Counted from the stretch's first letter, positions 1 to 64,000 are shown. The stretch: DNA of 64,000 nucleotides from Candidatus Babeliales bacterium (GCA_050179755.1 JBFXEV010000001.1:1385994-1449993); one strand, 5' to 3'. Numbers and translations are program-made. The notes: generated by a model from the letters alone, not told the origin.

Positions 1-179
1 TGATCTGTTACTTGCGGATCAACATTATATACAATAACATTCTTTTCTACCGTATATGGCATATACATTATCAATTGTTTTAATAATGAAATTTCTTCAC
101 TGCGCGATGCATGGCCTATATAAAGCCCTATTGCACCAATAAAGAACAAACAGAAAATATATGGCCAAAATCGTTGCAT
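1..179 (-). CDS. Partial hypothetical membrane/exported protein (5' part; runs off window start)
   Basis: Manual translation MQRFWPYIFCLFFIGAIGLYIGHASRSEE…, open to position 1; AGGAC upstream of ATG; N-terminal hydrophobic segment. Confidence 0.6.
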   Translation of the reverse strand, partial: MQRFWPYIFCLFFIGAIGLYIGHASRSEEISLLKQLIMYMPYTVEKNVIVYNVDPQVTD

Positions 180-339
180 ATTATGTCCTATCGTGCTTAT
201 TAGTATACAGTTATAACATACGAAACTCACTCACGCAATAGGCGAAAATATAAGCTTTTTTAAGGTTCAAATTGCTACTATTGCGTAAATCCAGGCTATA
301 CTGTATGTTGATGCAAGAACAAAAAAGAGGAAAATTTTT

Positions 340-1362
340 ATGACCCACAAAGAATTTAAAGATCACAGCTCTGAATTTATCATACATTTAGAAGTTGAGC
401 GTAATCTTTCTGAGCACACGCTGCGCGCCTATACCAGTGATCTTGCTTTATTTGCAACGTTTTGGCATGGCATTATTGTGCGTGAAAAAATAGAAATACC
501 ATTATCGCGCGCTTTTGAGCGATATCTAGTTTCTTTGTATCATAAGAAAACCTGCAATAGCTCTATAGCCCGCAAAGTTTCTTGCTTTCATTCATTTCAA
601 GAGTATGTAGCAAAACAGGGCATTCAATTAAGCTTACAACTTGAGCGACCACGTGTTGAGCGCAAGATCCCTCAATTTTTAAGCGTAGACGAATTGTTTC
701 ATTTACTTGATACCATTCAAGATCAAGATCTTCCAACCGCCCGGCCCCTGAGAGATAAAGCAATTCTTGAATTACTTTATGCCACTGGCATACGCTGCTC
801 TGAGCTTGTGCATATTAAACTTGAACATATTAACTTGCAAGAAAAAACTATTGTAATTTTGGGTAAAGGGCGCAAAGAACGAATGGTACTTTTTGGCGCA
901 AAAGCAAAAGAGCGTATTGAGCATTACTTATCTGCGGAGCGCCCAAGAACAAGCGACGGTAAAGAACCCTTATTTGTGAATAATCGCACCACAGAACTAA
1001 CCACTCGGTCAGTGCAACGCATTATTAAAATGTTTCGTCAATTTTTGCAACTTGATCGCGCGCTCACACCACATAAAATACGGCACTCCTTTGCCACACA
1101 TTTATTAAATCAGGGCGCAGATTTGCGCTTGGTGCAAGAATTATTAGGTCATAAAACACTTTCAAGCACCGAACGTTACACGCATGTTTCACTTTCGAAA
1201 TTAAGTAATTTATGTGATACTATACATCCATTATCCTCCTACACTAATGTTTCCGACTACGTCGCCACTGCGTCGGACAAGCCGGAGGACAGAGATGCAT
1301 ATAAAGGACAATCTTCAGAGCAAAGTACTAAGCCTCGAGGGGCAGACAAGAAGGATAAATAG
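340..1362 (+). CDS. xerC: Tyrosine recombinase XerC/XerD family
   Basis: RDKAILELLYATGIRCSEL, GKGRKER, TPHKIRHSFATHLL, LLGH..LSSTERYTHV: all catalytic R-K-H-R-H-Y motifs present. Confidence 0.9.
   Translation: MTHKEFKDHSSEFIIHLEVERNLSEHTLRAYTSDLALFATFWHGIIVREKIEIPLSRAFERYLVSLYHKKTCNSSIARKVSCFHSFQEYVAKQGIQLSLQLERPRVERKIPQFLSVDELFHLLDTIQDQDLPTARPLRDKAILELLYATGIRCSELVHIKLEHINLQEKTIVILGKGRKERMVLFGAKAKERIEHYLSAERPRTSDGKEPLFVNNRTTELTTRSVQRIIKMFRQFLQLDRALTPHKIRHSFATHLLNQGADLRLVQELLGHKTLSSTERYTHVSLSKLSNLCDTIHPLSSYTNVSDYVATASDKPEDRDAYKGQSSEQSTKPRGADKKDK
1251..1292. repeat. GC-rich palindromic (REP-like) element inside the xerC 3' end
   Basis: TCCGAC…GTCGGA inverted repeat followed by CAAG; CGTCGGACAAG resembles CGGCGGACAAG at 5451-5461. 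Confidence 0.45.
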
Positions 1363-1367
1363 TAAAC

Positions 1368-3083
1368 GTGAACTCTCCCCTTATTATTCCTCGGTATAAA
1401 CGCAATGCATTACAAGTTGGCGTGCTCTTATGCCTGTTTGGCATTATGGGGCGCCTTGTACATTTGCAACTTTATCATTATCAAACGCTCCTTGCAAAAA
1501 GCCGAAAAAACTTTCTGCGGCATGAAACTATCTGGCCTCAACGAGGTAACATTCTTGACTGTAATGGCAATTTGCTGGTCACCAATCGCCCTGCCACCGA
1601 TCTCTATTGGCAAGGTACCGGCAATCGCCCGCTCACGCATGAACAACTTGCTATTCTTGAAATAGTGCAAGAAATAGAAAATAAAACATTTGATGATGAA
1701 TTGCTGCAACTGGTCAAACGTGCAGAGCGCATGAGCACGCAACAACTTATTATTGATGATATAACGCTTGAACAATTATCAAAAATTGCAGAGCAATTTC
1801 CTGAGCACCCTAATATACTTATTCAAAATACATTTAAACGTCATTACCCCTACAATGATACTGCATGCCACGTCGTAGGATATATTAATCATTTGCAAGA
1901 TACTGGGCAAATGGGCATTGAGCGCGTATTTGATGATGCCTTGCGCGGGGAGCACGGTACGTTTGTTAAAACTATAAATTCAACTGGCCGACCTCTATCT
2001 GCCTACACGCTACACAATGCCATTCGTGGTGCCGATGTTACCACTACCATTAATATAGATATTCAGCACATGGCAGAAGCATTATTCCCGCCGGATGAAT
2101 CTGGCACGTTTATTGTAATGGATCCCAGCAATGGCGCTATTCTCACCCTTGTTTCTCGCCCCACGTTTGACCCTACCGTATTTATTGAAGGCCTTAATCA
2201 AGAAGAATGGCAGCAACTTTCTGAAAAAAAGCCATTTGTAAATCGAGCGCTTGGCGCGTGCTACCCGCCTGCCTCACTTTTTAAAATGGTGACTATTGCA
2301 GCAGCACTGGAAGAAGGCATTATCAGCACAGACACTGCGTGGTTATGCAAAGGCTATATACAATTTGGTAGAAAAACAAAATGTAACAAGCAACACGGCT
2401 GGCTTGATGTAAAAGAAGCTATTGCACATTCATGCAATATCCCATTTTATGAAATTGCCAAAAAATTGCATATTGATAAACTAGCGCACTATGCTCAAGC
2501 ATTTGGTCTTGGCCAGCCAACGGGCATTCTATTTCCTGAAAAGCAGGGTTTAGTGCCCACCACCAAATGGAAACGCGCACAACTTGGAGAGCGCTGGTGG
2601 CCGGGAGAAACTCTTTCTGCATCGATTGGTCAAAGTTATACTCTTGTCACACCACTGCAAATGGCCCGCATGATATCAAGCATTTGCACGCATAAGTTAG
2701 TGCGCCCTCGTTTGCTGCCACAAGAACCTGTTGAAATTAAACCACTCGGCATTAGCTCGGTTACCTGCAGATTCTTGCAAAAAGGCATGCGTGAGGTAGT
2801 TAAAGAAGGTAAAGCTAAAACGCTCAATACTATTGATGATCTTACGGTATATGCAAAAACGGGAACAGCACAAACATGTGCGCTTGATACTGGGCTTGAA
2901 GGCAAACAGTATTGCGCTCACGCGTGGCTTGGCGGTTACTTTACCTACAAAAATGAAAAACCACTCACCATCGTGATTATGATTGAATCAGCAGGTTCTT
3001 CTAGCGCTGCAACACGCGTTGCCAAACAATTTTTGGTCAAATATAGAAATTGGAAAAGGGAGCAAGAACGAGTGGTTGCGTAA
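1368..3083 (+). CDS. mrdA: Penicillin-binding protein 2 (transpeptidase)
   Basis: N-terminal TM, RGNILD dimerisation motif, SLFK (SxxK), SCN (SxN), KTGTAQ. Confidence 0.9.
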   Translation: MNSPLIIPRYKRNALQVGVLLCLFGIMGRLVHLQLYHYQTLLAKSRKNFLRHETIWPQRGNILDCNGNLLVTNRPATDLYWQGTGNRPLTHEQLAILEIVQEIENKTFDDELLQLVKRAERMSTQQLIIDDITLEQLSKIAEQFPEHPNILIQNTFKRHYPYNDTACHVVGYINHLQDTGQMGIERVFDDALRGEHGTFVKTINSTGRPLSAYTLHNAIRGADVTTTINIDIQHMAEALFPPDESGTFIVMDPSNGAILTLVSRPTFDPTVFIEGLNQEEWQQLSEKKPFVNRALGACYPPASLFKMVTIAAALEEGIISTDTAWLCKGYIQFGRKTKCNKQHGWLDVKEAIAHSCNIPFYEIAKKLHIDKLAHYAQAFGLGQPTGILFPEKQGLVPTTKWKRAQLGERWWPGETLSASIGQSYTLVTPLQMARMISSICTHKLVRPRLLPQEPVEIKPLGISSVTCRFLQKGMREVVKEGKAKTLNTIDDLTVYAKTGTAQTCALDTGLEGKQYCAHAWLGGYFTYKNEKPLTIVIMIESAGSSSAATRVAKQFLVKYRNWKREQERVVA

Positions 3084-3160
3084 TACCTGGATCTTTACTT
3101 TTCGGTCTTTCTTAACATAAACTAATAATGTAAAACTTATGGATAAAAAACGGAGAGGTT

Positions 3161-4699
3161 ATGAAGTACGTTAGTAAAATTACTGCAGCGTTGCTGTTAC
3201 TATATTCTGACACTTATGCAATGGAGCTTGATGTAACGCTTAATAATTTGACTACATCCCTCCGCACGCTCCAAAAACGCTTAGAACAAAAACAACAAAT
3301 CCCGTCAAAGCCTGTTCTCATCAACCAATTGCCAACAATCAATACGGAAGCTCTTATTAATTTCATCAAGCCTCTCTCTGAGCAATTGTTGAGTAAAATC
3401 GCTGCTCCAAAAAATCGCTCCCCCGAAGGGCTTGATACGTTTAGAAACTCACTTGAAAATCGCATACTCGAATATATCAATGCAAACAGACAAAAACTGC
3501 CTTCTATTTTAGTAAGTTCATCGCCAAAAAGTACAGTTCAATTCACAGAAATTCTTACTCGCATGCTCACCAGTGGTTTTTTTGAAAAACTTGCGGATTT
3601 TGAAGAAAAAAGAACAGTAAAAGGTAAAGAAGTCGCTATACCAACAGCTTTAACTACCTGCAATTGCATCCCGCTTGCCAAGCGAATAGCCTTCAACATA
3701 GCTCTGCTTTACGACATATTCAAACAATTTTCCGATAAAACAGAACCGCTGGTCTATACAACCATGGCATCAGGTGGATTATTGCAGGACTATTTAGTTA
3801 TCCAAGCATTAATTTGGGCGGGATATAACAATATTCATCTCAATTTGATTGATTTATATTACCCTGATGCTTGGCGATTACGTGATTTGCAGAATCTTGA
3901 AGTTCTTCATACTAATTTTATCACGAAATACATGCTCATATATCCAGAACAAATTGAACTCCTAAGATTAAAGCTACTGAGCGATGCATCCCAAGTATAT
4001 GCTCAGTCAGGCAGAACGGTTGCGGTTGAAACCCATGTTTATAATAATGCTTATGAATACATAGATAAAACAAAACAATATGCATATGAGCGAACCAACG
4101 TGCTTGTAATGGTTGATGTGGAAATCGAAAGGCCAGACATTATTCCAAACTTTCCATCGCTTGCAAATGCTATTAGATTTACCTTCAAAGACCCAGTAGA
4201 TAGTCAACTTTATAATCACACCTATGCATTCTTACCTAGAAATAAGCCGATCCAACTCTATCAACTCGATCTTACACGCCTCAATCTTGATCAATCACCT
4301 AAAACCATGGATTTGCTAAAAAATGCACAACAAGAATTAATTGAATTGGCTCGAACATCGAGAGCAACACGCGGATATACTCCCAATTTCTTCCTAGGAC
4401 TGGATACGCTACCTCATCAATATTATACTAAAGCTACTATAGTTAAGGATGTGCCAATTTCTGAACACTATTATGCCATGCTTGCTTCTGATATATTTAC
4501 CACCTTCCAAGACATGCTCTTTGATGCATTAGCTAATAATGCTCTTGTATTTACATTATATAAAAAAGATTATAACGCCAAAGTTGATTCAAGTGTTATA
4601 GAAAAAATTGATGTTGCAGCATTTAAAAGAATAGACCCAGTATCAATCATAGAGCCAGCACTCAATAAACTAGGCTATCAAAAAGTTGATTTGAATTAA
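3161..4699 (+). CDS. Secreted hypothetical protein, possible Rossmann/methyltransferase-like core
   Basis: 512-aa ORF, GGAGAGG RBS, signal peptide, LVYTTMASGGLLQD…IHLNLID motif. Confidence 0.65.
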   Translation: MKYVSKITAALLLLYSDTYAMELDVTLNNLTTSLRTLQKRLEQKQQIPSKPVLINQLPTINTEALINFIKPLSEQLLSKIAAPKNRSPEGLDTFRNSLENRILEYINANRQKLPSILVSSSPKSTVQFTEILTRMLTSGFFEKLADFEEKRTVKGKEVAIPTALTTCNCIPLAKRIAFNIALLYDIFKQFSDKTEPLVYTTMASGGLLQDYLVIQALIWAGYNNIHLNLIDLYYPDAWRLRDLQNLEVLHTNFITKYMLIYPEQIELLRLKLLSDASQVYAQSGRTVAVETHVYNNAYEYIDKTKQYAYERTNVLVMVDVEIERPDIIPNFPSLANAIRFTFKDPVDSQLYNHTYAFLPRNKPIQLYQLDLTRLNLDQSPKTMDLLKNAQQELIELARTSRATRGYTPNFFLGLDTLPHQYYTKATIVKDVPISEHYYAMLASDIFTTFQDMLFDALANNALVFTLYKKDYNAKVDSSVIEKIDVAAFKRIDPVSIIEPALNKLGYQKVDLN

Positions 4700-4729
4700 A
4701 TTAAACCAGTTTTTATTTTGAGCAAAAAA

Positions 4730-4762
4730 AAGATGGAATAGATATAAAATCTATTCCATCTT
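4730..4762. terminator. Bidirectional intrinsic terminator
   Basis: 14-bp perfect stem AAGATGGAATAGAT/ATCTATTCCATCTT between convergent genes, with an A-run on the left. Confidence 0.75.
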
Positions 4763-4772
4763 AAAATTTATT

Positions 4773-4807
4773 CCGTTCATATCCTGCGACAAGCTCAGGG
4801 TGAGCGG
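4773..4807. repeat. REP-like palindrome
   Basis: CCGTTCA…CCTG-CGACAAGCT-CAGG…TGAGCGG, GC-rich hairpin in an AT-rich intergenic region. Confidence 0.45.
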
Positions 4808-4827
4808 TGAAATATACAGCTTTTAAT

Positions 4828-5091
4828 TTAGCGATTAGCTGCTGCTACTTTTTTTGCCAAGCGGCTTAATTTACGAGCAGCAGTGTTTGCATGCATTACG
4901 TCTTTGCTTTTAGCACGACCTAATTGTGCTTGCACATCTTTAAGAAGTTCAAGTGCTTTTTCTGGCTCTGCCTCGATTGCAACTTGTACTTTTTTGATCG
5001 CAGTTTTGATTGCAGTTTTACGAGCCAAATTTTGGTGGCGGCGTTTTACTGCCTGAATTGCACGTTTTTTTGCTGATTTGATATTTGCCAT
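4828..5091 (-). CDS. rpsT: 30S ribosomal protein S20
   Basis: MANIKSAKKRA…HANTAARKLSRL. Confidence 0.97.
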   Translation of the reverse strand: MANIKSAKKRAIQAVKRRHQNLARKTAIKTAIKKVQVAIEAEPEKALELLKDVQAQLGRAKSKDVMHANTAARKLSRLAKKVAAANR

Positions 5092-5109
5092 TGTTTATAA
5101 CCCTATTAT

Positions 5110-5313
5110 TTAAATAACTTTCTGGATTTTACCAGCTTTTACACACTTAGTACATACCGCTCCACGATGTACCCTGTTAGAGCCACCGGCAATAACGGTA
5201 AAGCGCATAGTATGTACATTAGGGTACAACCAACGGCCAGTGCGGTTTTTCGCGTGGCTCACGTTATTGGCTGTTCTAGGGCGTTTATCACAAATTGAAC
5301 AAATCCGTGCCAT
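5110..5313 (-). CDS. rpmB: 50S ribosomal protein L28 (Zn-ribbon form)
   Basis: MARICSIC…NNVSHAKNRT.R..YPNV…CTKC. Confidence 0.95.
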   Translation of the reverse strand: MARICSICDKRPRTANNVSHAKNRTGRWLYPNVHTMRFTVIAGGSNRVHRGAVCTKCVKAGKIQKVI

Positions 5314-5382
5314 GAGAGAGAATCCTTCTTAAAATTTCTAAAATATATAGTACTAGTATAGCTAAAATGGGCTGTTTTACAA

Positions 5383-5461
5383 CCCGCCGTCGCTTTTTTG
5401 TTACATAAAAAGGCTAAGGCGTGGTTGTCACGCCTTAGCGCTTTGCGCGGCGGCGGACAAG
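5383..5461. repeat. REPIN-like inverted pair of GC-rich repeats
   Basis: CCGCCGTCGC…GCTAAGGCGTG-gttgt-CACGCCTTAGC…GCGGCGGCGG; related copy at 46253-46312. Confidence 0.65.
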
Positions 5462-5500
5462 TTAGTTACGCTATTCCTGCCTGTACCTTCGCACAAAACC

Positions 5501-8194
5501 TTATGCCTGGCCCCTTACGTATGGCTGTTCAGGTTCAGGGCGAGGCTCCATGCCAAGCAGCTCATAGACTTCTTGAGCAGACATGGTCTCTTTTTCCATC
5601 AGAGCAGCAGCAATTTTTTCAAGTTTATCCCGATGCTCGGCCAAGAGAGTCATTGCCCTCTTTAATGAGCCCTCTAAAATAGCCTGCACTTCCTCATCAA
5701 TTAATGAACGCGTGCGTTCTGAATAATCATGCGGATTTGCCCGAGGATTATAGATAACCGGCCCAAGCTTTTCAGACATGCCCCATTGGCATACCATTGC
5801 TCGCGCCATAGAAGTGGCCGACGTAAAATCACTTTCTGCTCCTGCACCCAACGTATTACAAGCCAAGTGCTCGGCAGCTCTGCCACCCATGCACATTGCA
5901 ATATAGGCAAGGCACATTTCTTTGCTGCGTGTATATTTTTCACGATCAGGCAAGTGAAACGTCACCCCTAACGCAGGCCCACGAGGAACAATAGTTACTT
6001 TATAAAGCGGGTCAATATGCTCATGAGGCATTAAGAGCCCTACCAACGCGTGCCCTGCCTCATGATAAGCGGTAAGCCATAATTCTTGTTTAGTTGGAAA
6101 TACACTTTTTGATTCTTGCCCAATAATAATCTTATCACGTGCTTCATCAAGATCTGCCATAGTCACTGCCGCTCGTTCTTCTTTTTTAGTGGCGATCATG
6201 GCAGCTTCATTAACGAGCCCTGCCAAATGAGCGCCAGTCCACCCTGCAGTACCGCGGGCAACTTTTGAAAGATCTGCATCTTCACCCATTTTGATTTTAG
6301 CAGCATGAATGTTTAAAATTTGCTCACGGCTTTTTAAATCTGGGTATGGCACGTGAATCGTTTTATCAAATCTACCAGGGCGCACGAGTGCCTTATCAAG
6401 CATATCCGCTCTGTTGGTTGCAGCAATAATAATTACATCGCTATCTTTTGTAGAAAATCCATCCATTTCTGTAAGCAACTGATTTAACGTTTGCTCTTGC
6501 TCTTGTGAGCCATACGGCCCATGCGAGCGAGCCCGGCCAATCGTATCAATTTCATCAATAAATACAATAGATGGCGCATGCTTGCGGGCTTGTGCAAAAA
6601 GATCACGCACGCGCGCTGCTCCCACACCCACAAACACTTCCACAAATTCAGAGCCACTCACTGCAAAGAATGGTCTTCCCGCCTCGCCAGCCACTGCTTT
6701 TGCAAGCAAGGTTTTACCATTTCCTGGCTCACCTTCTAGCAAGATTCCGCGGTTCATATGAGCGCCAAGACGTTTAAATTTTTGAGGCTCTTTCAAGAAA
6801 GAAACAAAATCTTGAAGTTCTTCTTTGGCTTCATGAGCGCCCGCCACATCGGCAAATTTAACTTTTACCATAGAAGGCATAATCATTTTTACATGACTCT
6901 TGGTCATGCCCGCAGCACTTTCACCGCCACCACCAGACTCTTCATTGCCTTTAGTGCTCGTTACTTGTTTGACTGCTTTATCAAAATCACCTTTGGTAAC
7001 AATATCGCGGCCCGATTCACGCGATGCAATGATAGCTGCTTGATTGACTAAGTTGGCCAAATCAGAGCCGGTAAAGCCTGCTGTATCTTTGGCAACTTGT
7101 GCAAGATCAATAGCTGAATCTAATTTTACTTTGCTTGCATGAAGACGCAAAATTGTTTCTCTATCTTTCTCTTCTGGATACGGCACAACTATGTGACGGT
7201 CAAAGCGGCCCCGGCGCACCAGCGCCTTATCAAGAACTTCTGGGCGATTGGTTGCTGCTATAATAATAATATTTTGTTGTTTGCTTGAAAAACCGTCCAT
7301 TTCTGCAAGAAGCTGATTGAGTGTTTGCTCACGCTCATCGTTTCCGCCACCAATACCGCCACCACGATGTCGGCCAATTGCATCAATTTCATCAATAAAA
7401 ATTATGCAAGGCGCATGTTTGCGTGCCTGCGCAAAAAGATCACGCACGCGCGCTGCACCCACACCCACAAATACTTCTATAAAATCTGAGCCGCTCACGC
7501 TAAAAAATGGGCAATTTGCCTCCCCTGCCACTGCTTTTGCAAGCAACGTTTTACCATTACCCGGGTCACCAACAAGCAATATGCCGCTCGTCATTTGCGC
7601 GCCTAAACGGCGATATTTTTCTGGATTTCTTAAAAAATCTACAAAGTCCTTCAGGGCTTCTTTGGCAGTATCTGCTCCCGCAACATCTGCAAACGTGGTT
7701 TTAATAGTAGAAGGCATAAACATACGAGCGCGGTTTTTACCCATGCCAAAAATATTAGCACCACCGCCGCCGCCATTCTGGCCTTTCATCTGACGGAAAA
7801 AATACCATGCTGCAAGTAATGATAACAAAAACGCGCCAAATAAAAAGAAATGCCAGGTTTGAAAGCCCGAAGGCTCTACAATATGCACGTACACATCATG
7901 CGCAATGAGCTGGTCCATAATCGTTGAATTTTCAGGGATATTAGTCTCAAACTTTTGAGTGCCTTGCTTATAAACCCCATGAATACTCTTACCCGAAACT
8001 GTAACCGCCTTTACCTTATCCTGGTTAACTGCACTGACAAATTCTGAATATGAGATAACAGTAGTGTTAAGAATAATATGGCCAAGCTGCGATAATATAA
8101 TAAGAGATCCCACGAGCAGCACTACCATAACCACCAGATTGCGAGGACCGCCATTAAAGCCTTTAGGGTTCAAATTGGAAAACTTCTTTTTCAT
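5501..8194 (-). CDS. ftsH: ATP-dependent zinc metalloprotease FtsH with two tandem AAA+ domains
   Basis: 2 TM, two Walker A ([16 protein letters not shown]), two FVG pore loops, two DEID Walker B, two SRH, HEAGH M41 protease. Confidence 0.95.
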
Positions 8195-8395
8195 TCATAT
8201 CCTATTTGTTAAGTTCGTATAAAAATAGCTGGATCAAGCAGAGAGAATACCTCCGTAAGCCCTACTCTCTGCCAGTATAGCATAAAAAGATATATTCTAA
8301 TAGGACAATAGCCATAAGAAATCACTCAAGCCGCTAGAAAGGAAGCTTTTAATATAATTACAAGTGTTGAGCAAAGCCCTCACTGTTTTCCAGGA

Positions 8396-8911
8396 CTAAG
8401 CTGTCACCTTAGAATTCGCCTGCGACTTTTCAACTATATCCAAAAACCAAATATCATGTGCTTCTTCAGCAAAAGTGTTCTCATAGTTTTTAAGAAAAGC
8501 ATAAAACGCTTGCGTTTTCTCTTTTGAAGGAGAAGGCGTATCAATTTCTGGATTATGATGCATAAAATGACCAGCATATGTAGTACCAAATTGAGCATAT
8601 TCTTTGGTAAATAATATGAATGAATGCCAAAGATTATCTACATCACGGCTATACATACCAATGTTCTCTTTGTTTTTATTAAGTGCACAAAGTATAAGAT
8701 AGCGCTTGAGTTCTCGTTCTAAAATAACAATATCTTCATCACTATAACCAAAATCTTTTTGGCATCGTTTGGTCATATGCTCCATGGGATAATTCATTAT
8801 GCCAGTTATTATCTGCTCTTTACTTGGTTTGGAAAGGTAAGCCTTTAAGTACGTAAAGCACATTACGAGCAAAGTTGAAAATACAATAAGCGTCAAATTT
8901 TTTATATTCAT
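8396..8911 (-). CDS. GRDP/DUF1399-like (glycine-rich-domain family) protein with N-terminal membrane anchor
   Basis: ELKRYLIL…SRDVDNLWHSFILFTKEYAQF…GHFMHHNP…YENTF…IW matches the family pattern as I recall it. Confidence 0.7.
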   Translation of the reverse strand: MNIKNLTLIVFSTLLVMCFTYLKAYLSKPSKEQIITGIMNYPMEHMTKRCQKDFGYSDEDIVILERELKRYLILCALNKNKENIGMYSRDVDNLWHSFILFTKEYAQFGTTYAGHFMHHNPEIDTPSPSKEKTQAFYAFLKNYENTFAEEAHDIWFLDIVEKSQANSKVTA

Positions 8912-8933
8912 GTTAATTTGTATCTTTACATAG

Positions 8934-8964
8934 CAAAAGAGCTGCAGATAATACTACAGCTCTT
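8934..8964 (-). terminator. Hairpin/terminator between the peptide gene and the GRDP-like gene
   Basis: Minus strand AAGAGCTGTAG-tattat-CTGCAGCTCTT then TT. Confidence 0.6.
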
Positions 8965-8995
8965 AGTAAATTAATTCGTTGTAAAAGGCAAAAGT

Positions 8996-9214
8996 TTAAT
9001 CTCCGCCACCGCAACCATTACAACCTTCAAGATCACAAACAGGCACAACATTAATAGGATGGCTACCAGAAACATCAGATGCATGATCAGCTTTAATATT
9101 CTGTTTTATGTTTGCTATAGCAGAATTTGCTTGCGCAATTCTGTTTTTTACAGAACATTCCACTTGTGTAGCAATTGCACAAATTATGAGAGCAGCAAAA
9201 AATTTATTGTTCAT
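8996..9214 (-). CDS. Small secreted peptide with C-terminal Cys/Gly motif (candidate RiPP-like precursor)
   Basis: AAGGGAA RBS, signal peptide MNNKFFAALIICAIATQVEC, ends VCDLEGCNGCGGGD. Confidence 0.7.
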   Translation of the reverse strand: MNNKFFAALIICAIATQVECSVKNRIAQANSAIANIKQNIKADHASDVSGSHPINVVPVCDLEGCNGCGGGD

Positions 9215-9484
9215 GTGTGGTTTCCCTTTAGTTGATTGTTAATGTCCCTTACATAATTACTATAGCACATATATTACTTAAGTAACTATATTCAACATCT
9301 CATTCAACGTTAATTAACATCTTATTAATAAACTTACCTAGCGCCCTAGGGCCTTATAATATTAATAATGATTATAATTTCAACAGGATTAAATAGTAAC
9401 AAATTGAAATATTTTGTATTTTCAATTATGATATCATTAACATTTATTAACACTTCTAAAGGAATCTCAAAGATTGGAGCAAAG

Positions 9485-9919
9485 TTGAGCAAACATAATC
9501 AAAATAACAAAGCACTCTTACATTTTAGAGAGCCACTTATTCTCTCAAACCTTATTCTGGCAATGAAAGAATCGTTGCCAGAACTAGAAGCCGCTTTTAA
9601 CGAATATCAAGATGATTTACTGCAAACTGGCGAATATGATCAAGGTTATTTTTCCTATATTTTTAATCCATATTTACAGGAGTTTTTACAATCCAAACAA
9701 AAACACCCTAACCAACTGGGTAAGCGAATATTCCATTATTTAGAAAGAATGGCACGCAGCCCTGAGTGGACGGTAGTTAATGTTTTGGCTGTGGTGATAC
9801 TTGAGCATCTTAGTCCTCACCAATTGGAAGTTGCACGCCAGTATATGGGGCCAAAGACCAAGGAAATTCTAAAAGATATACAACAATATTGGAGAGATCT
9901 TCATGCAGCGCAAAAGTAA
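9485..9919 (+). CDS. Small helical protein, immunity-like (DUF7674-like); paralog of 16748-17161
   Basis: GGAG before TTG at 9485 (ORF open from 9368); LGKRIF.YLE.M…ILEHL…ARQYMGPKTKEIL shared with paralog. Confidence 0.65.
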   Translation: MSKHNQNNKALLHFREPLILSNLILAMKESLPELEAAFNEYQDDLLQTGEYDQGYFSYIFNPYLQEFLQSKQKHPNQLGKRIFHYLERMARSPEWTVVNVLAVVILEHLSPHQLEVARQYMGPKTKEILKDIQQYWRDLHAAQK

Positions 9920-10451
9920 AAAAGAACTGATAGTGCATAGTAACCAAGCAAGAAAGTTATCACTTCTATTATTGCCCTTTTTTGGCTGGCTCGCGTTTGA
10001 TATATTTTCCTATATTTCTGATTGGTCAGTGCTTAACGCTCTTGCCGGCGCGCGTTATATTAAATGGGTGCTTACGTTCGCATTGCTAATATTTCTAGTA
10101 CGTTTGACCGTCATTTTTTGTAGGCTTTTTTGGCGTTATGTAACGAGGGCTCCTGCTGTTGTTCTTAACGATGAAGGTTTATGTCTGGAAAATTTTGGTC
10201 TTATTCCTTGGGAGAACGTGGAGCATCTTGAAAAATGGATTAGTAATCCTTTAAATATACCGGGTGAAGAACTTGTGGGCCTTGCAATCAGCTTTAAGAA
10301 TCCTGAGTTGGTGTTTAATAAAGGTTGGTTACATCAAAAAATAATATATATGTTAAAAACGCATAATTCTTTATATCATGTGCTCGTGCAACATCTTGAT
10401 CGTGATCCTCAGGAAGTTGCCCAGTTTGCCAAGCATTTTATACAAAAGTAA
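9903..10451 (+). CDS. Membrane protein, STM3941/PH-like family
   Basis: Two TM segments then PAVVLNDEGL…GLIPWENV motif. Confidence 0.65.
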   Translation: MQRKSKKELIVHSNQARKLSLLLLPFFGWLAFDIFSYISDWSVLNALAGARYIKWVLTFALLIFLVRLTVIFCRLFWRYVTRAPAVVLNDEGLCLENFGLIPWENVEHLEKWISNPLNIPGEELVGLAISFKNPELVFNKGWLHQKIIYMLKTHNSLYHVLVQHLDRDPQEVAQFAKHFIQK

Positions 10452-10459
10452 ACATAATC

Positions 10460-11047
10460 ATGAAAACCTTGTTACCATTACACAAAGCTTCTAAGCAAAA
10501 TAAAATTGAAAAAGTAAAAGCTTTGCTTGAGCAAGGAGCTGATGTACATGCAAAGGATGTGCATGGAAGAACCGCGCTCCATATTGCAGCTCTTGATGGG
10601 CACCTTGAGGTAGTGAAGCTGTTACTTGCACATGGAGCTACCGTATCAACAAAAGATACTGCTGATAAATTTACGGCGTTAGAACTTGGAGCATGTTATG
10701 GCCATACGCCCGTTGTTATTGCGCTCATTAATCATGGTGCGGATGTGAATACTCTAAGCAAAGATCGCGTGAGTGCGTTACATTTGGCATGTGGCCAAGG
10801 GCATCATGATACAGTTAAAGTATTGTTATCTCATGGTGCTAACATACAAGCAAAAAATAGTCTGGGCAGTACGCCGCTCCATTATGCAGCAGTTACCGGT
10901 CACCTAGCAGTAGTTGAGTTGTTACTTGCGCAGGGGGCTGATGTGCATGCAAAAGGGATGTATGGCGAGACTGCAAAAAATATGGCATTACAAGCTGGTT
11001 ATACAGAAATTGCACATATACTTGAACAGTATGCAACCAATACGTAA
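10460..11047 (+). CDS. Ankyrin repeat protein
   Basis: Consensus G.TALH.AA..GH.EVVKLLL.HGA repeats, no signal peptide. Confidence 0.93.
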   Translation: MKTLLPLHKASKQNKIEKVKALLEQGADVHAKDVHGRTALHIAALDGHLEVVKLLLAHGATVSTKDTADKFTALELGACYGHTPVVIALINHGADVNTLSKDRVSALHLACGQGHHDTVKVLLSHGANIQAKNSLGSTPLHYAAVTGHLAVVELLLAQGADVHAKGMYGETAKNMALQAGYTEIAHILEQYATNT

Positions 11048-11170
11048 TGGATTTAAGTCCCCTTTGGCCAAGGACCAATTTTGTAAACAAGGGGTAATAA
11101 TGGTATGCTTTATGTTAATAGTAGTGGCTATATTATATCTATAAAATTTTACTAATAGTAAATAAACGAC

Positions 11171-11650
11171 GTGAATCAAGTGCAACAAACTTTTGCTGAA
11201 ATAAGCAAAAATCTAATTGGGCAAAAAGTCAGCGCTATTAAATTAGGCGTTGGCAGTTTTTTAACTCTTGATTTTGGCCAGTTGCATACAAAACTTACAA
11301 AAACCAAAACAGGAAAAGAACTGATTCATACGTTTGGGGAATGGCATCTGTGGGTATATATGTGTGCTTGGCGAATTGATAAAAATGGAAAGCCATATAT
11401 TGCTTCATCTGATGATCGCACAAAAATTGCTCAAATAATAAAAGAACTTTTTGACACTGTTCTTACAAAATGGGAATTGTTAAATCCTTCATTGGATACT
11501 AAATGGTATTTTGATGATCATATAACGCTCACGTTATTTAATACCAGCACTGAAGATGAAGATCAATGGTTGTTATTTACGCCTGAAGACATGGTATTAA
11601 CCATTGGTCCCGGTGATACGTGGACGTACCAGCCTTCTGGTGCCAATTAA
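11171..11650 (+). CDS. Hypothetical protein, immunity-like beta-rich family
   Basis: 159-aa ORF; GSFLTLDFG…GEWHLWVYMCAWRI…SSDD motif. Confidence 0.65.
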   Translation: MNQVQQTFAEISKNLIGQKVSAIKLGVGSFLTLDFGQLHTKLTKTKTGKELIHTFGEWHLWVYMCAWRIDKNGKPYIASSDDRTKIAQIIKELFDTVLTKWELLNPSLDTKWYFDDHITLTLFNTSTEDEDQWLLFTPEDMVLTIGPGDTWTYQPSGAN

Positions 11651-11675
11651 ATTTACTTACATTGCAGGAATATGA

Positions 11676-12437
11676 ATGCAAACTTTTTCAAAAGAATCAT
11701 TAGTAGATGCTGTACTGCATAATGATGTATCACGAGCAACAGCTCTGCTTGCACAAGGCATTGATGTAAATGATAAAAATGTGCATGGCTGGACGGCGTT
11801 ACATCTTGCTGCACAATGTGGGCAAAAAGAGCTTGTGGAATTGTTGCTCAGCCATGGTGCTCAAATTCAAAATAAAGGTACTTGTGATATTACGCCACTC
11901 CATTTGGCGTCACTTACCGGGCAATCTGAAGTTGTTATGGTGTTGCTAGCGCATGATGCGTGGGTGGATGCTCAAGATCAAATTGGTAGAACACCGCTCC
12001 ATATGGCAGCACAGGGTGGAAATGTTGATGTTGTTGCATTTTTGCTTGCACGTGATGCAAACATGTACCTTAAAGAAAATATGCAAGGCCATACTCCTTT
12101 AAAAGTCGCACAAGCTCATGGCAATCAAGCGGTAGTCGATTTGTTTCTTGAACAGCAAGCATTCCAAATAAATGATGCTGCTTATGAAGATAACAAAGAA
12201 CAGGTCGCTTATTTGCTATCACAAGGTGTTTCTATTAACGCAAAAACTGATGATGCAAGGCCGTTGCTGCGTGCTGCATTTGAAGGTCACAAGGAAATGG
12301 TAGAATTGCTGCTTGCACATGGGGCTGATGTTCAAATAACAGATCAAGATGGTAATACAGCTGCCATGCTTGCGCAAGAAGAAGGCCATACAGAAATTGT
12401 GCAGTTACTTGAGCAGCACGGAAAAAATAAAATTTAA
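11676..12437 (+). CDS. Ankyrin repeat protein (two fused capped units)
   Basis: Ankyrin consensus repeats; internal C-cap/N-cap junction near aa 160. Confidence 0.93.
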   Translation: MQTFSKESLVDAVLHNDVSRATALLAQGIDVNDKNVHGWTALHLAAQCGQKELVELLLSHGAQIQNKGTCDITPLHLASLTGQSEVVMVLLAHDAWVDAQDQIGRTPLHMAAQGGNVDVVAFLLARDANMYLKENMQGHTPLKVAQAHGNQAVVDLFLEQQAFQINDAAYEDNKEQVAYLLSQGVSINAKTDDARPLLRAAFEGHKEMVELLLAHGADVQITDQDGNTAAMLAQEEGHTEIVQLLEQHGKNKI

Positions 12438-12451
12438 TTTAGGGGCGATAA

Positions 12452-13429
12452 ATGCAAAATTTTTCTATTGAAGCATGGATTGATGCAGTATCAAAGAATA
12501 ATATTCCACAAGTAAAAACATTGCTTGCACAAGGTATTGACCTTAATAGTAAAGATACCCATGGTACGGCATTACATTATGCAGCCAATTATGATTATCA
12601 AGAACTGGTTGAATTATTAATTGCGAGTGGCGCTGATATACATGCAAAAAATAAACAAAACTGGACTCCATTACATACTGCCTCGCAATATGGATCTCTA
12701 AAAAGTGCCCACATATTAATAGCACATGGTGCAGATGTACATGCAAAAGATTTAGATAATTATAGTCCATTACATTATGCAGCCGCGGAAAATTTTGGAA
12801 ACATAGCTGAATTATTAATAATGAGTGGTGCTGTAGTGGACGCAAGGACTGAATATAATTGGACTGCATTACACCTTGCAATTCAGAATGGCTTAGAAAA
12901 AATTGTAGCATTATTAATAGCGAGCGGCGCTCAAGTGAATGATGTTATAGATAAGCAGACGCCATTACAGAAGGCTTCTCTTTATGGTTATGAAAAAATA
13001 GTGCAACTATTACTAGAGCATGGTGCTGACGTGAATGCAAAAAATGATGATGGCTGGACTGTGTTAATGCTGGCTTGCCTCTCCGGGCATAAAAAAGTTG
13101 TAGAATTACTCATAGCTTTTGCTGCAGATGTTAATGCCAAAAGTATAGACAATTGGACTGCATTACATGTTGTTTCACAAAATGGACACGGAGCGGTAGC
13201 TGAATTGCTTATAGCTGGTGCTGCAGATGTTAATATAGTCAGTGGTGCTGGCACTGCTTTGCACTTGGCAGCATTTGAAGGATACAAAGAAATAGTCGCA
13301 TTACTGCTCTCACATGGGGCTGATATAACACTACTCGATAGAGATAACAAGACAGCTGCCATGATTGCGCAAGAAGAAGGCCATACAGAAATTCTGAAAC
13401 TATTAAATCAGTATGTAAAGAACGACTAG
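12452..13429 (+). CDS. Ankyrin repeat protein
   Basis: About nine consensus repeats, AGGGG RBS. Confidence 0.93.
   Translation: MQNFSIEAWIDAVSKNNIPQVKTLLAQGIDLNSKDTHGTALHYAANYDYQELVELLIASGADIHAKNKQNWTPLHTASQYGSLKSAHILIAHGADVHAKDLDNYSPLHYAAAENFGNIAELLIMSGAVVDARTEYNWTALHLAIQNGLEKIVALLIASGAQVNDVIDKQTPLQKASLYGYEKIVQLLLEHGADVNAKNDDGWTVLMLACLSGHKKVVELLIAFAADVNAKSIDNWTALHVVSQNGHGAVAELLIAGAADVNIVSGAGTALHLAAFEGYKEIVALLLSHGADITLLDRDNKTAAMIAQEEGHTEILKLLNQYVKND
13226..13393 (+). repeat. Near-identical direct repeat (last ankyrin repeat plus C-cap), copy 1
   Basis: Matches 14687-14854 (offset 1461), including most synonymous sites. Confidence 0.85.
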
Positions 13430-13437
13430 GACTATCT

Positions 13438-14127
13438 ATGAAAAGTTCATCAACATTTGAGCTACATAAAGCAATTGAACAAAATAATATCTCACTCGTT
13501 CAATCATTACTTGCTGAGGGAGCAGATCTTAATGCCAAAAATATAGAAGGTATGACAGCCTTTGAACTTGCAGCAAGTTGTGGGCACATCGAAATTATTC
13601 TTTTATTAATCAAAAGTGGCGCTGCTGTACATGCAACAAATAACTCTCATTCAACACCTCTACATGATGCATCTGCTAGTGGCCAAAAAAAGATTGTTCA
13701 AGTACTAATTGACCATGGTGCACATGTAAACGCAAAAGCAGATAAGAATATTACTCCTCTACATATGGCCACATTGAATGGCCATCAAGAAGTAGTTGCA
13801 TTATTGTTGGCACATAACGCTGATATGGAGGTGCAGGAAAGTGTAAAAGATCTTACCGCTTTAGAACTTGCATCTGCGCGAGGTCACCGTGAAATTGTTG
13901 CCTTACTTCTCATGCATGGTGCCAAGGTGAATGCAAAGTCTAAAGGAAGAACAGCATTGCAGTTTGCAGCAGCCTATGGCCACATAGAAGTCGTAGAGAT
14001 GTTACTAACCAGTGGAGCAGATACCACCATTAAAGACGAAACTGATCTTACTGCCGATATGATTGCGCTGAGGGAAGGTTACGTAGAAATTGCACATTTG
14101 ATTGTGCAATATGAAAATACAAAATAA
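13438..14127 (+). CDS. Ankyrin repeat protein
   Basis: Consensus repeats with N- and C-caps. Confidence 0.93.
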   Translation: MKSSSTFELHKAIEQNNISLVQSLLAEGADLNAKNIEGMTAFELAASCGHIEIILLLIKSGAAVHATNNSHSTPLHDASASGQKKIVQVLIDHGAHVNAKADKNITPLHMATLNGHQEVVALLLAHNADMEVQESVKDLTALELASARGHREIVALLLMHGAKVNAKSKGRTALQFAAAYGHIEVVEMLLTSGADTTIKDETDLTADMIALREGYVEIAHLIVQYENTK

Positions 14128-14197
14128 GCTTTGAGATTTGGCAAAGCAACTTCAATACTAAAAAAAATTGGTAGCGTTATAAACAGTAAGGCCAAGT

Positions 14198-14875
14198 GTG
14201 CAAAAATTCCCCAAACTAGTATTGCATAAAGCAGCATCAAAAAATGATATCGCCCAAGTAAAAACGCTCTTGGCGCATGGTGCTCATGTTAATGCAAAAG
14301 ATACAAAGAATAGGACCGCTTTGCATCATGCAGCAGAACGTGGTTATTTAGAGATAGTTACTTTGTTGCTTGCACAGGGAGCAGATGTTAATGCCAAAGA
14401 CGCTATAGATGGTGGTTTTACGCCATTACAATGTGCAGCTTGGCGTGGTCACACGGAAGTTGTTAAATTACTGCTAAAGCATGGTGCTGATGTACATGCA
14501 AAAACCGCCGGTGGATGGACTTCTTTATCTTTTGCAGCACAGGCTGGTCATAAGGAAGTCATTGCAGCATTATTGGCACATGGAGCACAGATGAATGCAA
14601 AAGATGGCCTTGATTGGACAGCGTTACAAATGGCAGCATCCCATGGGCATACAGATGTGGTTGAATTACTGCTGGTGCATGGTGCTGATGTGAATATAGC
14701 CAGTGATGCTGGCACTGCTTTGCACCTTGCAGCATTTGAAGGATACAAAGAAATAGTCCAGTTACTGCTCTCACATGGTGCTGATATAACACTACTCGAT
14801 AGAGATAGCAAGACAGCAGCTATGATTGCGCAAGCAGAAGGCCATCAAGAAATTGTAGAGCTTTTTAAGATATAG
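14198..14875 (+). CDS. Ankyrin repeat protein
   Basis: Consensus repeats; GTG start; C-cap ends abruptly in the overlap with the convergent gene. Confidence 0.92.
   Translation: MQKFPKLVLHKAASKNDIAQVKTLLAHGAHVNAKDTKNRTALHHAAERGYLEIVTLLLAQGADVNAKDAIDGGFTPLQCAAWRGHTEVVKLLLKHGADVHAKTAGGWTSLSFAAQAGHKEVIAALLAHGAQMNAKDGLDWTALQMAASHGHTDVVELLLVHGADVNIASDAGTALHLAAFEGYKEIVQLLLSHGADITLLDRDSKTAAMIAQAEGHQEIVELFKI
14687..14854 (+). repeat. Near-identical direct repeat, copy 2
   Basis: Matches 13226-13393. Confidence 0.85.
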
Positions 14876-16113
14876 TTTGCTACCGCAGGACCTGTAAATT
14901 CTACTTCTTTTAATTTCGGCACATAATCTTTGCCAAGTGGTACGGTTTCTTGAAAATAATGTCTTTCAGGCGGCGTAAAATTCCATAATTTGTTAAATAC
15001 GTTTCCGTGCGTATCGCGAGCCATAACTATATATCGTTCAAATTCACTTGATAGGTCACGATAAATCACAATTAATTTGCCTGCTTCTATGAGTGAATAG
15101 GCATAGCCGCTTTTTAAAGGAGGTGGTGGATATACTTTGTACACAATGTGACAACCAGTATCTTTAATATTCGTAGATACTCCAGCAGCAAGCAATAGTT
15201 TAACAATATCCTGCCGGTTGTTATGGCAAGCATAATGTAAAACAGTGCCTTCATAGCCATAGTTAGGATCAATAGCAAAAACGGTGCTACAGTAATGAGG
15301 ATTGTTTACAAATTCAATAATATGCTTGATCGCGTTATATGAATGTTCTTGATAAATCAGCAAGCCAACAATGCGGCATAAATCAGCAAGTGCTGCTCCT
15401 TTGGCCATAAAAAGATCAACAAGTTCTATCGAGGGAACTGCATATGCACAAAAAAGGTAAAAATCTTCAGGTGTTGCTTCTATATTGCATTCACCAAGCA
15501 AAAATACTAAGACTTCATTAGGCGCCCGAGCTGCAAGCGGTATTGATAAATTAAAATTGTCAGTGGTAGCTCCTGCCATAATCAATAACTCGCCGTTGGC
15601 GACACTGTTTTTAAATGTGGTTTTTACTTCATGGTCCATAGAATAATCTGCATACCCAAAACAATAAGCAAATGATGTTTTAATAGACTTTGGACCATTT
15701 GGATCTGCCCCATATTTGAGCAAGAGTTCCGTATATGCAGCAGGTTTATCATTGATACTCAGAACAGTGAGCGTAGTATGCTCATCACGATGAGTTGGAA
15801 AATACGCATCATTGGGATTTGCGCCTCTTTCAAGAAGCAGTTCGAGCACTTTGATATCAGTTGTATATTCACAAGCCCATAATAGTGGAGTTCTATCACT
15901 TTCATCCTTGCGAGCTCTTACATCAGCGCCATGATCAAGTAATAAACGGATAATCTCAATAGATGAATCTAGCTTGCAAGCATAAGAAAGCGGTGTACAA
16001 TGCGTGGCATAAAAATTAAGATCAATACCATTTTTGATAAGCTCACTTAAGCTTTGCTCATTGAGCTCTTTATCTTTAATTAATGTATAGAGGGTAATTA
16101 AAGGATTGATCAT
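14845..16113 (-). CDS. Divergent ankyrin repeat protein with unrecognised C-terminal domain
   Basis: TPLSYAC…LLLDHGADV, TPLLWAC…LLERGANPN, TVLHYAC…LLLAAG. Confidence 0.85.
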   Translation of the reverse strand: MINPLITLYTLIKDKELNEQSLSELIKNGIDLNFYATHCTPLSYACKLDSSIEIIRLLLDHGADVRARKDESDRTPLLWACEYTTDIKVLELLLERGANPNDAYFPTHRDEHTTLTVLSINDKPAAYTELLLKYGADPNGPKSIKTSFAYCFGYADYSMDHEVKTTFKNSVANGELLIMAGATTDNFNLSIPLAARAPNEVLVFLLGECNIEATPEDFYLFCAYAVPSIELVDLFMAKGAALADLCRIVGLLIYQEHSYNAIKHIIEFVNNPHYCSTVFAIDPNYGYEGTVLHYACHNNRQDIVKLLLAAGVSTNIKDTGCHIVYKVYPPPPLKSGYAYSLIEAGKLIVIYRDLSSEFERYIVMARDTHGNVFNKLWNFTPPERHYFQETVPLGKDYVPKLKEVEFTGPAVANYILKSSTIS

Positions 16114-16325
16114 GCAAAGGAACCTTGCAAATTTTCTATGCTATCTTTTACAAATAAAACTAGATCAATCTTATCAAAATAAGATTTTTATACAATCTGT
16201 AACGAAAGGCCAAGTACGAGCCTGCATGTTGCTTGAGCAAACAGTTAAATAAGATATAATAGTATAATATATCTAGTTTCTATAAAAAATTCATAATAGA
16301 AATTATATAACTAAACGGTACTCTT

Positions 16326-16739
16326 GTGAATATTAGCCACTATACTTCTTACTTTCATGATGGATCAATTATTGCGATTCAGCATAAAAATACTGAACTT
16401 TTAATTTCAATGGAGAGTGCTGAACTATCACGTGATGATCTGACTGAAGATATCACCCTTTCAGAGCATAGCTCGCTAAAAGGTATTTTACATCTTAAGA
16501 GAATAAAGAGTATATACGTTGACGAGCAGGCTTTTATAGGAAAATTGGTTACGCATGCTACAAAAAGCAGCCGCATATTAGATTTTTCTATTAAAGGCAC
16601 AAAAGTGCATTTTTTTATCGAGTGGAGCACAATACCAGTAAATCCATTACTTGATGAGTTCAATGATATTGTTGTTGAAGCAGACGAGATTTATTGGGAA
16701 AACAAACCTGATCTGTATGACCATTTTGGTAAAGGATAA
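16326..16739 (+). CDS. Hypothetical protein with N-terminal FHDG motif (Imm50-like, tentative)
   Basis: 137-aa ORF, YFHDGSIIAI start, beta-rich; heads the second ankyrin cluster. Confidence 0.6.
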   Translation: MNISHYTSYFHDGSIIAIQHKNTELLISMESAELSRDDLTEDITLSEHSSLKGILHLKRIKSIYVDEQAFIGKLVTHATKSSRILDFSIKGTKVHFFIEWSTIPVNPLLDEFNDIVVEADEIYWENKPDLYDHFGKG

Positions 16740-16747
16740 CCTCAACC

Positions 16748-17161
16748 ATGGTATTGAGTGCGCAAGAGCAACTTACTGTAACTAACCTCATTCCTGTTAT
16801 GAAAAAATTATTCCCGGAATTAGAACCACGATTTGCTGAGCGTCAACAGGATCTTGAGGGTGTATCTGCTGGTCTTCATTTTATATATGTATTTTGTCCG
16901 TTTTTAAGAACATTTCTGGATTCAGAGCAACCACACCCAAATCTACTTGGCAAGCGATTATTTGCATATCTTGAAAGTATGTCACAAAGTTCTGATATTA
17001 GAGTGTCAGAAATACTTGCATATCACATTTTAGAAAGTCTCAGTCACAAGCAGTTGGAAATTGCCAAAATATACATGGGCTCCAAGACTAAAGAAATACT
17101 CAAGGAAGTGGAAGAGTTTTGGGAAAAAGTAGGAAAATGGCAAACCACAAGGAAATGTTAA
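16748..17161 (+). CDS. Small helical immunity-like protein (DUF7674-like); paralog of 9485-9919
   Basis: HPNLLGKRLFAYLESM…ILESLSHKQLEIAKIYMGSKTKEIL. Confidence 0.7.
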   Translation: MVLSAQEQLTVTNLIPVMKKLFPELEPRFAERQQDLEGVSAGLHFIYVFCPFLRTFLDSEQPHPNLLGKRLFAYLESMSQSSDIRVSEILAYHILESLSHKQLEIAKIYMGSKTKEILKEVEEFWEKVGKWQTTRKC

Positions 17162-18159
17162 TGGAACACACAAAAAAGCACGTATGGTTTAATGCCATAC
17201 TTGAAAATAACTTGCCAGAAGTAGAAATGCTTATTGAGCAAGGAATTGACGTAAATACGCAAAATAGCGATGGTCAAACTGCATTGCACTTGGCAGCTCA
17301 ACAGGCTCATGATGAATTAGTGTATGTGCTCATAATTTCTAAAATGAATGTGCATATAAAAGACAATCGTGGTAATAATGCACTGCATGTGGCAGCGCTG
17401 AATGGGCACCAAGTAATAATGCAATCTCTTATTGATTATGGTGTAGATGCTGAGTTGGTCAAACATATGGATATTGCGCTTGATCTTCTTGCACTCAATA
17501 ACAACGGCAAAACAGCGCGCATGCTTGCTTTAGAGCATGGTCACACCGAGATTGCCCAAATTTTACAGCAAGAAGAATGGGGCACTGCAATTGCAAAAAA
17601 TGATATTGAACAAGTAAAAATGCTACTTCAAGAAGTAATCAGTGAGGACATGAAAGATTTTGGTTTACGTGTGGCAGTAAGATGGAAACATATTGAAATT
17701 ATCAAACTGTTTCTTGTGAGTGGTTTTGATACAAATATAAAAAACCATTTTGGGGAAACTGCTTTTTATGAAGTGATAACTAGTGGGAATACAACTCTCA
17801 TTGAATTATTTCTTAATCATGGCGCAGATGTGCATGTTAAGACTACGCAAGGTGAAACTGTCTTGCATTGCGCAGTCAGATGCGGGCATAAGGAAATTGC
17901 AGAGCTTTTAATCGAGCACGGCGTTGATATGCACATACCAACGCGAAGGGAAGAAACGTTACTACATATTGCTTGTAAATATGGGCACATTGGTATTGTT
18001 GAATGGCTACTGCACTGCAATATAAATGTGAATGCCCGCAACAGATCCAATGAAACTGCTTTAGATTGCGTTTTAGACCGTTTTTCTAATGAAGAACATT
18101 TTGATAAGATAGCAGATCTTTTGAGAGCCCATGGCGCGCAGGAACAAAAAGGTCTTTAA
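17161..18159 (+). CDS. Ankyrin repeat protein (two fused units)
   Basis: Ankyrin repeats; TAATG stop/start overlap with the upstream gene. Confidence 0.92.
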   Translation: MEHTKKHVWFNAILENNLPEVEMLIEQGIDVNTQNSDGQTALHLAAQQAHDELVYVLIISKMNVHIKDNRGNNALHVAALNGHQVIMQSLIDYGVDAELVKHMDIALDLLALNNNGKTARMLALEHGHTEIAQILQQEEWGTAIAKNDIEQVKMLLQEVISEDMKDFGLRVAVRWKHIEIIKLFLVSGFDTNIKNHFGETAFYEVITSGNTTLIELFLNHGADVHVKTTQGETVLHCAVRCGHKEIAELLIEHGVDMHIPTRREETLLHIACKYGHIGIVEWLLHCNINVNARNRSNETALDCVLDRFSNEEHFDKIADLLRAHGAQEQKGL

Positions 18160-19325
18160 TGCAAGATTTATACACAGAATTGTTTGATGCATTAGAAGAC
18201 AATAATCTTATTGTTATCAATGAATTACTCTTGCAAGGAGTTGATGCCAATGCTAAAACCAACCATGGTAGTGCCTTGCACATGGCCGCACGCTGGGGTT
18301 CTCAAGAAACTATAAAATTGCTCTTAGAGTATGGTGCTAATGTGCATGCGCAAGACTTTATGCAACGCACCGCTTTGCATTGGGCGGCATGCAAGGGAAC
18401 AATAGAAATAATTAAATTACTTCTTGCAGCAGGTGCTGATATTCATGCCCAAGACTATGAGGGCAAAACTGCCTTGCACATGGTAACTAATAAAAATTCT
18501 CTTGATCTATTACTCTCTTATGGAGCTGATATTAAAGCACAAGATGACTATGGCAACACTCCTTTGCACGCAATAGCTTCTGGTGAAAATGCGGAACGAA
18601 CAGATGCTCCTAATCTTGTAAAAGTAGTGGCAACATTGCTTGAGCGAGGTGCCGATCCTCATGCAGTAAACAATGCTTATTCAACTCCTTTGTTCGATGC
18701 TATAAGCAGTGCTGATTCAGAAAATTGGATCAACCCTCAAGAAGATGATCCAAACATTGCCATTATCAAATTATTGCTCGCTGCCAATGCAAATGTAAAT
18801 GTACAAGAAAAGCACAATGGTTGGGCCCCATTACATTTTATAGCCTATCGCAATCATGCACGAATGATACCGTTACTGCTTGCGCACGGTGCAGATATTA
18901 ATATTAAAAATAATACAGGTGAGACTCCATTGCATATGGCAGTGGCGCAAAGTAATTTAAAAATAGTCAAACTGCTCTTAGAAGCTGGAGCTCAGGTGAA
19001 TGTAAAAGATTGCAACCTGATAACACCACTTCACATTGCAGTTAGTTTTGATTCCTTTGAAAGGTCAAAAGAAGAAGTTCGATGGACTGCGTCAAAAAAT
19101 GAACGTCAATATACTTTACATCCGCTTCCCTATGAACATGAGAATTATAAATCTTGTTTTGAAATGCATTATGGGCTCAAAGAAGTAGTTACATTATTAT
19201 TAGAATACGGCGCCGATCGCGCAGCACAAAATAAAGATGGCAAAACGCCACATATGATCGCGCTTGAAAAAGGGCATAGTGAAATTGCTCAGATGCTTGA
19301 AGAATATGAGAAAAAGCTTCAATAG
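18159..19325 (+). CDS. Ankyrin repeat protein with loop insertions
   Basis: Ankyrin repeats; TAATG overlap. Confidence 0.93.
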   Translation: MQDLYTELFDALEDNNLIVINELLLQGVDANAKTNHGSALHMAARWGSQETIKLLLEYGANVHAQDFMQRTALHWAACKGTIEIIKLLLAAGADIHAQDYEGKTALHMVTNKNSLDLLLSYGADIKAQDDYGNTPLHAIASGENAERTDAPNLVKVVATLLERGADPHAVNNAYSTPLFDAISSADSENWINPQEDDPNIAIIKLLLAANANVNVQEKHNGWAPLHFIAYRNHARMIPLLLAHGADINIKNNTGETPLHMAVAQSNLKIVKLLLEAGAQVNVKDCNLITPLHIAVSFDSFERSKEEVRWTASKNERQYTLHPLPYEHENYKSCFEMHYGLKEVVTLLLEYGADRAAQNKDGKTPHMIALEKGHSEIAQMLEEYEKKLQ

Positions 19326-19346
19326 CAAGCGATAGTGCTTTTTAAT

Positions 19347-20684
19347 ATGCAAAAAAATAACGATGAAAAGTTGATAGATGCAATTCATGCAAATGATGTC
19401 GCTGCAGTAAAAAAAATCATTGATCAAGGCTTTGCTGTAGACACAGTCTATCTTTATAACGAGACAGCTTTACACATAGCAGCATATTGGGGTTATACAG
19501 AGATCGTTGAATTATTACTGAAGCATAAAGCTGATCCAAATATACAAGCGAGTATCGATAATTGTGGTATTGTGCCTTTGCATTATGCAGTATGTAGAGG
19601 TTTTACCAAAATAGTAGCGTTATTACTAGCACATGGTGCTAACGTGCATATTCAAAACAGAAATGAAAATACGGCACTTCACTATGCTTGTGACCATGGT
19701 TATCTAGAAATTGTTCAATTATTAGTAACGCATGGCGCACATATAAATGCAAAAGGTTTGCATGGACAAACTCCTTTGCATGAAGCTTTGCCTAAACATA
19801 CAGAAATCGTTCAATTATTACTGGATAATAAAGCCGATGTTCAAAGAAAAGATGACTTTGGTCGAATTGCGTTGCATTGTGCAAGATGGATAGAAAATAA
19901 AGGAATACTTCAGCAGCTTATAGATCGTGGCGCTGATATTCATGCTCAAGATGATTATGGAAAGAATGTGCTTCATTATGCTGCTGCAGGCCACAGTCAG
20001 GAAATGATATTATTTTTAATATCCTTAGGTGCCAATATTCATGCAACAACTAAGGACGGCTCTACCCCTTTACATACGGCAACGAATGATGTTGGAATAT
20101 GCAAAATATTACTTGAGCATGGTGCAGATGTGCATGCGCAAGATGAATCTCAAGAAACGCCATTGTTTAAGGCAACATGTTTTTATCCCAACAATGAAGT
20201 TATTGAATTATTGCTTCAAAATGGTGCCTGCACAAATATCAAAAATGCTGAAGGAATAACGCTTCTAGATAAAGCATTTTCTCTTTACTATGAATCGCTT
20301 ATAGAACTAGAAGAAGACCTTGAATCAGATCTTCTCAGAATGATTGAATTATTGCTCATATATGGTGCTGATCCAAATGTGCAAAATAGCTATGGTAATA
20401 CAATTTTGCATCGAGCGTCTATGAATTTTGCAGGTGAAAAGATAGTACAATTATTATTACAGCATCACGCAAATCCAAACATACTAAATAATGACACTAA
20501 TACAGCGCTTCATTTGGCATCAGCAAACGGAAATAAAGAAGCGGTTGCAATGCTTATTGCATATGGGGCTGATAATAAAATAATGGATGCAGAAGGTAAA
20601 ACGGCTTGTATGTTAGCATTGCAGCAAGAGCACATAGAAATTGTTCAAATGCTAGAAGAGTACGAAAAACGTACGTTGGCATAA
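19347..20684 (+). CDS. Ankyrin repeat protein
   Basis: About twelve ankyrin repeats with caps. Confidence 0.93.
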   Translation: MQKNNDEKLIDAIHANDVAAVKKIIDQGFAVDTVYLYNETALHIAAYWGYTEIVELLLKHKADPNIQASIDNCGIVPLHYAVCRGFTKIVALLLAHGANVHIQNRNENTALHYACDHGYLEIVQLLVTHGAHINAKGLHGQTPLHEALPKHTEIVQLLLDNKADVQRKDDFGRIALHCARWIENKGILQQLIDRGADIHAQDDYGKNVLHYAAAGHSQEMILFLISLGANIHATTKDGSTPLHTATNDVGICKILLEHGADVHAQDESQETPLFKATCFYPNNEVIELLLQNGACTNIKNAEGITLLDKAFSLYYESLIELEEDLESDLLRMIELLLIYGADPNVQNSYGNTILHRASMNFAGEKIVQLLLQHHANPNILNNDTNTALHLASANGNKEAVAMLIAYGADNKIMDAEGKTACMLALQQEHIEIVQMLEEYEKRTLA

Positions 20685-20738
20685 TGCATGCGATGTAAGA
20701 ATAGAATTAAAGAATACATTTAACTGAAAGACTTTTTT

Positions 20739-22241
20739 ATGCAACTAAACCCTACACCAGAATGGCTTACTGCCATACGAGATAATGACATAACAAAAGT
20801 AAACATGCTCCTAGATCAAGACTTTGATGTTCACATACAAGATTCTTGTGAATTAAAGACGGCTCTGCACTATGCTGCAGAATATGGCTGTCTAGAAATA
20901 GTTCAATTGTTATTAGAAGCAGGTGCTGATGTACATGCAAATGATACATATAATTTTACACCATTAGATTATGCAATGGCAGTAGAAGATATTCAAATAG
21001 CCGAGCTGCTTATTGATCATGGTGCAGATGCGCAGATAAAAAAGCAGTATGATTGGTTTAATGCCATAAAAAATAATGACATTCAACAAGTAAAAACATT
21101 CCTTTTACAGGGTATTAATGTAAATAGCCAACATCCTTTTAATGGTGCGGCTGCCATACATTATGCTGCAGTAAATGGTAATCAAGCACTTATGGGATTA
21201 TTGATAGAAAATGGAGCAGATTTGCATGCAAAAACTGATGAGGATAAAACAGCGTTAGAAATAGCTGCGCGCGAAGGTTTTGATGGGATTGTAGCATTAT
21301 TACTAGAAAATGGCGTGGATGTAACTACAAGAACAGAAGATGGTTCTACTCTATTACACATTGCTTCAAGTTATAGTCAAGAAAAAATAGTGCAACTAGC
21401 AATAGAGTATGGTGCAGACGTAAATATACATGATGCATATGGTAATACGCCATTACATTTTGCTGCATTAAAAAATATTGTAAAAATATTAATAGCAAAT
21501 GGTGCTGAAGTGAATGCAAGAAGGCTAGATGGCAAGACTGCACTATTTAATCCAGCAGAACATGACCTTATAGAGATAGTTGAACTATTGTTGGCGAATG
21601 GTGCTGTAGTAGATGCAAAAGACCAAGAGGGATGGACGGCCTTACATTATGCTGCATTAAACGGCTATAGGGATGTTGTTGCTCTATTACTTGAGCGCGA
21701 TGTGGCTATAAATGCACAAAATAACGATGGCGTTACTGCCTTACATATGGCATCTCGAGCAGGCTATGACCAAATAGTTAAACTATTACTTTCCAGCAAA
21801 GCCGACGCCAATATACAAGATAGTTATCAACGCACGGCCTTACATTATGCAGTTGAGAGTGGCAATACAATAACAGTTAATGTATTACTCCTTTGTGGTG
21901 CTGATATGCAGGTTGAAGATAGTGATGGCATGACTCCTTATATGATTGCCCAAGAAGAAGATATTCAAGAAGTAATAAGTGAGCTTGAATTTTGGTATAA
22001 ACAAAAGAACAATATACCAACTACTCTAAAAAGAACCTTTGAGTACGTTGATAGCACTTCTAACAAGTTTTGGAACATAGAAGTAACAGGAAGCACTATG
22101 AGTGTTACGTTTGGCAAAAGCGGAACTACTGGCGTTACTAAAACAAAAGAATTTAAAGATAAAGCGGAAGCTTACAAAGCTGCTGAAAAATTGATTAAAG
22201 AAAAAATTAATAAGGGCTATGAAGAGGTATTCGAATTTTGA
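20739..22241 (+). CDS. Ankyrin repeat protein with C-terminal WGR domain
   Basis: Ankyrin repeats then SNKFWNIEVTG..MSVTFGKSGTTG..KTKEF…AEKLIKEKINKGY. Confidence 0.9.
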   Translation: MQLNPTPEWLTAIRDNDITKVNMLLDQDFDVHIQDSCELKTALHYAAEYGCLEIVQLLLEAGADVHANDTYNFTPLDYAMAVEDIQIAELLIDHGADAQIKKQYDWFNAIKNNDIQQVKTFLLQGINVNSQHPFNGAAAIHYAAVNGNQALMGLLIENGADLHAKTDEDKTALEIAAREGFDGIVALLLENGVDVTTRTEDGSTLLHIASSYSQEKIVQLAIEYGADVNIHDAYGNTPLHFAALKNIVKILIANGAEVNARRLDGKTALFNPAEHDLIEIVELLLANGAVVDAKDQEGWTALHYAALNGYRDVVALLLERDVAINAQNNDGVTALHMASRAGYDQIVKLLLSSKADANIQDSYQRTALHYAVESGNTITVNVLLLCGADMQVEDSDGMTPYMIAQEEDIQEVISELEFWYKQKNNIPTTLKRTFEYVDSTSNKFWNIEVTGSTMSVTFGKSGTTGVTKTKEFKDKAEAYKAAEKLIKEKINKGYEEVFEF

Positions 22242-22273
22242 TCACATGGACTCATAATGAATGATATACGCCC

Positions 22274-22396
22274 ATGAAAAGATATTTTATATATAAAGAC
22301 AATAACTCTGATAAGTTTTGGGTCATAGATATTATTGAGAATAAAACCCAAGTTGCTTATGGTAAAACGGGTACTCCTGGCGTGAGATGCACTTAA
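22274..22396 (+). pseudogene. Truncated second WGR domain
   Basis: Manual translation MKRYFIYKDNNSDKFWVIDIIENKTQVAYGKTGTPGVRCT*; lacks the C-terminal helix. Confidence 0.7.
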
Positions 22397-22495
22397 CAGG
22401 AGCAATTTTTAATTTCTAAGCTATAATTAGATACTAGCATTTGTGTTATTGTTCAAATATTTTTAAATCATTTTTTTCTCATTAAGGTTTTTTAT

Positions 22496-23977
22496 ATGTC
22501 TTCCTATAAATATTTACTGTGTATTCTTTTGGCAAGTCAATCAGCTCTTTGTATGAAGCCGGCAAAAAAGGGTTTATTTGGTAATTCAACAATGGGTAAG
22601 GTAGAGAGTGAAGAAACGGTCAAAGAGTTGCTAAAATTACAAGAAAAAACACAAGCGCAAGCAAAACAGGTTGAAGATCTTGAGAAAAAAGTATCTGATG
22701 ATCACGTAAGTTTGCAAGAATTACAGCAAAGATGTACGCAACTTACTGATTCAGAACAACAATTAAGGCAAGAGCATGATGCGCTTAATTTGGCGCACCA
22801 TAGTTTGGCCGGTTCGGAGCAACAATTAAGGCAAGATCACAATGCGCTTGCCATTTTACACCAGAATCTGGGTAATAGGACGGCGCAAATGGTACAACGG
22901 GTGAAAGAACTCGAGCAGCAAGAAAATGCTTTTAAGTACCCTTCTGTGTGTAAGGCTGTCAAACATGGCCATCTTCCTTCACTTATGATACTACATCAAA
23001 ATGGAAAATCATTAGAAAAAGAAGGGAAAAAAAAATATAGACCGTTACAATTGGCAGCATTAATGGGACGCACCGTTGTTGTACGTTTTCTTCTTGATAA
23101 TGGTGCCAACGTGCATGAGCAAGGATCACGGGGAAAAACAGCAGTTTACTTGAGTACACGCTTTGATCATCCTGCAGCAAGAGAAACAACTCAACTGTTA
23201 CTTGATCGTGGTGCTCTATTAAATCAGGAAAATGTAAAAGGAAGATACTCTACAGCATTTTCACGGTTTCTTGCAAAAGGTAAGATTAGTGGTCATGGCA
23301 ATATGGTAACTAATAACTCATCTGTGGTTACTGCAGTGAGAGGATTATCAAAAGTACCTTGGAACCTCAAAACCAATTGTCCATTTTATAAACCGAACCA
23401 AGCAATGGTTGACCAATTGATTTTAAAAGAACCGGGAATTACTGCTTGCACTCAAGTGATTAATGAAGCATTGGCGTCAAAAGATCCTGTTTGGTTAGGA
23501 ACACTCATCGCTCGAGGTTTTGCGGTTGATGCTCCTACTGTTGTTAATAACGTACTCAATTGGGGCTGGAGCTGCCGTACCATGCTTGCTCCATTTGCGC
23601 AGAATAAGGCAGTGGTAGATTATTACAATGCGTGCGTGATTGACGCGGTTCAACGTCGTAATTTTAAAAAGCTTATAGCTCTTATTGGCGAAGGAACTCC
23701 GTTTGATCCGCAAATTTTTAATACAATTTTTTACGGAAAGAATGATGCTACTAATGTAACCTGTTATGCAGATCAATCGCTATTTGGGTTGTTATTTGAC
23801 ATTTTAGGTCTTCAATGTGACTTTTTAGCACAACAAAAAGCAGAATGGGCAAACCCACAATATCGATTTTTGAATTCTCAAGGAAGCACATTACAAGAAT
23901 ATCTTACAGAGCAGGGTTGTTCGCAAAGTACCTTAGATCGTTATAAAAAGTACGAGAAAACCTATAAACCTTATTAG
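22496..23977 (+). CDS. Secreted coiled-coil plus ankyrin protein (candidate host effector)
   Basis: Signal peptide, coiled coil with 21-aa duplication (SEQQLRQ.H.AL x2), PLQLAALMGR…LLDNGANV repeats. Confidence 0.8.
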   Translation: MSSYKYLLCILLASQSALCMKPAKKGLFGNSTMGKVESEETVKELLKLQEKTQAQAKQVEDLEKKVSDDHVSLQELQQRCTQLTDSEQQLRQEHDALNLAHHSLAGSEQQLRQDHNALAILHQNLGNRTAQMVQRVKELEQQENAFKYPSVCKAVKHGHLPSLMILHQNGKSLEKEGKKKYRPLQLAALMGRTVVVRFLLDNGANVHEQGSRGKTAVYLSTRFDHPAARETTQLLLDRGALLNQENVKGRYSTAFSRFLAKGKISGHGNMVTNNSSVVTAVRGLSKVPWNLKTNCPFYKPNQAMVDQLILKEPGITACTQVINEALASKDPVWLGTLIARGFAVDAPTVVNNVLNWGWSCRTMLAPFAQNKAVVDYYNACVIDAVQRRNFKKLIALIGEGTPFDPQIFNTIFYGKNDATNVTCYADQSLFGLLFDILGLQCDFLAQQKAEWANPQYRFLNSQGSTLQEYLTEQGCSQSTLDRYKKYEKTYKPY

Positions 23978-23987
23978 CATTGCCTGG

Positions 23988-24013
23988 TGAGCTGTTTATC
24001 AATAAGCAGCTCA
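23988..24013. terminator. Hairpin between convergent genes
   Basis: TGAGCTGTTTAT/ATAAGCAGCTCA. Confidence 0.55.
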
Positions 24014-24019
24014 GCAATA

Positions 24020-24244
24020 TTAATCATCCGTAGTGGCAAGCCACACATCAAATTCAAGAAGAAACCATCGCCATTCGTCTGGAGCACTAAAACGATCTAA
24101 ATAGTCTTTTTTTTCTTGGTCATTTAATTGCTGCCAAAAGGGATGCCATACGTAGCCATAATAAGCATCGCCTGCATCGCGCCAAAAAAAATCGCCTGGT
24201 GGATATCCTGGGTAAACAAGCCAGGGAGGTTTAATTTCTTGCAT
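24020..24244 (-). CDS. Small Trp-rich 'PPW' protein, copy 2
   Basis: Near-identical to 25914-26144. Confidence 0.75.
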   Translation of the reverse strand: MQEIKPPWLVYPGYPPGDFFWRDAGDAYYGYVWHPFWQQLNDQEKKDYLDRFSAPDEWRWFLLEFDVWLATTDD

Positions 24245-24277
24245 ATCTTTTTTTTCATGTATTTATATTTTTGCATT

Positions 24278-24451
24278 GCCCGCAATAAAGCGGCACACAA
24301 AGCCTTCGCTTGGTAACTTCTTCAGACGTTTCTATGTATAATACCAATGTTCTTAAACTCTTCAAGAGCAGAAGATACTGTGGATTATTTTTACAGCAAG
24401 CTGAGGGTCTAAAACTTCCAAACAACCTCCTGACAATTTGCCAGATATGCT
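24278..24451 (-). pseudogene. Degenerate internal fragment of the S66 peptidase gene
   Basis: Aligns to 25034-25203 with several substitutions and 1-2 nt indels. Confidence 0.8.
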
Positions 24452-24759
24452 GAGAAGAAAAAAATCGCTTGTATGTTAGCATAGCAGCAATGACATTTAG
24501 AAATTGTTAAATTACTTAAAAAATTTGATAAAAAATAATATTACAAAGCAGGATTAAAGAACATAATAATTTTATGCAAAACTCCGTCGTTGCAATGTGA
24601 TAAGTTCCTCGAGTAGAGCAAACTAAAAGCACTTATCCATTCAAGTGCTGCGAGTACCATAAAAAACAATGCCAAAACTAAACAAAGATACTTAGCAAAA
24701 AAACCGATCAACCAATTAAAGTTATTAGGCGCTAAAATAAGCTGCAGCTCAATGATTAG

Positions 24760-25821
24760 TTACTCATAACTCAAAGTAATAATCTTCTGTCTGTCATCAA
24801 TGTATACAGTTCCACCATTTGGAATAAGCATTTGCGGGTCTGTGTGACCGAAATTAAAATTAAATACTACTGGAACGGTGCAGCCATAATCTGAGAGTGC
24901 TTGCTTAATGGCTTGTTGTTGAGTTGCCCTAAATAGTTCGCTTCCTCCTGGTGGCACATTCTGCAAGAATCGCGTTTTAGGTAAACCAACTAATAACCCC
25001 CCAATACGTTGCAATATAGTACGCTCGGCAAGTGCCGCAATAAATCGGTACACAAAGCCTTCGCTTGGTAATTCTTCAGACGTTTCTATGTATAAGACAA
25101 TGTTATTAAACTCTTCAAGAGCAGGAAGATACTGTGGATTATTTACAGCAAGCTGTAAGTCTAAAACTTCCAAACAACCTCCCCACAATTTGCCAGATAT
25201 GCTTACGTTACCACAGTTATACCATTCTAATTCAGGCGTACTCTCCATAGGGCGGTGTTTTGTTAACATACTGGCATCAGCCCAATCAAAATCTATATCA
25301 GTCCATGTGGGTGATATAGTCACTTGCCTGAGTTCAGTTTCAAATAATGCATTTTTAATCCACTCAATAGTATAGTCTTGCATGGCACCCTGCATGCCAA
25401 ATTGAGACATCACTGAACCACCATAATATGAAATTAAACCCAGTTTCCATAAAAATAGGTGGACATTCGTTGTATCACTGTATCCAAGAAATATTTTAGG
25501 ATTTGCTGCAATGAGCTTGGCGTTAAGATAGGGTAGGATACGAATACAATCATTGCCACCAGTGGTGCTGATAATTGCCTTTATAGATGTATCAGCAAAA
25601 GCGGCATTAATATCATCTGCACGAGCTTGTGGATTTTTTGATAAATATTCAGGACTTTTACATGTTGATGGAAAAGCTATTGGTTCAAGGCCAAATACAG
25701 TACGTACCCGTTCTAAGCCTAATTCGTAAACTTCAGGAAACAAATACGGTGCTGCAAATGATGGTGTTACAATTGCTACTTTATCGCCTTTTTTTAAGCG
25801 TGGTGGAATAGTGAATTTCAT
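24760..25821 (-). CDS. S66 family peptidase (LD-carboxypeptidase/MccF-like)
   Basis: PPRLKKGDKVAIVTPS, RADDINAAF, GYSD (Ser), IETSEE (Glu), FGHTDP (His). Confidence 0.9.
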   Translation of the reverse strand: MKFTIPPRLKKGDKVAIVTPSFAAPYLFPEVYELGLERVRTVFGLEPIAFPSTCKSPEYLSKNPQARADDINAAFADTSIKAIISTTGGNDCIRILPYLNAKLIAANPKIFLGYSDTTNVHLFLWKLGLISYYGGSVMSQFGMQGAMQDYTIEWIKNALFETELRQVTISPTWTDIDFDWADASMLTKHRPMESTPELEWYNCGNVSISGKLWGGCLEVLDLQLAVNNPQYLPALEEFNNIVLYIETSEELPSEGFVYRFIAALAERTILQRIGGLLVGLPKTRFLQNVPPGGSELFRATQQQAIKQALSDYGCTVPVVFNFNFGHTDPQMLIPNGGTVYIDDRQKIITLSYE

Positions 25822-25913
25822 TGCTAAGGTTCCTTTAAATAACAGTTCAAAACAAGCAGATGCTACACGTAATGACTTGATAGTAAATAATAGGACGCAC
25901 TTAGATTAACCAT

Positions 25914-26144
25914 TTAATTATCGGTAGTTTCAAGCCACGCGTCAAATTCAAGCAAAAACCATCGCCCTTCGTCTGGAGCACTAAAACGATCTAAATAGTC
26001 TTTTTTTTCTTGGTCATTTAATTGCTGCCAAAAGGGATGCCATACGTAGCCATAGTAAGCATCGCCTGCATCGCGCCAAAAAAAGTCACCGGGAGGAAAT
26101 CCTGGATATGTAAGCCAGGGTGGTTTAATTTCTTGCATATCCAT
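25914..26144 (-). CDS. Small Trp-rich 'PPW' protein, copy 1
   Basis: PPWL.YPG.PPGDFFWRDAGDAY…W..FW..L…YL..F.AP. Confidence 0.8.
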   Translation of the reverse strand: MDMQEIKPPWLTYPGFPPGDFFWRDAGDAYYGYVWHPFWQQLNDQEKKDYLDRFSAPDEGRWFLLEFDAWLETTDN

Positions 26145-26149
26145 TTTTA

Positions 26150-27187
26150 TTAGGCATTTATATTTTGATTTTGCATTGCCCCATGCGCCGTAAGAAGTGC
26201 AATCATTTCTTCCTGCCCGTAATATAATGCTCTATCAAGTGCTGTTCTGTCTAATATGTCAGTATAATTAAGATCAGCGCCGTGGTCGATTAATAATTGA
26301 GCGATTGCGCAATTGTTATCTTCTATAGCCTGGTGTAAAGGAGTGTCCCCATGGCAATCCTCTTGATTTGGGTCAGCATGTTGCTCTAGGAGATATTTTA
26401 CTTGTTCTTCATGATTATGTCGAATTGCTACCATGAGCGGTGTATTGCCTTCTTCACCTTCTTCATTAATATCATAACCATGGCTCACTAACAACTCGAG
26501 CATCTCTGTGCCTTCATGTAGACAGGCAGTGATTAACAATGGCTGGGCACCCGGAATATCTTTTGCGGTAGCGCCATGCTCAATAAGATAGGCAACAATT
26601 TGTACGTCGCCTGAAAGTACTGCTTGATGGAGTGGTGTGCATGCATCTGTTTCTACACAGTGTGCATTCACCTGTGCTCCGTGTTCCACCAAGAATTGCA
26701 CCATAAAGAGACGCCCTGTGCGTGCTGCTACATGGAGCGCAGTCTCTTGAACGTCATACACATCTTGGGAGATTGGTTTGCTTTTTTCATTAACATCAGC
26801 GCCATGTGCCAAGAAGAATTGGGCGATTTCTACCGGCCCGACATACGCTGCCTGATGCAGTGGCGTCCAACCAGATTCATAACTTTTTGCATGGATGTCT
26901 GCCCCATGTTTAAGGAGCAGCTCTGCAATTTGTACATCACCTCTATCTGCTGCAGCATGAAGAGCGCTGGCTCCATTATATTCTGTAACGCTTGCGCCTT
27001 GTGCAATGCATTGTTCTACATCTTCATATGAACCGAACATCACAGCATCCCATAAAGAATGATAGGTGTTTTGTTGTTTTAATATAGTTTCTTTTGATGT
27101 TGGGTTAAGAATATATCGGTACGTATACATTCCTATAATATTACCTATAAGACCTACAACAAAATAAATATAAAATTTTTTGTTCAT
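26150..27187 (-). CDS. Ankyrin repeat protein with N-terminal membrane anchor
   Basis: N-terminal TM then about eight ankyrin repeats. Confidence 0.9.
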   Translation of the reverse strand: MNKKFYIYFVVGLIGNIIGMYTYRYILNPTSKETILKQQNTYHSLWDAVMFGSYEDVEQCIAQGASVTEYNGASALHAAADRGDVQIAELLLKHGADIHAKSYESGWTPLHQAAYVGPVEIAQFFLAHGADVNEKSKPISQDVYDVQETALHVAARTGRLFMVQFLVEHGAQVNAHCVETDACTPLHQAVLSGDVQIVAYLIEHGATAKDIPGAQPLLITACLHEGTEMLELLVSHGYDINEEGEEGNTPLMVAIRHNHEEQVKYLLEQHADPNQEDCHGDTPLHQAIEDNNCAIAQLLIDHGADLNYTDILDRTALDRALYYGQEEMIALLTAHGAMQNQNINA

Positions 27188-27255
27188 GAGATTCCTTTTT
27201 TATCTATGTTCATCACGAGTAATTAATTGCTTAAAAAATCAAAAAATGACAGATA

Positions 27256-27936
27256 TCATTTATTCATTTCAGGCAACTGTTGAAGCAAAAGTTCTCTCTT
27301 TTTGGCAGCGCATTCTCTAAAAGAATGCAACTGAATTTGTGCAAATGTTGATGTAGTCCCATCTATCGAGGCATCCGCCTGTTCTGTAAGCCACTCATAT
27401 TCTGTAGGTTTTTGAACTATCGCTTCCATTTGTTCTGCTTGTATAGCAACAGGGAGTTTATTTGCAAAACGCAAGTTCCTGCAAAGTTCTTGGCATTACC
27501 CTTTGCTTATAAGTGCACATACCCACGTTGCTTTTTCCCGTAATTCAGAATCAATCACACTCTCATGTAAACTATCAATATGTCTTTTTGCTTTTGATGC
27601 CATATCAGCCAAATCTTGCCACAATTGCGTGTCATCTTTAGGGCTCGGATGCTCTTCTGGCTTTATAACCCAACAAAGTTTGCCATCCCTTTTTGCAGGC
27701 TCCCACCGTGAGGCGCGCGATATCAATTGGTAATAACAAGTATTTAGATGTATATGGGCCCATGCATGCGCAGTAGCAGTAGGCACGCTTTCTAGAGATT
27801 GTACTGCTTGATGAGCCATGTGCAGTTGTGCTTGTATTTCTTGCGTATTAACAATTTTTTCTTGGTTCATTGCTGTTATAAAAGACATCACATTGCATAC
27901 TACTGCCAATATTACTATATATTTATTATTATTCAT
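27256..27936 (-). pseudogene. Secreted hypothetical protein split by one in-frame TAA (27496-27498)
   Basis: ORFs 27496-27936 and 27256-27474 are in the same frame, joined by seven sense codons (CQELCRN). Confidence 0.65.
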
Positions 27937-28006
27937 GCGAAATTCCTTAATGAATTAAATTTACTACCTTTAAAGATACAATTTTATTGCCCAATACCAA
28001 AATGCA

Positions 28007-29344
28007 TTAGCACATTACACCAGGTCCCCATGCAGGGCTGGTGCATTGCTCATGTGCCGCCGTCACAAAATATGCCTCTTGGCTTATCATATTACGCACG
28101 GCAATGCGTGAATATGTACCTTGCTCTACCGAATAGGCAAGATACGTGCCACAGGGTGACCACGAAGGCTCATCTTTTTGTGTTGCATCAAAGGTTACTT
28201 GCGTATGATTTTTAGTAGCAATATCGTACATACAAATTTGTGCCACATTATTAATTAACTTGATATAGGCAATTTTTCCTTGCTCTTCACACACTGCAGG
28301 GCTTGCACAATATCCGCCATCAGTAAGTCGATCAATAGAACCATCTTTGTCACGATAACAATATAATTGCGGTGACCGTGTTTGATAATCAGAGCAGAAA
28401 AAAACATCACCATTTTTACATAAATAAGGCGAAATATTATTACCATTATTATGAGTAAGTCGCTTAAATATCCATTGTTTGCGCAGCGGGTCAAGAGTGC
28501 CCCTGTATAATTGACTGCTTCCTGCTTGAGAACAGCATACCACCACTTTACTGCCATCTTTGTTAAACGAAGGTTGCATATTAAGCCCATCAAAATTCAT
28601 AACCAGCTTTGAGCGTTTTTGCTCCATATCATATTGCATTAAACGCACATTAACCGGCGATTGTTCGCTATAGTATAAAAACTTATGATCATCATGCATA
28701 AACCAGCGCAATCCAAATTTAGGTGTTTGTGAACTGACCAATGTTTGGTAGGCATGTTCGGCATGTGGATCTGTTGCAAACAACTGCTTACCACCCTTTT
28801 TTGAATCTTGTTTACAAAATGCAAGTTGGGCCCCAAACTGAATCGGTCTTCCTAAGAACTCTTGCGTAAGTATACCTGCTAGGTAGTGCCCTGTGTTAGC
28901 AATTGAATAATGTGTTAGCACCAATTTTTTCCCTTTTACCATGGTAGCGTCGGTAGCATCATAAATGCGATAACTAATATCATCAATACCCGTTGCAGAC
29001 AAAAATACTACTAAAGAAAACCCACGATCAAGTAATTTTTTAATTTCTGATTTGCCGTTTGGCTCGCTTGCAAATTGCTCTATTATTATCTCAAATCCTG
29101 TCTGCTTTTCACGTGGCAATCGTAAATCTGCTTCTATAACTTTGGCAATGGCAGCAATGCGATCACTTATGCCAATAGTCCCAATAAGCACTTTCATTTT
29201 ATAAGCTTGCTTTACTGCTGATTTAATCTCGAGCGTTTCAGCTTGATTAGTTGCATTTGGGTTCGCAAGAATCAGCGATGGTATATTCGTTATCGCACAA
29301 ACTAGAACTATTAAGCCTGGTAAAAATAATGTAAAAAATTTCAT
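28007..29344 (-). CDS. tolB: TolB-like periplasmic beta-propeller
   Basis: Signal peptide, PD40 repeats (NMQPSF, NISP, SPAV, EPSWSPCG, SPAWGP), in tol operon. Confidence 0.85.
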   Translation of the reverse strand: MKFFTLFLPGLIVLVCAITNIPSLILANPNATNQAETLEIKSAVKQAYKMKVLIGTIGISDRIAAIAKVIEADLRLPREKQTGFEIIIEQFASEPNGKSEIKKLLDRGFSLVVFLSATGIDDISYRIYDATDATMVKGKKLVLTHYSIANTGHYLAGILTQEFLGRPIQFGAQLAFCKQDSKKGGKQLFATDPHAEHAYQTLVSSQTPKFGLRWFMHDDHKFLYYSEQSPVNVRLMQYDMEQKRSKLVMNFDGLNMQPSFNKDGSKVVVCCSQAGSSQLYRGTLDPLRKQWIFKRLTHNNGNNISPYLCKNGDVFFCSDYQTRSPQLYCYRDKDGSIDRLTDGGYCASPAVCEEQGKIAYIKLINNVAQICMYDIATKNHTQVTFDATQKDEPSWSPCGTYLAYSVEQGTYSRIAVRNMISQEAYFVTAAHEQCTSPAWGPGVMC

Positions 29345-29356
29345 GTGCGTGTTCCA

Positions 29357-30220
29357 TTATGGTTTAAATGCTACCGTAAATTGTTTGCCTTGAGCTGCTG
29401 GACTAAAATGCGCATGCACTACTGCAGTACGCGCTGCCACATCAAAAATTAAAACTTTTGAATTTTGCTTCATTATAATATTGCAGGCCCGCCCTTCTTT
29501 GTCTACATCAAAGGAAATGTGGCAAAGTGTATCTTGCGCAATTCCCGATGGTGCTTGCCAATGTTTTTGTAATGCGTCGGCAACCACATGCTGTGTTTGC
29601 ATTTCGCGCAAGTCATCTCGCCCCACATAGATTATATCTTCTGTTGCATTTGGATCACCCAGAAGGTTTTCTACTTTCTCTTCTGGTTCTTGATGATGAG
29701 CGGTGGGAGTGTTCTTTGCAACGACAGCTTGATCTTTTTCTGGCTGCTTTACTGGCTCTATCTTTTTTACCGATTCTTTAGGTTTTGGCTTTTCAACTCT
29801 ATTTTTTTTAGGCTCGATTTTTTTGTCTTTCTCTAGAGCTGCTAGCGTAGTTTTATTTTTTTTCTTTTCAGCGGTTTTATGTTTTTTTGGTTGTTGCACT
29901 ACCTGCTTTTTCGCAACACCCTTTGATGCTTGCGCCAGTGGTTTTTGAGTTGCGGCAACGCCAAACTTAGTGCCACGCACTGGTCTATCGTAGTGTGTGT
30001 CTTTCACCGTTTTAAGCATAGGGAGTAATACTATACGCGCATCCGTTTGTCTGCGTGCACCAGAAACTACTAATGTTTGACGCGAATCAGAAATAGTACC
30101 AAACAAAAATGCACCAATAACAATTATTGCGTGCATTGCACCCGAAATTAACCATAACGTGCCTAAAACGCCAAATCGTTTAGGCAGTTTTACGCGTAGC
30201 CACCGCCACATCTTTAACAC
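29357..30220 (-). CDS. tolA: TolA/TonB-like energy transducer
   Basis: S..MH TM anchor, K/P/E-rich linker, C-terminal W..P…FDVAAR.AV domain. Confidence 0.75.
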   Translation of the reverse strand: MLKMWRWLRVKLPKRFGVLGTLWLISGAMHAIIVIGAFLFGTISDSRQTLVVSGARRQTDARIVLLPMLKTVKDTHYDRPVRGTKFGVAATQKPLAQASKGVAKKQVVQQPKKHKTAEKKKNKTTLAALEKDKKIEPKKNRVEKPKPKESVKKIEPVKQPEKDQAVVAKNTPTAHHQEPEEKVENLLGDPNATEDIIYVGRDDLREMQTQHVVADALQKHWQAPSGIAQDTLCHISFDVDKEGRACNIIMKQNSKVLIFDVAARTAVVHAHFSPAAQGKQFTVAFKP

Positions 30221-30608
30221 CCCCGATTACCTTAATGCTGTCTATAACTTTGATGAGCGTATCACAGGAATTGGTCTTATCAATATTTATCCATACGCGT
30301 TGTTCATCTTGAGTGCCCGAGTTTGCCAAATATGTTTTAACTTGTGTGCCTACTTGATCAAGCGTTACCGGAAGATTATTAAAAAATACATTTTCATCTT
30401 TATCAATAGCCACGACTAAGCGCATTGGTTCTTTACCACCTTCTTGCGCTTGACCATGTGGTAAATCAACGCGTATTGCATTATTAATCATGGGAGTCGT
30501 CACCATAAAAATAATGAGTAACGTTAAGGCTGTATCAATTAAGGGTGTTAAAGTAATTTCTGGTGGCGTATAGCCACTACGCGACTTACGTCTTCTCATT
30601 CTACGCAT
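30180..30608 (-). CDS. tolR: TolR/ExbD
   Basis: ITLTPLIDTALTLLIIFMVTTP. Confidence 0.88.
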   Translation of the reverse strand: MRRMRRRKSRSGYTPPEITLTPLIDTALTLLIIFMVTTPMINNAIRVDLPHGQAQEGGKEPMRLVVAIDKDENVFFNNLPVTLDQVGTQVKTYLANSGTQDEQRVWINIDKTNSCDTLIKVIDSIKVIGGVKDVAVATRKTA

Positions 30609-30620
30609 GCGCTACTCCTT

Positions 30621-31310
30621 TTATTTATTGCCAAATACTACGTTGACCAACCAAAAATATTTATCTGCAAGACGCACGTACTGCTGCTCAGCTTCGTGCA
30701 CATGTGATTGTAAGTAATGATAAGCTGCAAGCGCAGGAATTGCCACAATTAAACCAACGAGCGTTGTAATTAACGCTTCAGCAATACCCGGTGCAACCGT
30801 TACAATATCGGCAGTTTGTTTTTGTGAAATACTCACAAAAGCATGCACCAACCCCCATACGGTACCAAATAATCCAAGTAATGGTGAAATAGAAGCACTT
30901 GCAAATAAAATAGGTAACATCGACTGCTCTATGCCAATCATTTCATCAAGCGTTTGATCAAGATGATCTTGAATATGAGCAAGATCGCGCTCAGTGAGCA
31001 CTTGCCCCTCTTTTTTTGTTTCCAAAATTGATTTTAAAAAAGAAATATTCTGGGCGAGAAAATATCCTGGCACCGTATCGGCAAATTGCCCGGACACAAT
31101 GCGCAAATCTTCAAATGTCTTTACTTCTTTAAGACGCGATTGCATTTTTTGCATGTCTCGTTTTTTAATTCTATAGAGTACCACCTTATAAAGCACTACC
31201 GCCCAACAGGTAATAGACATCACCAAAAGTATGAGCAAGACCAATTTGGTCATATAATCTGATTGCGCAATCAATTGCCATAACACGTTACCAAACATGC
31301 TTGTTTCCAT
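30621..31310 (-). CDS. tolQ: TolQ/ExbB proton channel
   Basis: SPLLGLFGTVWG…VAPGIAEALITT..GL.VAIPA. Confidence 0.9.
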   Translation of the reverse strand: METSMFGNVLWQLIAQSDYMTKLVLLILLVMSITCWAVVLYKVVLYRIKKRDMQKMQSRLKEVKTFEDLRIVSGQFADTVPGYFLAQNISFLKSILETKKEGQVLTERDLAHIQDHLDQTLDEMIGIEQSMLPILFASASISPLLGLFGTVWGLVHAFVSISQKQTADIVTVAPGIAEALITTLVGLIVAIPALAAYHYLQSHVHEAEQQYVRLADKYFWLVNVVFGNK

Positions 31311-31482
31311 GATCTCAATTCCTTAATTTATTTTCGTAATCACTATCCTCTAGAGCATGGTACTAGTATACCGCGCAAATCATAGAAACAACAAGTATTT
31401 TACTCAATCCATTTACCTTGTAAGCACAGTTACTTTATGCTAAGACTAAGAACTAAAATTACTCTTGATTAAAGGATTACTA

Positions 31483-32622
31483 ATGAACTCAAAACTTATT
31501 AAACAGCTGTTGCTGTATTCATCGCCCATTCTTGTGTATGTTGTATTCTCATACGCGCAGCCCTTAATACAAACAGGACAACCTGAAGCCCCTTCTGTTA
31601 ACATTATTCAATACCCTCAAAGCGGACCGCAAGCACGTGGCGATTCAGGCTACATTGCAGCATATTATGCATTGCAAAAATTAGGTGTCAATGTTGCCCA
31701 AGATCGTCAATCGTTCTTCCTAACAAGTAAAAATGCCATTAAGAAAAAACGCCTGCTAGAGGCCACTGAAGCACGCATTCGCAGTGACTTGCAAGATTTT
31801 ATAGAAAAAAAACCTACTCCTACCGTTTCACCTGTACCAGGAATTTCACCGCAAGATTTTAAAGAAATTATTCTCAGCGTAATTCCGGATATTGCCAAAG
31901 TAGCAGCCGCTGAATTTATGCGCGTGAACTTTGATGATAAATCTGGAACCCTGGGCGATCGCAAACTAGAAATCAGTGGAGCTCAATTATTTAAAGACAT
32001 AGCTCAATTTTTAAGCATGAACGAGTCACGTTACAAAACTAACTATAAAATTACCTGGTCTATGCTTGCGCCTGATGTTACCAAAGATAATTACCAGGCC
32101 TTAAAAGATTTCACGGGTTTGCGTGACGTAAGCGAACTTGAAGTACTTAAAAAAGAAGTGCTTGAAACACTGCATACTAAATACCCTCACCAAGAAGGCA
32201 CACAAGCAGACGCAGAAGCCTCAGGTGCTTGGCTTAGCGCACAAGAGCTTGCTTCACTCATCATTGCAAACACTAAAGATGTAGAAAAAGTTATGATTCT
32301 TTCTGATCTAGGCCTGTTAAAGCAACAAGCTCCTGAATCTGCCTACGCCAAAGCGCCAGAGGACAAAGGCGCTGATCGCACGCGCGAAATTATTCAGATC
32401 TTTGATAATATTAAACGGAAAATGGCACAAGTAGATCAAGGCACACAAACATTTATTATTGATAAAAATTACGTCCGCGGCAGACCGGATCAACCGCACA
32501 TATGGGTACCCGTCATTATAAATAAGCAAGGTGGCCAACTGCGGCTTGCGCTTATTGACCCAGAAAACCTCATAACGCAAGATAATGAAAACTTACAAAT
32601 TTTACTTAAGCATCTTACGTAG
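31483..32622 (+). CDS. Exported hypothetical protein
   Basis: AAAGGA RBS, signal-like N-terminus, long ORF with no recognised family. Confidence 0.7.
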   Translation: MNSKLIKQLLLYSSPILVYVVFSYAQPLIQTGQPEAPSVNIIQYPQSGPQARGDSGYIAAYYALQKLGVNVAQDRQSFFLTSKNAIKKKRLLEATEARIRSDLQDFIEKKPTPTVSPVPGISPQDFKEIILSVIPDIAKVAAAEFMRVNFDDKSGTLGDRKLEISGAQLFKDIAQFLSMNESRYKTNYKITWSMLAPDVTKDNYQALKDFTGLRDVSELEVLKKEVLETLHTKYPHQEGTQADAEASGAWLSAQELASLIIANTKDVEKVMILSDLGLLKQQAPESAYAKAPEDKGADRTREIIQIFDNIKRKMAQVDQGTQTFIIDKNYVRGRPDQPHIWVPVIINKQGGQLRLALIDPENLITQDNENLQILLKHLT

Positions 32623-34014
32623 AACCATTTGTTTAAGTTCTTCTTTATTCGTTATACCATGTTGAAGTTGTAAATGATAAGCAAATTTTACATATGCACC
32701 AAGTTGAGGGCCAGGAGCTACAACGTCAATAAAATCGCGCCCATATAAAATCGGTGCTTCAACTTTGTGCATAACTTGCGCTTTTTCAGCTTGCGCCAAA
32801 AATGTATGCACTACATCAGGAATACAGGTAAGAGGCTTAGGCCCATGTGGATTTCTGCCCTGTCTATCTGCTGTTGCAAGCTTTGCAAGCATACACAACG
32901 TTACCTGTGGAGCAAGCTTGAGTGCAAGTCGCTTGTATGCAGATAGTTTTGCACCATTATCTACAAACTGCAAGGGATGCATATGATATGCTACTAATTT
33001 CTGTACTGAAGTCAGTAAGTCAGCATCACGCGTAATTCTTTTTAATAATTTTGTTGCAAGCCGCTTACTCACGAGCGCATGGCCATGACTTTTAATAACA
33101 CCTTCAATTTTTTGTGTTGTTGATACTTTGCCAAGATCGTGACATAATGCCGCATACATAAGAATCAATTTTTCGCGATCAGAATCATATGATAACGCAG
33201 CCGCTGCATCAAGTGCTTGTTTAGTGTGTTCATATACGTCACCCTCAGGGTGCCACTGCGGCTCCTGCGCAATACCTTTGAGTGCGGCAACTTCTGGAAA
33301 GATCTCTTTTAACCTGCCAATCTTATCAAGCCAATCAAGTGCAAGCGAAGGCCGTTTTGACTTAAGAAGCCACTTTGTGCATTCTTCTTCTATGCGTTCA
33401 CGAGAAACGCCTGAAATATCCATACGCGCGCACAGCTTATTCAATTGATCATCTGGTTGCATCTGAAACCGTGCAACAAATTGCATCACTCTAAAAAAAC
33501 GCAAGGGATCTTCGATAAATAACTGCGGATCAGTGACGCGCAATCTTTTTTGTGCAAGGTCGTGCTGACCATCAAAGGGATCTACTAATTCAAGTGTATG
33601 CAAATCTATACCCATTGCATTCATAGTAACATCACGCCGCTTGAAAGCAGTGCGAGCGTCCATGTGCGGATCTACCGTAACCATTGGTTTACGGCCCGAA
33701 GAATCGGAACGTGGCAGCGACCAATCCACGTCAATGCCGTGTACACGAATCACGCCAAAACTTTTTCCTACCGTGCTAATAGGACCAAATTTTTTAAGAA
33801 CAGATTCAAGCGCTTCCAGCGAAAGATTATGCACTTCAATATCTAAATCCTTAGGGATAATGCCAATCAGTAGATCGCGAACCGCACCACCGACCAAGAA
33901 AACTTGGCCCCCGGCTTTATGCAAAGCCTCAGCAATAGTTACCACCTGGGGATATTTTTCTAATGTTTTTTGCAAACAATTTTGTACAGTGATATCAATT
34001 TTTGTATACTGCAT
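32602..34014 (-). CDS. cca: CCA tRNA nucleotidyltransferase with HD domain
   Basis: LVGGAVRD..IG..PKDLDIEV, RRDVTMNAM, EDPLR, HPEGDVYEHT, LCHDLGK; GAGG RBS before ATG 34014. Confidence 0.9.
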   Translation of the reverse strand: MQYTKIDITVQNCLQKTLEKYPQVVTIAEALHKAGGQVFLVGGAVRDLLIGIIPKDLDIEVHNLSLEALESVLKKFGPISTVGKSFGVIRVHGIDVDWSLPRSDSSGRKPMVTVDPHMDARTAFKRRDVTMNAMGIDLHTLELVDPFDGQHDLAQKRLRVTDPQLFIEDPLRFFRVMQFVARFQMQPDDQLNKLCARMDISGVSRERIEEECTKWLLKSKRPSLALDWLDKIGRLKEIFPEVAALKGIAQEPQWHPEGDVYEHTKQALDAAAALSYDSDREKLILMYAALCHDLGKVSTTQKIEGVIKSHGHALVSKRLATKLLKRITRDADLLTSVQKLVAYHMHPLQFVDNGAKLSAYKRLALKLAPQVTLCMLAKLATADRQGRNPHGPKPLTCIPDVVHTFLAQAEKAQVMHKVEAPILYGRDFIDVVAPGPQLGAYVKFAYHLQLQHGITNKEELKQMVLRKMLK

Positions 34015-34057
34015 ACATACCTCAATTAACTTAATGAGCTTCAAAGGACAATTACCT

Positions 34058-34861
34058 ATGCATATTACACACAAACACTATATAGGTTGCGTGCTTGCAC
34101 TCGCACTGATTTCAACATCCTGCTATGCAATTTCATTATCATCGGTAAGTTCTTGGTTCTCAACATGGCAAGAAGAAACTTTTTTCCAAGAGGCAACTAT
34201 TGGTCTTAACGCCACCTTAGAACTTACTAATATCTCAGGACCTATAACTATTAAAACGTGGTCTGTTCCAAAAATAGTTATAGAAGCCACCAAGTCTGCT
34301 AAAGAAAAAGATCTTGCAACCATTTCTATTGTAACCGATATCAATGAACAACATGCTCGTATTACAACAGTATATCATGAGAAAGGAATCAATGGATCAG
34401 TCAGTTATGAACTCATGATACCGGAGCTTACCAATGTAACATTACATACAGATGAAGGTACCATTAAACTAAAAAAAGTGCATGGTACTATTTCAGTGCG
34501 CACCAATTCAGGCAACATAGATATAGAAGATGCTACTCGTTCACTTGACGCGCACGCAGCATATGGCAACATCACTGCCTCATACAGCCACGTGCCATTA
34601 AATTCCCACCTGCAAGTTACTACTGAAAATGGCAACATCACCCTTGCCTTACCAAAACAAACTCATGCCCGTGTAATTGCAAAAACGCATAAAGGCACTA
34701 TTACTTCTGAACAGTCGGTGACAATTGCTCCTCAAACAGTAAAACTAGATAGAAATTACTGGAAGCGTGTGCGCACCGAACTTACCGGACTACTCGGTAA
34801 TGGTGGTGCACATATAGAATTAACAGCGCAGTACGGAAACATACAAATAGTTGAACATTGA
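34058..34861 (+). CDS. DUF4097/adhesin-like beta-strand repeat exported protein
   Basis: Signal peptide MHITHKHYIGCVLALAL…; repeated T.xG.I motifs (TNISGPI, TDEGTI, TNSGNI, TENGNI, THKGTI). Confidence 0.8.
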   Translation: MHITHKHYIGCVLALALISTSCYAISLSSVSSWFSTWQEETFFQEATIGLNATLELTNISGPITIKTWSVPKIVIEATKSAKEKDLATISIVTDINEQHARITTVYHEKGINGSVSYELMIPELTNVTLHTDEGTIKLKKVHGTISVRTNSGNIDIEDATRSLDAHAAYGNITASYSHVPLNSHLQVTTENGNITLALPKQTHARVIAKTHKGTITSEQSVTIAPQTVKLDRNYWKRVRTELTGLLGNGGAHIELTAQYGNIQIVEH

Positions 34862-36129
34862 CACTCACACGGCCTAAAGGCCAGTGGATTCTTGCTTCAC
34901 CGAGTTAGCTAATGCTAAGCTCTCCACAAGCTTTAAAAGCGGAAAGTCCTGCCGCTCTAATATTTAGACTCGCGTTTAAATCTCTGTCTAATTGCAAGCC
35001 ACAGTTACCGCATGTGTACACTCGTGTTTGCAAAGAAATATTTTGTACATTGCCACATGATGAACATTGTTTTGAGGAAGGTAGAAATCTCCCTACTTTA
35101 ACAAAATTCTTACCAAGCCATATACATTTATATTCAAGATAATTAACAAATCCACACCAACCAGCGTCAGCTATTGCGCGAGAGAGGCGCCTATTAAGCA
35201 CCATTCCTTTAATGTTTAAATTTTCAACTGCTACTACGCCGTGGTTCTTGGCAATATTTGTAGATAGCTTATGGTGAAAATCTTTACGTATGTTTTTAAT
35301 TAGCCTATGTACTTTCGCTACTTTTACTGCTATCTTTTTCTGATTATTGCTGCCTTTTTTCTTATGAGCATAATGACGTTGCAAAAATGCTAACTTCTTT
35401 AGGTAGGTATTTAATATCTTCTGATTTTCAATTACTTGGCCATCAGAAAGATATGCAAAATTTTTAATACCAAGATCAATGCCTATCGCCTTCTTTTCAG
35501 ATACAGAAACTTTTTGTATATCAATTTCTATTTCGCAAACAATATGGATATTCCAGTGTTTACCTTCTCTCTTAATCGTAGCTTGTTTTATTATTCCCTC
35601 AATTAGCCGGGAATCTCTATATGCAACCCAACCAATTTTAGGTAAATATACTTTAGCATTTCCACACGAAACACCTTGCGGATAACGAAATGAATCATTG
35701 TCCCCTTTCTTCTTGAAGCGAGGAAATCCTGGTTTTTCTTTATTCTTTAATCGTCTAAAGAAATGTTTAAATGCGCTTTCAAGATTCTTCAATGAGTGTT
35801 GCAATACTTGTGAATGAATTTCTTTAAGCCAGGCTGTTTCAGTTGATCTTTTTAGATAAGGAAGTTTATTTGCTATATCAGTATAAGTTGGCACTTTTTG
35901 CTTACCTTCCATAGCTTCTTTTATAAGAGCAAGCCCATAGTTAAATATATAGCGTGTAGAGCCAGCAAATTTTGCAAACAAAATTAATTGCTCTTTAGTA
36001 GGTTTTAATCGAAAACTGAATGTCTTTTGAATCATTTTCATGGTAGACTAATTATACCATTTTATGTGTTTTTTAAAAGGACTCGCCTTACATCCCGCAG
36101 CTAAAGCAGCGGGTTTTTCGGCTCATGTA
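34858..36129 (-). mobile_element. IS200/IS605-family element, tnpB only (IS1341-like)
   Basis: Left end TTAT|…AAAA-CCCGCTGC-TTTA-GCTGCGGG hairpin; right end GAAT-CCACTGGCC-TTTA-GGCCGTG…TCAA. Confidence 0.85.
34905..36041 (-). CDS. tnpB: RNA-guided endonuclease TnpB
   Basis: FSFRLKPT HTH, PGFPRFKKK, RuvC D (GIDLG), E (VENL), D (DRDLNAS), CxxC…CxxC. Confidence 0.95.
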   Translation of the reverse strand: MKMIQKTFSFRLKPTKEQLILFAKFAGSTRYIFNYGLALIKEAMEGKQKVPTYTDIANKLPYLKRSTETAWLKEIHSQVLQHSLKNLESAFKHFFRRLKNKEKPGFPRFKKKGDNDSFRYPQGVSCGNAKVYLPKIGWVAYRDSRLIEGIIKQATIKREGKHWNIHIVCEIEIDIQKVSVSEKKAIGIDLGIKNFAYLSDGQVIENQKILNTYLKKLAFLQRHYAHKKKGSNNQKKIAVKVAKVHRLIKNIRKDFHHKLSTNIAKNHGVVAVENLNIKGMVLNRRLSRAIADAGWCGFVNYLEYKCIWLGKNFVKVGRFLPSSKQCSSCGNVQNISLQTRVYTCGNCGLQLDRDLNASLNIRAAGLSAFKACGELSIS

Positions 36130-36148
36130 ATAATTAAAAAGGAACCCG

Positions 36149-37924
36149 ATGAAACAAAAACTCTTACTTGCTCTAGTATTCTTTTTAGCATTCAGTAACC
36201 TTTCACTGGCAACGATGACTTCTCTCATCAAACACAATGATGAAACCACGAGTGAAATATTACTCAATTTTGATAATGCTCCTGATGAAAAATTATTTAA
36301 AGAGTCATTAGTTATTACCGCAGATCATCCAGAGATTACAATTTCTAAACCAAGCTCAAATCGTGAGTTGCAACAATGGTCTGGTAAAAAAGTAAATGAT
36401 ACGCAGCGAGGTTGGCAAGGGCCAGTTACGCTCACACTGCAGGCTACGCGTCCATCTGAAAAACAAATTACTACTGCTCATCTGCATGTAAGTTATGCCA
36501 CCAACAAACATCCGCAACCATATGAGCATATTATACCCCTTACCTTTCTTTCTCAAAGCAAGCCTACTTTTGATGAAAGCCAAGCTGCTGCAACGGTGCA
36601 AAAACCTGAAATTGCCAACAAATCCGTAACAGATCAATCTAGTATTAAAAAAAAATCAGCATGGTTTGACGTTTCAAGTTATATAAAAGGGCTAGTAAAA
36701 TCTACCGAATCGCCTTGGATACGGTTACTTCTTGTTTTCTTACTCGGCATTCTTATGAGTTTAACACCATGCATTTACCCCATGATTCCGATTACCGTAG
36801 GGATTTTGCAATCACAAGCTGGCGATTCAACAGGAAGTAATGCGTTGCGAGCACTCCTTTATACTTTTGGCATGGGTAGTACGTATGCACTCTTTGGTTT
36901 ACTTGCAAGTTGCACCGGGCCGTTGTGTGGCTATATGTTCTCGCAACCTATTTTTGTTATTGCTCTTGCCGCTTTACTTATGTATTTTGGCTTATGCATG
37001 TTTGGTTTTATTGATATGTATATACCGCGACTTTTACAAACACAGCGCAGCAATCATGGCGGGGGTTCACTACTTGCAGCTTTTTTATTTGGCATGGCAA
37101 GTGGCACGTTAGCCTCTCCCTGCGTATCACCCGGACTTGCTCTTATATTAAGCATTGTAGCAACTCTTGGTAGTAAGCTCATGGGGTTTGCGCTTCTTTT
37201 TGCATTTGGCGTGGGCTTGAGTATGCCTCTTTTAATTGTAGGGCTTTCTGCAGGATCATTGCATTTATTACCACGAGCTGGCATGTGGATGGTTGAGATT
37301 AAAAAGCTCTTTGGTTTTTTATTATTTGGATTAAGCTTCTATTACTTAAGCGCTATTATGCCACACGAACTATTATATGCGCTTATTGCACTTTTCTTAT
37401 GTGCCATGGGTCTTTATTATATACATAGCTCGTGTAAATCGGTAATCCCGTTTTGGAAAAAGTGCAATGCATTTCTTGGCATAGCGTTAGTTGCATGCTC
37501 TATTGCCGTTGCTGCACAAGCGATTCAAGCACATTTTTTTCACGAACAGGAAACGAATCATATTGATATTTGGCTAACTGATTATCAAGAGGCGCGTGAA
37601 CGTGCAATCCGTGAGCACAAATTACTTTTTATTGATGTATGGGCAGACTTTTGCTCAATCTGTATTACAATTAATAAAACATTATTAAAAGATACACGCG
37701 TGGAAGAAGTATTAAGCACTCAGTTTGTGCCATTAAAAATTAATGGTACACAACCTTCTGGTGAGCCGTATGCTACTATTCATAAACAATTTACTATTAC
37801 CGGATTTCCAACATATATGATTGTGGAGCCAGAAACACTTACTGTTATAAAACGCTGGGATAGCAAAATATATAACATGGATCCTTTGTTGTTTATTACG
37901 AAATTGCAAAAAAGACTACGCTAA
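36149..37924 (+). CDS. dsbD: Thiol:disulfide interchange protein DsbD
   Basis: LTPCIYPMIP, ASPCVSP, PRAGMWM..IK, thioredoxin WADFCSIC. Confidence 0.88.
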   Translation: MKQKLLLALVFFLAFSNLSLATMTSLIKHNDETTSEILLNFDNAPDEKLFKESLVITADHPEITISKPSSNRELQQWSGKKVNDTQRGWQGPVTLTLQATRPSEKQITTAHLHVSYATNKHPQPYEHIIPLTFLSQSKPTFDESQAAATVQKPEIANKSVTDQSSIKKKSAWFDVSSYIKGLVKSTESPWIRLLLVFLLGILMSLTPCIYPMIPITVGILQSQAGDSTGSNALRALLYTFGMGSTYALFGLLASCTGPLCGYMFSQPIFVIALAALLMYFGLCMFGFIDMYIPRLLQTQRSNHGGGSLLAAFLFGMASGTLASPCVSPGLALILSIVATLGSKLMGFALLFAFGVGLSMPLLIVGLSAGSLHLLPRAGMWMVEIKKLFGFLLFGLSFYYLSAIMPHELLYALIALFLCAMGLYYIHSSCKSVIPFWKKCNAFLGIALVACSIAVAAQAIQAHFFHEQETNHIDIWLTDYQEARERAIREHKLLFIDVWADFCSICITINKTLLKDTRVEEVLSTQFVPLKINGTQPSGEPYATIHKQFTITGFPTYMIVEPETLTVIKRWDSKIYNMDPLLFITKLQKRLR

Positions 37925-37928
37925 AAAA

Positions 37929-37974
37929 TTAAGCCCGTTTGCTCTTTCAAAAAAGTTTGAGCAAACGGGCTTAA
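37929..37974. terminator. Bidirectional terminator
   Basis: 16-bp perfect stem TTAAGCCCGTTTGCTC/GAGCAAACGGGCTTAA. Confidence 0.8.
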
Positions 37975-37991
37975 ATGTTACATAAAATCTA

Positions 37992-38141
37992 TTATGGTAC
38001 TCTACGCCCTTGAATAAGATTTACTAATATCATAATAAGTGCAATTACCAGTAAAATATGGATGAACCCACCCATAGTATAGCTACTTACAAATCCAAGT
38101 AGCCATAAAATAATTAAAATGACTGCTAACGTGTATAACAT
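37992..38141 (-). CDS. lmo0937-family (DUF5670) small membrane protein, absent from the ORF track
   Basis: MLYTLAVILIILWLLGFVSSYTMGGFIHILLVIALIMILVNLIQGRRVP*; GGGAG RBS. Confidence 0.88.
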   Translation of the reverse strand: MLYTLAVILIILWLLGFVSSYTMGGFIHILLVIALIMILVNLIQGRRVP

Positions 38142-38206
38142 ATTACTCCCTTTGAGCTTCATACGCTCATGTTACTGGAAGATGTTTTATTAACCACCAC
38201 GGCAAA

Positions 38207-38539
38207 TTACGCACCTTTATATACATCTTTTTTCTTTTCTTCATCGATTCTTTTTCTTTTTGCTTCACAAAGCTCATTATACATAACGTCAATCACGCGA
38301 TCAATAACATCATATATCTTTGGGCCTTTATAATTTGAAACTAAATCATAATTTGGTGTTTTAACGCGTACTTCTACACTATTGTCATTGTGAATTCTAG
38401 TCCCGTCTAAAACAACATCAAGAAATCGTGGATCTCTTTCGTGACTTAAAAATTCTTCAACTTTGGCAAGCTGTTGATTTACATAATCTTCCATAGGTGC
38501 CGAATGCTCCATCCCCCGGAACGTAATACGTTTATGCAT
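38207..38539 (-). CDS. hpf: Ribosome hibernation factor HPF/RaiA
   Basis: ITFRGMEHS..MEDYV..QLAKV…IY.VID…L…K fold pattern. Confidence 0.8.
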   Translation of the reverse strand: MHKRITFRGMEHSAPMEDYVNQQLAKVEEFLSHERDPRFLDVVLDGTRIHNDNSVEVRVKTPNYDLVSNYKGPKIYDVIDRVIDVMYNELCEAKRKRIDEEKKKDVYKGA

Positions 38540-38569
38540 ATTAAATCCTTCTCATTTATAATAACTGCA

Positions 38570-38878
38570 TTAACTTACTTTTCGCTTACTTTCTGCCTCC
38601 GCTTTCTCAAGCAATTGATACATAACATCAATTACATAATCAAGTTCTTCTTTAATATCAATCCCATGACGAGACATAAGTAAAGTATGCTTATGAGTTT
38701 TTAGATCAAATTTAACCGTGTAATCGGCGCTCGTTTTATCAATAGTAAATTCAGCTTTAATAAAACGATTACGAGGATCTTCTTTCAACAATGCTTCTAC
38801 TGCTTGAAGCCGTTTATAAACATGATCTACCAATTCAATAGAAAGCTCTATTCCTTTAAAATTAATATCTGTCTTCAT
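38570..38878 (-). CDS. Divergent HPF/RaiA-like paralog
   Basis: INFKGIELS.ELVDHV.KRL..VE…DPR…VIDVMY aligns with the neighbour. Confidence 0.65.
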   Translation of the reverse strand: MKTDINFKGIELSIELVDHVYKRLQAVEALLKEDPRNRFIKAEFTIDKTSADYTVKFDLKTHKHTLLMSRHGIDIKEELDYVIDVMYQLLEKAEAESKRKVS

Positions 38879-38963
38879 AATGCTCACCATCTGTTTGTAA
38901 ATCAAGTTAGTATATCTAGCATTGGATAGTCTACACTAAAATATATAGATAAGGCAAAAAGTG

Positions 38964-40292
38964 CTATCTGGGTCGGCGTTTTTTAGTGCGAGCAAGTAAT
39001 ACAAGAGGCACGCCAAGAAGATCATAATACTTACGCAAAATGTTTTCTATAAAAGCCAATTGGCTATCACCAAACCATTCAGCATGATTAACCTTAAGCA
39101 CTAATGTTGGTGGGCCTGCTTTAACTTGTTTTATCGAGTGAAAGACTAACATTTCACCTTTATGATAATGCGGTCGGTGCGCAAAGGCTTCTTTTAATAA
39201 TTCATTAAGCTCGCGCTCATCAAATTTTTGCGTATAACGCTCCCAGACTTTTTTAACAAGAGGCATAATTTTGCCAATATTTTTTCCGGTCTTACATGAA
39301 ATAGTAAGTACAGGAATCTTCTTAAGCAAATATTCGTGCAATTCAAAATCATTTTCAAGCGTTGCTTGATGGCCTTCATCCATGAGATCCTCTTTATTAA
39401 TAAGAAGAATCAAACATTTTTGTTCTTGCAAAACGTGAAATGCCAGCTTACGCTCTTGGTCACTTAACGTGCCCTCGCTTCCATCAATCATTAAAAGTAC
39501 AATATCACTATTTTCAACCGCACGAAACGTACTTTTGACCATCAATGATTCAAGTGTTTCATCAACGCGTCTTTTCCTACGCACGCCAGGCGTATCAGTG
39601 AGCGCAATAGTGTCTTTATAAAATGAGAAAGGCTCTGTTATTGCTTCTCGTGTGGTTCCTGGCATATCAGCAACAATAGAACGCTCTTGCTCAAGCAGCA
39701 AATTCATAAGCGATGATTTGCCCACATTTGGCTTACCAAGTAATGCAACACGATATGCTGGCTTTTCTTCTTTATGCTTAAATGTTTTACCACGTAATTT
39801 ATCGGCAATGCTTTCTAAAAGCTCCCCAATCCCAATACTATGTTCAGCTGATAGAGGGCACACGTCTTTAAATCCAAATTGAGCAAATTCGTGTTCATGT
39901 TCACGTGCAATTTTAGTATCAATTTTGTTAATCACTAAAATTACTTGCTTTCCTAATTTGTGAAGTAATTTTGCAATTTGAGCATCTTGCTGCACCAGGC
40001 CTACGGTACCATCTACTACAAACAGAACAATGTCCGCACTCGCTATGAGATTTTGGGCTATTTGCTGCACTTTCTGATCCATTTGATCAGATGTTTTTTT
40101 CAATTCTATACCGCCACTATCAATTAATTGGAATGCTGTATCTTGCCAACTGACAATATCAGACAAAAAATCGCGTGTTACGCCTTCATAATCAAGCGTA
40201 ATGCTTTTTACATTTTCAGATAAGCGATTAAATAGCGTAGATTTCCCCACGTTTTTACGCCCTGCCAGTACAACCTTTGCATAATTACTCAT
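38964..40292 (-). CDS. der: Ribosome biogenesis GTPase Der (EngA)
   Basis: Two G domains (GRKNVGKST, GKPNVGKSS), NKID/NKED, KH-like C-terminus. Confidence 0.95.
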   Translation of the reverse strand: MSNYAKVVLAGRKNVGKSTLFNRLSENVKSITLDYEGVTRDFLSDIVSWQDTAFQLIDSGGIELKKTSDQMDQKVQQIAQNLIASADIVLFVVDGTVGLVQQDAQIAKLLHKLGKQVILVINKIDTKIAREHEHEFAQFGFKDVCPLSAEHSIGIGELLESIADKLRGKTFKHKEEKPAYRVALLGKPNVGKSSLMNLLLEQERSIVADMPGTTREAITEPFSFYKDTIALTDTPGVRRKRRVDETLESLMVKSTFRAVENSDIVLLMIDGSEGTLSDQERKLAFHVLQEQKCLILLINKEDLMDEGHQATLENDFELHEYLLKKIPVLTISCKTGKNIGKIMPLVKKVWERYTQKFDERELNELLKEAFAHRPHYHKGEMLVFHSIKQVKAGPPTLVLKVNHAEWFGDSQLAFIENILRKYYDLLGVPLVLLARTKKRRPR

Positions 40293-42045
40293 GCGGTCCA
40301 TCCTCTTCTTGAGTCACTATTCCATCAAATGCTTGCACTAATTCATGGGCTTTTTGCCATGTTGAGGCGTCAGAAATATCTACTTTTTGTTCATTCTTTT
40401 TCGGTGTTGACGATGTTCTACTCGCACTGGAACCTGCATGAGATTTATATGCTGGTTTTTGCGCTGCTGCTTGCGGCGTTTGACGCACCGGCACTTGAAT
40501 AGTCACCATAGTTTTTGGTGGCTGTGGTGCCGTTTGCATATCAACGGAAAATGCTGGTTGCAATGTTACTTCTTTGCCAAAGGCTTGTTGAAGAAGTGGT
40601 TGCCATAAATGTTGTGCTCCCACAAGCATATCTTGAAACATCTCAAATGATTTTGGAAATGTTACTTGCACCACGTTTGCGTTCGTATCAAATACTTTAT
40701 AATGCCCTTGTGTAAAAATAGAAACTATAAGCGGGTCGTAACCACCCCCTGCAAGGGCTTGCAAAAATAAATCCCACCCAGCATCTTTCTGTGGTGCAAC
40801 GCGAATTGTCTCCGGCACATGCGTTGCAACAACTTGCTCAGGCACTTGTTGAGACTGCATTTCAATGACTGGCTGAACTACTGATGCTGATTGAGTTTGT
40901 GCCGGCATTACAATCTTATTATGCCCAGCTTGATTTGTTTGGTTACCAATATTTGAACAGAGCGTAATGAACATCATTTCAAGCATGCCATGCTGCGCAG
41001 TTGTTTTTGTAAACAATTTTTCTTGCTCATATAACGTACGTAATACTTTAATAAGCATTGCTGAAGAAACTCCTGTTGCACGCACAATGCGCGCGCCTTC
41101 AGCAGCATAACATTGCGCTGGAACATTACATGTGTGCCAAAGTGCTGCACGCAACATTAAAATAAAAGTATGCCAAATAAAGGGTGCAGAATAATGCGCA
41201 AGCGAAAGCTTATCAAGCAAGGTAATAAGCAAAGCAGGCTCACCAAGCAATATGGTACTTATAAGCTCTACTAAGCGCTCATCATCAAGGTGGCCAAGCA
41301 CACGCTGCACGCCTGCTTTATTAACCACGTCGGTGGCAAATCGTACTTGCTCAAGAAGGTTAATGGCATCTCGGCATGAGCCTTCGCTTTCTGCAACAAT
41401 GGCTTGAAGGCCATCAAGCTCATAGGCAATGCTTTCTTGCTTGCAAATTTTTTCTAAATGTTGTTCTAAAATGGTAGTATCAATTGGTGCAAAAAATAAT
41501 CTAAAGCAACGCGAAGTTACCGTTTCAATAATTTTATGAGGATCGGTTGTTGCAAGTAAAAAAATAACCGATGCTGGTGGTTCTTCTAAAATTTTTAGAA
41601 GCGCATTAAAGGCAGCCTTGCTGAGCATATGAGCTTCATCAATTAAATATACCTTATGCGCACCAAGGAGCGGCAAGAATGAAGCTGCCTCTATAATTTG
41701 ACGCACATTGTCTACGCCAGTGTGCGAAGCTGCATCCATTTCTATAACATCGGGATGATTGCCCGCTTGCATTGCGCGGCACGACCCACATGCAAGGCAC
41801 GGCAAAACCTGTTCTTTTGGTTTTGCACGAAATATAGCTAATTTTTGGCAATTGACTGCTGCAGCAAACACACGCGCGGTAGACGTTTTGCCACATCCAC
41901 GCTGACCAGAGAGTAAATAGACAGGAAAAATATGGCCAGAGTAAAGACTGTTTTGAAGCATACTCACCACAAGCGGCTGCCCAACAATTTCTTTGAATGT
42001 CTGCGAGCGCCATTTACGAGCTAAGTTCAATTGACCATGTGCCAT
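40285..42045 (-). CDS. dnaX: DNA polymerase III subunit gamma/tau
   Basis: LARKWR..TF..IVGQ, GQRGCGKTS, EMDAASHTGVD, IDEAHMLS..AFNALLK.LEEPP, SRC. Confidence 0.95.
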   Translation of the reverse strand: MAHGQLNLARKWRSQTFKEIVGQPLVVSMLQNSLYSGHIFPVYLLSGQRGCGKTSTARVFAAAVNCQKLAIFRAKPKEQVLPCLACGSCRAMQAGNHPDVIEMDAASHTGVDNVRQIIEAASFLPLLGAHKVYLIDEAHMLSKAAFNALLKILEEPPASVIFLLATTDPHKIIETVTSRCFRLFFAPIDTTILEQHLEKICKQESIAYELDGLQAIVAESEGSCRDAINLLEQVRFATDVVNKAGVQRVLGHLDDERLVELISTILLGEPALLITLLDKLSLAHYSAPFIWHTFILMLRAALWHTCNVPAQCYAAEGARIVRATGVSSAMLIKVLRTLYEQEKLFTKTTAQHGMLEMMFITLCSNIGNQTNQAGHNKIVMPAQTQSASVVQPVIEMQSQQVPEQVVATHVPETIRVAPQKDAGWDLFLQALAGGGYDPLIVSIFTQGHYKVFDTNANVVQVTFPKSFEMFQDMLVGAQHLWQPLLQQAFGKEVTLQPAFSVDMQTAPQPPKTMVTIQVPVRQTPQAAAQKPAYKSHAGSSASRTSSTPKKNEQKVDISDASTWQKAHELVQAFDGIVTQEEDGPHE

Positions 42046-42062
42046 GAGGTACCTAACAAAAC

Positions 42063-42146
42063 GGGAAGCTTATACAAAACAGTGACTACTCCTGCTGCTT
42101 CCTTTCGGACCTGACAGATTAAGCAATATGTTTTTATGAGCTTCCC
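42063..42146 (-). ncRNA. ffs: SRP RNA (4.5S, small form)
   Basis: Minus strand TCAGGTCCGAAAGGAAGCAGCA core within a GGGAAGCT…AGCTTCCC stem, directly upstream of dnaX. Confidence 0.92.
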
Positions 42147-42186
42147 TTATTTTTAATTCTAGAAAGTATATATAGTATACTGCAAT

Positions 42187-42723
42187 TCAGGAAAAAGAGA
42201 ATGATTTTTTTAACAGTGAGCGAGCTCTTTTATAGGGAGCAATTGTATTTACAGTAATCCATTTAGAGAGTGGCCACGCTTTACCAGATTTTAAAGTACA
42301 CCAGGACCAAACACCAACATTATTTAAATTACCCGATGCATATTCTTTTTCTGTGATATCAATAATTTTGGTTATTACTTTTTCAAACTCTTTTATAAAT
42401 CGAGACTTATCCCAATCTGCATATTTATGATAAAAATACTGAGCAATAGCAGTATAATCCCATGTACTAAAACCTTCACCCGGCATTTCCACTGTTACCT
42501 GATTAATACCTGCTACATACCAACCAATTAATAACTTACCCCATCCTATTTGATAAGCCAGAATATCCGCTGCGCTTACAAGGCCACCAGTACCCTGCAT
42601 TTTTTTCTTAAAAAAATCTTTTTCTGGCATCACAATAATTGCACGTACCAACTTTTCATATTCTTTGAGTATCGATTGACTCAAAGGCGAATGTACATTT
42701 ATGAAAGTAAATTTAGTGTGCAT
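42187..42723 (-). CDS. ClbS/DfsB (DUF1706) DinB-like four-helix bundle protein
   Basis: ILAYQIGWGKLLIGWY…P.EGF..WDY…WPLSKWITVNTIAPY. Confidence 0.8.
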   Translation of the reverse strand: MHTKFTFINVHSPLSQSILKEYEKLVRAIIVMPEKDFFKKKMQGTGGLVSAADILAYQIGWGKLLIGWYVAGINQVTVEMPGEGFSTWDYTAIAQYFYHKYADWDKSRFIKEFEKVITKIIDITEKEYASGNLNNVGVWSWCTLKSGKAWPLSKWITVNTIAPYKRARSLLKKSFSFS

Positions 42724-42737
42724 AAATAGAGCTTATG

Positions 42738-43232
42738 TTACCCAACTTTTGAAAGCAAATATTCTTTTGTTTTTGCAGCCATACCAGGATAGTTACTAAT
42801 TATGAATGAAACATCTTTATCTCGTTTTACCTGCAATGCCAAAGTAGTAGAAATATACCCTTCTTTCATATAGAATTGAGTAATTTCATCAAATGAATAA
42901 AAGTAATAGGATCTAGCTGTACCAACATAAGGAATACCAAGTGCTTGCGATGCTCGGTGAATACCTTTATTGGTTACTGCAATACAATAACTTTTAGGAA
43001 AATCTTTACCAAATAAAGCACTTACCAGCCCGCACACAGCAGCGCCAAATACTACCATCCAAAAAGACTGTGAACCCCATAAACCTAAAACAACTACAAA
43101 CCCACAAAGGAAACCAACTTTTATTTGATCAAGAATAGATGGCTTCTTCATTGCATGAAAATAACCAATCATTTCCTCACCGGGTTTTAACCGCGGCAAG
43201 ATTAGTTCGTTTTTTATTGTCTTGATGTTCAT
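42738..43232 (-). CDS. Hypothetical membrane protein
   Basis: LKPGEE.IG, two TM segments, IAVTNKGIH (PH-like); start uncertain (ORF open to 43340). Confidence 0.65.
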   Translation of the reverse strand: MNIKTIKNELILPRLKPGEEMIGYFHAMKKPSILDQIKVGFLCGFVVVLGLWGSQSFWMVVFGAAVCGLVSALFGKDFPKSYCIAVTNKGIHRASQALGIPYVGTARSYYFYSFDEITQFYMKEGYISTTLALQVKRDKDVSFIISNYPGMAAKTKEYLLSKVG

Positions 43233-43418
43233 AATTTTTTCTTTGTCTTTGTTATTGTTTATTTGTGTAAATGGCTGCCCTTCGTTGAACTGTAGCTCGT
43301 CTTTATTAACGCAAATTCGGGCAGTCTTTGCTCTTTCCATAGAAAGTTACCTTCATTATAAAGTAAACTTCCTTGAAGAAGACTGGTTTACCAGAATTTG
43401 CGACGCATGAGCAAAGAC

Positions 43419-43510
43419 TGGTGGAGAGAGAGGGATTCGAACCCTCGATACCTTTTTCAAAGTATACACGATTTCCAATCGTGCTCCTTCAACCACTCGG
43501 ACATCTCTCC
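43419..43510 (-). tRNA. tRNA-Ser(GGA)
   Basis: GGAGAGATGTCCGAGTGGTTGAAGGAGCACGATTGGAAATCGTG, long variable arm, GGTTCGAATCC, encoded CCA. Confidence 0.97.
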
Positions 43511-43568
43511 CATAAAAAATGGGTTGAGAAAATCTCAACCCACCCCTAATTTCAAATCAAAATTTAAT

Positions 43569-44591
43569 TTAAGCTTTCGCTTTAGCAGATTTTGTTGCTG
43601 GTTTTTTAGCTTTTGCAGCAGGCGTTGCCTTTTTAGGCGCAACTTTTTTAGGCGCTGCAGTTTTAGCTGTTTCTTTTTTTACTGGTTCAGCAGCTTGCGC
43701 AACTTCTACCACTTCTTTAACAACTTCTTTTTTTGCTGCTTTTGCTTCTGCTGGTTTTACTTTAACTTCAACCTTTGATTTTTCGGTTGTTTCTTTTGCA
43801 GAGGCAGACTCTTCTTTAGCTTCAGGAGCTTGCGCTTGAGATTTAGCAAGTTTTGCTGCTTCCTGTTTTTTAAGAGCTTCTGCTTCACGAGCTTTTGCAC
43901 GTTCTTGGGATGCTTTTTGAACACCACGACCAGCTGCATCAGCTAAATAATCTGTTACAATATTAATAGAGCTTACTGCATCGTCGTTACAAGGCACAAC
44001 AAATTGAATGCCTGATGGATCACCATTAGTATCAATAAGTGCAACTACTGGTACGCCTTCATTTAAAGCTTCTTTAATAGCAGCTTTTTCTTTCATAACG
44101 TCCACAACCACTAATGCGCCAACAGGAAGGCGTAACGCGCGAATACCGCCAATATTATTTTGCAATTTTGAAGCAATTTTAGAGAATCTATTTAATTCTT
44201 TTTTAGTATATCGCTCACGATCTGCTTTTTCTAAAATATCTTCATAATGAAGCATTTTGGTAACAGATTTTTTAACTTGAGGGAAATTTGTTAAAGAACC
44301 ACCAATCCAACGATGTACCACATAGGGTGATTCAAGTTTTTGTGCAACTTCAGCAATTTTTGCTTGAGCAGGTTTTTTAGTACCTACCCAAAGAATTGTT
44401 TTGCCTTCACCTGCTACTTTTTCTAGAAACTGTGCCGCTTGCTCAAGGAGTACGGCTGTTTTAGAAACATTAATAAGATGAATATTGTTCTTGGTACCCC
44501 AAATAAATGGGGCCATACGCGGATTCCATTTAGTGGTACGGTGACCAAAATGCACCCGAGCTTTAACTAAATCTTTAATGTCAATTGACAT
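43569..44591 (-). CDS. rpsB: 30S ribosomal protein S2 with long Ala/Lys/Glu-rich C-terminal tail
   Basis: VHFGH.T.KWNPRMAPFI, VGTK, RWIGG.LTNF, DTN.DP, PCNDDA. Confidence 0.96.
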   Translation of the reverse strand: MSIDIKDLVKARVHFGHRTTKWNPRMAPFIWGTKNNIHLINVSKTAVLLEQAAQFLEKVAGEGKTILWVGTKKPAQAKIAEVAQKLESPYVVHRWIGGSLTNFPQVKKSVTKMLHYEDILEKADRERYTKKELNRFSKIASKLQNNIGGIRALRLPVGALVVVDVMKEKAAIKEALNEGVPVVALIDTNGDPSGIQFVVPCNDDAVSSINIVTDYLADAAGRGVQKASQERAKAREAEALKKQEAAKLAKSQAQAPEAKEESASAKETTEKSKVEVKVKPAEAKAAKKEVVKEVVEVAQAAEPVKKETAKTAAPKKVAPKKATPAAKAKKPATKSAKAKA

Positions 44592-44603
44592 AATATACCT
44601 TTC

Positions 44604-44670
44604 TGGGTTATTTCCATTGTATGCCGGTACAAGATACTTAGTACCTTTTAACCACCCACATAAGGCATAC
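44604..44670 (-). promoter_or_regulatory. Candidate S2 autoregulatory leader (pseudoknot)
   Basis: Minus strand GTATGCC/GGCATAC stem enclosing TGGGT and a GGTAC/GTACC hairpin; TGGGT can pair with ACCCA just before the RBS. Confidence 0.55.
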
Positions 44671-44729
44671 AAGCGTTTATATAATACTTTTTTAGTATAG
44701 CAAATACTGCTTAATTAACAATCCAATTT

Positions 44730-46151
44730 TTAACTAACATGCCCATGCTCTTGGACTTCTCCACCAATCGCCTCTTTATTTTTTATAGCCTGATCAAAGC
44801 GTTTGCCCATCAAATACGCAGTAAGGGTCCACAAAGCAGTAATAACTGCAAAAACTGCCACAAAGAACGGAAAGACAAACACTGGATACACTCGCTCTAT
44901 AATACCTGCAAGCACATTAAACCCAGAACCAGTACCCTTAGAAAGCTTTGAGCCGAAGGCATCAATCCACGATTTGGATTTAAACTTCATTTCTTTTACC
45001 GTTGGGATATAAAGGCTTTCTCGTACCGGCAATGCAAATGCATAGTTAATTGAACGTAAGAATACAAAAGCAAGCATTATTGACCAGGATGAATAGCTCA
45101 TTAAGAAAACTGTTAAAACAACACCGGTCAAAATAGGAATAAGTAATAAGCAAATTCTCTCACCAAATCTACTCATCATATAGCTCGTGCCAAGCAATGA
45201 AATAAATAATCCTGCCAGATGCATCCATAAATCAAGCTGCAAGAGGAATGAACTTACTTCGGTAAGTCCTTTGGCGCTATCCTGTGCTATACATAAACTT
45301 TGATAGCTTAAAATAGTAGTCACCACTTCATAGAAAAACACCATACCAAAAATGCCAAATAAATACGGCCATTTTAAAAACATGGTCAATCCATCAAATA
45401 TCCCGGGTTTTTCTTCGTGATGTTCTTTACGCTCTTTCTCAAATTGATAGACCGCCTCATAACCATGGAGATATTGCTTGGGCACTTTTCTATTAAGTAT
45501 GTATATAAGTACCGGAATACAAAGTACAGACCCGGCAGATGCTATAAGCAATATCTGATGATTTACTACATCCGAATATAATTGCGAGCCAGTGCTAGTA
45601 GTCAATTGCAAGAAGAGCCACGAAAGCCCTGCAGCCACTATGCCGCCCAACTTGGAACTTGCAATCATGATGCCGTAATGTTTCTTTGCCGATGTTGGAC
45701 TATTAACTGAGTTAACATATGCCCAAAAAACACTTAATACAAAAGGAGAATATCCTTCAAGTAAAAAATAAAATATCCAGCCAAATATACGATAGGGGCT
45801 CGTATCAGTATTTGCAAGCCCATTTTCTGGATTACCAATATAAAAGGCACTCAAAAGCAATGCTAAGCCAAAAAAGGCACTATATATCATTAATAATTGA
45901 TAGCGACGAACGTTATCTACAAGATAAGCATAAAAAAGAAGTGCAGGAACTAAGATAAAAATTGCGGCTATTTTGGCAATGGGAATATACTCTTTACCAA
46001 CTACGCCTATAAAAATGGAATTTTTCATATTTCTAACCAGCGTGTACGTCACGATAACTAGAAAATAAACTACAGATAAGATGAGTACTTTAATTGCTTC
46101 ATAACGCCCTGCTTCTCCTGATTTAAACAACGCCCGCAACCCAAACGCCAT
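44730..46151 (-). CDS. NTT/TLC-family nucleotide (ATP/ADP) translocase
   Basis: About 12 TM; YTLVRNMKNSIF, LSVFW..VN, YAFALPVRESLYIPT.KEMKFKSKSWID.FGSK..KG.GS. Confidence 0.88.
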   Translation of the reverse strand: MAFGLRALFKSGEAGRYEAIKVLILSVVYFLVIVTYTLVRNMKNSIFIGVVGKEYIPIAKIAAIFILVPALLFYAYLVDNVRRYQLLMIYSAFFGLALLLSAFYIGNPENGLANTDTSPYRIFGWIFYFLLEGYSPFVLSVFWAYVNSVNSPTSAKKHYGIMIASSKLGGIVAAGLSWLFLQLTTSTGSQLYSDVVNHQILLIASAGSVLCIPVLIYILNRKVPKQYLHGYEAVYQFEKERKEHHEEKPGIFDGLTMFLKWPYLFGIFGMVFFYEVVTTILSYQSLCIAQDSAKGLTEVSSFLLQLDLWMHLAGLFISLLGTSYMMSRFGERICLLLIPILTGVVLTVFLMSYSSWSIMLAFVFLRSINYAFALPVRESLYIPTVKEMKFKSKSWIDAFGSKLSKGTGSGFNVLAGIIERVYPVFVFPFFVAVFAVITALWTLTAYLMGKRFDQAIKNKEAIGGEVQEHGHVS

Positions 46152-46252
46152 GTTATCCCCTGCATTGAACACCTATGGTCATTTTTACAAAGCCATAGGT
46201 AATTTACTACTAACAACTATTTTTGGCCTAGTCTCTGACTTATCAAGAGTCA

Positions 46253-46312
46253 CCCGCCGCGCGCAGCGCTAAGGCGTAGTGTCACGCCATTACACCTTTG
46301 GGTGAAGGCGAA
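46253..46312. repeat. REPIN-like GC-rich inverted pair
   Basis: CCCGCCGCGCGCAGCGCTAAGGCGTAG-tg-TCACGCC…GAAGGCGAA; similar to the reverse complement of 5428-5457. Confidence 0.65.
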
Positions 46313-46596
46313 CACTTGAGAACGATTATAACAGACAATTGGAAATTTGTATAAATTTTTTACGTAAAAAAAAGCATCCTATGCTCCTTGGCCTCTGCCG
46401 CGACCAATTCTGCCTGAATTTTTATGGGCAAAGGAGCAGCTTATCTGAAGCAGGCCAGCTAATGTACCGCCAAATATTCAATTTTACTAATCCAAAGCCT
46501 TTTGCTACACTAAGTCTAGGTTATTCGCATAAATTTGCTCCTCGTTTTTACCCGATTTTAGACTAAAAAAGTACCAAAGCAGGAATATAAAAGAAC

Positions 46597-49089
46597 ATGA
46601 CGATTGAAGAACAAGCTATTACACCAGAGATAGAAACGCTGGACCAAGGGCCAGATGAGGGTTTTTTGCCCTTATTACCCCTTAAAAACGTCATTATCTT
46701 ACCCAAAAGCGTTTTGCCTATCGTAGTAGGCCGTCCACAATCTATTAAAGCAGTTCAGTATGCCTTAAAGCATAACAAAACTCTCTTTATTTCCACGCAG
46801 AAAAACGTTGATGTTGAGCACCCTACCGGCGAAGATGTTTTCGAATATGGAACACGCGCGATAATTCTAGACGTGGTAGCCAATGACGGCCATCATACCG
46901 ATACCTCGCATACGCCCAAAAATGGTTATAAAATTCTTGTAGAGGGTCTTGAAAGAGGCATTATTGAGCGCCATGAACCACGCGAAGGTTTTCTTGGCGT
47001 TTATTACCGCGCTTTGCCTACAATGCCAACCGAAAAAACTATAGAAATTGAAGCATTATGGCGACATCTTAAAACGCTCTATGCTCAATATGTTAATTTA
47101 AGCTTGGCACGTAAAGAAAAAGTTCCTGCCGACTTAATGACTAATGCAAACTCTCTTGAAGAAATTGATACTATTGCCGATACCTTGGCAATTCACATAA
47201 ATTTGAATTTTGATCAACGCCTTGAATTCTTAAAAACTCCTGACGTAAAAGAGCGATTGGTTATGCTCACCCGTATTTTAAGCAAAGAAGTGGAGATCAT
47301 GGAAACTGATCGCCGTATTCAAAGCCGCGTGCAAAGCCAGGTTGAGAAAAGCCAAAAGGAATATTACCTTACCGAGCAAATAAAAGCTATTCAGAAAGAG
47401 TTAGGCCGAGAAGATCAGCAAGGTGAAATTACCTTACTTCGTAAAAAAGCAAAAAAATTAGGCTTGCCTGCCGATGCCATGGAAAAAGTGGAAAAAGAAC
47501 TTAAACGGCTTGAGCAAATGCCGCCTCTTTCGTCTGAAGCCAGTGTTTCTCGTAATTATGTAGATTGGATACTGGCGCTTCCTTGGAGTAAAGCAAGCAA
47601 AGATACCATCAGCATGAAGCAAGCTGAAAAAATATTAGAAGAAAGCCATGCTGGCCTTGAAAAACCCAAAGAACGTATTATTGAATTCTTGGCAGCAAAA
47701 AAATTCTCCAAAACGTTTAAGCGATCTCCCATCATCTGCTTGGTTGGCCCTCCCGGCGTTGGTAAAACGTCACTGGGTAAGTCAATCGCCGAAAGTATGG
47801 GGCGTGAATTCGTGCGTATTTCACTTGGTGGCGTGCGCGACGAAGCAGAAATTCGTGGTCATCGCAGAACGTATATTGGTGCATTGCCAGGTAAAATAAT
47901 ACAGGCTATGCGCAAAGCAAAAACAACTAACCCCGTTATTTTGCTTGATGAAATTGATAAAATGTCGCGTGATATTCATGGTGATCCGGCAGCGGCTTTA
48001 CTTGAAGTGCTAGACCCGGAACAAAATCACACGTTCACTGATCACTTTTTAGAAACAGAATATGATTTATCAAACGTTATGTTTGTGGCAACTGCCAATA
48101 GCATAGATGGTATTCCCTATGCGCTCTTTGATCGGATGGAACTTATCACGCTGTCTGGATACACTGATTATGAGAAGGTACAAATTACCCGTAAGTTCTT
48201 AGTTCCTAAAAATCTTAAAGAACATAGTCTTACTGCTCGCCAATTTAAAATTCCTGATGACATTATACGGAAATTAATCAGTGAATACACCAGAGAATCA
48301 GGAGTTCGTCAGCTAGATCGCGTGGTTGCAAAACTAATGCGTAAAGCAATTCAACTGCTGCTTAAAGAACCTGATTTGAAATCCGTTACTATCTCTGAAG
48401 AATTGGTACAAAAATGGCTTGGCTATCCTAAATTCAAAAAAACATCACTTGGTCAAAGTCAAGATCGCATTGGTATTGCCATTGGCCTTGCATGGACAGA
48501 GGTTGGCGGCGACGTACTTGAAATTGAAACATCAATAATTCCTGGCAAAGGCGGCTTAATGCTCACCGGGCAACTTGGTGAAGTAATGCAAGAATCCGCA
48601 CAAGCTGCGTTAAGTTATATTCGTTCTCGCGCAAGCCAATTAGGACTCAAAACATCGTTTAATACTACAAACGATATTCATGTGCATATTCCTGAAGGAT
48701 CCACACCAAAAGATGGTCCATCGGCGGGTATTACCATGTGTACTGCATTAATTTCTGCTTTGACCAAAAATCCAACGCGGCCTGAAGTTGCTATGACCGG
48801 TGAAATAACATTACGCGGTAGAGTGCTTGCAATTGGCGGCCTTAAGGAAAAATTGCTTGCAGCAAAACAACATGGTTTTAAAACAATCATTGTGCCGCTT
48901 GAAAATCGCGACGACATAGAAGAGCTTACTGAAGAAGTAAAAAAAGACTTAGATATTAAGTTTGTAGCCCATATGGATGAAGTGCTCAAATATGCACTTG
49001 AGCAAGACCCTTTTGCCAAAGGTGCTCAAAAGAAAGCACAGAAAAAAACAAAAACTGGCTCCAAAAAGAAGACTTCAAAAGCTACGTAA
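46597..49089 (+). CDS. lon: Lon protease
   Basis: LPLLPLKN, GPPGVGKTS, IRGHRRTYIGA, PKDGPSAG, GGLKEK. Confidence 0.97.
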   Translation: MTIEEQAITPEIETLDQGPDEGFLPLLPLKNVIILPKSVLPIVVGRPQSIKAVQYALKHNKTLFISTQKNVDVEHPTGEDVFEYGTRAIILDVVANDGHHTDTSHTPKNGYKILVEGLERGIIERHEPREGFLGVYYRALPTMPTEKTIEIEALWRHLKTLYAQYVNLSLARKEKVPADLMTNANSLEEIDTIADTLAIHINLNFDQRLEFLKTPDVKERLVMLTRILSKEVEIMETDRRIQSRVQSQVEKSQKEYYLTEQIKAIQKELGREDQQGEITLLRKKAKKLGLPADAMEKVEKELKRLEQMPPLSSEASVSRNYVDWILALPWSKASKDTISMKQAEKILEESHAGLEKPKERIIEFLAAKKFSKTFKRSPIICLVGPPGVGKTSLGKSIAESMGREFVRISLGGVRDEAEIRGHRRTYIGALPGKIIQAMRKAKTTNPVILLDEIDKMSRDIHGDPAAALLEVLDPEQNHTFTDHFLETEYDLSNVMFVATANSIDGIPYALFDRMELITLSGYTDYEKVQITRKFLVPKNLKEHSLTARQFKIPDDIIRKLISEYTRESGVRQLDRVVAKLMRKAIQLLLKEPDLKSVTISEELVQKWLGYPKFKKTSLGQSQDRIGIAIGLAWTEVGGDVLEIETSIIPGKGGLMLTGQLGEVMQESAQAALSYIRSRASQLGLKTSFNTTNDIHVHIPEGSTPKDGPSAGITMCTALISALTKNPTRPEVAMTGEITLRGRVLAIGGLKEKLLAAKQHGFKTIIVPLENRDDIEELTEEVKKDLDIKFVAHMDEVLKYALEQDPFAKGAQKKAQKKTKTGSKKKTSKAT

Positions 49090-49091
49090 GA

Positions 49092-49652
49092 TTAGCGATA
49101 ATGTGTTGGCTGGCGTTTTTGTGGTCCCCATTCATAGGAACCTGCAACAGCGCCTTTGCTACGCAAATAATCAGCAACTCGCTTTGATTGATCAAAGTCT
49201 TTACCCCATTTGAGTACAGGCCAACCTTTGCTCATAGCATTAACGTCTGCATCAAGTTCTTCTACAAAATATTTAATAACACGCATATCGCCGCTTAATG
49301 CCGCATACATAAGTGGTGTTTCAAGAAGAGGGTTAACATAGTGCGGACTTGCGCCGCGGTCAACCAAATAACGCGTTAATTTATAGGATCCCGTACGTGC
49401 CGCATACATAAGCAAGGAAAGGCCAGTTCCCCTATCAACATAATCAGGGTCTAGTCCCTCATTTTCAATAGCAATTTTGGTTATATTAAAAACTTCATCC
49501 TCAGTTCTCATTTTTGATTGACTTGCAAGACCATCAATTGCCTTAATTACCCGCCGAGCAACATCATCTTGACGCGCTGGCCATGCATAACGCACAATCG
49601 ATAAGGCAATAACAAACGCAATAAACCCTATAACAATACGATAAACATTCAT
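49092..49652 (-). CDS. Membrane-anchored ankyrin repeat protein
   Basis: N-terminal TM; LLMYAARTG…, TPLMYAALSG…DADVNA. Confidence 0.8.
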   Translation of the reverse strand: MNVYRIVIGFIAFVIALSIVRYAWPARQDDVARRVIKAIDGLASQSKMRTEDEVFNITKIAIENEGLDPDYVDRGTGLSLLMYAARTGSYKLTRYLVDRGASPHYVNPLLETPLMYAALSGDMRVIKYFVEELDADVNAMSKGWPVLKWGKDFDQSKRVADYLRSKGAVAGSYEWGPQKRQPTHYR

Positions 49653-49720
49653 ATGCTTCCTTACTGATATCCCCACTCTCTATTTGTATTATAGCGCAAG
49701 TAAAGGGTTTTTTTCAAGAA

Positions 49721-50392
49721 TTAGCGGGAAATACGAGCAATAATAGCCTCTATGACTTGATCTTGGCTAAGATTAGAGCTATCAAGCACATAAGCGCCTT
49801 CAGGAACAATTAATGGCGCAATGGCACGTTCACTATCACGCGCATCCCGTTCAGCAAGCACTTTGATAGCTTGCTCAAGGCTATAGTCTTTGCCTTTTTG
49901 AGCTTGCATTTGTTGCCACCGCTTGGCCCGTATTTCTGGAGACGCAGTTAAAAAAAATTTAACTTCAGCACAAGGAAAGACTATGGTGCCTGTATCACGC
50001 CCTTCGGCCACGACGCTATAATTTTTAGTGATATGGCGTTGATAATCAAGAGTCGCATCTCGAACCATAGAATTTGCTGAAACAATTGAGGAAGCTTGAT
50101 CATTCTCTTTTGTCTTTAAAAAAGAAGTAATATCAACACCATCATAACTAACATATGCAATACCATTATAATAACTATACACAAAGCGTGAGGGATCAAG
50201 AATTTCGTGAACATGCTCTTTTATTGGATTGATCAACTGATCAATCGTATAGTTATACTTGGTCAGCAGTAAATAACTAATACCGCGATACAAATAACCG
50301 CTATTTAAATAATAATAACCCAATTGTTGCGCAAGTCTTGCAGCAATTGTTGATTTGCCGCTTGCTGTTGGGCCGTCAATGGTAATAACCAC
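49721..50392 (-). CDS. cmk: Cytidylate kinase
   Basis: ITIDGPTASGKST, SGYLYR, EGRDTGT.VFP, RDARDSER.IAPL. Confidence 0.95.
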   Translation of the reverse strand: MVITIDGPTASGKSTIAARLAQQLGYYYLNSGYLYRGISYLLLTKYNYTIDQLINPIKEHVHEILDPSRFVYSYYNGIAYVSYDGVDITSFLKTKENDQASSIVSANSMVRDATLDYQRHITKNYSVVAEGRDTGTIVFPCAEVKFFLTASPEIRAKRWQQMQAQKGKDYSLEQAIKVLAERDARDSERAIAPLIVPEGAYVLDSSNLSQDQVIEAIIARISR

Positions 50393-50406
50393 TTTATGCA
50401 GTCCCC

Positions 50407-52137
50407 CTAAATCTTAATATCCACACCAATCATTTCTACCGACACGCGGCCATTCCAATGATTTTCTGAAATTTTCACCGCAACATCAAATGTTTTATTA
50501 TTCATTTCAAGAAGGGACTCAAATAATTCAGGTCTATTAAAAAAGACAAGAGGTTTAATAACGCCACTTGCAAATACCTGACATTTTACATGCTGATCTT
50601 TCATAAGCGTTGGGGGCGAAACTTGTGTAACCTCACGCACATAGAATGTAGGCTCCACGTTACTATTACCAAACGGTTCTAAATGCCGCATATCAGCCAC
50701 CAACTTACCATTAAGTTCAGATAATTTAACCTCTGCATCAAGCTCGAGCTTTTGAACCAAATCTTCCGGTTTCAATTGCTCAATAATTAATTTTTCAAGG
50801 CGTCGTTTGAGTTCAGGCAAATTTTCAAGTGTTAACGCAAGTCCTGCGGCCATTGCATGACCACCAAAACTTTTGAGTAACTCTTTATTATCATGCAAAG
50901 CATCAAACATATTAAAGCCTGGAATTGATCGGCATGAGCCTTTCACCAGACCATCTTTTGTTGCATGAAACAATATAGTAGGTCTGCCATATTTACCTAC
51001 AATGCGTGAGGCTACCAGCCCAATAACACCCGGGGGCCACGAATGACTTGCTGCAATAATAATATTTTCATGCGCTAAATTTATTTTACCGCTTTCTACT
51101 TGCTGCACAATTTCTTGGTAAATGCCACGCTCAATTTCTTTGCGCGCTTGATTCAATTCAAAAAGCACTTTGCCAACTTGATTAACGTTGCCTTGATCAG
51201 AACCAATTAAAAACCGTACGCCATCACGCGCATCTTCAAGACGACCAAGTGCATTTAACTGTGGTGCAATAGAAAAACCAATATCAGAAGCATTAAGAAG
51301 CGATTTGGTTACATTGCCATTTTGTTTGAGCACTTTAAAAGCATAGCTTTCAACTTTATTAACATACTGCAACCCATACCGCACCCAATATCTATTTTCA
51401 CCAGTAAGCGGCACCACGTCTGCAATAGTGCCAAGCATCAACAACTCATATACTTTAGCCGGTAACGGCTTGCCCAATTTTTCATAAAGGAGTGAAAGTA
51501 TTTTAAAAGAAACACCCACACCCGCCAAATATTTATAGGGGTATGCACAATCGTTTTGATGAGGATTAATAATAGCAAAAGCTTCTGGCACGTGATCGTG
51601 AGGCCTATGGTGATCGGTGATCACCAAATCAATGCCCAATTTTTTGGCAAGCTCGGCTGCACCAAATGCTGTAATACCATTATCAACAGTGATGACCAAT
51701 TTATAACCATTTTGGTGCGCACGCTTAATTACTTTTTCAGAAAGTCCATACCCATCTTTCACCCGATGAGGCAAAAAGAAATTAATCTGTGCGCCCAATG
51801 GCATTAAGCACAACAGCATAAGTGATGATGACGTGATACCATCAACATCGTAGTCACCGCATATGAGAATTTTTTCTTTATTCTCAATTGCTTTAAGAAT
51901 ACGCTCAACTGCACGGCCTGCATCTTTTAAAAGAGCTGGATGCGGCACGTCACGCTCCAAAGAACTAAATAAAAAAGAATCGATTGCCTCTTCTGTGGTA
52001 AAGCCACGTGCTGCAAGTACTTGAGCCACAGGAACTGCCAAATTATATTTCATGGCAATCGCATGTATTGCTTCTTGATCGGCAGCAGGCAATTGCCAAA
52101 GATACTTTAAACCTTGTGCATAAGGTGCATGTTCCAT
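50407..52137 (-). CDS. recJ: Single-stranded DNA exonuclease RecJ
   Basis: GDYDVDG, DGYGL, ITVDNG, ITDHH, GTIADVVPL, GGHAMAAG. Confidence 0.96.
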   Translation of the reverse strand: MEHAPYAQGLKYLWQLPAADQEAIHAIAMKYNLAVPVAQVLAARGFTTEEAIDSFLFSSLERDVPHPALLKDAGRAVERILKAIENKEKILICGDYDVDGITSSSLMLLCLMPLGAQINFFLPHRVKDGYGLSEKVIKRAHQNGYKLVITVDNGITAFGAAELAKKLGIDLVITDHHRPHDHVPEAFAIINPHQNDCAYPYKYLAGVGVSFKILSLLYEKLGKPLPAKVYELLMLGTIADVVPLTGENRYWVRYGLQYVNKVESYAFKVLKQNGNVTKSLLNASDIGFSIAPQLNALGRLEDARDGVRFLIGSDQGNVNQVGKVLFELNQARKEIERGIYQEIVQQVESGKINLAHENIIIAASHSWPPGVIGLVASRIVGKYGRPTILFHATKDGLVKGSCRSIPGFNMFDALHDNKELLKSFGGHAMAAGLALTLENLPELKRRLEKLIIEQLKPEDLVQKLELDAEVKLSELNGKLVADMRHLEPFGNSNVEPTFYVREVTQVSPPTLMKDQHVKCQVFASGVIKPLVFFNRPELFESLLEMNNKTFDVAVKISENHWNGRVSVEMIGVDIKI

Positions 52138-52166
52138 TGCAAGTAAACTCCTAAAGCAACAAACGT

Positions 52167-53672
52167 TTATGATTCTTTTTTCTTAAGCGTAGGAAATAAA
52201 ATAACATCTTTGATTGATGTTGTGTTAGTCACAAGCATGGTCAAACGGTCAATACCAATGCCCACGCCCACCGTTGGCGGGAGTGCATGTTCAAGTGCTA
52301 ACACAAAGTCTGCATCATATTGATGCGCTTCTTCATCGCCAGCTGCATGAGCTTCTAATTGTTGCTTGAATCTGCCTGCCTGATCAATAGGATCATTAAG
52401 CTCATTAAATCCGTTGCTAATTTCCATACCACCAATAAATAATTCAAAGCGTGCAGCAATAGCTGGATTTTGAAAATCACGTTTTGAAAGTGGTGAAACT
52501 TCAATAGGATAATCTATTACAAACGTTGGTTGTATTAATTTACTTTCAACAAGCTCTTCAAAGATAGCATATATTTTTTCACTGAGAGTTGCTTTAGCAT
52601 GCGCTAGCGGAACCTCATGTTTTTTAATTGTTGCATCAATAGAACTTTCTGAGATATCTTTTGGAGTGAGATCAGTATATTTAAGTACTGCATCAGTCAC
52701 GCTAATGCGCTCAAATGGCTTTTCAAAATCAATAACATGCTCACCATATTGCACTTGAAGTTTACCAGAACCTTCACGCACAACAGTACGTAAAAGTTCT
52801 TCCACAAACCCCATAATATAATGATATTCCTGATGCGCCATATAAAACTCTAGCATTGTAAATTCAGGATTATGCCGTGTTGAAATACCTTCATTACGGA
52901 AATTACGGTTAATTTCATACACACGCTCAAGGCCGCCGACCACTAATCGCTTTAAGTATAATTCTGGCGCAATGCGTAAATAAAAGTTACTATCAAGCGC
53001 GTTGTGATGCGTAATGAAAGGGCGCGCAGCAGCACCACCGGCAATAGGATGCAACATTGGCGTTTCTACTTCAAGAAAATCGTGATCATTGAGATACTGA
53101 CGTATACTTTTGATGATGCGTGAGCGAGCGATAAACTTTGCACGGCTTTCTTCATTGCTGATTAAATCTAGATAGCGTTGGCGATATTTAGTTTCTGTAT
53201 CAGTAAGTCCATGGAACTTTTCAGGTAATGGATGTAAGCTTTTTGAAAGCAACGTAAAGTCCGTCACTTTTAAAGTAATTTCACCCATTTTAGTGCGAAA
53301 CGAAGTTCCTTTACACCATATAATATCACCAAGATCAATATAATGATCAAAAAGGTCATATGCTTTTTCACCAAGCACATCTTGACGAATGTAAAGTTGC
53401 ACACGGCCCGTGCGGTCTTGTATAGTTGCAAAGCTTGTTTTGCCGTGCTCCCGCTTTGCTACCACTCTGCCCGAAAGCAAATATTCACGAGATTCTTTTT
53501 CATCAGAAAATTCGGCAATCATTTGAGCGCACGTTGCATTCACCTCTTTTGCTGCCGGCCACGGCTCAATGCCCATAGCGCGCAGTTTCTTTACTTTCTC
53601 AACCCGCATTTCATGTTCTTGGCCACTATGCTCTTCATGCACTGGAGTTGTTGATTCTAATTTTTTTGTCAT
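52167..53672 (-). CDS. lysS: Lysine--tRNA ligase (class II)
   Basis: YRQRYLDL, GGAAARPFITHHN, LRIAPELYLKRL, FRNEG, HNPEFT, GIGIDRL. Confidence 0.97.
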   Translation of the reverse strand: MTKKLESTTPVHEEHSGQEHEMRVEKVKKLRAMGIEPWPAAKEVNATCAQMIAEFSDEKESREYLLSGRVVAKREHGKTSFATIQDRTGRVQLYIRQDVLGEKAYDLFDHYIDLGDIIWCKGTSFRTKMGEITLKVTDFTLLSKSLHPLPEKFHGLTDTETKYRQRYLDLISNEESRAKFIARSRIIKSIRQYLNDHDFLEVETPMLHPIAGGAAARPFITHHNALDSNFYLRIAPELYLKRLVVGGLERVYEINRNFRNEGISTRHNPEFTMLEFYMAHQEYHYIMGFVEELLRTVVREGSGKLQVQYGEHVIDFEKPFERISVTDAVLKYTDLTPKDISESSIDATIKKHEVPLAHAKATLSEKIYAIFEELVESKLIQPTFVIDYPIEVSPLSKRDFQNPAIAARFELFIGGMEISNGFNELNDPIDQAGRFKQQLEAHAAGDEEAHQYDADFVLALEHALPPTVGVGIGIDRLTMLVTNTTSIKDVILFPTLKKKES

Positions 53673-53892
53673 GGCTAATTTCTTTGTAGGTAAAATGAAA
53701 AATATAACATTTCCCCAGTATACCGTAAAATGGCTTAATTTAAACCAATCTATACCCAAAAAGTATCCCTGATTTGCATGTAATGCGCTAAAGCAAAGCC
53801 GACTTCAGCTAACATATACTTTCTATTTGTAATTATTCGTGTTATGGTATTCTTAACGTAGATTCATTTATAACGTAAAGCGGCACTCTAGT

Positions 53893-54036
53893 ATGCAAAT
53901 AGCCATTACTATTCAAAATCATGAACAGACAAACAGCATTTCTACTCGTGTGATTGACCGCGCCCTCTCTTTAGTTATCTCTAAACGTTCCCTTAAACAG
54001 CTTAAAAAAATATCTGCTGGGGAACTACTGCCTTAA
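53893..54036 (+). CDS. Putative 47-aa attenuator leader peptide
   Basis: MQIAITIQNHEQTNSISTRVIDRALSLVISKRSLKQLKKISAGELLP*; its 3' end contains the antiterminator strand. Confidence 0.5.
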   Translation: MQIAITIQNHEQTNSISTRVIDRALSLVISKRSLKQLKKISAGELLP

Positions 54037-54098
54037 AACCATAACTATGTAATCACAAAGTAACCCCAGCACAACCAAACGCTGGGGTTTTTGTTTTT
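54015..54098 (+). promoter_or_regulatory. Terminator/antiterminator (attenuator)
   Basis: AACCCCAGC…GCTGGGGTT-TTTGTTTTT terminator; TGCTGGGG (54015-22) can pair with CCCCAGCA (54064-71). Confidence 0.65.
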
Positions 54099-54118
54099 AC
54101 CAGCATAAAGGAAAAATC

Positions 54119-54324
54119 ATGAAATATTATAAGCGAAACTAATCAAAATAATATATTGGTAAATAAATAGTTAACAGGTTCACACTGATTATCAAAGTAA
54201 TGAAATCAAAAACTTGCGCGAGGCAATGCGCAGCATTCATAGCTCGGGAGGCTATAGAGCGTTTTTTACAGGATTAACCCCACGCGCATACTATAAACGA
54301 TCTTCAATGATACTTATAATGTAA
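54119..54324 (+). pseudogene. Remnant of a mitochondrial-carrier (SLC25)-like gene
   Basis: AAGGA RBS and ATG 54119 with early stop; 54175-54324 reads QVHTDYQSNEIKNLREAMRSIHSSGGYRAFFTGLTPR. Confidence 0.55.
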
Positions 54325-54343
54325 TGCAAAATGGAGCTTATTT

Positions 54344-54383
54344 ATGTAAGCATTGCAAGGTGGCGCACATGCAATGCTTACAT
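54344..54383. terminator. Hairpin downstream of sod
   Basis: 14-bp perfect stem ATGTAAGCATTGCA/TGCAATGCTTACAT. Confidence 0.6.
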
Positions 54384-54419
54384 TCAAATCGAATGATACG
54401 TTTATGAAAATCTAAAATA

Positions 54420-55031
54420 TTAGCCAACAAGCATAGTATACCGCTCTTCAACATACTCCCAATCAACGACATGCCACCATGCAGAGATATAATCAGGGCG
54501 TCTATTTTGGTATTTCAAATAGTAAGCATGCTCCCACACGTCAAGACCCATGATCGGTTTTAGGCCTTGCATAACGGGCGTATCTTGATTTGGCGTAGAA
54601 CTCACCACTAAATCACCATTTTTGTCAAGTGATAACCATGCCCAACCACTGCCAAATCGTGTTTTGGCCTCATTATTAAACTTTTCCTGAAATGCTTCAA
54701 ATGTGCCAAACTTTTTCTTAATTGCATCTACAGCTTTGCCTTTTGGCTTGCCTCCATTAGGGCTCATAAGCAACCAAAATACATCATGGTTATACGTGCC
54801 TCCACCATTATTACGCACGGCAGTGCGAATATCTTCGGGGACTGCATCTAAGTTTGAAATTAAATCAACCAGTGATTTTTTTTGTAACTCAGGATGTTTT
54901 TCCAGAGCAGCATTTAGTTCATCAACATATTTTTTATGATGTTTATCATGATGAATTTCCATCGTTTGCGCATCAATGTATGGTTCAAGTGCTCCAAAAT
55001 CATAAGGGAGCGGTGGTAATTTAAATGCCAT
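54420..55031 (-). CDS. sodA: Fe/Mn superoxide dismutase
   Basis: [43 protein letters not shown]. Confidence 0.93.
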
Positions 55032-55042
55032 GTTAGGTTCCT

Positions 55043-55327
55043 TTAGTTATTCAAGTAATAGACAATATCATCCGTATGAGCCATTTGTAATTGCTCACGC
55101 GCTTTTTTTTCTTTGTAAAAGTCATTTGTTTGCCACAATGCAATTTGCAACTCTAATTTTTTTGCTTCTGCTCGCAAAGCATCTACCTCTAAAGCAAGTT
55201 GTTCATTTTCTGCTTTAATACAAGCAAGCGAGCGCATGCCCTGGGCTCCGAATATATAGAAAAATGAAAATACTACCAATTCTGTTACAAAAAATATACG
55301 CAACACTATGCGCTTCATCTTTTTCAT
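55043..55327 (-). CDS. ftsB: Septum formation initiator FtsB/DivIC
   Basis: TM, FG.QG, coiled coil, [10 protein letters not shown]….IVY. Confidence 0.85.
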
Positions 55328-55491
55328 TATCACCTCTTTTACTCATGTTTTGCGTCATTTAATCTCTCTTTTTGTAATACCATATAAGACTGGCACGCGT
55401 CAAGCAAACAGTAATTGACATTCTCTTGACCTTCATGCTCCGCATTAAGTAGAATAATGCCGGAATAAGTTGGTTAAAAAAAAGGAATCCC

Positions 55492-56946
55492 ATGCGCAAA
55501 CTAGCACTCCTTATCTTTATAGCACAAGCATTCTCACTGATGGCAAATACACAAACAGACAAACAACCATACCAAGAGAAATATGATCAAGGCGTATTCT
55601 CATTTTCAAAAACATTTGCCGAAGCAATTCATTATATTAAAACAAAATATTACCAAGAAATTAACCCAGAAAAAGCTATGCTTGAAGCAATTAATGCATT
55701 TGTAAGCCAAGATCCGCATTCGAGCTTGCTTGACCCAGAAGCATACAAAGAAATTTTAAAAACAACTAAGGGCGAGTTCTATGGTATTGGCGTAATCATT
55801 GATAGTCTTAAAGAACCAAAAGCTGAATACTTAAGTGTGATTGATACCATACCCGGTGGTCCTGCCGATCAGGCAGGATTACTGCCTGATGATAAAATAG
55901 TGCAAATAAATGAGGAATCACTCAAAGGAATGTCGGTTGATGAAGCAATAGCTAAAATAAAAGGTGAGCGTAATACTCCGGTGCACATTAAGATCTTGCG
56001 CAAAGGTGAACCTAAAATGATGCCATTCACCATTATGCGTGATGTTGTTAAGGATCACAATGCAACGTGTTTTTACTTTAAAGAACATAACGTGCTTTAT
56101 CTTGCCCTGAGCATGTTTACGCGCAATGCCATCAAACAACTTGAGCAACTCCTTAAAAAAAGTCAGCAAATAAAAGCACGTGGTTTTATCTTAGACTTGC
56201 GCAGCAACTCGGGTGGCCTTCTTGACTCTGCGGTAGACATTGCAAGTCTCTTTTTACCAGCCAATTCGGTGGTAGTCACTACCAAGGATCGTAGCGGCAA
56301 AGTACAACAATCCTATTCTACATCGGGCACTCCTATTGCAAACTCAAAAATTCCTATATTTGTGCTTGTAAATAATTATACTGCCTCAGCTGCTGAAATT
56401 TTAGCAGGAGCATTGCGCTCACATGCCTCTAATAACTTGCCCGTCTTTATTGTTGGTACTAAAACATTTGGTAAAGGATCAGTACAAGAAGTAATACCAT
56501 TAAGCAATGATAGTGCCCTAAAAATAACCACCGCACTCTATTACCTGCCAAATGACACCACTGTCCAAGGTAAAGGAATTACACCTGATTTTGAGATTGA
56601 GCCTAAAATGCCACCTACTGAAGAACTAAAATGGTTCAAACAGTTCTTTGGCCATGAAAGCTCGCTCAAAAACAGCATAAAGCCAAATGGCAAAGATGAG
56701 AAAAAAGAACCTGAGGACAAAAAAGAAGACAATGACTCAGAAAAGCACAAAACCTGGCAAGAACGTAAAAAAGAGCGTTTAGGCCAAGATTTTCAATTAC
56801 TATCTACCCTGCGCCTGCTTGAAATGCTTGATTTAAGCTATAAAGCGTATCCCAAAGACGTAAGCACTCATGAAAAGGCAGTAGAATTCCTTAAAAAGAG
56901 ATTCAATCCAAGCGACAAGCTTGAAATGGAAGAAATCACAATATAA
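55492..56946 (+). CDS. ctpA: S41 carboxyl-terminal processing protease
   Basis: DPHS, GEFYGIG PDZ, LDLRSNSGG, TASAAEI, TFGKGSVQ. Confidence 0.92.
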   Translation: MRKLALLIFIAQAFSLMANTQTDKQPYQEKYDQGVFSFSKTFAEAIHYIKTKYYQEINPEKAMLEAINAFVSQDPHSSLLDPEAYKEILKTTKGEFYGIGVIIDSLKEPKAEYLSVIDTIPGGPADQAGLLPDDKIVQINEESLKGMSVDEAIAKIKGERNTPVHIKILRKGEPKMMPFTIMRDVVKDHNATCFYFKEHNVLYLALSMFTRNAIKQLEQLLKKSQQIKARGFILDLRSNSGGLLDSAVDIASLFLPANSVVVTTKDRSGKVQQSYSTSGTPIANSKIPIFVLVNNYTASAAEILAGALRSHASNNLPVFIVGTKTFGKGSVQEVIPLSNDSALKITTALYYLPNDTTVQGKGITPDFEIEPKMPPTEELKWFKQFFGHESSLKNSIKPNGKDEKKEPEDKKEDNDSEKHKTWQERKKERLGQDFQLLSTLRLLEMLDLSYKAYPKDVSTHEKAVEFLKKRFNPSDKLEMEEITI

Positions 56947-56957
56947 TTAAAGTATAC

Positions 56958-57002
56958 AATCAAGCTACTCTTGACATTACTGTGTGATAGAGTAGCTTGA
57001 TT
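56958..57002. terminator. Hairpin/terminator after ctpA
   Basis: AATCAAGCTACTC/GAGTAGCTTGATT 13-bp stem. Confidence 0.65.
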
Positions 57003-57047
57003 GTTATATATTCAAAAAACCTTTGATATAAGGCACGTTGGAATCAT

Positions 57048-57191
57048 ATGACTAAAAAATCAAAATGTCGCATTAGAACTACCGTTATTTCTGGGGCCTG
57101 TTTCCTCTTTATTTTTATGCTCACCTGCCACGAAGAGGCAGAGCAACAACAAGACAGTTCAGAAATGGTGGTTACCGAAAATCTCAGATAG
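57048..57191 (+). CDS. Possible 47-aa small membrane/exported protein
   Basis: MTKKSKCRIRTTVISGACFLFIFMLTCHEEAEQQQDSSEMVVTENLR*: basic, then hydrophobic, then acidic. Confidence 0.3.
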   Translation: MTKKSKCRIRTTVISGACFLFIFMLTCHEEAEQQQDSSEMVVTENLR

Positions 57192-58467
57192 ATTCAAACA
57201 CAAAATTCAAACTGTCTTTACACTCTCTAAAGCGATTCATAAGATCAGCATGATCGTGGCCGCCAATATTAATGATAGCATAGCGATAACTTGCCGTGTC
57301 TTGGTCTTGTTCGTGCAAACAAGAACCTTCCACCGCGTACAACTCTATACGTATATCGGGAGATGATCTTTGAATTTCATGAAGCTCATGTGGCGTTGGC
57401 GTCTTTTTTACACGCTTATTTTCAAAGGTGCGCAATACACAACTTGCCGCCCGAGCATATGCACCCTGCCCTTTTTTAAAGATCGGCTCATGACCCGCTG
57501 CAATATCAAGCATTATCTGATACCCATTAATACCATCTACTTTTTCATATAGATCAGCAAATTGATGCGCCATACGTGGATTAATTTCAATGATTGAGAT
57601 CAAATCTTTTTCTTTATCATAGATAAACTCAATGTTAAACATAGTGTTATCAAGACCGATCCCTTTTATCAATCTATATGTTATATCTTCCAACCGATTA
57701 ATCACCTTTGGTGATAATGCTGTTGGATATTCAAATCTCTCAAAACTTTGAGTGCCAGGATACATAATAGAGTCAGTAATCCCCATAATATGACATGCAC
57801 CATTAAATACATATCCTTCAAGCGTTACTTGATCACCCGTAAGCACTCCTTCAACAATCATATAATTACCATTATGTTCATGTTTTGTATACTGCGCTAA
57901 CAAATAATTAAATGGTTCTATAAAATGACGTGGTACGTGCTTTTTTTTAAGAATATTTAAAAGATGATCGTCTGTTGCTACGTGATATGCACCCATGGAA
58001 AGATATGACTTTACTGGCTTAATAAAAAACGGATAGTCAAATTGCAGCTTCTTTTGCGCTTGAACATCACATGCAATAATATCAAACGATGGTACTGCTT
58101 CCGGCACATATTGTTGCTGCAATATACGAGAATAATATTTATGATGAATAGAAAGTAATACTGCCAAATCAGGCGCAACTAAACCTGCATGCTGCGCAAT
58201 GCATACGCTCAATGGATTAGTTGGATAATCATTTGAATACCCAATACCCGCAATGTTTTTCCTTTTGCATAATGCCACTCGCTCAGTAATACTTTTCTCT
58301 AGCAGATCGTGAACTGCTTGCGCTGACGGCGCCATACTGATTGCATGTTCAAGATTGCCGCGAGTGCATGCATCAAACACAATGGTATACGGTAATTTTT
58401 GCTCAAGTAATGTAAGTTCGCGTATATCACGCGCAGAAGGATACGGAATAAATATCTTTTTTTTCAC
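57184..58467 (-). CDS. ATP-grasp domain protein (amino-acid ligase-like)
   Basis: HHKYYSR, YPFFIKPVKS..S.GA, IVEG.L.G.Q.T.EG, NIEF, IIEINPR. Confidence 0.85.
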   Translation of the reverse strand: MKKKIFIPYPSARDIRELTLLEQKLPYTIVFDACTRGNLEHAISMAPSAQAVHDLLEKSITERVALCKRKNIAGIGYSNDYPTNPLSVCIAQHAGLVAPDLAVLLSIHHKYYSRILQQQYVPEAVPSFDIIACDVQAQKKLQFDYPFFIKPVKSYLSMGAYHVATDDHLLNILKKKHVPRHFIEPFNYLLAQYTKHEHNGNYMIVEGVLTGDQVTLEGYVFNGACHIMGITDSIMYPGTQSFERFEYPTALSPKVINRLEDITYRLIKGIGLDNTMFNIEFIYDKEKDLISIIEINPRMAHQFADLYEKVDGINGYQIMLDIAAGHEPIFKKGQGAYARAASCVLRTFENKRVKKTPTPHELHEIQRSSPDIRIELYAVEGSCLHEQDQDTASYRYAIINIGGHDHADLMNRFRECKDSLNFVFESI

Positions 58468-58519
58468 AACGCTCCTTAAAATAAAGTAACTACTTTAAGG
58501 ATAACGCATCTACAAAAAG

Positions 58520-60361
58520 TTATTCAACAGTCACTGATTTTGCCAAGTTTCTCGGCTTATCAATCGGACAACCAAGTTCTTTTGCAATTTGATACACAAA
58601 GAACTGCATAACGCTCGTCATCACAAGCGGCGCAAGTAATGCATGCACACGCGGTAATACTATCACGCAATCTGCAAGGCCAATCAATTCATCTTGCCCT
58701 TCAAACGCAAATGCTACAATATGCCCTTTACGCGCTTTTACTTCTTGCGCGTTTGATAACAACTTTTGATAAATAAGATCATCAAGTGATGAAAAAATAA
58801 AGATGGGAGTTTCTTCATCCACAAGCGCTATCGGGCCGTGCTTTAATTCGCCAGCAGGATAACACTGTGAAAAAAGATAAGAAATTTCTTTTAATTTAAG
58901 CGATGCTTCCAGCGCAAAGGGATAACTAATATGCCGACCTAAAAAGATAAAGCGTTTATATTGTGCATAACGTGGTGCATAATCGGTAATAATCTGGTGT
59001 TTATATTGTTCAATACTGTTTTCCATAAGCTCACTACACATAATCAATTGTTCAAGAGCTTGCGTCATCTGAACTTCAGTGATCAATTTTTTTTCAACTG
59101 CAATGCGATGACTTAACCAAAATAATGCAGCAAGTTGTGTGGAAAAGGCTTTAGTTGATGCTACGGCAATTTCTTGCCCTGCTTTAGTAAATAATGCACC
59201 ATCTGTTTCCCGCACCATAGAACTTGTTGCCACATTCGTGAGCACTGCAGTAGGCAACTTATATTCTTTAATTTTTCTGAGCACTTGCAACGTATCAGCC
59301 GTTTCACCCGATTGCGATATGGCAAGATAGAGCGATTTACCTTTAGCAAAAAAAGGCATATAACAATATTCAGATGAAAGCGCAACACTGACAGGCAGAT
59401 TGCACACCGATTCAAAAAAAAACTGTGCAATGCGGCCAGCATTCCATGATGTGCCACTGCCTATAAAATGCAATGATTCAAGCTCTTGTATAAACTGCGC
59501 CGTTACACCAAGTTGTTGCCAAATACTATCGGTGCGTGCTTCAAGGTCAGCAATAGTATCGCGAATAGCTCGTTTTTGCTCATAAATCTCTTTGAGCATG
59601 TAATGCTCATACCCCGCTTTGGAGCCGGTATCTGGCATTTTTTCAATTTCTGTCACAGGAATATAAAGAGATTTGCCCTGAAAGTCATACACTTCAAACG
59701 TATCTTTATGCACAATCGCAAACGATTTTTCTGGCAAATAAGCAACCCGGTGCGTATAATCAGCAAATGCAAATATATCTGAAGCAACATATGTTTGCTC
59801 ATTATCCATGCCCACACACAATGGCGAACCTTTGCGCACTGCCACTATAGTATCAGGATGTTGCTGTGCAATAGCCACAAAGGCGTATGCACCTTCAAGT
59901 TGCTGTGCAACTTCGCATACTGCTTTGACTATATCAGTATGCTCACTTAAGGCAGCCTCATAAAGATGTGCAATAAGCTCTGTATCAGTTTGGGAAATAA
60001 TTTTATGGGTAGAGCGCAATTGCTCACGTAAATGATGATGATTTTCAATAATGCCATTATGCACCACACAAATTGAATGCGTGCAATCAACATGCGGGTG
60101 AGCATTTTGCTCTGTTGCAGGCCCGTGGGTTGCCCAACGCGTATGGCCAATGCCTACCGAACCATCAATAGGAGTTGTGGAAACTTTTTCATATAAATTA
60201 GAAAGTGCGCCAGCTGCCCGTACAAGTTGCAAGGAGTTACTTGATTGATCCAGGCAAGCAAACCCTGCCGAATCATAGCCTCGATATTCAAGACGCTCAA
60301 GACCCTTAAGAACAATTGCGCGCGCTAACTTGTTACCAATGTAACCAACCACACTGCACAT
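58520..60361 (-). CDS. glmS: Glutamine--fructose-6-phosphate aminotransferase
   Basis: N-terminal Cys, LEYRGYDSAG, GHTRWATHG, SQSGETADT, ELKHGP, PRNLAKSVTVE. Confidence 0.97.
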   Translation of the reverse strand: MCSVVGYIGNKLARAIVLKGLERLEYRGYDSAGFACLDQSSNSLQLVRAAGALSNLYEKVSTTPIDGSVGIGHTRWATHGPATEQNAHPHVDCTHSICVVHNGIIENHHHLREQLRSTHKIISQTDTELIAHLYEAALSEHTDIVKAVCEVAQQLEGAYAFVAIAQQHPDTIVAVRKGSPLCVGMDNEQTYVASDIFAFADYTHRVAYLPEKSFAIVHKDTFEVYDFQGKSLYIPVTEIEKMPDTGSKAGYEHYMLKEIYEQKRAIRDTIADLEARTDSIWQQLGVTAQFIQELESLHFIGSGTSWNAGRIAQFFFESVCNLPVSVALSSEYCYMPFFAKGKSLYLAISQSGETADTLQVLRKIKEYKLPTAVLTNVATSSMVRETDGALFTKAGQEIAVASTKAFSTQLAALFWLSHRIAVEKKLITEVQMTQALEQLIMCSELMENSIEQYKHQIITDYAPRYAQYKRFIFLGRHISYPFALEASLKLKEISYLFSQCYPAGELKHGPIALVDEETPIFIFSSLDDLIYQKLLSNAQEVKARKGHIVAFAFEGQDELIGLADCVIVLPRVHALLAPLVMTSVMQFFVYQIAKELGCPIDKPRNLAKSVTVE

Positions 60362-60394
60362 ATGCTCTCCTTTAGGCAGCTTAGCAGTTCTAAT

Positions 60395-60868
60395 TTATCG
60401 TTTAACGAATTGGAATTTACGACGTGCACCACGTTGACCGTATTTTTTACGCTCTTTCAAGCGAGAATCAACAGTCAAGAAACCATGTTGGCGCAATGGC
60501 GAACGTAATGCTTCATCAAATGCAACGAGTGCACGAGCAATACCAAGCTTGGTTGCACCAGCTTGAGAATGCAAACCGCCACCTTCTACATTTGCATAGG
60601 CATCATAATGTGAAACATTCGGGATTACAAGAAGTGGGCTTAATGCTTCTAACCGAGAAAGATCGGTATCAAAATAAGCGCTGTGAGTTTTGCCATTAAC
60701 TACTACTTTTCCGCTTCCTTTACGGAGCCAAACACGCGCAACAGACGATTTACGCCGACCTACTCCATGAGAGAGTGGGACTGACGTTGGTTTCTTAGCC
60801 TTTGGTGCTTTTGCCTTAGTGGCTGTCGCTGGAGCAGCTTTTTGTGTAGCTTTGCGTTCGGTTGCCAT
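60395..60868 (-). CDS. rpsI: 30S ribosomal protein S9 with Ala/Lys-rich N-terminal extension
   Basis: GRRKSSVARV, GGG..SQAGA, ERKKYG..GARRKFQFVKR. Confidence 0.96.
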   Translation of the reverse strand: MATERKATQKAAPATATKAKAPKAKKPTSVPLSHGVGRRKSSVARVWLRKGSGKVVVNGKTHSAYFDTDLSRLEALSPLLVIPNVSHYDAYANVEGGGLHSQAGATKLGIARALVAFDEALRSPLRQHGFLTVDSRLKERKKYGQRGARRKFQFVKR

Positions 60869-60979
60869 ATGAAAGTTTCTTCCTTAACATTTTTTCTATA
60901 ATACGTTTATATCAACGCATTCATTTTAAACTACTCCTGACCTTTTGTCAAAAAAGTGACCGGCCAGGAGCCCTAAATC

Positions 60980-61345
60980 CTATTGATCTTCAAATTTTTC
61001 CTGACAAACAAGGCATCGGGTGGCGTCAGGATAGAGCATAAGCCTTTTTTCAGGGATCGCCCCACCACAATCAGTACAATGGCCATACGTGCCCTCGTCA
61101 ATCATTGCCAAGGCCTTCCTTATGCGGTTATACTCCTCAATTTCAGCGTCTTGTAACGAAATTTTAAGGTTTTCTAAAGATAAAGACTGCACCTGATCCC
61201 CCACATCTTGGCCAAGTTCAAGACCCCCTTTATCTTCATAGAGTTGAGCAAGTTGCTCCTCAAGCTCTGCCTTGCGCTCCAAAAGCTTTTTACGTGCGGC
61301 GTTCAATTGATTTGCATCAAAAGATACCTTTTTTACTTCATTCAC
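60980..61345 (-). CDS. dksA: DksA/TraR C4 zinc-finger protein
   Basis: Coiled coil with DVGD tip; GTYGHCTDCG..I..KRL…P.ATRCLVCQ. Confidence 0.85.
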   Translation of the reverse strand: MNEVKKVSFDANQLNAARKKLLERKAELEEQLAQLYEDKGGLELGQDVGDQVQSLSLENLKISLQDAEIEEYNRIRKALAMIDEGTYGHCTDCGGAIPEKRLMLYPDATRCLVCQEKFEDQ

Positions 61346-61821
61346 TGTTCGACCTTTCTTTTATCTTGAAAGAATTGTTTTAACATGTCTGCTGCCTTCT
61401 TGCCCTCTATTCCCTCAAGCACCATAAATTCATTTTTACGGCTTACTGCTTCAAGCGTAGTTTCTTTAAGCCGAAACCCATATAATGGCGAAGCAGCTCC
61501 AAATACGAGCCCTGCCATGCGCGATAGCTGAATCAAGCTCATACACATAGTGCATGGCTCAAGTGTCACATATATTACGCAATTTATCAAACGCCACGTG
61601 CCTAGCTTTCTGCATGCCTTTTCAATGGCGATAATTTCTGCATGAGCCGTCTGACACTGCTCTTTTTCTACTTTATTATAGCCACGACCTATTACTACGC
61701 CATCTGGACTTACCACAACAGCCCCTACAGGCACTTCTTCAAAATCATATGCTTTTTGAGCCTGCTTTAAGGCCAATTTCATGTAGCGCGTGTGGTCTTG
61801 TGTGGTAAAGTTTTTTAACAT
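61342..61821 (-). CDS. tadA: tRNA adenosine deaminase
   Basis: EVPVGAVVV, TAHAEI, WRL, YVTLEPCTMC. Confidence 0.92.
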   Translation of the reverse strand: MLKNFTTQDHTRYMKLALKQAQKAYDFEEVPVGAVVVSPDGVVIGRGYNKVEKEQCQTAHAEIIAIEKACRKLGTWRLINCVIYVTLEPCTMCMSLIQLSRMAGLVFGAASPLYGFRLKETTLEAVSRKNEFMVLEGIEGKKAADMLKQFFQDKRKVEQ

Positions 61822-61894
61822 AGTATACAAATGGTAGCCCTAGAAAAATTTTGCTTTTTCAAGTATAATGTTAACGGTGAATCAATCAAGATAA

Positions 61895-64000
<2,106 letters not shown>

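Follow-up and report, generated by a model that had tools for sequence, protein, structure and literature searches.

A Cys-rich peptide gene and a GRDP-like domain gene as a split, putatively exported gene pair in Candidatus Babeliales

In lantibiotic-type RiPP operons one or more small precursor genes are accompanied by a stem-loop and a processing gene, and the precursors combine a conserved leader with a variable core. The C-terminal glycine-rich domain of plant DUF1399 proteins contains interspersed Cys residues, and the Gly-rich stretch of GRDP2 has the consensus [CG]GGGCGG[GC], according to the accessible part of PMC4299439. The accessible part of PMC12452194 attributes Ser/Gly/Cys tails, predicted to face the periplasm and proposed to be modified, to the TIGR04222 proteins, which have been put forward as MNIO substrates, and describes the bufferins as small Cys-containing precursors with Sec signals that are encoded in compact gene sets and act as copper chelators. 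As far as they are accessible, these two sources support the statement, made in a preliminary description of the present locus, that Gly/Cys tails occur in DUF1399 and TIGR04222-type proteins. The cysimiditides are tetracysteine peptides that bind Zn, as given in the accessible part of bioRxiv 10.1101/2024.10.02.616296.

The peptide gene and the domain gene

The window, by which we mean the whole stretch of 64,000 nucleotides that was analysed, has a G+C content of 39%, and among its products are numerous ankyrin-repeat proteins, an ATP/ADP translocase and a tandem-AAA FtsH. Two ORFs of 72 and 171 amino acids that had been singled out in the preliminary description are indeed present on its minus strand, the former ending in VPVCDLEGCNGCGGGD and the latter containing the quoted VDNLWHSF and FMHHNP stretches, and the features of the two genes and their surroundings are listed below in the direction of reading.

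9285..9313 (-): promoter-like pair of hexamers ahead of the peptide gene, by consensus match only
8996..9214 (-): gene for a secreted Cys-rich 72-aa peptide, from the ORF call, the alignment with 11 peptides of other genomes and a profile match
9155-9214 (-): predicted signal peptide, residues 1-20 of the peptide
9092-9154 (-): conserved amphipathic helix, about residues 21-41 of the peptide
Residues 42-59 of the peptide (-): linker
8999-9037 (-): Cys segment of the peptide, C60-x4-C65-x2-C68-GGGD
8934..8964 (-): terminator-like stem-loop and short U-run in the spacer that separates the two genes, folding z -3.2 and -3.8
8396..8911 (-): gene for the 171-aa protein, from the ORF call, its relatives and an AlphaFold2 model
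8834-8905 (-): N-terminal membrane anchor, residues 3-26 of the 171-aa protein, a modelled helix
8432-8824 (-): all-helical PF27765 (UCP032817-like) domain, about residues 30-160
8624..8638 (-): codons of D92-N-L-W95-H96, first half of a putative near-invariant polar site, from the 149-member alignment
8549..8560 (-): codons of H118-H119-N-P121, second half of that site, from the same alignment

The N-terminus of the 72-aa product, read by eye, resembles a Sec signal, with K4 ahead of a hydrophobic stretch and position 20 taken by a small residue, and the alignment of 12 peptides places the beginning of the conserved mature portion at S21. A lipoprotein signal was considered and ruled out, as a lipobox is not compatible with the residues that precede the Cys in this alignment (E, D, Q). 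When the 567 ORFs of the window were searched with a profile to which only the 11 peptides of other genomes had contributed, the 72-aa ORF was matched at E 7.6e-16, the runner-up having a value of 0.14. Of 795 candidates from a collection of 5.8 billion proteins, 15 proved to be members of the family at E<=0.001, and a Pfam label or informative name is attached to none of the 15; on the evidence of these sequence comparisons the peptide family is real but small. Across the 12 peptides and 14 further database members the helix is conserved while the Cys end varies in length and sequence, so that the family has the anatomy of RiPP precursors, with a conserved leader and a variable core. Neighbouring Cys residues in the peptides are most often spaced as CxxC (17/34 gaps) or CxxxC (9/34). 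An Atlas search with the peptide returned no usable match, and the peptide model was poor.

The 84-nt spacer between the two genes contains the hairpin with a short U-tract that had been noticed at the outset, and its existence was confirmed: a 10-bp stem with a 6-nt loop occupies approximately 8938-8963 (-) and is followed by UUUUGCUAU, while the spacer as a whole folds with -19.5 kcal/mol at z -3.2, a second run giving z -3.8 with 0/200 shuffles as good. A simple terminator scan did not flag the hairpin at 8934..8964, in our reading because the short U-run fails the rule of the scan, and an Rfam search of the window returned a tRNA and an SRP RNA only, with no match at the hairpin. A strong stem-loop between the peptide and domain genes was found at each of the eight loci with an upstream peptide gene, the window included (z -3.7 to -6.6, with 0/200 shuffles as good in each case), and several of these stem-loops are followed by a U-run. 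Promoter-like sites in the region numbered 10 as compared to 6.4 +/- 2.7 in shuffles, and the hexamer pair upstream of the peptide gene is thus weak evidence for a promoter.

The public collection carries the domain protein only as a 126-aa form that starts at M46, a start which is disfavoured as conservation extends upstream of it, and the 171-aa reading is preferred for this reason. Among 96 candidates of similar length 82 relatives were found at E<=0.01, and the precomputed label PF27765, which is UCP032817-like by its Atlas name (Pfam 38.1), is borne by all 82 of them, including the window's own protein (P0001). Cluster representatives were matched in numbers of 2929 at E<=0.001, 266 at E<=1e-10 and 12 at E<=1e-30, and the closest relatives belong to Candidatus Babeliales/Dependentiae assemblies. 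The domain protein had been taken for a GRDP/DUF1399 (PF07173) or TIGR04222-type protein, an assignment that did not survive HMM searches: neither model matched the window protein at E<=1, PF07173 was absent from 22 close relatives and TIGR04222 from 19 locus proteins at the same threshold, and neither was found in 36 distant relatives at E<=0.1, the family being PF27765 instead. At the level of structure the GRDP-like identity fared better. The AlphaFold2 model, for which an alignment of 149 rows was used, consists of helices throughout, the N-terminal one spanning residues 3-26 (pLDDT 94.3, pTM 0.86), and this modelled helix, together with the Sec-like start of the peptide, upholds the earlier view that both products carry export or anchor signals. 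Among predicted models, a TM of 0.68 was obtained for an Atlas cluster in which 96% of members carry PF27765 and 65% PF07173, and a TM of 0.67 for a plant PF07173 cluster; in BFVD a Harvfovirus 'Glycine-rich domain-containing protein-like' entry, likewise a predicted model, was matched at E 1.8e-5 (TM 0.60/0.73, rmsd 2.6 over 127 columns), with weaker fold matches to Gaeavirus, Terrestrivirus and Orpheovirus. Judged on these models, the term GRDP-like is right for the fold, which is that of a relative, and wrong as Pfam membership, since PF07173 itself is not matched. A fold search of the PDB with the model gave 0 matches at E<=0.001 and a best TM of 0.23, a sequence profile search of the PDB gave two chance-level matches only (E 0.027 and 6.5), and searches of PADLOC and PHROGs with both proteins gave nothing below E 0.05. 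The literature search yielded nothing on PF27765 or UCP032817, and on DUF1399 only papers on plant phenotypes.

Several polar and aromatic residues of the domain are kept almost without exception among the 149 aligned family members, namely W95 (149/149), D92, H96 and Y105 (148/149 each), H118, H119 and P121 (147/149 each), E67 (146/149), T102 (145/149) and F108 (144/149); C109 is kept in 132/149, the window protein having G at this position. We assume that E67, D92, H96, H118 and H119 form one site, and the near-invariant Glu/Asp/His set may hold a metal ion. At one of the surveyed loci (L011), which has four tandem exported copies of the domain, the two copies without the His motif are also without a Cys tail, and the two copies that retain the motif both have one.

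Linkage and layout of peptide and domain in relatives

A survey of 30 loci, obtained in one scan of genome_contigs with one genome per species, included the 12 loci of Babeliales/Dependentiae type that are closest to the window (L001-L010, L012 and L013), and in none of these 12 does the domain protein itself carry a multi-Cys tail. At seven of them (L001, L002, L003, L004, L006, L007 and L009) one or two small peptide ORFs with a signal-peptide-like start, the conserved helix and a Cys-rich end lie directly upstream on the same strand, L002 having a further peptide copy downstream. At L008 the peptide replaces the anchor, its reading frame continuing into the domain as an N-terminal fusion. 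The domain ORFs of L012 and L013 are cut after HHxP and cover only profile positions 17-123 and 31-121, and the adjacent small signal-peptide ORFs, which consist of the last domain helix followed by a Cys-rich end, match positions 127-174, 130-177 and 130-171 (E 9e-7, 2e-6 and 1e-3); two such homologous ORFs are found downstream at L012 and one upstream at L013. No peptide ORF is present at L005 and L010. Peptide and domain are thus adjacent or fused in 10/12 of the closest loci, which bears out the expectation that tail-less homologs would be linked to short Cys peptides, and more than one peptide gene is present at L002, L006, L009 and L012. When the peptide profile was run on the 1991 ORFs of all 30 loci it recovered its 11 source ORFs, all of which adjoin or are fused to a domain gene, and a sole further, weak match at E 0.0063. 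An additional public pair was found in a Babeliales assembly, in which peptide P0235 and the domain homolog P0041 have consecutive locus tags. These observations establish that in amoeba-associated Babeliales bacteria the genes for peptide and domain are conserved together as a unit, which occurs in three independent layouts, with the peptide upstream, with the peptide fused to the N-terminus, or with the domain split at its last helix.

In most relatives the Cys-rich segment forms part of the domain protein. Among the other 18 loci of the survey, 15 have at least 2 Cys past the domain in the same protein, the exceptions being L025, L027 and L030. In a wider survey of 149 cluster representatives matched by the window protein, 81 have the full domain followed by at least 2 Cys and 8 more have a Cys tail with an alignment that ended early; the full domain without such a tail was found in 41, a protein that ends a few residues after HHxP in 18, and 1 fell outside all of these classes. 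In the 76 tails that were aligned the first Cys follows the conserved Trp155 at a median distance of 12 residues (interquartile range 9-14), the median number of Cys is 4, the gaps between them are CxxC in 91/285 and CxxxC in 71/285, and the composition is 18% C, 15% G, 10.5% S and 10% D. The window's domain protein has no Cys after the domain and hence no Gly/Cys region on the same polypeptide of the PF07173 type, its Cys/Gly end being found on the neighbouring 72-aa ORF. The peptide is the separate-gene counterpart of the Cys-rich tail that most relatives carry in cis.

It had been proposed that tail and domain are here divided between two genes, and this stands in so far as the tail has a separately encoded counterpart, but not in the sense of a simple split of a fused gene. 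Simple fission of a fused domain-tail gene was rejected for the window type on two grounds, namely the upstream position of the peptide gene and the fact that the helix of the peptide does not correspond to the last helix of the domain; no stand-alone peptide ORF upstream of a domain gene was matched by the domain profile at E<=0.01. A homologous small ORF downstream of the domain gene, as expected from gene fission, is found in L012 only, with L013 conforming in part.

The architecture classes cluster on the tree of the domain core, with 22 changes as compared to a mean of 58.7 in shuffles. A same-protein tail is missing from 45/55 anchored and 28/94 unanchored rows, a raw association with a Fisher p of 5e-10; only 3 phylogenetically independent pairs on supported branches were available to relate the export signal to tail loss, a number without statistical power, and for this reason co-evolution of the two is not claimed. 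The N-termini of the relatives at L011, L012, L013 and L015, as read from their sequence, look like cleavable signal peptides.

The surroundings of the pair were inspected in 140 neighbour ORFs of the 30 loci and in 53 ORFs of the 64-kb window. No conserved enzyme, protease or transporter was seen beside the pair in these ORFs, nor were genes for MNIO, DUF2063, radical SAM or YcaO proteins, and the combination by which RiPP loci are recognised, a known modifying enzyme with a leader protease or exporter adjacent, was absent from the same sets. Class I methyltransferases are encoded beside L001, L016 (two) and L026, and one is fused to the domain protein in P0180; a methyltransferase as the conserved partner enzyme was judged too sparse in occurrence. 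VKOR and DsbA-like genes adjoin L005 and L021, an ArsR gene together with an MIP gene was seen at 1/30 loci only, and a DsbD-type reductant importer is encoded in the window at 36149-37921. In the predicted fold of P0085, a natural fusion of peptide and domain, the peptide part is one long helix that continues from the signal peptide (pTM 0.70), with pLDDT values of 53-63 over the Cys segment and linker. Co-folding of domain residues 28-171 with peptide residues 23-72, each with its own alignment, gave a score of 0.02 against a mark of 0.32 in a run without controls, a value that speaks neither for nor against binding.

Proposed function and its alternatives

We propose that the two genes form one functional unit, an exported two-gene form of the module in which a GRDP-like/UCP032817-like domain is combined with a Cys-rich tail. 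The 72-aa product would be exported by Sec and, after cleavage of its signal, yield a peptide of approximately 52 aa, in which the conserved amphipathic helix may act as recognition element and the variable C-terminal CxnCxxC segment as working end. The 171-aa product is predicted from its sequence to be anchored in the membrane by its N-terminus, with the helical domain outside the cytoplasm, where the Glu67/Asp92/His96/His118/His119 set would hold a metal ion. The Cys segment of the peptide may then be a client of the domain, most likely the substrate of a metal-dependent change at its thiols in the manner of a RiPP maturase, and the terminator-like hairpin may serve as an attenuator by which more peptide than domain protein is made.

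That the domain acts in this metal-dependent, maturase-like way on the peptide thiols outside the cytoplasm is the reading we place first, with a probability of roughly 0.4, on account of the conserved helix, the presence of several peptide genes per locus and the hairpin. It is weakened by the lack of a conserved protease, exporter or second enzyme beside the pair and by the absence from the window protein of Cys109, which most of the family retains. Modification of RiPPs outside the cytoplasm is, furthermore, unusual. The metal-binding tails of metallochaperones are of a low-complexity, Gly/Ser/Asp-rich type, and the resemblance of the tails found here to them argues against a maturase. The 1:1 fusion of tail and domain in most relatives is at least as compatible with a metal-binding or redox partnership as with a pair of enzyme and substrate.

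As these fusions and low-complexity tails fit a pair that buffers or hands over metal, we rank this second and regard it as a possible, tentative explanation: the Cys segment would chelate Zn, Cu or Fe without any covalent modification, the His/Asp/Glu site would dock the segment or transfer the metal, and in Babeliales the pair would serve metal homeostasis of the cell envelope in a bufferin-like role. The predominance of CxxC and CxxxC spacings, the median of four Cys and the hypervariable Gly/Ser/Asp-rich tails are what would be expected of such a pair, as are the self-contained nature of the module, with no conserved partner enzyme, and the fact that the 1:1 fusion is its commonest architecture. 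There is also precedent in the Zn-binding tetracysteine peptides known as cysimiditides (bioRxiv 10.1101/2024.10.02.616296, accessible part) and in the copper-protective, Sec-exported Cys peptides described in the accessible part of PMC12452194. The conserved, putative recognition helix, the multiple peptide genes per domain gene and the hairpin suggest, however, a client in excess over a catalyst-like partner; the window tail has 3 Cys only, and no metal transporter or regulator is conserved nearby, the ArsR and MIP genes mentioned above being confined to a single locus.

A redox relay, in which the Cys segment would act as a dithiol/disulfide or metal-thiolate shuttle that exchanges electrons with a metal centre of the domain, appears unlikely. 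Rubrerythrin with its rubredoxin-like C-terminus and the Erv-type thiol oxidases with their flexible Cys arms provide parallels for such an arrangement, and the fairly fixed distance of the first Cys from the domain, the frequency of CxxC pairs, the DsbD-type importer encoded in the window and the VKOR and DsbA-like neighbours would all be in keeping with it. Nevertheless, neither rubrerythrin nor Erv nor any other solved fold was matched by the domain in the PDB search described above, the variability of the tails greatly exceeds that of known redox domains, and redox genes adjoin the domain gene at just 2/30 loci.

Still less likely is a role of the peptide as a Cys-rich effector or antimicrobial that is secreted, with the adjoining membrane protein as its immunity protein or export helper. 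Bacteriocin-immunity pairs have a peptide gene followed by a gene for a small membrane protein, a layout which the present pair resembles; most of the peptides are short, basic (K 13.5% and R 9% in their tails), rich in Cys and furnished with Sec signals, and the organisms that encode them live as parasites or symbionts of protists, with numerous ankyrin-repeat proteins encoded nearby. The greater part of the family is, on the other hand, cytoplasmic with the tail in cis, which would be senseless for a toxin and its immunity protein, an immunity protein needs no invariant His/Asp/Glu site, and the window peptide's own tail is acidic rather than basic, as are the same-protein tails of relatives. 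The view that the adjacency is meaningless or that the 72-aa ORF is not a gene is close to refuted by the profile match that sets this ORF apart from all others in the window, by the adjacency or fusion in ten of the twelve closest loci and by the natural in-frame fusion at L008.

The maturase-like reading can be extended to a broader proposal, which we consider doubtful, namely that the pair is the founding example of a minimal peptide-maturation system, in which a helical His/Asp/Glu metal domain of approximately 130 aa with no solved relative would alter Cys-rich peptides outside the cytoplasm, and that the relatives in which the tail belongs to the domain protein itself, of which there are hundreds among bacteria, archaea, giant viruses and plants (GRDP/DUF1399), would be self-modifying fusions of enzyme and substrate. 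If peptide maturation were indeed its role, this would constitute the first biochemical function for the whole GRDP-like/UCP032817-like superfamily, which is large, with its 2929 matched cluster representatives, which extends from archaea to plants and giant viruses, and for which no biochemical activity was found in the literature. As domain and tail reside on one polypeptide in most members, it is difficult to decide which part acts on the other, and the Babeliales arrangement provides a natural separation of the two parts, with a peptide that has its own putative recognition helix. The split pair thereby offers a practical route by which the function of a widespread domain family can be tested; if the domain is an enzyme this would reveal a new class of peptide modification, and if it is a metal partner, a new system of envelope metal handling in obligate intracellular bacteria.

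Comparison with known systems

The systems to which the pair can be compared each share some of its properties. Lantibiotic-type operons have a similar layout, with a precursor gene, sometimes in multiple copies, a stem-loop and a partner gene; unlike in those operons, the partner gene of the window encodes a helical domain of 130 aa that belongs to no known enzyme class, and no conserved protease or transporter accompanies it in the neighbour and window ORFs inspected. Bufferins and the window peptide are both small Sec-exported Cys peptides, although their precursor families differ, as far as the accessible part of PMC12452194 goes; bufferins come with an enzyme set of MNIO and DUF2063, neither of which is found beside the window pair in the 140 neighbour and 53 window ORFs, and they are modified before export, whereas the partners of the window pair are apparently exported separately. 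The TIGR04222 proteins, again according to the accessible part of that source, share with the window-type peptides a C-terminal tail with interspersed Cys, but they have several transmembrane segments, while the window protein has a single anchor, no match to the TIGR04222 HMM and no MNIO nearby. The split exported arrangement is not described in the literature searched, that on Babeliales/Dependentiae included, and related precursors could be listed in the supplements of PMC12452194.

Plant GRDP1 and GRDP2 (PF07173) resemble the window domain in fold, as judged from predicted models, and GRDP2 also pairs its domain with a Gly/Cys stretch, according to the accessible part of PMC4299439. The plant proteins differ in being long (787 aa), multi-domain and intracellular, with growth and stress phenotypes only, and in belonging to PF07173, for which the window protein has no match. 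The closest counterparts are the PF27765 proteins of bacteria and archaea with a Cys tail, which have the domain family, the near-invariant residues and the Cys spacing in common with the window pair; they carry the tail in cis and mostly lack an N-terminal hydrophobic segment, whereas the window encodes a separate secreted peptide with its own helix and an anchored domain. The pair therefore represents a known domain-plus-tail module that is newly seen as a split, exported gene pair.

Start of the 171-aa domain protein

The sole form of the product of window 8396-8911 (-) in the public collection and in the Atlas is a 126-aa protein that starts at M46. Upstream of M46, the sequence of the 171-aa domain protein is conserved among relatives and is modelled with confidence as a helix, and the deposited gene call for this gene has probably left out the predicted membrane anchor together with the first helix.

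Tails, copies and neighbours of the domain in relatives

Loci carrying relatives of the domain gene presented the following features (coordinates within each locus):

L014 141-791 (+) and L023 3980-4666 (+): Entotheonella relatives, tails of repeated ECRG units
L022 3944-4480 (+) and L024 600-1100 (+): Solirubrobacterales and Rubrobacter relatives, four-Cys tail SCDQCG..C..TC
L011 225-2517 (+): four exported domain copies in tandem, uncultured Pseudomonadota assembly
L016 1-1917 (+): fused domain-plus-tail protein between two small SAM methyltransferase genes, Patescibacteria contig
L002 2892-3047 (+): third small ORF, signal peptide and basic Cys-rich end

At the two Entotheonella loci the ECRG repeats take the place of the Gly/Ser/Cys low-complexity tail sequence. 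The four-Cys tail common to L022, which adjoins ArsR-family and MIP-channel genes, and L024 is well conserved and not of low complexity, and relatives of this type look like the best candidates for an initial biochemical test. Two of the four L011 copies are devoid of the DxxWH/HHxP residues, and the same two also lack the Cys tail. At L016 the 3′ end of another member of the domain family lies ahead of the fused protein. In one database relative, P0180, methyltransferase and domain are present on one polypeptide. The small ORF at L002 gave no match to the peptide profile; the domain gene follows approximately 0.9 kb downstream of it.

Other genes of the window

Rfam analysis of the window identified two RNA genes and no others:

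42057-42149 (-): SRP RNA
43419-43510 (-): tRNA-Ser(GGA)

Protein-encoding genes elsewhere in the window include:

5501-8194 (-): FtsH-like protease, 897 aa, a tandem pair of AAA modules followed by an M41 peptidase domain
9368-23977 (+): run of approximately 12 ankyrin-repeat genes
9368-9919 and 16748-17161 (+): two DUF7674 proteins among the ankyrin-repeat genes
20739-22241 (+): ankyrin protein of this run with a C-terminal WGR domain
34908-36041 (-): IS605 OrfB/TnpB-like gene
36149-37921 (+): DsbD-type membrane thiol-disulfide reductant transporter
44733-46172 (-): TLC-type ATP/ADP transporter

The DsbD-type transporter would be a source of reducing power for the predicted compartment of the Cys peptide. 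Transporters of the TLC type are characteristic of energy parasites.
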